NCBI GenBank assembly: GCA_963808625.1 | Contig: CAWEHK010000007.1 | Location: forward strand, 1-29,780 | Direction of reading: 5' to 3' | Length of the DNA stretch: 29,780 bases | Source: an uncultured delta proteobacterium | GTDB taxonomy: Bacteria; Desulfobacterota; Syntrophobacteria; Syntrophobacterales; Syntrophobacteraceae | In this document: positions 1 to 29,780 of the stretch, piece after piece | How positions within the stretch are numbered: position 1 is the stretch's first letter | Layout: every line of letters starts with the position of its first letter | Notes under the pieces: generated by a model | Told to the model about the DNA's origin: nothing | Seen by the model: only the letters and a program-made list of their open reading frames with translations | Database searches by the model: none | Made by a program: the position numbers and the translations under genes

Positions 1-2391
1 ATCCTGCTCACCTATTTTGGCTATGAACACTTCCGCGGTCATCAGGAAGAGATCATCAATCAGGTGATATCCGCCGGGATGCCCTGGTCCTGATGCCGAC
101 GGGCAGCGGAAAATCAATCGTCTACCAGATCCCGGCGATGATCCGCCCTGGCGTGGGCGTCGTGATTTCACCATTGATCGCACTGATGCAGGACCAGGTT
201 GATGCGGTCACGCAGCTCGGGATTCGAGCAGCATTCCTCAACTCCACTTTGAGCTCGGAGAAGCCCGTGCAGTGGAACGGAAGGTGCTCTCCGGTGACCT
301 GGATCTTCTCTACGTGGCGCCGGAGCGCTTCATGATGCCCGATTTCCAGACGCTCCTCGGCCAATCCCAGGTGGCTCTTTTTGCCATCGATGAGGCTCAC
401 TGCGTGTCCCAGTGGGGGCATGACTTCCGGCCCGAGTATCTGCAGCTCTCGATCCTCCCGGAACGCTTTCCGGAAATCCCCCGCATTGCGGTTACGGCCA
501 CGGCCGACCTAGTGACGCGAAAGGAAATCATCGAGAAGCTCAAGCTCGAGAAGGCCGGGCAATTCATTTCGAGCCTCGACCGCGCCAATCTGTACTATCG
601 TGTGGAACTGAAGGAAAACGAGAAGGCCCAGCTGCTGAACTTCCTTCGGACGGAACATCCGCACGATTCCGGGATCGTCTACTGCCTCAGCCGGAGGAGG
701 GTCGATGTCATTGCCGAATGGCTCGCGGGGAAAGGTTTTACGGCGCTCCCCTACCACGCGGGAATGGAGAAGGAACTGCGCCTCAAGCACCAGCAGCGCT
801 TTCTCCGGGAGGAAGGGGTCGTCATCGTTGCCACCATCGCTTTTGGCATGGGCATTGATAAACCCGATGTCCGGTTTGTGGCTCACCTGGACCTTCCCAA
901 GACCCTCGATGCTACTACCAGGAAACGGGTCGTGCCGGCCGCGACGGCGAGAAAGCCGATGCCTGGATGCTGTATGGTCTGGGGGACGTCGTTACGCTCC
1001 GGCAGATGCTGGCGGCTTCCGAAGGAGACGAGCAGTTCAAGCGCATCCAGCAACGCAAGATGGAAGCCATGCTTGGTTTCTGCGAGATGACCCGGTGCCG
1101 GAGGCAGGTGCTCCTCGCCTATTTCGGCGAGGACCTGCCGGAGCCCTGCGGGAATTGCGACACCTGCGCCGGCAAGGTCGAGACCCGGGATGGAACGATT
1201 GTGGCGCAGAAGGCCCTCTCCTGTGTCTACCGTACCGGGCAGCTTTTTGGGGCCGGCTATCTCACCGACGTTCTTCTGGGAAAAGATGACGAGCGCATCC
1301 GCCGCTTCGGCCACGATAAGGTGTCAACCTTCGGTATCGGGAAAGAGCTCTCCGAGCGGGAGTGGAAATCGGTATTCCGCCAGCTTGTGGCCGCCGGGCT
1401 CATCAGCGTCGATCTCGAGGGCAAGGGAGGATTCCGCCTGGCGCCGAGGGCCTGGCCGGTCCTGAGAGGAGAGGAAAAGTTCGAGCTCCGAAAAGACCCT
1501 GTGGCGCCCAAGCCCGAGAGGAAGCCAACGATCAGGCCGGAGCGGGAAAGGCCTGGCCTGCCATCCGCTCCCATGTCCGGAGAGCTCTGGGAAAAGCTGC
1601 GCTCGCTGCGCCTCGAAATTGCGAGGAACCAGGGTATTGCACCCTTCATTATCTTTCACGACAGCACTCTACGGGAGATGATCAGGACCCTTCCGCGAAC
1701 CATCGAGGAGATGGGCGAAATTTCGGGCATCGGTGAGAGAAAGCTGGAACGATACGGCGAGCAGTTCATGGCGCTGATCTTGGATTACCTGAAGGAGCAG
1801 CCCGCACCGTCTTTTGAAAAAGGACCGGATGCCGGTGATCGAGCGGGACCCGCCGCACTCGAACTTCATCTCGAGCGCGAACCGATGCATGGAAGTCCCG
1901 AGCAGCAAAAAGCCGAGATAATTCGCCCTATCAAAGAGGGCAAACCGAGCTCGAATGAAATTGTTGGGCAGGTTGGAGTGTCCAGGCCAACCATATGGGC
2001 GTACAAGGCTCACGTGACCATGGGAACGTACGGGAGCGATGGGGAAAGCGAAGCCGCTGATCCCGATGAGAATTCACTCGGGATTGCACATCCGCTTTCA
2101 ACTCCGGACAGTGCGGTAGAGCAAATCCCATATGACAAGCTGCCGTTGGCTGGATTTAAAGAGCTGGTTGACCGTCTGCCGCCCAAGAGGTCAGACGAAT
2201 CGTTCACGGATGAAAGGATCATCGACATCAGGAAGAAACATCCCCGAGCTTATGAACCGTGGAGCGATGAAGAAGATCGGTTGCTCATCAAATTATACAA
2301 TGAGGAGCCGAGCATTGCCGCGTTGTCGAAGATCTTCCAGAGGCAACCCGGCGCTATTACCGCCCGGATTCGAAAGCTAACCGGGGCGTGA
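1..2391 (+). CDS. recQ: ATP-dependent DNA helicase RecQ (5'-partial; three apparent 1-bp frameshifts near 73, 262 and 911)
   Basis: Joined frames give [22 protein letters not shown] (Walker A), [60 protein letters not shown] Zn cysteines (CRR...CGNCDTC) and an HRDC domain ([10 protein letters not shown]...[11 protein letters not shown]). Confidence 0.95.
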
Positions 2392-2440
2392 TGCGGCGCT
2401 TCCCCGAACCGTCCCCTCACCAACCGCCTTCCCCCCAAAA

Positions 2441-2607
2441 AGGGTGTCCAAAGAGCCCGTCTACCCCGTCACCCCGGCGTGCTCCCCGCCAAAAGCCTGC
2501 GGGGACAAGCTTTGGCCGGGTCCAGGACATTTGCAGGAGCTGGATTCCGGCTGGAAGCATGCCGGAATGACGAAATGTGAATCGTGAGAATTTTTTCGAC
2601 ACACCCT
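2441..2607. repeat. MITE-like element containing an inverted CGTC-type REP pair, one arm interrupted by a small hairpin
   Basis: Ends AGGGTGT (2441) and ACACCCT (2607) are inverted. Inside, CGTCACCCCGGCGTGCT..TTGGCCGGGTCCAG (2467-2525) is inverted relative to CTGGATTCCGGCTGGAAGCATGCCGGAATGACG (2540-2572). Confidence 0.65.
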
Positions 2608-2610
2608 GAC

Positions 2611-2714
2611 TCGTGTCCATCCGGAAACCCCATTTTGTAGGAGGGGCTTCCAGCCGAGATCGGGGCTGGAAGCCCCTCCTACAAAACAAGGCGCCACTTT
2701 CCGGATGAGAATTA
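2611..2714. repeat. GTAG-type REP/REPIN-like element, copy 1
   Basis: Long hairpin TTTTGTAGGAGGGGCTTCCAGCC..GGCTGGAAGCCCCTCCTACAAAA inside outer IRs CATCCGGAAA..TTTCCGGATG. An inverted homologous copy lies at 22731-22835. Confidence 0.85.
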
Positions 2715-2800
2715 ACTCGCATCCGTCGATGAAGTGGGTTTGGCGATCGATCATCGATCGACCTGGCTGAACATTCCCTATAATTAGACTGAAGTGTGAG

Positions 2801-2854
2801 ATCGGCAGATTTTCGGATGATTCCGGCGAACCATCGGATGATTATCGGATGATT
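2801..2854. repeat. Short tandem repeat with ~11-bp period, unit (A)TCGGATGATT
   Basis: TCGGATGATT at 2813, 2834 and 2845; degenerate TCGGCAGATT at 2802. Confidence 0.75.
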
Positions 2855-2988
2855 TGCTCATCGGCAGGGCCTTCCCGCAATATGTAAACGGTCCCGCGCC
2901 CCGAGCCCCGGCGCATGAGAAGCCCCTGTTTGACCACGTGCATCAAGTCTCAGTGGGCAGTATCCCTGACGCCATTCAGGGTCTCTTG
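2842..2988 (-). pseudogene. Remnant of a C-terminal winged-helix domain of the kind found on Fic or AlbA/HATPase-type regulators
   Basis: Minus strand reads QETLNGVRDTAH*DLMHVVKQGLLMRRGSGRGTVYILREGPADEQIIR*. This fits the TAxRDLxxLxxxGLLxxxGxGRxTxY wHTH pattern, with TGA (2950-2952) where Arg (CGA) is expected. No start or upstream domains remain. Confidence 0.6.
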
Positions 2989-3114
2989 TCAGACTTGTCC
3001 TTGACAGCATCCAGGGTGCGTGCTAGTCGGGAAACGGTGCAACACAATTGCTTATCACCAGGCTCATCCGGTGGTATTGCCGATGCCAACGACTTGAATG
3101 TTCATCCAAAATCG

Positions 3115-3962
3115 ATGCGGCGAAGTTTCTGGCAACAAGTAGTCATCCTCCAAGCCAAAATGATCAGTCATCTGTACTGTTGCCTGGTTGGTCAAGAAAT
3201 CAGAAGGCGCCGCCGCAGCAAACGGTTCAACCATTTTATCGAACCGGCACAATGCGTCGCGATTCTGGCACCGCACATGGATGACGAAATAATCGGTTGC
3301 GCGGGTCTGATGCATCGTTATGTACAGCAGGGAACCCGGGTGATGATTGTCTATCTCACCGATGGTGCCCACGCCCTGAGGGGGAAGAGTGGAAAGGGCG
3401 CAACCGGCAACGGCTTCAAGAGAGTGAGCGTGCCACTAATTTCTTCGGGATTCGGGATCGTTTCCTGTTGCAGCAACCCGACGGAGCTCTCAGCGCAGAT
3501 TCATCGGCAGGGCTTCAGCTGGCGTCCATTTTTCATCGTGAGCGACCACAGATCGTCTTTCTCCCCTATCCGTGTGATCCTCATTCGGATCATCGTCAGA
3601 CATTCCTGATCATGAAAGATATTATCCGGCAGGGCAAACTCGATGTGTCCGCGTTCTTCTATCAGGTTCGCGCTCCTATACCCGTCAGGCTGATCAGCAC
3701 GATACTCGATATTTCGCCATCCGCAGCCTTGAAAAAACGGGCGCTGGGCTGCTTTGCTTCGCAGGACCAGATGGATTTCAACCTGTTGCTGCATTTGCAG
3801 CGATGTCAGGGTTATCTCCTGGGGTGGAAGCCAAGGCTGGTAGAGGTCTTTGCCCGCGTCGAGGCTGCAGCCTGGCAGTGGTCCCCGGCGTATTTATCCA
3901 ATAACGGCAGGCAAATTTCAGGCCATCGCCATGTTCCATTCTATGCGCTGACGGGCAGTTAA
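3115..3962 (+). CDS. PIG-L/LmbE family de-N-acetylase (frameshift in G5 run at 3380-3384)
   Basis: LAPHMDDEIIGCAG (HxDD), VYLTDG, R...QES, PDG and DPHSDH motifs across two frames; one added G restores LRGEEW. Alternative start at 3160. Confidence 0.88.
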
Positions 3963-4045
3963 ACCCGTTAAGGATTGGAAGTTGCTGGCTCGCTTGTTTG
4001 CGGTTTCTGTTGTCAATGAGAGATTTTGAATTGAGGGTTTTCGAG

Positions 4046-4705
4046 ATGTTTTCAAAAGGAGCCGCGAACCGATGGTTGCTCAGCCTCTACGAAAGGCTGC
4101 TCGATGCGACGCTGTCGAATCGCGTGCCGGGGCGTCTGCGCGGATTCCTGTATCGGAGCTGTTTTGAACTCCTTTATCTGGCGGGAGATCCGTGGCAGTA
4201 TGAAACCAGCGGGTACGAAAGGACCAAGTACCTGCAAATCCTGGCTGGTTTGGGAGGGGAACGACCCCGGCGGGTTCTGGATGCCGGTTGCAGTATTGGG
4301 ATTTTCACCGAACTTTTGGCGGAGCGCGTGGAATCCCTGGAGGCGTTTGACTTTTCATGGGTGGCAATCGGTCGGGCGAAGAAACGATGCCGCTGCCACC
4401 AAAACATAACCTTCCACCAGACCGATTTCTTTCGCTTTGACCCGAAGCAGCCTTTCGACGTCATTGTTTGTTCGGAAATCTTTTACTATTTCTGGGAACC
4501 CTTCCGCCTGCGGGTGCAAATGCGGCAGAAACTGCTGGATTGGCTGGCCGAGGGGGGCAGGCTCATCATCGTTTGGGGCGGGACGCGCCTGGACCTGGAC
4601 CTCGATTCCTTCTTGGCGCAAACGCCCCGTTTGCGTCTTCTCGCTTCAAAGCACTATTGCGATCGTCACCGGGATTATCGGATCTCGACTTTTCAAAGGC
4701 AATGA
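4046..4705 (+). CDS. Class I SAM-dependent methyltransferase, NodS-like
   Basis: DPWQYETSGYERTKY (NodS-type N-terminus), VLDAGCSIG motif I, FDVIVCSEIFYY. GAGGG lies 8 nt before ATG 4046. Confidence 0.85.
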   Translation: MFSKGAANRWLLSLYERLLDATLSNRVPGRLRGFLYRSCFELLYLAGDPWQYETSGYERTKYLQILAGLGGERPRRVLDAGCSIGIFTELLAERVESLEAFDFSWVAIGRAKKRCRCHQNITFHQTDFFRFDPKQPFDVIVCSEIFYYFWEPFRLRVQMRQKLLDWLAEGGRLIIVWGGTRLDLDLDSFLAQTPRLRLLASKHYCDRHRDYRISTFQRQ

Positions 4706-4787
4706 ACTGTTTCGACCAGTGCCTGCCCCTGTGGTTGCGTAGCCAGTTTACGGTCGAGGTGTTTTCAGGGATTACTCGACGCCAGGG

Positions 4788-5780
4788 ATGGAATCCCTGG
4801 AGAGCTTGGACCCTTGCATGCAGGTAGATATCGTCTATCTCTGGGTGGATGGTTCAGCTCCCGGCTTCAAAAAAAAGCTGAGGCTGCGCCTGGGGTCATC
4901 TCCTTCGGTCGAGTCCGCCGACCGGAACGGAATCCATCGCTTTCGGAACAATCAGGAGTTGCTCTTCTCCTTGCGTTCGGTCCGCCGGTTTGTCCCCTGG
5001 GTGCGCAAGATTCATCTGGTAACGGATGGCACCTATCCCTCCTGGCTCGACGGTCATCACGAAAAAATCAACCTGGTGACTCATCGCCAGATTTTTCATC
5101 GCCGAGAGGATTTGCCGGTATTCAACTCCAATGCTATTGAGATGAACTTGCACCGCATTCCGGGCCTGGCCAAGAAATTCCTCTACTTTAACGATGATCT
5201 CTTCCTGGGGCGTCCGCTTCGGCTCGAGGACTTTCTGACCAGTACGGGCAGCCATATTTTCTATCTCGAGCCGAACGTCCTGCATCGGGATCCGGATTGC
5301 GGGCCGGTTCATGATCGCGCCTATGCTTACACGCAAAAACTGGTACGGGACCGATGGAACGGGGTCGCGCTCCCCTATCTTCCAGCCCATTGCCCACAAC
5401 TCTACGACCGGGACCATCTCTTTCACCTGGAGCGACTTTTTCAGGAGGCATTCGAAAGAACCAGAGCGCATCCGTTTCGTTCACCTGAGGACCTGGTGTT
5501 GCGGATACTCTACTGTGCTTTCCTGCTATCTGATGAGGAGCGGGATAAAAGGCATCACAGCCGGTTGCTGACGTGGGGTGGTCCGGATTATTCGTTTATA
5601 AGCATGGAGAAAAAAACAATCGCTATGGTGCGTGCCTTTACCCATGTTATGTGGAGACGACCTAAATTCATCTGCATCAATGACGATCTCGGTGATTCTA
5701 CAAAAGACCGTTTTCTTCTGAAATTGGAAAAGCTTGTCCTCAACCTGCTGTATCCACAAAAATCCTGTTTTGAAAAATAA
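4788..5780 (+). CDS. Stealth family sugar-1-phosphate transferase
   Basis: CR1 VDIVYLWVDG; CR2 RFRNNQELLFSLRSV...FNSNAIEMNLHRIPGL..KFLYFNDD; CR3 HCPQLY...HPFRS; CR4 FICINDD. The start may be 4818. Confidence 0.93.
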   Translation: MESLESLDPCMQVDIVYLWVDGSAPGFKKKLRLRLGSSPSVESADRNGIHRFRNNQELLFSLRSVRRFVPWVRKIHLVTDGTYPSWLDGHHEKINLVTHRQIFHRREDLPVFNSNAIEMNLHRIPGLAKKFLYFNDDLFLGRPLRLEDFLTSTGSHIFYLEPNVLHRDPDCGPVHDRAYAYTQKLVRDRWNGVALPYLPAHCPQLYDRDHLFHLERLFQEAFERTRAHPFRSPEDLVLRILYCAFLLSDEERDKRHHSRLLTWGGPDYSFISMEKKTIAMVRAFTHVMWRRPKFICINDDLGDSTKDRFLLKLEKLVLNLLYPQKSCFEK

Positions 5781-5807
5781 CTGCGGTTGCCTCGCCGTGA
5801 TCCTTAT

Positions 5808-6713
5808 CTACTCGTCCTCGAAGAGGAACAGCCCATGTTCGACACGTTTCGCGGCCGTCTTCGAGATTTTCGCGCCAAGCTCGCCGTTGCTCAGGACAGG
5901 TCTTCCCGAGTATCCCAATTCCTGGAGAAAAGTAAATATCTCTTCACATTCGTATCCGTATCTTTCAGTCCACCTTCGCTCAATTTCGAGCACAAGTGAA
6001 GGTCTCTGCTCGCGAAGCACACGGCACCCACCGTGCAATACCTTTAATTCCAACCCTTCGACGTCGCACTTGATAACTCGTGCGTCCGCAATCTCCTTTT
6101 CTCTACAGTAGACATCGATGGTTGTCGTCGGGACACGAACGCGGCGTGCCATCGTCTCATTCTTATTGCCCACTGCATGGCTCCACTGCCCGCTCGAGAT
6201 CATGACCATGCTGCCGCACGCTTCCGCAACAGCCACGTTGTTCAGGACGATCCGGTGCGAAAGCTCACTCGCTTCAACGCCGAGCGCCAGGCCTCGGAAA
6301 ATCTCCGGCACCGGTTCGAAAGCATGCACGCTTGCCCTGGCTGATGACTTTGCCGTCGCCATGGCGTAGTAGCCGAGATTGGCACCTATGTCGAGGAATG
6401 AACCTCCGTCTTTGAGCCTGTTCAGGCATATCCTGACCCCTCCGGTTTCCCATAACCCGCTCTTCTCCACTCCCCACAGCTTACCACTGCTTACGCGCGG
6501 ATCGAACCACAGGTAAAAACCTGGAACGGTCCGGACAAACACATTTCCGGAATCGACCAGAAGGGGCCTGAGCCCCTGGTTGATGCTCAATTCCTTGCAG
6601 CGGCCAACCAGGTCGGCCAGTTCCAGCTCAGCCAGCACTGAGGGATGATTATGGTATCGCCATTTTCTAATGCGGGAGAGCAACTTGTGCAAAAGCGCAG
6701 AAGAAGTATCCAT
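5808..6713 (-). CDS. FkbM family methyltransferase
   Basis: FLDIGANLGYY, VHAFEPVP, TTTID, IKCDVEGLELKVLHG; GGGAGG RBS upstream. Confidence 0.92.
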   Translation of the reverse strand: MDTSSALLHKLLSRIRKWRYHNHPSVLAELELADLVGRCKELSINQGLRPLLVDSGNVFVRTVPGFYLWFDPRVSSGKLWGVEKSGLWETGGVRICLNRLKDGGSFLDIGANLGYYAMATAKSSARASVHAFEPVPEIFRGLALGVEASELSHRIVLNNVAVAEACGSMVMISSGQWSHAVGNKNETMARRVRVPTTTIDVYCREKEIADARVIKCDVEGLELKVLHGGCRVLREQRPSLVLEIERRWTERYGYECEEIFTFLQELGYSGRPVLSNGELGAKISKTAAKRVEHGLFLFEDE

Positions 6714-6781
6714 GCTTCACTACCTCCCCAGCCATTACCATTCGACCACCAGCCGGTAAGATTGCACCACGGCAAAGCCCC

Positions 6782-7984
6782 TCAATCTCGATGGCGCGGG
6801 GAGCTTTCCATGAGATGTTCTTCCAGACCGTCAAAGACCCTCTTCCACCGGTATTTTCGTGCCGCCAGCTCCCGTGATCGGTCCCGAAAGGCTTCCCATT
6901 TTGTCCGGTCGTCCAGAAGACTCCGGATTTCCCGGGCCATCGCTGCTGCCTCTTCGGCGACTCCCAGGTCCCTTCCCGGGACAACCTCCAGACCCTCCGC
7001 ACCGATCGGTGTGGTCACCGTGGGAAGGCCCCGGTACATGGCCTCGATCACTTTGACCTTCATGCCGCTGCCAAACCGGAGAGGAGCGACAAAGACGCGA
7101 CTCTTCGCATAATAAGCTTCGATGGCATCGACAAAACCCATCAGGTGAATGTCCTTGTGGTCGGCCACCAGTCTGGGGAGTCTCCTGCCCACGTGCCTCC
7201 CCACGATATAGAACCTCAAGTCGGGCTTTTCCTTCTTCAATGCCGCCCATACCTTCTCGATAAACCAGGCCAGGCCGTCCGCATTCGGCTCCCAATCCAG
7301 CGTGCCGACGGCGAGCAAAGCCTCTTCGGTGCTTTCGAATTCAAGCCTGGGAAGGTTGAGGAGCGCCTCGTTGCCAAGATGCAGGGTTTCCTCCAGGCGC
7401 GAGCGGGGGATTCCCAGCCTTGCCAGAGCTTCGATATCGTTTGGGGCCGCCAGGATGCGATGCGCCTTTTGGCCAATCACTTTCAGATAAGTGCCGATTC
7501 TCCTGGCTTCAAGAAGAATCAGTCCTCTTTTCAACAAATTCTGTTCGATTTTGGCGTAACGTTCCCAGACAAGGTACTCGGCATTGTGTTCATGCACGAT
7601 CACCCTGCCGGAAAAACAGGGTGGAACGTACTGGAACATCAGGTACGAATCCACGAAAAGCACCTCATAAAGCGGCGCGATGCTTGCCACATGCTTCCTG
7701 AAAGTGGGAGAATAGTTTCGGTAGACCGTCAGGGGCACCCGCCGCACGTAGCACCTGATGAGATTTGCGGCATTTCTTGCACGGCTGAGCGACTCCGCAT
7801 AAAAGGAGGTAACCTTGATCCTGGACAGAAGCGGTGCCTGCCAGCGCAGGTCTTCAGGGGGACCGAGGGCGGCGATGGCGAGATCGTGGCGTGCCGCGAG
7901 GTACTCGACGAGCTTCCAGCGTTTGATCGACCCGCCGCTGATGGGGGGATAGGGCAATTTGTGGCTGAGAAAAAGGATTTTCAT
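6782..7984 (-). CDS. GT4 glycosyltransferase resembling those of PEP-CTERM/EPS loci
   Basis: MKILFLSHKLPYPPISGG, HEHNAE, GTLDWEPNADG, VFVAPLRFGSGMKVKVIEAM, TTPIGAEG. Confidence 0.92.
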   Translation of the reverse strand: MKILFLSHKLPYPPISGGSIKRWKLVEYLAARHDLAIAALGPPEDLRWQAPLLSRIKVTSFYAESLSRARNAANLIRCYVRRVPLTVYRNYSPTFRKHVASIAPLYEVLFVDSYLMFQYVPPCFSGRVIVHEHNAEYLVWERYAKIEQNLLKRGLILLEARRIGTYLKVIGQKAHRILAAPNDIEALARLGIPRSRLEETLHLGNEALLNLPRLEFESTEEALLAVGTLDWEPNADGLAWFIEKVWAALKKEKPDLRFYIVGRHVGRRLPRLVADHKDIHLMGFVDAIEAYYAKSRVFVAPLRFGSGMKVKVIEAMYRGLPTVTTPIGAEGLEVVPGRDLGVAEEAAAMAREIRSLLDDRTKWEAFRDRSRELAARKYRWKRVFDGLEEHLMESSPRHRD

Positions 7985-7987
7985 GTC

Positions 7988-9144
7988 ATGAAACCGAAGA
8001 AGGTCCTCATGGTCCAACCAACTCTCCAGCCTCCCGGAGGTGGCAATGCCGTCACTGCGCGTGGATCCTCGAGGCCCTCAAGGACGACCATGACCTGACG
8101 GTGCTGTCTCTGTGCCCCGTCGATCTGGCTTCGATCAACCGGCACTACGGCACGGCCTTACAGACATCCGAGCTTACCTGCCGTCTTGCCTGGGCGAGAC
8201 TCATCCCCATCCTGGAGCGCATGATTCCCACACCGATGAGTCTGCTTAAGACTTCGCTCCTCCTTCGAGCCTGCAGGAAAATCGAAGCTGCTTACGATAT
8301 CCTGGTGACCGCCAACAATGAAACCGATTTCGGCCGCCGGGGAATCCAGTACATTCACTATCCGTGGGGTTTTCCCCGTCCCCTCGTTGATTTGCGCTGG
8401 TACCACAATCCCCTGGGGCTGGTGCGGCTCTATCATCGCTTTTGTGGGCGCCTCGCCGATTTTTCGACGCCTCGCATGAAAGGTAACGTGACCTTGGTCA
8501 ACTCCGACTGGATTAGCGGCGAGGTAAAGGCGCGTTATCCCGGGATTGCCACTCGTACAGTCTATCCTCCGGTCAGCGGGCGTTTCCCCGAGGTCCCCTG
8601 GGAGCGCAAAGAACCGGGTTTCCTTTGCATCGGTAGAATCTCACCCGAGAAGGAAATCGTCAAGGTAATCGAGGTCCTTGACCGTGTTCGCCGGCAGGTC
8701 CCCGGCCTTCATCTCCACATCGTGGGAAACCCCGATGATCCCCCGTATTTCCAGACGATTTCCAGGCTCGCAGCGACGATGGCTTCGTGGATTCACCTCG
8801 ACCTGGATCTTCCCCGGGCGTCGCTGCTCGACCTCATATCCCGCCATCGGTTCGGAATTCACGGCATGGAGGAGGAACACTTCGGGATGGCCATGGCTGA
8901 AATGATCACCGCCGGCTCCCTGGTCTTTGCTCCCGACAGCGGCGGCCAGAGAGAAATCATCGGCCAGCGCCCGGAACTGCTCTATCGTGACCCTGACGAG
9001 GCCGTGGCGAAGATCGTGCAAGTTCTTCGGTCGCCGGAGCGACAAAGTTCCTTGAGGGCGTACCTTGGCACACGAGCTGAACGCTTCAGCTGCGATCGGT
9101 TCATGGCAGAAATAAGGCAAATCGTTGCCGAGCTTGGAGCATGA
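7988..9144 (+). CDS. GT4 glycosyltransferase, ALG11-like (frameshift near 8060)
   Basis: The true N-terminus MKPKKVLMVQPTLQPPGGGNAVT joins WILEALKDDHDLTVL in the next frame. Motifs: IQYIHYP, LVNSDW, TVYPP, GRISPEK, GIHGMEEEHFGMAMAEMITAG, SGGQREI. Confidence 0.85.
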
Positions 9145-9336
9145 GGCTTGGGATGACAAAGAAGGAAAGGCGGAGATTCTTCTTGTGGTTTTTATTGCGT
9201 TATATTTATGGAGTATGCTAATTGGAAAGGGAGAGTCTGTTTTTCATTTAGGTCTCTCTCTTGAGTGGCTCTCCTTATGTTTTTTGGTCATTGAGTTTGC
9301 AGGTGCTGGCTTTCTTTTTTTTGTGGAGGGGATGCA

Positions 9337-10089
9337 ATGAAACAGAAATCACTTCAGTGGCTTGGATGGGGACTTCTGATGGGGCTCGTTCTGGCATTGG
9401 CAACCGGTGGATCGGCTCACGCTGCAGACGGCGTTGCCCGGTACTTTGTGGGAGGGAGTTGTCCATTTACCCTCTTTACCACGTCGAATGACTCATACTT
9501 CATGTACTCATACGCTGAAGAGCTGAGTCCACCCCCGGAATGCGGGAATATAGTGCAGATTGGAATCAACCAGACCGTGAACTGGATCGCTGATCGATCC
9601 CCATTGCAGAATACCACGTTTGCTCCGGGCGATTGGGGCTATACTTTTGACTGGGCGATAACGATGTCGCCTGAGGCGCTCGGTCTCTCCAGTATTGCTT
9701 GTTACAAATACGCTATATCGCCAGGGATTTTCGATTCGTCTGGGAACTTTGCCCTGCTGGGTACTTCACTCTCTGGACCCTTCCCGCCCTCTCCCCTCAA
9801 TGGTACGCTTCAGGGAATTATCAACCTCCCTTCATTCACCGTACCGGAGGGCTCCCGCTTTGGGGTGAGCTTTCTTTTTGGCGGGCGCGTTGGCTGCCCG
9901 CCGGCACTGCTCAGCATTACCACCGGCAACACGGTGAGGCTCTCCGCCACAGAGTCGGTCCCGCCGTATCCGCTCTCCTTATTTGGTGCCGTTCCCACGT
10001 TCACCCAATGGGGATTGTTGCTCATGTCCATCCTGATTGCCATGGTCGGCGTCTGGGCCGCAAGGAAGCGGGCGAAGGCACAGAGCTAG
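9337..10089 (+). CDS. Secreted protein with C-terminal IPTL-CTERM (IPTLxxWG) sorting domain
   Basis: Signal peptide ending SAHA; C-terminus AVPTFTQWGLLLMSILIAMVGVWAARKRAK (motif, TM helix, basic tail); GGAGG RBS. Confidence 0.88.
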   Translation: MKQKSLQWLGWGLLMGLVLALATGGSAHAADGVARYFVGGSCPFTLFTTSNDSYFMYSYAEELSPPPECGNIVQIGINQTVNWIADRSPLQNTTFAPGDWGYTFDWAITMSPEALGLSSIACYKYAISPGIFDSSGNFALLGTSLSGPFPPSPLNGTLQGIINLPSFTVPEGSRFGVSFLFGGRVGCPPALLSITTGNTVRLSATESVPPYPLSLFGAVPTFTQWGLLLMSILIAMVGVWAARKRAKAQS

Positions 10090-10097
10090 AACAGGAC

Positions 10098-10184
10098 CTC
10101 ATCCGGGAACCTTGATTTGTGGGGCGGGCTTTCCAGCCCGCCATGGCAGAGCGGTCTGCCGGCAGGCCGGAATCTCGCCTCGCA
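10098..10184. repeat. Divergent member of the GTAG-type REP family; possible terminator between convergent genes
   Basis: CTCATCCGGGAACCTTGATTTGTGGGGCGGGCTTTCCAGCC resembles CCATCCGGAAACCCCATTTTGTAGGAGGGGCTTCCAGCC at 2617. Hairpins GCGGGCT-TTCC-AGCCCGC and GGCAGA-GCGG-TCTGCC. Confidence 0.65.
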
Positions 10185-10272
10185 ATGCCTTTGTTCTTCC
10201 TCAAACAGTGCTTGCAGAAGCAGTCTTTAGCCAAAGACGGTCACATCGCCAAACCCTCCCTTACAATACCCG

Positions 10273-12072
10273 TCAGGCAACCGGCAGTTGGTGGATTTCA
10301 GGGCATTCCCGCATCACCTTATCCAGCGAGTCACCCACAATGACATGGCCTTGGTGAAGCAGGAAGATCTTGCTGCAAAGCTTCAGCGCCTGCAAGCGGT
10401 GAGAAACGAGGATCAGGGTGGTCTGCCGGCAGCAGGCGTGAAGCGACTGGATGAGGAGTCTTTCGGTATGAGTGTCCAGGGCTGAGGTAGCTTCATCGAA
10501 AATCAGGACAGCAGGTTCCCGGTAGAGGGCGCGCGCGATGGCCAAACGCTGCCGTTCGCCCCCGGAGAGCCGCGTCCCCCGCTCGCCAACAACTGAATCC
10601 AGCCCCTGCGGGAGAGAAGCGACAAAACCTTCGAGCTGTGCCAGGCGGATGGCAGTCCGGAGCTTTTCGCCATTCACCTCATGATCGGGGACCCCCAAGG
10701 CCACATTCCTTCCCAGCGAATCGTCGATCAGATAAGGATGCTGGGGAACGTAACCAACGCCCCGGCGCCAGTTTGCCAGCTGTTGCTGAAGGCTCTCGCC
10801 GTCAAGCAGAATCGCTCCCGAGGTGGGACGCAGCAAACCCAGCATCAGGTCCAGGAACGTACTTTTCCCCGCCCCCGTGGGACCGGCAATACCGATTGAT
10901 TCACCCCATCGGACCTCGACATTGACCCCTTCGAGGACCGGAGGTCGTCGGTTCGGATAGGCAAAGGAGACCTCTTCAAAGCGCAGCCCTTCTGCAAAAC
11001 GCAGCGCTCTGTTGCCGGGACCCCGGGTGGATGTGACCTCGCGGCCAATGCCAAAGGCATTGAAATCTCTCGCTAACAGGCTGACATCAGTCCCCCCGTA
11101 GCGGATGTTGTTGAGGTACATGATCAGCCGATTGGCCGAGGGGATGGCCCGGAATCCCGCGTAAGCCAGCAGGCCGAGAAGGGCTACCGCATTCTGGTAA
11201 TCGGTCAGGTGACCGAAGGTTGAAAAGACAATTCCCAAAGGAATGCAGACGAAAACGGTTTCTACGAGCAGGCGGGGGATGGCGTTGAGGGTGGCGTGCC
11301 ATTCCCGCACCCGGGAGAGACTGTTCAGATGGTTTTGCAGGACCTCGAAGGAATAATCTTCCCGCGCCATGACCTTGATCTCCTTGATCCCACCGAGCGC
11401 TTGTTGGATGGTCTTCAAAACATCCTCTCTCAGGGTCTGCTCTTTCCCTCCCAACTTAAAAAAAAGGCGATGGGTTACGAACAGCAGCGAACCCAACAGG
11501 CAGGTCAGCAATAGTACCGCGACCATGGTCATGCCGGGTGCTGCCGCCAGGAGGACCCCAATGATCGCCGCCAGGACCAGGACCTCGGAGATGAGGGAAA
11601 CCGTCGATTCCAGAACCATGTGAACGGCACTGTCCGTGCAACGGATGATACGGTTGATGAGGTCCGCAGAATTCCTTTCGAGGTGGAAGAGATAGGGTGC
11701 CTTGAGATAATTGCGGAAGAGTTGGCCAGCCAGCATGGCGATGGCCCGACTGGTGAGACGTGAACGGAGGAACGCGAAACCCATCAGATACACGTTCTTG
11801 AAAACATAAAAAGCGGCCACAAGGAAGGCGAAGAAGAAGACCGTGGTCTTGCCGTCGGTCCCTGATACGGCCACATAAAGGCCGGAAATAAAAGGGATAT
11901 CCAGAATCTTGGACGGATCTGCAAGGATTTTGAGGAGGCAGAAGATGGCGCCTGCCCCAATGGCCTCGGCGATGGCTTCCACCAGCGACAGCGGGACCAG
12001 GGCGGCCCATTGGAAGCGCCTCCGAAGGTCGAGCAGGAGGAAGGCTTCTTTGATCGTTCTATACATGGCCAT
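10273..12072 (-). CDS. ABC exporter (TMD+NBD), PglK/WlaB-like lipid-linked oligosaccharide flippase
   Basis: N-terminal TM bundle with YLFHLERNSADL; GPTGAGKST Walker A, GYVPQ Q-loop, LSGGERQR signature, IFDEATSALD. Context: overlaps a GT4 gene and lies near the OST. Confidence 0.85.
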   Translation of the reverse strand: MAMYRTIKEAFLLLDLRRRFQWAALVPLSLVEAIAEAIGAGAIFCLLKILADPSKILDIPFISGLYVAVSGTDGKTTVFFFAFLVAAFYVFKNVYLMGFAFLRSRLTSRAIAMLAGQLFRNYLKAPYLFHLERNSADLINRIIRCTDSAVHMVLESTVSLISEVLVLAAIIGVLLAAAPGMTMVAVLLLTCLLGSLLFVTHRLFFKLGGKEQTLREDVLKTIQQALGGIKEIKVMAREDYSFEVLQNHLNSLSRVREWHATLNAIPRLLVETVFVCIPLGIVFSTFGHLTDYQNAVALLGLLAYAGFRAIPSANRLIMYLNNIRYGGTDVSLLARDFNAFGIGREVTSTRGPGNRALRFAEGLRFEEVSFAYPNRRPPVLEGVNVEVRWGESIGIAGPTGAGKSTFLDLMLGLLRPTSGAILLDGESLQQQLANWRRGVGYVPQHPYLIDDSLGRNVALGVPDHEVNGEKLRTAIRLAQLEGFVASLPQGLDSVVGERGTRLSGGERQRLAIARALYREPAVLIFDEATSALDTHTERLLIQSLHACCRQTTLILVSHRLQALKLCSKIFLLHQGHVIVGDSLDKVMRECPEIHQLPVA

Positions 12073-13322
12073 CCACGGCGGCGGTGGTGCGGATCAGATG
12101 ATCAAGCCGAAGGCCAAAGACCTCCTTCGAGAACAACGCGGAAGCCCGCTTCTGTGCGGCAACTCCCAGCCCGGCGGCTCGTCGCGGATCGTGAATCAGC
12201 CCGGCGATGGCCTCAGCAAAAGCTTGAGGGGTTGGGTCCGAGAGGCATCCAGTGAGGCCGTCCTCAACGATTCCGAGGGCCCCCCCGGTTCACGGCAATA
12301 ACCGCTTTCCTCGCCGCCATGGCTTCGACGATCCCGATACCGAAATGCTCTTCGACACTGGTATAGACGAGGCAGAAACAGTCCTGCAGGAGCTGCCGGC
12401 GGTGTCCATCGGTCACGTTGAGGAGGAAATCCACGCTTCCCTCCAGATTCAAGCGTCGTGACAGTCCCACCAGGCCCTGCCAGGTCCGCCGCTGCTCGAC
12501 GAGGCGCTCGTCACAGCCCCCAACCATCGTCAGCCTCACCAAGGCAAAAACGTCCGGGGGTAAGAGCTCTCGCAAGCAGGCCAGCGATTCCAGCGCGAGC
12601 TGCAGATTCTTGCGGGGGTCAAAGCGGTTGACGGAGAGAATGGTCAAGGGATCCGGGCCTGAGTTCACCGATGGGTCCGGAAGATGCTGTTCCCGATTCA
12701 TATAGGCTTTTACGTCAACGCCGGGATGGAGCACTTCGATGCGCCTGGTCCTGAGGGATGGAAAAGTCCGAAGGAGAACCTCCCTGGTGAAAAGGCTATT
12801 GACGAGGACCATGTGCGCCATCGCGATCCCCGCCTGTTCGAAGTAGTCGAGAGGGAGGCGATAGAGATTGTACCAGGGGTTTCGCGGTGGAGTCAGAAAG
12901 ACGTCGGGAAAATGACAGTAGTAGAGCACTCTGGCTTTGGCAAAGCAACGCAGGAAGGGAATCACGTGCGGTACGAGATCGCAGAAAACCACGTCGGGTC
13001 CCATCTTTTCCCTGATCATAGCCCCAATGAGAAACCCCATGCGGGCGAGCATGCACGGGACCCTTAGATGACCGGCAATGCTTAATGGCATGGGCACTCT
13101 CGGCTGCCGTACAGTCAGGGGATACCCTTTTGGAACCTTATCCCTTGTCTCGCTGAGGCACCGTGAAGGATCGGCGCGGGCGGTCAGGATCGTTACCTCG
13201 TGACCGCGTTCGCGCAGCGCCAGGGCTGCGTCCACCACCAGCCGCTCCGAACCCCCGATACCGAGCTCCGGGTGGATAACCACAATCTTTAAAGACCTCG
13301 AAGGTCGGTGTGAGTCACCCAT
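12059..13322 (-). CDS. GT4 glycosyltransferase, ALG2-like (frameshift near 12272-12286)
   Basis: HPELGIGGSERLVVDAALAL, LYYCHFPDVFLT, YRLPLD, LVNSLFT, TFPSL, LSVNRFDPRKNLQLALE, GGCDER, EHFGIGIVEAM, AVNRGGP. The continuation IVEDGLTGCLSDPTPQAFAEAI..DGHV* ends at 12059 and overlaps the ABC start codon. Confidence 0.9.
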
Positions 13323-13380
13323 CAGCCGGTCACACCAAGCCTTCGGTCGCTTCTCGCTTCTCCGGGGGCTTCGTCCATAA

Positions 13381-13432
13381 CATATACCACTTTTCTGAAA
13401 GGACGTTTTTTTAACCTTGATAAGTATACCAC
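13381..13432 (-). promoter_or_regulatory. Two extended -10-like elements (TGGTATACT, TGGTATATG) facing the ALG2-like/ABC operon
   Basis: TATACCAC occurs at 13383 and 13425 on the + strand in the divergent intergenic region. Confidence 0.4.
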
Positions 13433-13492
13433 AACTCTGCCATAAGCAGCCAATAAGGCTTACGGTTTGAAAGGAATCCTTGATTTCTATCC

Positions 13493-15733
13493 GTGGAGGT
13501 TCGAGAGACTTTCGCTATGGCCTGCGTTCCCGAAGTTTCTGGTGGTGAGACCATTGAGCATCGAGCCTCCCGAAGCAATTGGTGGTGGTTTCTCCTTCCT
13601 TTTCTGGCTTTCATGCTCAGCTTCGGGATCAGATTGCTCGACCTTCGTGCCTGGCAGTCGCCGGAATTTTGGGCCTATGGCGAACGGCTCGCGACAAATG
13701 CTGACAGTTATGGATGGTATGCCGGCGCCGAGCGGATCAACCATCTTTCCAACCAATTCCTGGCCGGGCTGCTGCGATGCCTTCACGATAGCACCGGATG
13801 GAACATCGGAGAAATCGGTTTCTGGTTGCCGGCCTTTGTTGCTTCCCTGTCGGCGATTCCGCTTTGCCTGCTGGCAGTGGGCTGGGGCGTTCCCGAAGGA
13901 GCGCTGCTCACCGGGGTGCTGGGGGGGGCCGCGGTCCCCTACCTGATTCGAACTCGTCTCGGGGCCCCGGACATGGATGTGCTGACGCTCTTCTTCCCTA
14001 TGACCATTGCCTTGTTGCTGTTGCTCTGGATGAAGGCCGCCGGCAGTATGGCTGAGAATTCAAATTGCGTGCAGTCCCCGGTTTCAAGAATCCCCCCCTG
14101 TCCCCCCTTTGCAAAAGGGGGGGATCAAAATTCCCGCTTCTTTCTCTTCGCCTTTCTTACCGGACTCATGGCGAAGCTTTATCTTCTGCTGTATCCGGGC
14201 GGGTTGCCCATTTTGGCGAGCTTGCTTGGCTGTGCCGGGGTGTTGGTCCTTCTCCCCTGGAGCGCCAGGAAAGCCTTGGTTTACGCTGTGGGGCTCATGG
14301 CCATTCTTGCCCTCGGTACCGGGGGTTGGTTTGCTTTTGTGCTCGTTGCGGCCATCATGATCCCGGGAATCTTCCGGCCGCAAATCATCTCGAGGGAGAA
14401 GGCGCTTGTCATTATTCCGGTCCTGCTCCTGGCAGTCTTCATCCTGGACACTGATTTGTCCGGGAAGATCTCCCAGGCATGGTCCGATGTCCTCCGCTAC
14501 GGCCGCCGGTTGAACCCTGGCGCCTCGGTTCACATTCCTCCCACGATTATGACCGTGAGTGAGGCCGTCCTGGTGAATCTGCACGCCACAGTCAGAATGA
14601 TTGCCGGCAATTGGGTCATTTTCACGCTCGGCTTGACCGGGTATTTTTACCTGATACGCCAGCGTTGGCACCTGCTGATTTTTCTTCCCCTGCTGATCCT
14701 GGCTATGGGCAGCATCAGATTTGGTGTCCGCTTCAGTATGTATGGGGGTTGCGTGATCGGGCTCGGTTTGGGTTGCGGTCTGGCCCTGATGATGCGGGAC
14801 TTGCGCCTGCCGGCGATGCTGCGATGGGTCCTCTCAGCCAGCCTTCTGGCCTTCTTTCTATGGGACATGGTTGATACGATGAAAGTGTTCAAACCGGTCC
14901 CGGTCGTCTCGAAAGACTTTGCTCAGGCGCTCACGGACATCAAGGAAGACGTCCAACCGGATGCGCAATTTTGGGTCTGGTGGGATTTCGGTTATCCTGT
15001 GCAATATTTTGCCGAGCGGCGGACGTTTGCGGATGGGAGTCGGAACAGTGGCGAATATCTGGTTCCCCTCGCGCGCATCCTGACTAGCGACTCTCCGCGC
15101 CATGCCAGGGATTTGATAATCTTTACCGCTCAGGCCCAATTGACTTCCGGCCCGGAAAGGCATCCTCCAACAAAAGTCCCCCTGTTTCCAAACCCCTTCT
15201 TGAACCTGCTCCACCAATTGGACCCGGCGCAGGCGCAGAAGCTGATCGAAGGGCCGGCAAACCATCCCATCGGTCCCGGCGTTGCCCTTCCGCCTCAATA
15301 TGTGGTGGTTTCCTGGGAGACCGTGGGATTGGCTCCGATCATCAGCAGCTTCGGCACCTGGAACCTCGTTGACGGCTCCTACCGGGCCGGCGGGATGTTC
15401 CGTCTCGCTCAAGCCAGCCCCGTCGACCTTGAGGAAGGGGTCCTGGAAGCAAATGAAGAGCGCATCCCGATAGCCCACCTTGATGTCCTCTCACAGGCGG
15501 GCAACCGGCATTTTGAATGGCCTGGAAACCAGACCGGCTGGTCGGTTTTGGCCAACAGCGAAAACAATATGGGCCTGATCATCGAGAGCAGGCTCTATTC
15601 CTCACTGATGGTGCAGATGCTCATTGCGGGTCCTGAGAAAATGATGCCATACTTTGATCTGGTCCTCGACCGTTCGCCCTTTGTGAGAATTTTCCGGGTC
15701 CGTGATAACGACAACGATTGGAAGAGTCATTGA
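13493..15733 (+). CDS. pglB: STT3/PglB-family oligosaccharyltransferase
   Basis: Multi-TM N-terminal domain with TNADSY, RTRLGAPDMD (DxD), TVSE (TIxE/SVSE) and GVRF; C-terminal soluble domain with WWDFG (WWDxG) and TFADG. Start is GTG 13493 or ATG 13517. Confidence 0.93.
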   Translation: MEVRETFAMACVPEVSGGETIEHRASRSNWWWFLLPFLAFMLSFGIRLLDLRAWQSPEFWAYGERLATNADSYGWYAGAERINHLSNQFLAGLLRCLHDSTGWNIGEIGFWLPAFVASLSAIPLCLLAVGWGVPEGALLTGVLGGAAVPYLIRTRLGAPDMDVLTLFFPMTIALLLLLWMKAAGSMAENSNCVQSPVSRIPPCPPFAKGGDQNSRFFLFAFLTGLMAKLYLLLYPGGLPILASLLGCAGVLVLLPWSARKALVYAVGLMAILALGTGGWFAFVLVAAIMIPGIFRPQIISREKALVIIPVLLLAVFILDTDLSGKISQAWSDVLRYGRRLNPGASVHIPPTIMTVSEAVLVNLHATVRMIAGNWVIFTLGLTGYFYLIRQRWHLLIFLPLLILAMGSIRFGVRFSMYGGCVIGLGLGCGLALMMRDLRLPAMLRWVLSASLLAFFLWDMVDTMKVFKPVPVVSKDFAQALTDIKEDVQPDAQFWVWWDFGYPVQYFAERRTFADGSRNSGEYLVPLARILTSDSPRHARDLIIFTAQAQLTSGPERHPPTKVPLFPNPFLNLLHQLDPAQAQKLIEGPANHPIGPGVALPPQYVVVSWETVGLAPIISSFGTWNLVDGSYRAGGMFRLAQASPVDLEEGVLEANEERIPIAHLDVLSQAGNRHFEWPGNQTGWSVLANSENNMGLIIESRLYSSLMVQMLIAGPEKMMPYFDLVLDRSPFVRIFRVRDNDNDWKSH
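14090..14125. repeat. Palindromic C/G-run element in frame within the OST gene
   Basis: ATCCCCCCCTGTCCCCCCTTTGCAAAAGGGGGGGAT, read as IPPCPPFAKGGD in a loop between hydrophobic segments. Confidence 0.7.
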
Positions 15734-16926
15734 CCAACGAATCTGGAAGCCCCTGTGCACCGGCTGGAGTGCGCGAAATCGTCCCGCCGGAGGACGCCAC
15801 CATCCTCGTATGCTGCGGCGATACGGCCGGCCACCTCTTCATGGCGGCCGCAGTGGCGGATATTATCAAGGAGCACTGGCCTTGGCGCGAGATTGTCTTT
15901 GTCGGAGCAAGAGGCCGCGTGCCCATCGAGGATTTGTTGGGACCAGAGGGAAAGATTCACCTTCTCAGAATATCCCCGTTCGAACGCAACAACCTTGCAG
16001 CCAACGTCTTATTGCCCTGGAAGATGGGCCTTAGCATGGTGCAGTCCTTTCAGCTCCTGAAAAAATACCGACCGGCATTGGTGATCGGTTTGGGCGGGTA
16101 CCCCAGCGGGCCGCTGCTTGTTACCGCCGCGTTGCGCCGGGTCCCGTCCCTCATCATCGAGCCCAACTATGTCCCGGGACTCACCAACACTCTGCTCAAA
16201 AGTGGAGTCGATCGCATCTGTGTGTCTTTCCTGGACACCATGAGGCGATTTCCAGAGAGAAAGACGGTTTGCACGGGGACTCCCATAAGAAAATCCATCC
16301 TCAGCACCAGCGTCCGTCGGGAAGAGGCATGCGCGAGGCTGCAACTCAGCCCGAATTTGAAAACGCTGCTGATCGTCGGGGGCAGCCTGGGCTCCGACTC
16401 GCTCAATCGGATGGTGCTGAAGAGCATGACTCCTCTCTCAGAGGAGCAAGACCTTCAGTTCTTGTGGCAAACCGGTGACCAGTACTTCGAACGAATCCAA
16501 AATGCCGTTGCCCAGAGGGGTATTGGTCGGTGCCGCGTGGTGCCGTTCATCGAACACATGGCAGAAGCCTACCGTGCTGCCGACCTCGTCGTTTCTGCGG
16601 CAGGGGCGGTTACCCTGGCGGAACTTGCCTGCCTGGGCAAGCCGATGATTGTCATTCCCTCGCAAGAGGTGACGGCCAATCATCAATTCATGAACGCTCG
16701 CTACTACGCGGCAAAGGGAGCATGCGTAATGATTTCCTCCCGGGATACGGGTTGCGTCCTGGCAGCAAGAACCATGGAGATGCTCCACAGCGAAAGAGAA
16801 CTCAAGAGGCTGGCGGAGAGGGCCAAAGCCGCAGCACATCCCTTTGCCAACACCAGGATCGGAACGGAAATCGAAAAGTTATTATGGAACAGGCGCCGGG
16901 CTTTGACAAACTTCCTGGAAACATGA
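15730..16926 (+). CDS. MurG-like GT28 UDP-GlcNAc transferase (orphan paralog outside a dcw cluster)
   Basis: CGDTAGHLF, GLGGYPSGP, EPNYVPGLTN, TGTPIR, GGSLGS, WQTG, FIEHMAEAYRAADLVVSAAGAVTLAE, HQFMNA. TTG 15730 overlaps the OST stop codon. Confidence 0.9.
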   Translation: MTNESGSPCAPAGVREIVPPEDATILVCCGDTAGHLFMAAAVADIIKEHWPWREIVFVGARGRVPIEDLLGPEGKIHLLRISPFERNNLAANVLLPWKMGLSMVQSFQLLKKYRPALVIGLGGYPSGPLLVTAALRRVPSLIIEPNYVPGLTNTLLKSGVDRICVSFLDTMRRFPERKTVCTGTPIRKSILSTSVRREEACARLQLSPNLKTLLIVGGSLGSDSLNRMVLKSMTPLSEEQDLQFLWQTGDQYFERIQNAVAQRGIGRCRVVPFIEHMAEAYRAADLVVSAAGAVTLAELACLGKPMIVIPSQEVTANHQFMNARYYAAKGACVMISSRDTGCVLAARTMEMLHSERELKRLAERAKAAAHPFANTRIGTEIEKLLWNRRRALTNFLET

Positions 16927-17019
16927 CCGAAGAGAGCATCACGGCATCACCGACATTCCAGTCATCGCCCTCATGGACATCATCAATCATCGCCGCTTTC
17001 GGACAAACATCAGTACCTG

Positions 17020-17661
17020 TCAAGGATTGGGCCTCTGGCCTCTTGGGCCGATATGACGCCTCGTGAAGAGGGTGACATACCAATCAGACTTCAAAATTTC
17101 AGCGCCGAGTTTCAACTTAAATCGCACGGCAGGAGTGTTGAAACGCTCACTAATACTGTAAAGTTTAGTCCGGCCCTTCCGGGCCAATTCCTCGTATAGG
17201 CGATATCGGAGAGCTGGGGCCACTCCCTGCCCGCGTAACTCAGGGGCGGTATATGCGTCAAAGAGATAAGCCTCATCATCCTTAAGTGGAAACAAGTAGC
17301 CTGCAGTCTTACACCAAGTCAGGTTACACCATGTAAAAGCCGCCAAATGGGCGGCGCGTTTTGCACCGAGACAGAGGTTCCCGGCTTTCAATCGGCCCTC
17401 CAGTTCCTCATAGCGGAACGGCCTATACGGTATTCGCGCCATCTCCGTCATGTCCTCCAGTCCCAGAAACTCGACTTCATAATCCTCAAGCACATCCTGG
17501 CACGGCCGGGCAACACCTGCGACGATTCCTTCTCGGATAAGGTAAATGAGGCGGATCTGGATCCCTAACTTGTCAAGACCGTCGATGAAGAGGCGGGGTA
17601 GAGGGCTGTAACGGACCTTGTCTCGAAGGTGTTTGGGATAGCTCGTTCGGTTGGGCGACAT
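17020..17661 (-). CDS. GNAT family acetyltransferase
   Basis: AYLFDAYTAPELRGQGVA (acetyl-CoA motif A) and NTPAVRFKLKLG (motif B). Confidence 0.85.
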   Translation of the reverse strand: MSPNRTSYPKHLRDKVRYSPLPRLFIDGLDKLGIQIRLIYLIREGIVAGVARPCQDVLEDYEVEFLGLEDMTEMARIPYRPFRYEELEGRLKAGNLCLGAKRAAHLAAFTWCNLTWCKTAGYLFPLKDDEAYLFDAYTAPELRGQGVAPALRYRLYEELARKGRTKLYSISERFNTPAVRFKLKLGAEILKSDWYVTLFTRRHIGPRGQRPNP

Positions 17662-17782
17662 CTTCGATAATTCCTTTTCGGATGAGCTGCTAGGAGATCG
17701 CTATTTGAGGCTTTTCGGGTAGCAAGTGCGGTCGATTCTGTCAAGGACATATTTCTTTGGAACGAAGAAGGTTGAATCCCTG

Positions 17783-17810
17783 TTGACACGTCATCGCCTG
17801 CAGCTATACT
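17783..17810 (+). promoter_or_regulatory. Sigma70-type promoter upstream of the BKACE gene
   Basis: TTGACA (17783-17788), 16-nt spacer, TATACT (17805-17810). Confidence 0.65.
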
Positions 17811-18000
17811 CAACTTGCCCATGGGTCAAGAAAACGGGGCAAGAAACAAGCAAGGACCCTCAGGCTACTGGGCAAGAGTAAAATCCATCGAAAACCCCGG
17901 TCCGCCGCCGTAAACCGCAGCACAACCCTCCTCCGTGGGGCATTTGAGGCAGGCATCTTTACGAAGACCAGGCCCCCCCTGGGATGGAGAGGCAAGAGGG

Positions 18001-18911
18001 ATGCAGTTGGATCTGATCGTGAATTTCGCTCCCACCGGGATGATTCCGACCAAACAGTTGACTCCTCACGTACCGATCAGTGTCAGCGAAATCGTGGCAG
18101 AGGTCCACGAAGCCTATGAAATTGGGATTACCATGGTTCACCTTCACGCCCGGGACGAGCGCTCAGGAGAACCCACCTACAAGGCTGAGGTTTACCGGGA
18201 AATCATGGAGGGGATTCGGCGGTTTACCAAGGACTTGGTGGTGGGCGTGTCATTGAGCGGCCGTACCTTTCGGGAATTGGAGAAACGAACGGAGGTGCTG
18301 CAACTCGAAGGCCCCTTGAAACCGGATATGGGCAGTCTGACCTTGAGCTCGGTCAACTTTAACCGGGAGGCCAGTGTGAGTTCCCCGACATGATCCAAGC
18401 CCTCGCCGGAGAGATGAAGCACCGGGGGGTCCTGGCCGAATTGGAAGCATTCGATGTGGGCATGATTAACTACGCCAAGTACCTGGAGAAGAAGGACCTG
18501 TTGGCAGCTCCGCACTACTTCAACCTGGTGCTGGGTAACACGGCGTGTGCTCAGGCGGACCTCCTGCATGCGGGACTGATGGTCCGCGACTTGCCCCCGA
18601 ACTCCTACTGGAGTATGGCAGGAATCGGCAATGCCCAACTGATGATGAATGCTGTCGCAATTGCTGCCGCCGGGGGAGTGAGAGTCGGTTTGGAAGACAA
18701 CATCTGGTATGATCCAGGCCGCACCAGACTGGCCCGCAACGCCGATCTGATAAGGCGCATTCATCGTCTGGCCGATGCCAACGAGAGAAAAATCATGGCT
18801 CCTGTTCGGCTCAGGCAGTTGCTCCACCTGGAGCCGGGGCATGGACGGTATGGCAGGAGATGCCGGACGGAAAAGAATGTCCCCGAGCCATGCAGCAAAC
18901 AAGCTTGGTGA
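18001..18911 (+). CDS. Beta-keto acid cleavage enzyme family (Kce/BKACE, DUF849); frameshift in C4 run at 18383-18386
   Basis: APTGMIPTK..TPHVP, MVHLHARD (HxH), PDMGSL, ELEAFDVG, GGVRVGLEDN, ARNADLI; one added C restores SSPDMIQ. Confidence 0.92.
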
Positions 18912-18916
18912 ATTTG

Positions 18917-20209
18917 TCAATTCATTCTCTCCCGACGGAATAATCCAAGCGGTGTGGAATCTTCATCAACCGGCAGCTCAACGAAACAGGTCCGGGGCAG
19001 CTCATTCACCGGTTTTTGCCAGGCGGGCGACGCGACCACATAGAGTTGGTGAAGCCCGGGTGTCAACAGGGAACGAACAATCATCCGAGCATGGCCCGCA
19101 GATACCGGTCTGCGGCTTTCAATCATCGTCAGTACCGACAGACTCTTCTGGTCGAGAAAAACAAGGGGCGTGGACGACAGGAAAGAAGCGACCGGCTCAT
19201 TTAACCGCGGCCAGTATACCAAAAAATCATACCGGTTGTCAGGCTTCGCCGCAAGCTGCATCCCCCATTTGCGCTTGTACCTCAGCACCCCGTCGTTGAG
19301 CATTGGACGAGATCCACCGAAATTGATCCTTTTGCATCCAGCCTGACGAGCATATTCCACAGCGTAGTAGTAGAGGGCCGCTATCCCTCCCGCTTTAACC
19401 GGCGCCCATTTCCCATTCGCCGTGCCTTCTGCCAGCAAATGCAGCACTTCACCATGCTGCTCAAAAAGCATACCGGTGATCCGCTGGCCCTCCCGGACGG
19501 CCCATAAAAGACCCCCTTCCTGAAAGCTGCGGCGTATCTGATGTACATTGCGCAGAACTGCCTGATCTCCATACCGCATGAGAATGAAGGGAACGTACAT
19601 CGTCTGGTAAAATAGTTCGAAGTCTGCCCACGAATGAGAAACCAGGGAGGTAAGGCCATTACGGCTTATCAGGCGCAGATCTTTAGCAACACTGTGGCTG
19701 GCATGAATCAAGTCCGCAGGATCATTGGGTACGGTCAGCCAGGCGTCAACCCACTCCGGTACAATCAAATAATCGTGATCAAAAAAAAGCTTAGCCGAAA
19801 ACCGATCCACGCGGGCAATAGTCAAGTCGGCACAAGCCCGAAGACGCTTCAAAGTGCGGCATAGCTCCCAGATCGGGACCTTGGCGACCAAGTCTCGGTG
19901 AGGCTGTTCTTTAAAGAAGCGATTAGCCAGATAGCCAACCCGGGCTTCGGGGCCGGCAATAATGACGGTCGCGAACTCGTCGGAAAACCTGCTTGGACCC
20001 TTGAGTATGGTGATCGAATGCAAACAATTATAACATGGCAACAGATAGGGAAGGAATCGACCGAAAGCCCTTATGACTATGGCAGGCAAACATTCCTGCA
20101 TCCTTCCAAGCATCTCAGGCACGAGAACTGTCGCATCAACCCCGACCGTCACTGCTAAGGAACCTCCCTCCTTTCGGTTCCACACCGTTCGGCAAGTTAC
20201 CTCCCTCAT
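18917..20209 (-). CDS. GNAT-fold (Acetyltransf_6/FemAB-like) protein
   Basis: DFELFYQTMYVP, ALYYYAVEYARQAGCKRINFGGSRPMLNDGVLRYKRKWG pattern; GGAG RBS. Confidence 0.72.
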   Translation of the reverse strand: MREVTCRTVWNRKEGGSLAVTVGVDATVLVPEMLGRMQECLPAIVIRAFGRFLPYLLPCYNCLHSITILKGPSRFSDEFATVIIAGPEARVGYLANRFFKEQPHRDLVAKVPIWELCRTLKRLRACADLTIARVDRFSAKLFFDHDYLIVPEWVDAWLTVPNDPADLIHASHSVAKDLRLISRNGLTSLVSHSWADFELFYQTMYVPFILMRYGDQAVLRNVHQIRRSFQEGGLLWAVREGQRITGMLFEQHGEVLHLLAEGTANGKWAPVKAGGIAALYYYAVEYARQAGCKRINFGGSRPMLNDGVLRYKRKWGMQLAAKPDNRYDFLVYWPRLNEPVASFLSSTPLVFLDQKSLSVLTMIESRRPVSAGHARMIVRSLLTPGLHQLYVVASPAWQKPVNELPRTCFVELPVDEDSTPLGLFRRERMN

Positions 20210-20615
20210 GTATCTACTCCAGAAAAGATAGCGCTCGATGAATTATGGGACATTCAGCTAATGACTTCAAGAATAAGTTTATGGCGCAGCTGATTCGATT
20301 TCAGCCTCGTCGAAACCCGGAGGCTAAAATCAAAAATGGCCATAACTTAACAACTGAACCATGTTGAAGGTGTGAGCTGTTTATTGACGATATGCTTGCT
20401 TTATAGACAGTTCTTCAACCGTTGATTCTTCGGTGAACAGGGCAGGTATAGACACTCTTCAAAGATGATTTATCTCATCAAATGCCAAAAAATCGGCACG
20501 TGAATGTCCTTGACGGCATCCATGACAGCTGATATCCAAAAGCCTCAAAGAGTTTTATTTCATCTCGCTCCAAATGGACATTCGGGGCGAAATTCGCTGA
20601 AACAAGGGGAACTCT

Positions 20616-22562
20616 GTGTGTGGGATTGCAGGAATCTACCGAAGACAAGTCCCGGACCCATCCGATCCGTCGCGCCTGATCGCCATGAGCGGATATCTTG
20701 TTCATCGCGGCCCGGACGACTTTGGCTATCTGCTGCTCGATAGCCGTGACGGGACGTTTGAACTGGGGCAAGGAGACTTCAATCCAGGGTCCCCGGACGT
20801 ATGCTTGGGTCACCGGCGGCTGTCCATCATTGATTTGTCGCCGCAAGGTCGTCAGCCCATGTCCAACGAGACCCACGATATTTTCGTAGCCTTCAACGGG
20901 GAGATCTTCAACTACCTCGAATTGCGTGACGAGCTCACGGCTAAGGGTCATCGCTTCCGCACTCAGAGCGACACGGAGGTGATCGTCCATGCTTACGAGC
21001 AATGGGGTTCGGATTGTGTGACGAGGTTCAATGGCATGTGGGCGCTGGTGGTTTGGGATCAGCGTCGGAGGGAGATGCTCTGCTCGCGCGATCGGTTCGG
21101 TATCAAGCCATTCTACTACTATCTCGACGATTCTGTCTTTCTGTTCGCTTCGGAAGTCAAAGGAATTCTTCCCGCTTTGAACGGCCGCCCCAGTGCCGAT
21201 TACCCCGTCCTGGGTGACTATCTCATCGACGGATCGCTCTGCCGGACCGAAGATACCTTCTTCGAGGGCATTAAGAGGCTCTCGCCTGCGCACAACCTGA
21301 TCGTTTCGGCGACAGAGATCAGGACACACCAATATTGGAGCTGTCAGACCCGAAGCCAACCTTATGATGAAGAGCAACCGGTAAGGACATTTCGCGATCT
21401 CCTTGGCGACGCGGTACAACTGCGGCTGCGGAGTGATGTCCCGGTGGGGATTGCGCTGAGCGGCGGCGTGGACTCAAGCTCGATCCTCGGTCTTGCCAGC
21501 GGCCTAACGGGCCCTACCCGCTTAAAGGCTTTCACGGCCATCTTCCCTGGTGAGAGTTTCGACGAGCTTGAATACGCACGGATCGCCTCCGAAGCAACCG
21601 GCTCCGAGCTCTTCTGCATCGACTATCAGCCGCAGCGTTTCCTGGAGGACCTGAGGCAGGTTATCTGGAGCATGGACTACCCGGCACTGGAAGGTCAGGT
21701 CCTGTCTCGCTGGGAGATCATGCGCCTGGCCAGCCGTCACGTGAAAGTCATTCTCGAAGGACAGGGAGCCGACGAGATGTTGGCGGGATATGTCGTCAGA
21801 TATTTCGCTCCCTATTTGTTCGACGAGCTAACCGGTAGAGCGCTGCGAAAGAGCGGGCTGAGCTTCCGCGAAGTGTTTGGTTCCTGCCGAGACATATATC
21901 ACCGGTACGGGCGGCGTGCGTCTAAGGAACTACTTCGTCAGCTTGTGCCACGATCGTTCTCTCACCGCGCCCTTCGCAACCTCTGGGCCTCTAACCGCGT
22001 GTACACGCAGGAATTCTCACGCCTGACTCCAGGGCGGCGGGAACCGCTGGCGGAAGGACCCTTCGGTGACCGCCTGACCAACCGGTTACACTTCGATTTG
22101 ACGACAGGAACTCTGCCGGGGTTGCTGAAATTTGGGGATGCGCTCAGCATGGCTTTTTCGGTCGAATCGCGTCTGCCTTTTCTGGATCACCGTCTGGTCG
22201 AGTTCGTCTTTGGTCTGCCTGCGCATCACAAGCTGCGGGGATCGCAGTCCAAAGGCATTTTGCGCCAAGCCATGGCGGCCATCATTCCCGACCAGATTCG
22301 GTGCAGGACCGACAAGATCGGTTTTCAAACGCCACTTGCCCGCTGGCTGGGCGGATGTATGGAAGACAGTGTGCGCCCGCTGCTGCTCTCAAAGCGATGC
22401 AGAGAGAGAGGTATTTTCGATGAGAACAGAATCGAGAAGCTGCTCACCAGGCAAGCCTGCGGTCAAGTCGGTGTAGCGTATTCCATTTTCCGCTGGGTGT
22501 CCGTCGAGCTCTGGTTTCGGCTCTTCATCGATGGGGAACCCCTGGCCAGTGGCCGTGATTAA
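20616..22562 (+). CDS. asnB: Asparagine synthase (glutamine-hydrolysing) family amidotransferase, probably glycan-modifying
   Basis: GTG start giving MCGIAG (Ntn Cys), [57 protein letters not shown]. Confidence 0.93.
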
Positions 22563-22730
22563 GTTGTCCAGGCTGACATTCATTTCGCCATCGAGCACTC
22601 TGCCGCTCCAAGTCAACCGAATCCAATGCGCATAGGCCGTGGCTGAGTATTGGCACGGCTGTTCGGGTTTTCGAGGCGGCAGCTTCGCTTACGCGGCAGC
22701 GTCATACGAAGCGGGGTTGATAAGAGGAGC

Positions 22731-22835
22731 TAGTTCTCATCCGGAAAGTGTCACCTTGCACTGTAGGGGCTTCCAGCCCCGGTCGCGGCTGGAAGCCCCT
22801 GGGAATTTTACCTACAAAATGGGGTTTCCGGGTGG
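22731..22835. repeat. GTAG-type REP/REPIN-like element, copy 2 (inverted relative to copy 1)
   Basis: TTCTCATCCGGAAAGTG..TGTAGGGGCTTCCAGCCCCGG..GGCTGGAAGCCCCT..CCTACAAAATGGGGTTTCCGG matches the reverse complement of 2611-2714 with small indels. Confidence 0.85.
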
Positions 22836-23158
22836 CGGCGAGATAGACTCATTCTTGCAGACCCTGAAATAGTAGCCTTTATGATTCCGACAGAATAAAG
22901 CCTTTCCGGTGTTGTGTCCCGCAAGCTTCTCAATTTTGAGATTCAGCTGCTCAACGAGAAATTTAAACGGCGAAATATTAATTTGCCTGGGCGAGTAAAT
23001 ATGGGCGTTCGCTTTCATGCCCCCCAAGGAGCTCCCAGTAGCACAGAACTCAAAAAACCCCCTCCTGATCTGTTGATTCAGGGATCCTGTGCAACCCATC
23101 AACAAGTCCTCTTCTTTTGTTGAGCAAGGCCGCCATGAAAGTGGTGAAAGCTTGGCAT

Positions 23159-23236
23159 CTACGCCAGGGTTTCACCTTTCATCAAATAGAGCGAAATGAT
23201 CTCGGCGAGTGTCAGGCGGATATCAGGGACTGTGTC
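23159..23236 (-). pseudogene. Fragment of a second WYL-regulator gene
   Basis: Translates to DTVPDIRLTLAEIISLYLMKGETLA*, versus TLPDIRLTLPELISLYLMKGE in the WYL gene at 26394-27438 (18 of 21 residues identical by manual count). Confidence 0.8.
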
Positions 23237-23452
23237 GCCGGCAAATCAGCCGGAATCATAGTGAGTTGTGATGATGTCCTTGTCTGAAGACTCAAACAGA
23301 TCGAAAATATTGAAGTCCAGGCCAAGGGCCTGTTCGAGCTCATCTCGAGGGAGATATTGTGCATGATGACAGCAACCACCGATCTGACTCCGGCGGAGAT
23401 ACGATTACAGCCCCTCGTTTGATCTTCTGGAATTAAGAGGAGGACTGAAACA

Positions 23453-24263
23453 TTGTCCGATCACAAGAGACTCTACACGCCAGTCAGAGGGAAAACGTAC
23501 TCGCTGTTTGCGCGAGGGCGACGATAGCGAGCGTTACTTTGCCGAAATAAAGCACCTGGCGGATCTGTTCCTCCAACGCTGTCCTGATGAAGGAAAACTC
23601 TTGGGCCTGATCCGGAAGGCGGCAAAGATCCCCTTTCTTGAAGGCTGGAAAGCCTCCAGGGCCGATCGAAAGACCATTCAATTGGTGAAAGAGACACTCA
23701 GGCAGTTTTTGTCTATCTATACCCAGGATGTTTCGCACCACCTGCAAAGCTTGCCTCTGGCGAAGAGGTTCGACAGCACTCTTTCGACGAAGGAAGAAAA
23801 ATACCACCTCTACATGATCGAGATCGAGCTGGTGAACAGAATCTACAGGGAAGCGTTCAAACGATCTGAATACAAGTTCGCACTCATCGCTCATTGCCTT
23901 CGTGACTTCAGGCCGGGGTGCCGATCAGTAAGGGGTGACATCGAGGCGGTGTGCAGCGGTTGCACCGAGGAATGCTTCGTTCGCCTGGGAAGTGTCCTCC
24001 TTGAGAAATACGGGATCAAACCCTATATTTCCGTAGAAATGGACCAGGCAAAACTCTTTGCAAGACTAAAGCAGGAACACCCCAGCATCGGTGCTCTGGG
24101 AATCGCATGCATCCCGGAACTGGCGATGGGCATGAGGCTATGCATCCGCACCGGCATCCCAGCCCTCGGAATTCCATTGAATGCGAACCGATGCGCCAGG
24201 TGGATGTCGCAGGCTAACGAGACCTCTTTCAATCTCGAGCAACTTGAAAAACTGCTCATCTGA
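23453..24263 (+). CDS. DUF116 family Cys-rich protein (probable frameshift near 23512)
   Basis: HCLRD..C, CSGC..EC, LGIACIPELAMG, GIPLNANRC. GAGGAGG precedes TTG 23453 (LSDHKRLYTPVRGKTYSLF), which is out of frame with the main ORF. Confidence 0.75.
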
Positions 24264-24307
24264 GCACCGATTATAGTTGTGCAGGTTTGGATCTTTCACT
24301 TTTGTAT

Positions 24308-24381
24308 TCACCGCAGAGACGCAGAGAGCGCAGAGAAAGCTCACAAACGGAGTCTCTGCGTCCTCTGCGTCTCTGCGATGA
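24308..24381. repeat. Inverted repeat built of CGCAGAG units (REP-like hairpin between convergent genes)
   Basis: TCACCGCAGAGACGCAGAGAGCGCAGAGA pairs with TCTCTGCGTCCTCTGCGTCTCTGCGATGA. Confidence 0.85.
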
Positions 24382-24436
24382 GAATTAAGCTTTTCATCTT
24401 CAACGACCAATGATTGTTCCGGGACATCCTCCTGCT

Positions 24437-24898
24437 TCACTGAATCTTTGGCATGAGGGCCCACTTGATGAACCAGGCGGGTTTGTCCGGGTCCATATCG
24501 AGACAGACGATGCCGCCGTTTTGGAACTTGAAGACAAGGCGTTCGCCAGATCCCGTGATAAGGGTGGACGTCAGTCGTTCCATAAATGGCAGGTGGCCGA
24601 CGAGCATCAAGTCCTCCCTGCTGTTCGAAGCGGTGGCAAGCGGCCCCACATCGTCCAAAGGATTCAGCCCTCCACGCTCTTGTACACCTTTTTCGGGCCG
24701 CAGAGCGGCGGCAAAGATCTCAGCGGTTTGCCGGGCTCGTTTCTTCCCGCTGTGGGCAATGCAGGAGGGCCGGACCCCGTATCCCTTGGCCACGGCTGCG
24801 ATCCGTTCGGTATCGGCGATTCCCTCTCCCGAAAGACCCTGCTCGGGGTCCTCGTCCTTGGCCAGGCTCTTGCCGTGTTGAACCAGAAAAAGCGCCAT
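24437..24898 (-). CDS. sixA: Phosphohistidine phosphatase SixA
   Basis: LFLVQHG (RHG variant), HSGKKRARQTA, LNPLDD, LVGHLP; GGAGG RBS. Confidence 0.88.
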   Translation of the reverse strand: MALFLVQHGKSLAKDEDPEQGLSGEGIADTERIAAVAKGYGVRPSCIAHSGKKRARQTAEIFAAALRPEKGVQERGGLNPLDDVGPLATASNSREDLMLVGHLPFMERLTSTLITGSGERLVFKFQNGGIVCLDMDPDKPAWFIKWALMPKIQ

Positions 24899-24936
24899 AA
24901 TCCGTCCTCCTATCGTCCTGGGTCAGGTAAGAAGTA

Positions 24937-24959
24937 GTGCTGGGTGCTGAGTGCTGAGT
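24937..24959. repeat. Heptamer tandem repeat GTGCTG(G/A) x3
   Basis: GTGCTGG GTGCTGA GTGCTGA GT immediately left of the IS target site. Confidence 0.7.
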
Positions 24960-24975
24960 AAGAGCTAATAATTCC

Positions 24976-26303
24976 CAGTGATGTCCGGTTAGGAAATTGC
25001 ATGAAACAAGGTGTAAAAAAATGTTAAAAAACAACAGGTTGCCCCACTTTTTTACTTGACATTTCAATTAAGGTGTGGGTCGCGGTCATTATCGGAAAAT
25101 CCTATATTTCTAAGGAGTTACGAAAATGCCGAAGACATTTCCACCCTTACGACCGTAAGTACGCTGCGCCAAGTTTTGATGAGCTCTTCAAACCAACTGA
25201 AATCACCCTTGCTACGGCTAATCCCCTTGGTGGCAAGAGGGAACCGACCCTTGCAGATGAACTTCGAACAACAACTCAGAGCATTGGTTTACTTTCATCA
25301 CGAGGAACACACCTCTGGGCGGCATCTAATCCAGGCTCTCGAAGAGGACGACTTCGCCCGCAATCACATTGCGCCTCCCGATGGCATCCAGAAGAGCAGT
25401 TTTTTCGAGGCCATTAACAATCGCGGTCTTGAACAGCTTGGTCACGTGTACCAGCAACTTCAGAACCAAGCCTCTGCTGTTCTACCCGCCCAGCACAAGG
25501 AACTTGGTGAACTGGTAGGCATTGACGGCTCGCTCATCCAGGCTGTCCTCTCTATGTACTGGGCTGACTACCGTGACGGTTCAAAGAAAGCCAAAGTCCA
25601 TGTTGGCTTTGACATCAATCGTGGCATTCCCTCCAAAATCTTTCTCACTGACGGTAAGGAGGGGGAGCGCCCCTTTGTGGCCATGATCCTCTCACCTGGT
25701 CAGACTGGTGTCATGGACCGGGGCTATCAGTGCCACAATAGCTTTGATCAATGGCAAACCGACGGCAAGCACTTCGTCTGCCGTATCAAGGCAAATACCA
25801 AGATAACCTGCATTCAAATGAACCCGGTCCCAACCAACAGCATCGTCTTCTACGATGCTATCGTTCTGCTCGGGACTCCAGGTATTATCTGGACACATAA
25901 GCCACTCCGCTTTGTTGGATACCGCTCCATAACGTAGACTACTGGGTGCGACCGATCGACATGATCTCTCTGCCGAGAAGATCGCGTTAATCTATAAACC
26001 GCGTTGGCAAATCGAGAACTTTTTTGCCTGGTGGAAACGTCACCTGAAGGTCTATCACCTTATCGCAAGGACAGAGTACGGGTTGATGGTGCAGATTCTC
26101 TCCGGACTTATTACCTATCTGCTACTAGCCATCTATTGCCATAATCACGACCGGGAAATGGTCAGCATCAAGAGAGTAAGAGAACTCCGGATAAGAATCA
26201 AGAATGAGCTTCGCGATTCCCAACAAAAAGCTCCGATTCCTTCGGATTTCAAAGAGCAAGCGAGGAGACAGCTTAATTGCAAAAACCTAACCGGACATCA
26301 CTG
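24976..26303 (+). mobile_element. IS4-family insertion sequence, 1328 bp
   Basis: Perfect 18-bp terminal IRs CAGTGATGTCCGGTTAGG / CCTAACCGGACATCACTG; 9-bp direct repeat AATAATTCC at 24967-24975 and 26304-26312. Confidence 0.95.
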
Positions 26304-26304
26304 A
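25126..26304 (+). CDS. IS4-family DDE transposase (apparent frameshifts near 25133, 25228 and 25927-25948)
   Basis: GIDGSLI, KAKVHVGFD, VMDRGY, FVCRIK, YKPRWQIENFFAWWK (YREK motif); AAGGAG RBS before ATG 25126. Confidence 0.9.
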
Positions 26305-26393
26305 ATAATTCCGGTTCATTTTCATCCTTTGCGGGTGCCGCTCCCGCCATGACAATTTCGGAGCAACCTCTTCATGCGCATCGACCCTGACAG

Positions 26394-27438
26394 TCATGGG
26401 AAAGCTTTTCGATCGGGAGGATTCTCGGAAGTCAGGTACCGGCCGACACAGCTCTGGAGCTCTTCCAGGATTTCCTCCCGCATCTCCTGTGGTTCCAGCA
26501 CTTCCGCATGCATCCCATACGAAAGCACCCATCGTTTGACATCCAACCAGCCGCAAGTTTCCATCTCCAGGATGATCGAGCCTTCTGCATGGTTTTCCGT
26601 GATGCGCTGATTGGGCGCCCAGATGCGTTCCCTGATGTATGGGGCAACTTCCTTGGAGAACTTGATCTTCACTTGGATGGGCTTGTCGAAAATGATGCCG
26701 AAGGCTGAGCTGAGCAGTTTCTCGGGATCGAAGCCTTCAGGATAATCGAAGGGAATATCGGTTACCTCCAGCCGCTCGATCCGCTCGACCGCCAGGGTGC
26801 GGATGCCATCATAGGCGGTGATGTAGGCAAAGATATAGAGGCCGCCGTTGTTTTCAAAAAACTTGAGCGGATCGAGCTCATAGTCCCTCTTTTTCCCGGA
26901 ACGGAAGGAGTGATATTTGACCGCACAGCGCTTCTGCTCGATCATCCCCCGCCGCAGACCGTCGATGATCTTCTCCTTGCCGGTATAATTCTTGGCGAAC
27001 TTGCCGGACGGCACAAACAGCGTGCGAATCTTCTCCAGTTGCCGAGAAAAACCTTCAGGCATAAAGAATGACATTTTGGCAAAAGCCGAATTGGCCAATT
27101 TCTCGATCTCCGTGCCGTGAAAGAGCTGGGCTTCGCCTTTCATCAGATAGAGGGAGATAAGTTCGGGAAGCGTAAGCCGGATGTCGGGGAGGGTGATGTT
27201 GGGAAGTTTCATCACATAGGTGTCCACCATCCGCCAGGTCTTCTCGCCGGAGAGGGCTGTCCTGATCGTCGTAAACGGGGAAATTCAATTCCTCCAACAA
27301 CCCGAGCAGCCGTTTCACGGTCCTTTTGTCGACCCCGAGGTGATCGGCCAGTTCCTGTTTGGTCGCTCCCGCTGGGGTGCTCAACAAATCGACTGCCCTT
27401 AACATCCTCACCATCAGTTCGCCGTACATTGCGGTCAT
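26394..27438 (-). CDS. HTH-WYL-WCX transcriptional regulator (frameshift near 27250)
   Basis: N-terminal HTH (TKQELADHLGVDKRTVKRLL); WYL core YHS..LDPL..GGLYIFAY..IRTLAVERI; WCX YIRERIW..WVLSYGMHAEVLEPQEMREEI. Confidence 0.92.
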
Positions 27439-27524
27439 CCTCTGCCGGGGAAGGATCGCTTAGAAAAACGTTTGAGGCCCGTGCCGCAGCCGGGGAAGAA
27501 ATTCTATCAGATTTCTTTCTCCAC

Positions 27525-27541
27525 GCGACAGGAATTGTCGC
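27525..27541. promoter_or_regulatory. Palindromic operator GCGACA-N5-TGTCGC, candidate WYL-regulator binding site
   Basis: Perfect 6-bp arms in the divergent region. It covers the -35 position of a minus-strand TG-N-TAGAAT element (27501-27509). Confidence 0.65.
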
Positions 27542-27785
27542 ACCAGGGATGACATGGTAATTGGGAATCGAACTGCCGGGGATGACTTAGGGATTACCAC
27601 CATGCGGAGCTCCAAGGTCCCCGGCGACTATCCATTATGCCTCTTTCCCAATCGCTCAGCATCCCCGATTTTGCCAATGGGAAGACGGATTTGGTTTTGA
27701 CTGCCACAGGTAAGGGGGTATACAGAAAATCAGAACAACCGATTGAAATGAACAGGAAGATCTCTGACAAGGATTGAAACACACC

Positions 27786-28478
27786 ATGAAGACCATCGGG
27801 CTTATCGGCGGCATGAGTTGGGAATCAACCGTTGAGTATTATCGGATCATCAATCAGGAAGTGGGCAGAAGGCTTGGAGGACTCCATTCAGCCAAGATCC
27901 TTATGTACTCAGTTGATTTTGGAGAACTGGAACCATTGATGCGGGAAGGAAAATGGGAAGAAATCGGCGGTCACGTTGCGGGAATTGCCAAGACCCTTGA
28001 GGGTGGCGGTGCGGATGTCATCCTTCTTTGCACCAACACCGTCCACAAAGTTGCCAGTTGGATCGAAAACGCAATCACGGTTCCCTTCATTCATATTGCC
28101 GATGCAGCGGGAGAAGAAATTTCCAGAAAGGGAATGAAGAAGGTTGCTCTTCTTGGGACTCGCTACACGATGGAAGGCGATTTCTACAGGGATCGGCTGA
28201 CTGAAAAGTTTGGGCTTTCCGTCCTTATTCCTCCCGATGAAAAAAGGGGCATCGTCAATGACGTGATCTTCAATGAATTGTGCAAAGGGGTCATCAATCA
28301 ATCATCAAAGGATCAGTTCAGGGCGGTCATTAATCAATTGGTCACACGGGGAGCGGAAGGGATCATCTTGGGCTGTACGGAGATCCCCATGTTGATCAAG
28401 GAAGGCGACTGTCCCGTACCCCTTTTTGACACCACTTCGATCCACGCTGTTCGTGCGGTTGATTATGCATTGGGTTAA
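27786..28478 (+). CDS. Aspartate/glutamate racemase family protein (YgeA/RacX-like)
   Basis: MKTIGLIGGMSWESTVEYYR, LGGLHSA, LCTNTVH, LLGTRYTME, ILGCTEI, FDTT. Confidence 0.93.
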   Translation: MKTIGLIGGMSWESTVEYYRIINQEVGRRLGGLHSAKILMYSVDFGELEPLMREGKWEEIGGHVAGIAKTLEGGGADVILLCTNTVHKVASWIENAITVPFIHIADAAGEEISRKGMKKVALLGTRYTMEGDFYRDRLTEKFGLSVLIPPDEKRGIVNDVIFNELCKGVINQSSKDQFRAVINQLVTRGAEGIILGCTEIPMLIKEGDCPVPLFDTTSIHAVRAVDYALG

Positions 28479-28497
28479 GGAACCGTTGGATGGATTC

Positions 28498-29655
28498 ATG
28501 GTCCCGCGTATTCTACACATAGACATGGATGCCTTTTATGCCTCGGTTGAACAGGTGGACCACCCTGAGTTGATCGGCAAACCTGTGATCATCGGTGGTT
28601 CTCAACGTGGAGTGGTGGCGGCCGCTTCCTATGAGGCTCGCAAGTTTGGAGTGCGTTCTGCCATGCCCATCTTCGAAGCCAGAAGACTCTGCCCTAATGG
28701 GGTTTTCTTGCCGGTACGAAGGCGCCGTTATCAGGAAGTCTCCCATCAGGTGATGCAGGTCCTTGATACTGTATCTCCCTTGGTGGAACAGGTTTCCATC
28801 GATGAGGCTTTCATTGACATCACGGGGACGGAATCCCTTCATGGACCGGAGACCGCCCTGATAAGGAAAATCAAGGACGCGATCAGGCAACGCACCTCTT
28901 TGACCTGCTCCATCGGCATTGCCCCCAACCGTTTTCTCGCAAAAATCGCCTCCGAGATGAACAAGCCTGATGGATGGACAATTATCAATGAGGAGGATGT
29001 ACCGGCACTACTGCAAAAACTTCCCATCAACAAAATCCCCGGCATTGGTCCGAAGACAGCACAGGTCATGAAGGAACTGGGGATTCAAACGGCGGTGGAT
29101 GTCTTGAGGTTTTCCCAGGAGTTTTGGGTGAAGCGGCTGGGTAAGGGCGGCGTAGACCTGTATGAACGAGCTCAAGGGATTGGCCCGACGGCGGTGATAC
29201 CCCATAGAGCACCTAAATCCTGCAGCGCGGAAGATACCTTCGCTTCGGATACCGGTGATATGGAGGAGTTGAAGAAATGGCTCTTGTGCCAGGCGGAAGA
29301 GGTGGGACGAGACTTGCGAAAACATGGCTTCAAAGGGAAGACCATTACCCTCAAGGTCAAGTTTGCCAGTTTCAAGACGGTGACCCGGAGCACCACTTTG
29401 CCGGAAGCAACACACAGCACCCGGATCATCTATGATACCGCCCTGAAACTGTTGCTGGAGTTGAAGCTCACGGAAAAGGTTCGACTCATAGGGGTCGGAG
29501 TTTCCAACTTTGCTGTTGGAATGGAGCAGAAGAGCCTATTTCCCAACAAATTCCTCCATAAGCAGGAAGACCTTGATCGTGCCCTTGACCGGATTCACAA
29601 TAAATTCGGCTGCAAAGCAATCCTTCGAGGCCGTATTGGAGAGATTGAGTCATGA
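28498..29655 (+). CDS. dinB: DNA polymerase IV (Y family)
   Basis: ILHIDMDAFYASVE, ASYEARKFGVRSAMP, SIDEAFID, AKIASEMNKPDG, IPGIG, TLKVK, VRLIGVGVS. Confidence 0.96.
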   Translation: MVPRILHIDMDAFYASVEQVDHPELIGKPVIIGGSQRGVVAAASYEARKFGVRSAMPIFEARRLCPNGVFLPVRRRRYQEVSHQVMQVLDTVSPLVEQVSIDEAFIDITGTESLHGPETALIRKIKDAIRQRTSLTCSIGIAPNRFLAKIASEMNKPDGWTIINEEDVPALLQKLPINKIPGIGPKTAQVMKELGIQTAVDVLRFSQEFWVKRLGKGGVDLYERAQGIGPTAVIPHRAPKSCSAEDTFASDTGDMEELKKWLLCQAEEVGRDLRKHGFKGKTITLKVKFASFKTVTRSTTLPEATHSTRIIYDTALKLLLELKLTEKVRLIGVGVSNFAVGMEQKSLFPNKFLHKQEDLDRALDRIHNKFGCKAILRGRIGEIES

Positions 29656-29780
29656 CTGCCATCGTCTTGACTGACCAGCAGGACAACCTCATAAGGCACA
29701 CTATAAGACGCACTGATTTATTGCCCTTCCTGCAAGAGCTTGACGCTTCCCGTTTCACTGCCATTCCATGACCCTCTAAA

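Follow-up and report, generated by a model that had tools for sequence, protein, structure and literature searches.

An ALG2-family glycosyltransferase gene beside a PglK-like exporter and a PglB-type oligosaccharyltransferase in an inserted block of a Syntrophobacteraceae genome

Gene content of the inserted block

We analyzed a 29,780-nucleotide stretch (hereafter, the window) of contig CAWEHK010000007.1 from an uncultured member of the Syntrophobacteraceae (assembly GCA_963808625.1), in which a reading of the sequence alone had proposed an ALG2-like gene. The gene lies in an inserted block with both boundaries defined, which cuts into the 3' end of a WYL gene; the insertion site is empty in the congener G006. 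ALG2 has a PglK-like flippase gene on one side and a PglB-type oligosaccharyltransferase (OST) gene on the other, the latter being followed by a spare MurG gene. The flippase had already been noted in the sequence-only reading, while the adjacent OST, the MurG paralogue and the island had been missed. The following features were identified:

2919..26436, no strand: inserted block (island) of about 23.5 kb
3140..3962, plus: N-deacetylase of the PIG-L family, broken across two frames, with an approximate start
3998..4705, plus: NodS-like N-methyltransferase, by family match
4788..5780, plus: Stealth-family hexose-phosphate transferase, also adjoining the MurG paralogue in locus L005
5808..6713, minus: FkbM-family methyltransferase by family match, candidate for glycan O-methylation
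6782..8017, minus: GT4 of the TIGR03087 (PEP-CTERM/XrtA) type, below cut-off
7988..9144, plus: GT4b, the second GT4 of the cluster, frameshifted by two extra bases at 8053-8057
9337..10089, plus: secreted-looking IPTL-CTERM protein with four N-X-S/T sequons, candidate acceptor
10273..12072, minus: PglK-like ABC exporter, candidate lipid-linked oligosaccharide flippase, its start overlapping the ALG2 stop
12059..13322, minus: ALG2-family GT4 glycosyltransferase, about 421 aa, with one frameshift near 12275-12290
13493..15733, plus: PglB-type OST, divergent from ALG2, true start uncertain
15718..16926, plus: second MurG-family (GT28) enzyme with altered loops, candidate GlcNAc-to-GlcNAc-PP-lipid transferase
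24976..26303, plus: IS4-family element at the right end of the block, with 26-bp terminal inverted repeats

The best NCBIfam match of the ABC exporter was PglK (279 bits, below the cut-off of 1000), and in the 60 PDB rows listed PglK was again its best match with a single cassette. The OST matched the Pfam families STT3 and STT3-PglB_core. Its best PDB match was Campylobacter lari PglB (E 1.5e-23), and the acidic residues (NADSY, PDMD, TVSE) and the WWDFG motif were present when the two were aligned. It was only 24-28% identical to the resident OSTs of all seven congeners (7/7), and two other OSTs were found elsewhere in the window's genome. A promoter scan of the gap between ALG2 and the OST returned no sigma-70 promoter. 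The four sequons of the IPTL-CTERM protein, against a shuffle mean of 1.6, did not amount to a significant enrichment (p 0.054). For GDP-mannose supply, a ManC-like gene was found in two pieces, below cut-off. A motif had suggested that GT4b is ALG11, an identification that was not supported: the ALG11_N domain (PF15924) was detected in 0 of 48 GT4b members at E<=1, no ALG11 appeared among 16 GT4b matches of 430-2000 aa in a word-limited search, and the atlas neighbors of GT4b were bacterial and archaeal GT4s.

In the spare MurG, GDTAGH and IEPN replace GGTGGH and (H/L/M)EQN; another MurG is encoded on contig C48. Three more copies of the IS4-family element occur elsewhere in the genome, which is 84.6% complete. 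Bin contamination is unlikely because recQ, which lies on the same contig, matches congeners at 85-92% identity in its best segment, the island flanks are collinear with G006, and the tetranucleotide distance of the cluster is ordinary (21st percentile of 313 segments).

Reading frame, motifs and family of the ALG2 gene

The N-terminal piece of the gene is a 352-aa ORF on the minus strand (13322-12264), which holds all eight ALG2-like motifs that the sequence-only reading had listed; our comparison was made with an echinoderm ALG2. The C-terminal residues, about 70, lie in another frame running to the stop at 12059, with the break at about 12275-12290, beside seven consecutive G of the coding strand. 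The repaired length of about 421 aa given earlier fits the intact relatives P0002 and P0003 (416 aa, 70-72% identity) plus a five-residue insertion, which aligned gap-free in two related contigs (one whole, one partial; records 15 and 30). The overlap of the 3' end with the start of the flippase was confirmed at 14 nt with ORF 10273-12072. Both glutamates of the EX7E motif are kept, with Gly for Val and Ile for Pro (E325-HFGIGIV-E333 versus eukaryotic EHFGIVPLE), and 24 of the 120 best matches carry a G-x-G-aliphatic variant of this motif. The G-rich loop reads G21-IGGSER versus GIGGAER in the family, retaining both glycines that were mutated in a recent study of bacterial ALG2s (Xu et al. 2025, bioRxiv 10.1101/2025.10.15.682550).

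As judged by sequence comparison, the window gene is a real member of the ALG2 family. The ORF is identical to echinoderm ALG2 at 146 of 343 positions (43%, 250 bits). When the protein was read through the break, with X at that position, its scores with two echinoderm ALG2s reached 272-280 bits and none of 18 other GT4s exceeded 76 bits, which agrees with the earlier claim of similarity beyond generic GT4 motifs. The only PDB matches were WbaZ, PimA and GlgM-type proteins at 23-26 bits (PimA/WbaZ 24-26), so the gene does not group with the PimA/WbaZ type. The predicted fold of P0002 gave TM scores of 0.90-0.92 to eukaryotic ALG2 models and 0.82-0.83 to ALG11 models.

In a phylogenetic tree that left out ALG11 and TACK/Asgard homologues, the window protein and eukaryotic ALG2 formed one clade (100/100 against five distant GT4s), bearing out a specific affinity to ALG2. 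Within it, the window protein fell in a six-row bacterial clade (98/84), and a quick tree of 72 rows gave the same placement. Of the two origins put forward in the sequence-only reading, a recent eukaryote-to-bacterium transfer into this lineage was rejected, since a tree joining the window protein to the 15 eukaryote-type rows had a p-AU of 0.009. A prokaryotic sister clade, as opposed to bacterial ancestry, is possible by these trees, as the topology with the bacteria in one clade was compatible (p-AU 0.60). Bacterial ALG2s are a wide group, and the window gene is no lone oddity.

ALG2 neighborhoods across bacteria

Our literature searches found no description of the gene context of bacterial ALG2. 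We compared 27 bacterial ALG2 loci, which are mutually related and many of which are cut by contig ends. Near ALG2 we found ALG1 (20 loci), a PglK-like ABC gene (20), an OST (18), a MurG paralogue (18), GT4b (14) and a WecA-like gene (11). The OSTs were of three different kinds. Some of these genes were also fused in single ORFs (ALG1-ALG2, WecA-ALG2, ALG2-GT4b, MurG-GT4b, and an OST end to ALG2). The ALG1, flippase, OST and MurG genes that recur near ALG2 across the 27 loci suggest a pathway for a lipid-linked N-glycan of eukaryote-like type.

Neither tblastn, our own HMM (best 26 bits) nor a genome search detected ALG1 in the island or the 84.6% complete genome, and it was not found in 121 other genomes of the class either. 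In the class of genome G078, 13 of the 14 ALG2-bearing genomes have ALG1. ALG1 and ALG2 can lie on different contigs, as seen in genomes G697, G611 and G721. The gene order of the window is repeated in locus L005, of the same subtype, where no ALG1 was found in 13 kb; that contig ends just after the ABC gene. Further loci of the window's subclade were found in 0 of 40 relatives and 0 of 121 class members, and a pattern scan of genome contigs returned one locus. Two phylum samples of 400, with only four candidates scored per genome, yielded one and six other genomes, all from the class of G078.

In sequence, the MurG enzymes of the clusters resemble MurG, scoring 207-250 bits on TIGR01133. The glutamine of the EQN acceptor loop was missing in 8 of 8 cluster MurGs and kept in all five housekeeping MurGs (5/5). 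In the MurG tree, the paralogues of the window and L005 formed their own clade (100/100), apart from six others (100/99); the tree did not unite all cluster copies in a single clade, and its deep support was weak. No WecA was found in the island. A WecA-like gene adjoining a WecG/TagA gene is located on contig C29, and both lie inside a Wzc-type exopolysaccharide locus.

The window copy is a distinct subtype, with ALG1 not found, a PglB-type transferase, a MurG set apart and an altered EX7E motif. It would therefore be too firm to assign Man3GlcNAc2 as the glycan of the window copy.

Proposed pathway, alternatives and known systems

The window ALG2 shares an inserted block with a lipid flippase and a protein-glycosylating enzyme, and so probably contributes to the attachment of a glycan containing mannose to proteins. 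In the explanation that we favor and consider fairly likely, it is a cytoplasmic GDP-mannose-dependent alpha-mannosyltransferase in a lipid-linked N-glycosylation pathway borne on a horizontally acquired island. A WecA-type enzyme of the host, for which the gene on C29 is a candidate, would make GlcNAc-PP-undecaprenol, and the spare MurG may add a second, beta-1,4-linked HexNAc. A beta-linked manno-sugar would then be added by an enzyme that was not found in the window's genome. ALG2 would add one or two alpha-mannoses, by analogy with other bacterial members, for which dual alpha-1,3/1,6 mannosyl transfer to Man1GlcNAc2-PP-lipid has been demonstrated, and GT4b and the tailoring enzymes could extend and decorate the chain. 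Finally, the transporter, PglK-like by family, would flip the glycan, and the enzyme of the PglB family would transfer it to Asn-X-Ser/Thr. The proposed link of the flippase and OST to ALG2 comes from the conserved neighborhood and the fusions. Several observations count against this explanation: ALG1, which makes the acceptor of ALG2, was not found; the island lacks WecA; the EX7E motif has Gly at the Val position, with the following Pro missing; the genome has two other OSTs; the ALG2 break is spanned by no listed contig; frame breaks number at least six in the window versus about three expected; and the 27 loci are related.

The glycan itself can be read in other ways. The 'GIGIVE' subclade may use a different acceptor or donor and make a non-eukaryotic N-glycan, a reading that we find credible but somewhat doubtful; examples would be ManNAc(A)-beta-1,4-GlcNAc from the host WecG/TagA, or HexNAc directly. 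The missing ALG1, the recurrent EX7E variant, the separate MurG clade of the window and L005, the WecG/TagA gene beside the WecA-like gene, and the deacetylase, N- and O-methyltransferase and Stealth genes of the island all point this way. However, the acceptor-side motifs (HPxLGIGG, YCHFPD, YRxP and VNS) are retained in the alignment, the C29 genes belong to an exopolysaccharide locus, and the subtype is readable at length in two loci only. As a narrow version of the favored explanation, the organism could make exactly the Man3GlcNAc2-Asn of the clusters that contain ALG1, its own ALG1 gene lying in a part of the genome missing from the assembly. The incomplete assembly, the ALG1 genes located away from ALG2 and the frequency of ALG1 in the class of G078 are consistent with it, but we consider it unlikely, given that the bounded island holds no ALG1, that none was found in 121 class relatives that could have supplied it, and that L005 also showed none before its contig end.

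Genes of the Stealth, FkbM and TIGR03087 types commonly occur in surface-polysaccharide loci, and their presence in the island, together with the nine of 27 loci where no OST was seen in the fetched DNA, would fit ALG2 and ABC genes serving a lipopolysaccharide or capsule pathway, the neighboring OST being incidental. This is very improbable, as OSTs of three kinds lie beside ALG2 in the other 18 loci and no Wzx, Wzy or Wzc match was found among the island ORFs scanned. Alternatively, the island may be decaying, with ALG1 and the starter enzyme lost since it arrived and ALG2 a real pseudogene. Four island genes are broken (PIG-L, GT4b, ALG2 and a BKACE gene), the island has an IS4 element at its edge, and none of the 121 class relatives searched has the ALG2 gene. 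Yet frame breaks also hit native and essential genes (recQ, WYL and the housekeeping MurG, which is split in two pieces), and of 52 genes with an ortholog in a congener, 6 were frameshifted in this assembly, the rate on which the expected number of breaks is based. The GT4b break was absent from near-identical contigs of two runs, and both ALG2 pieces match an intact relative at 64-73% identity and contain no additional stops. No contig spanning the ALG2 break was found among the pieces listed, which came from four of ten listed runs (5-11% of words matched). No RNA dataset appeared among the runs listed. The ALG2 frameshift is most likely an assembly error, and decay is quite improbable.

For the clusters as a whole, we tentatively propose, with the balance slightly against, that a native mobile bacterial N-glycosylation system uses WecA, MurG, ALG1 and ALG2 to build the eukaryotic Man3GlcNAc2 core, plain or decorated, which is transferred by whichever of the three kinds of OST is present. 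Such a system would survive as a relic of the source of eukaryotic ALG1/ALG2, or be its sister, and the window subtype would represent a rebuilt branch whose inner core differs. If this reading is true, the OSTs could be natural chitobiose-core transferases for glycoengineering. The conserved cluster with flippase and OST gives bacterial ALG1/ALG2 a job, and the question can be tested by glycoproteomics. Among the reasons that the finding matters is a member of the 'GIGIVE' subclade in a named species, Desulfatiglans anilini (WP_028320867.1), which we take to be in culture.

The window protein resembles eukaryotic ALG2, a GT4 alpha-1,3/1,6-mannosyltransferase, in full-length collinear similarity (43% over 343 aa), in the G-rich loop and EX7E glutamates, and in the predicted fold of P0002, nearest to ALG2 models. 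It differs in lying outside the eukaryote-type clade, in two motifs (EHFGIGIVE and GIGGSER versus EHFGIVPLE and GIGGAER), in having no ALG1 or ALG11 partner found, and in a carrier that is presumably undecaprenol. ALG2 similarity in bacteria alone is no longer new. Bacterial ALG2s with enzyme activity were described by Xu et al. (bioRxiv 10.1101/2025.10.15.682550), in whose assays three of four made Man3GlcNAc2 in vitro, the Deltaproteobacterial one weakly. The family is shared and the taxa overlap (Deltaproteobacteria and Methylomirabilota, with Binatia for ALG1). However, the EX7E Val that the study calls important, and whose change to Ala lowered activity, is Gly in the window, and its main text nowhere uses the words operon, gene cluster, neighbor(hood) or synteny and proposes no native pathway. 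On origin, the same study argues for bacteria, whereas the available text of Lombard 2016 (PMC4973528) places ALG2 with archaea.

Like the Campylobacter pgl locus, the island has a PglB-type OST and a PglK-like ABC flippase beside GT4 enzymes. Unlike it, the island has a MurG paralogue and ALG2 instead of PglC, PglDEF or PglA/H/J matches, and its scores fall well short of the equivalog cut-offs for PglB and PglK. With archaeal Agl24 and eukaryotic ALG13-14, which synthesize chitobiose (PMC8993221, available text), the cluster enzymes would share the MurG fold, a conserved His loop and, as proposed here, the step that they carry out; by sequence they are MurG-like (TIGR01133). As far as the available text describes it, the engineered Escherichia coli Man3GlcNAc2 pathway combines WecA, yeast Alg13/14, Alg1, Alg2 and Campylobacter jejuni PglB (bioRxiv 10.1101/118224). 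The window copy differs from that design in having neither ALG1 nor a starter. The clusters in general are natural, use a MurG paralogue in place of Alg13/14 and bring their own flippase and OST. They supply natural enzymes, both OSTs and MurG-like ones, for producing Man3GlcNAc2 glycoproteins in E. coli, where the route has until now been assembled from yeast enzymes and C. jejuni PglB; the complete ones (such as L001, G584 and G729) match the described pathway with one gene per step.

The ALG2-family gene and its frameshift

The motifs that the sequence-only reading had aligned with eukaryotic ALG2 are all present in the N-terminal ORF of the window gene, and the sequence for the C-terminus shifts frame and ends with a stop codon at 12059. 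The intact relatives (70-72% identity) are 416 aa each and the window copy has a 5-residue insertion, which gives 421 aa, as had been estimated for the repaired protein. The expected overlap with the flippase start was also found, the stop lying 14 nt inside the ABC exporter ORF. The genes concerned are as follows.

13322-12264, minus strand: ALG2 N-terminal ORF, 352 aa
10273-12072, minus strand: PglK-like ABC exporter, the candidate flippase, downstream of ALG2
13493-15733, plus strand: PglB-type oligosaccharyltransferase (OST), upstream of ALG2 and divergent, with aligned catalytic acidic residues and WWDFG
15718-16926, plus strand: MurG paralogue, directly after the OST
Farther along the island: GT4b (the second GT4 of the cluster; 7988-9144, plus strand), TIGR03087-type GT4, FkbM, Stealth, NodS-like and PIG-L genes, and an IPTL-CTERM protein
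2919-26436: inserted block of ~23.5 kb, with IS4 at its right end; it interrupts a WYL gene that the congener G006 has in one piece

The ORF shares 146 of 343 residues with an echinoderm ALG2 (250 bits). When the break is read through with X, two echinoderm ALG2s score 272-280 bits with the protein, and none of 18 other GT4s exceeds 76 bits. PimA and WbaZ scored just 24-26 bits, and the protein does not group with GT4s of that type. The Atlas model of an intact relative (P0002) gave TM scores of 0.90-0.92 to eukaryotic ALG2 models and 0.82-0.83 to ALG11 models, with predicted models on both sides. The EX7E motif is EHFGIGIVE, a variant type common to 24 of the best 120 of 1015 matches; the window protein has Gly in place of the Val whose change is reported to lower ALG2 activity (bioRxiv 10.1101/2025.10.15.682550). 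The initial observation is confirmed, and its interpretation is partly supported.

The frameshift is very probably an assembly error. Among 326 ORFs from 400 kb of G006, 52 had an orthologue in the host genome at >=70% identity, and 6 of these 52 carried frameshifts, with 7 breaks over 21,060 aa. The housekeeping MurG of the host is likewise in two pieces, and the assembly is error-prone. Six genes are broken in the window (recQ, WYL, PIG-L, GT4b, a BKACE gene, and ALG2) vs ~3 expected (hand calculation, Poisson p ~0.12). Near-identical contigs from two runs lacked the 2 extra bases of the GT4b break; none of the contigs listed spanned the ALG2 break.

An acquired island in a native contig

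The island OST has just 24-28% identity to the resident OSTs in 7 out of 7 congeners. Because the block interrupts the WYL gene and carries an OST foreign to the congeners, we conclude that the block was acquired. The contig itself is native. The host genome has two further OSTs; the three are located at C2:63899-65198, at C8:185182-186567 (with GT2 genes and a Wzx-type flippase as neighbours), and on C7, the contig of the window.

The right half of the island (17020-24263) encodes a GNAT protein, a split BKACE gene, an asparagine-synthase-like amidotransferase, DUF116, and a 430-aa protein without a Pfam match that has two more homologues in the host genome. The 10-mer TGTCCTTGAC occurs at 2996-3005 (+), 17740-17749 (-), and 20505-20514 (+), each time upstream of an island gene group (3 copies vs 0.05 expected, for a pattern picked after being seen), and is possibly a shared promoter or operator. 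A ~100-bp palindromic repeat, REP- or MITE-like and found many times across the genome, has two inverted copies at 2610-2718 and 22727-22842. DinB (28426-29655) is 59% identical to a copy in another genome, G015, but in three congeners the best copies reach ~30% identity, so the right contig end may also be acquired.

Distribution and phylogeny of bacterial ALG2

The homology search returned 1015 matches, and of the best 120, two have eukaryotic names (ranks 113 and 116), seven have bacterial names, and the rest have no taxon. Of 121 further genomes in the host's class, none was found to have ALG2; it was found in 14 of 201 genomes (counting the unpublished G754) in the class of G078, a genome carrying the cluster, and in 5 of 151 genomes from the phylum to which the Rokubacteria record L001 belongs. 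The class of G078, which belongs by label to the same phylum as the host, is probably Binatia, since the G656 ALG1 falls in a cluster with proteins named Candidatus Binatus. A divergent ALG2-like gene (31%; L094 10144-11646, genome G438) lacks the cluster neighbours, and ALG1 was not found in that genome.

We constructed a tree from 44 rows picked by hand for spread out of 192, with an outgroup ~6 changes per site distant and without ALG11 or TACK/Asgard sequences. The window protein fell in a six-row bacterial clade (98/84) whose members include Desulfatiglans anilini and a Deltaproteobacterial MAG. The 15 rows of eukaryote type grouped in one clade (99/95). Of these, one has a name, four derive from contigs of eukaryotic appearance or assigned through the tree, and the rest were labelled by their position in a first tree. 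P0132, a row without a name, moved out and was classed as bacterial once the tree had been seen. The sequence-only reading had proposed eukaryote-to-bacterium transfer or a prokaryotic sister clade. A tree that joins the window protein with the eukaryote-type rows was rejected (p-AU 0.009), which argues against a recent transfer from eukaryotes into this lineage. Bacteria as a single clade was not rejected (p-AU 0.60) and had a likelihood slightly above that of the free tree; a prokaryotic sister clade may be the right reading. As a single bacterial clade is compatible with the data, the ancient transfer may have run in either direction, and the 44-row tree did not confirm eukaryotes nested within bacterial ALG2s, as claimed in the preprint of Xu et al. 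(10.1101/2025.10.15.682550). That preprint argues for bacterial ancestry; Lombard 2016 favoured an archaeal origin (PMC4973528), and Kifer et al. reported ALG1 matches in bacteria only (10.1101/2024.10.30.621208).

The preprint of Xu et al. also describes bacterial homologues of ALG2 and ALG1. Of four bacterial ALG2s, two rescued yeast alg2 and three produced Man3GlcNAc2 in vitro, with weak activity of the Deltaproteobacterial one. Bacterial ALG2 is therefore not new. The main text of the preprint does not contain "operon", "gene cluster", "neighbo", or "synteny", though its supplements could bear on gene context, and searches of open-licence PMC and bioRxiv returned no title or abstract describing an ALG1/ALG2-flippase-OST cluster. 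The protein family is already known; these searches returned no published account of its pathway context, which is open to direct test.

Conserved neighbourhood and a proposed pathway

We compared 27 bacterial ALG2 loci (the window, the Rokubacteria locus, 7 of 80 metagenome loci, and 18 genomes, with G754 left out); the remaining 73 metagenome loci held eukaryote-type ALG2s or distant GT4s. By our own bit-score thresholds, with queries taken from the clusters, the neighbours were ALG1 (20), PglK-like ABC (20), OST (18), the MurG paralogue (18), GT4b (14), and WecA-like (11), in loci that often stop at contig edges and, where related, are not independent. The ALG1 label follows cluster members named beta-1,4-mannosyltransferase and an ALG1 motif. 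The OST was PglB-like in the window and locus L005, and of a third kind in locus L022 and the class of G078. In Rokubacteria (L001 9190-11490) it matched Archaeoglobus AglB (E 3e-59), far nearer than eukaryotic STT3, with no PglB match. Since an OST persists beside ALG2 although its kind differs between loci, we infer that its presence there reflects function rather than mere inheritance.

Single ORFs joined ALG1-ALG2 (P0183, P0231, P0157), WecA-ALG2 (P0126), ALG2-GT4b (P0412), MurG-GT4b (P0413), and an OST end to ALG2 (P0211), some of which may be assembly read-throughs. In each of the 5 genomes tested, the cluster MurG was a second copy. The EQN loop, which is proposed to bind the lipid acceptor (PMC8993221), was without its Gln in 8 of 8 cluster MurGs and had it in 5 of 5 housekeeping MurGs. 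Eukaryote-type glycosyltransferase domains also occur: GT17 adjoins the G078 cluster (L086 14323-15255) and Anp1 is fused to GT4b in P0411. Three genomes of one genus (G656, G678, G740) have two tandem GT4b copies (L119, L120, L121).

Family membership, gene order, the island, and the conserved neighbourhood are established for the window locus, which is likely to encode an ALG2-type mannosyltransferase within an N-glycosylation island. Eukaryotic ALG2 acts on Man1GlcNAc2-PP-lipid (PMC8827073). In the proposed pathway, GDP-Man would be the donor, the MurG paralogue would form the second HexNAc linkage, the ABC exporter would flip the lipid-linked glycan, and the OST would transfer it to Asn; PglBs of Desulfobacterota are reported to accept eukaryote-type sequons (PMC12229607).

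The gap is the enzyme that adds the beta-linked mannose. Tblastn, a 12-sequence profile (best 26 bits), and genome search did not find ALG1 in the host genome, which is 84.6% complete, and none was found in 121 relatives of the class. ALG2-bearing genomes in the class of G078 had ALG1 in 13 of 14 cases (12 of 13 without G754), sometimes on another contig. Across the 201 genomes of that class, ALG1 occurs in 27 vs 14 for ALG2, so ALG1-only clusters are common there. L005 shares the window's gene order (Stealth, MurG paralogue, OST, ALG2, ABC) and has no ALG1 within 13 kb, on a contig that stops after the ABC gene; the MurG paralogues of these two loci cluster separately from the other six. An identification of GT4b as ALG11 was not supported. 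The window locus is an incomplete or rebuilt variant. If it is an N-glycosylation island, a changed inner core has about the same likelihood as canonical Man3GlcNAc2, or a greater one. The complete cluster gene set is the counterpart of the reported engineered E. coli route to Man3GlcNAc2 (10.1101/118224).
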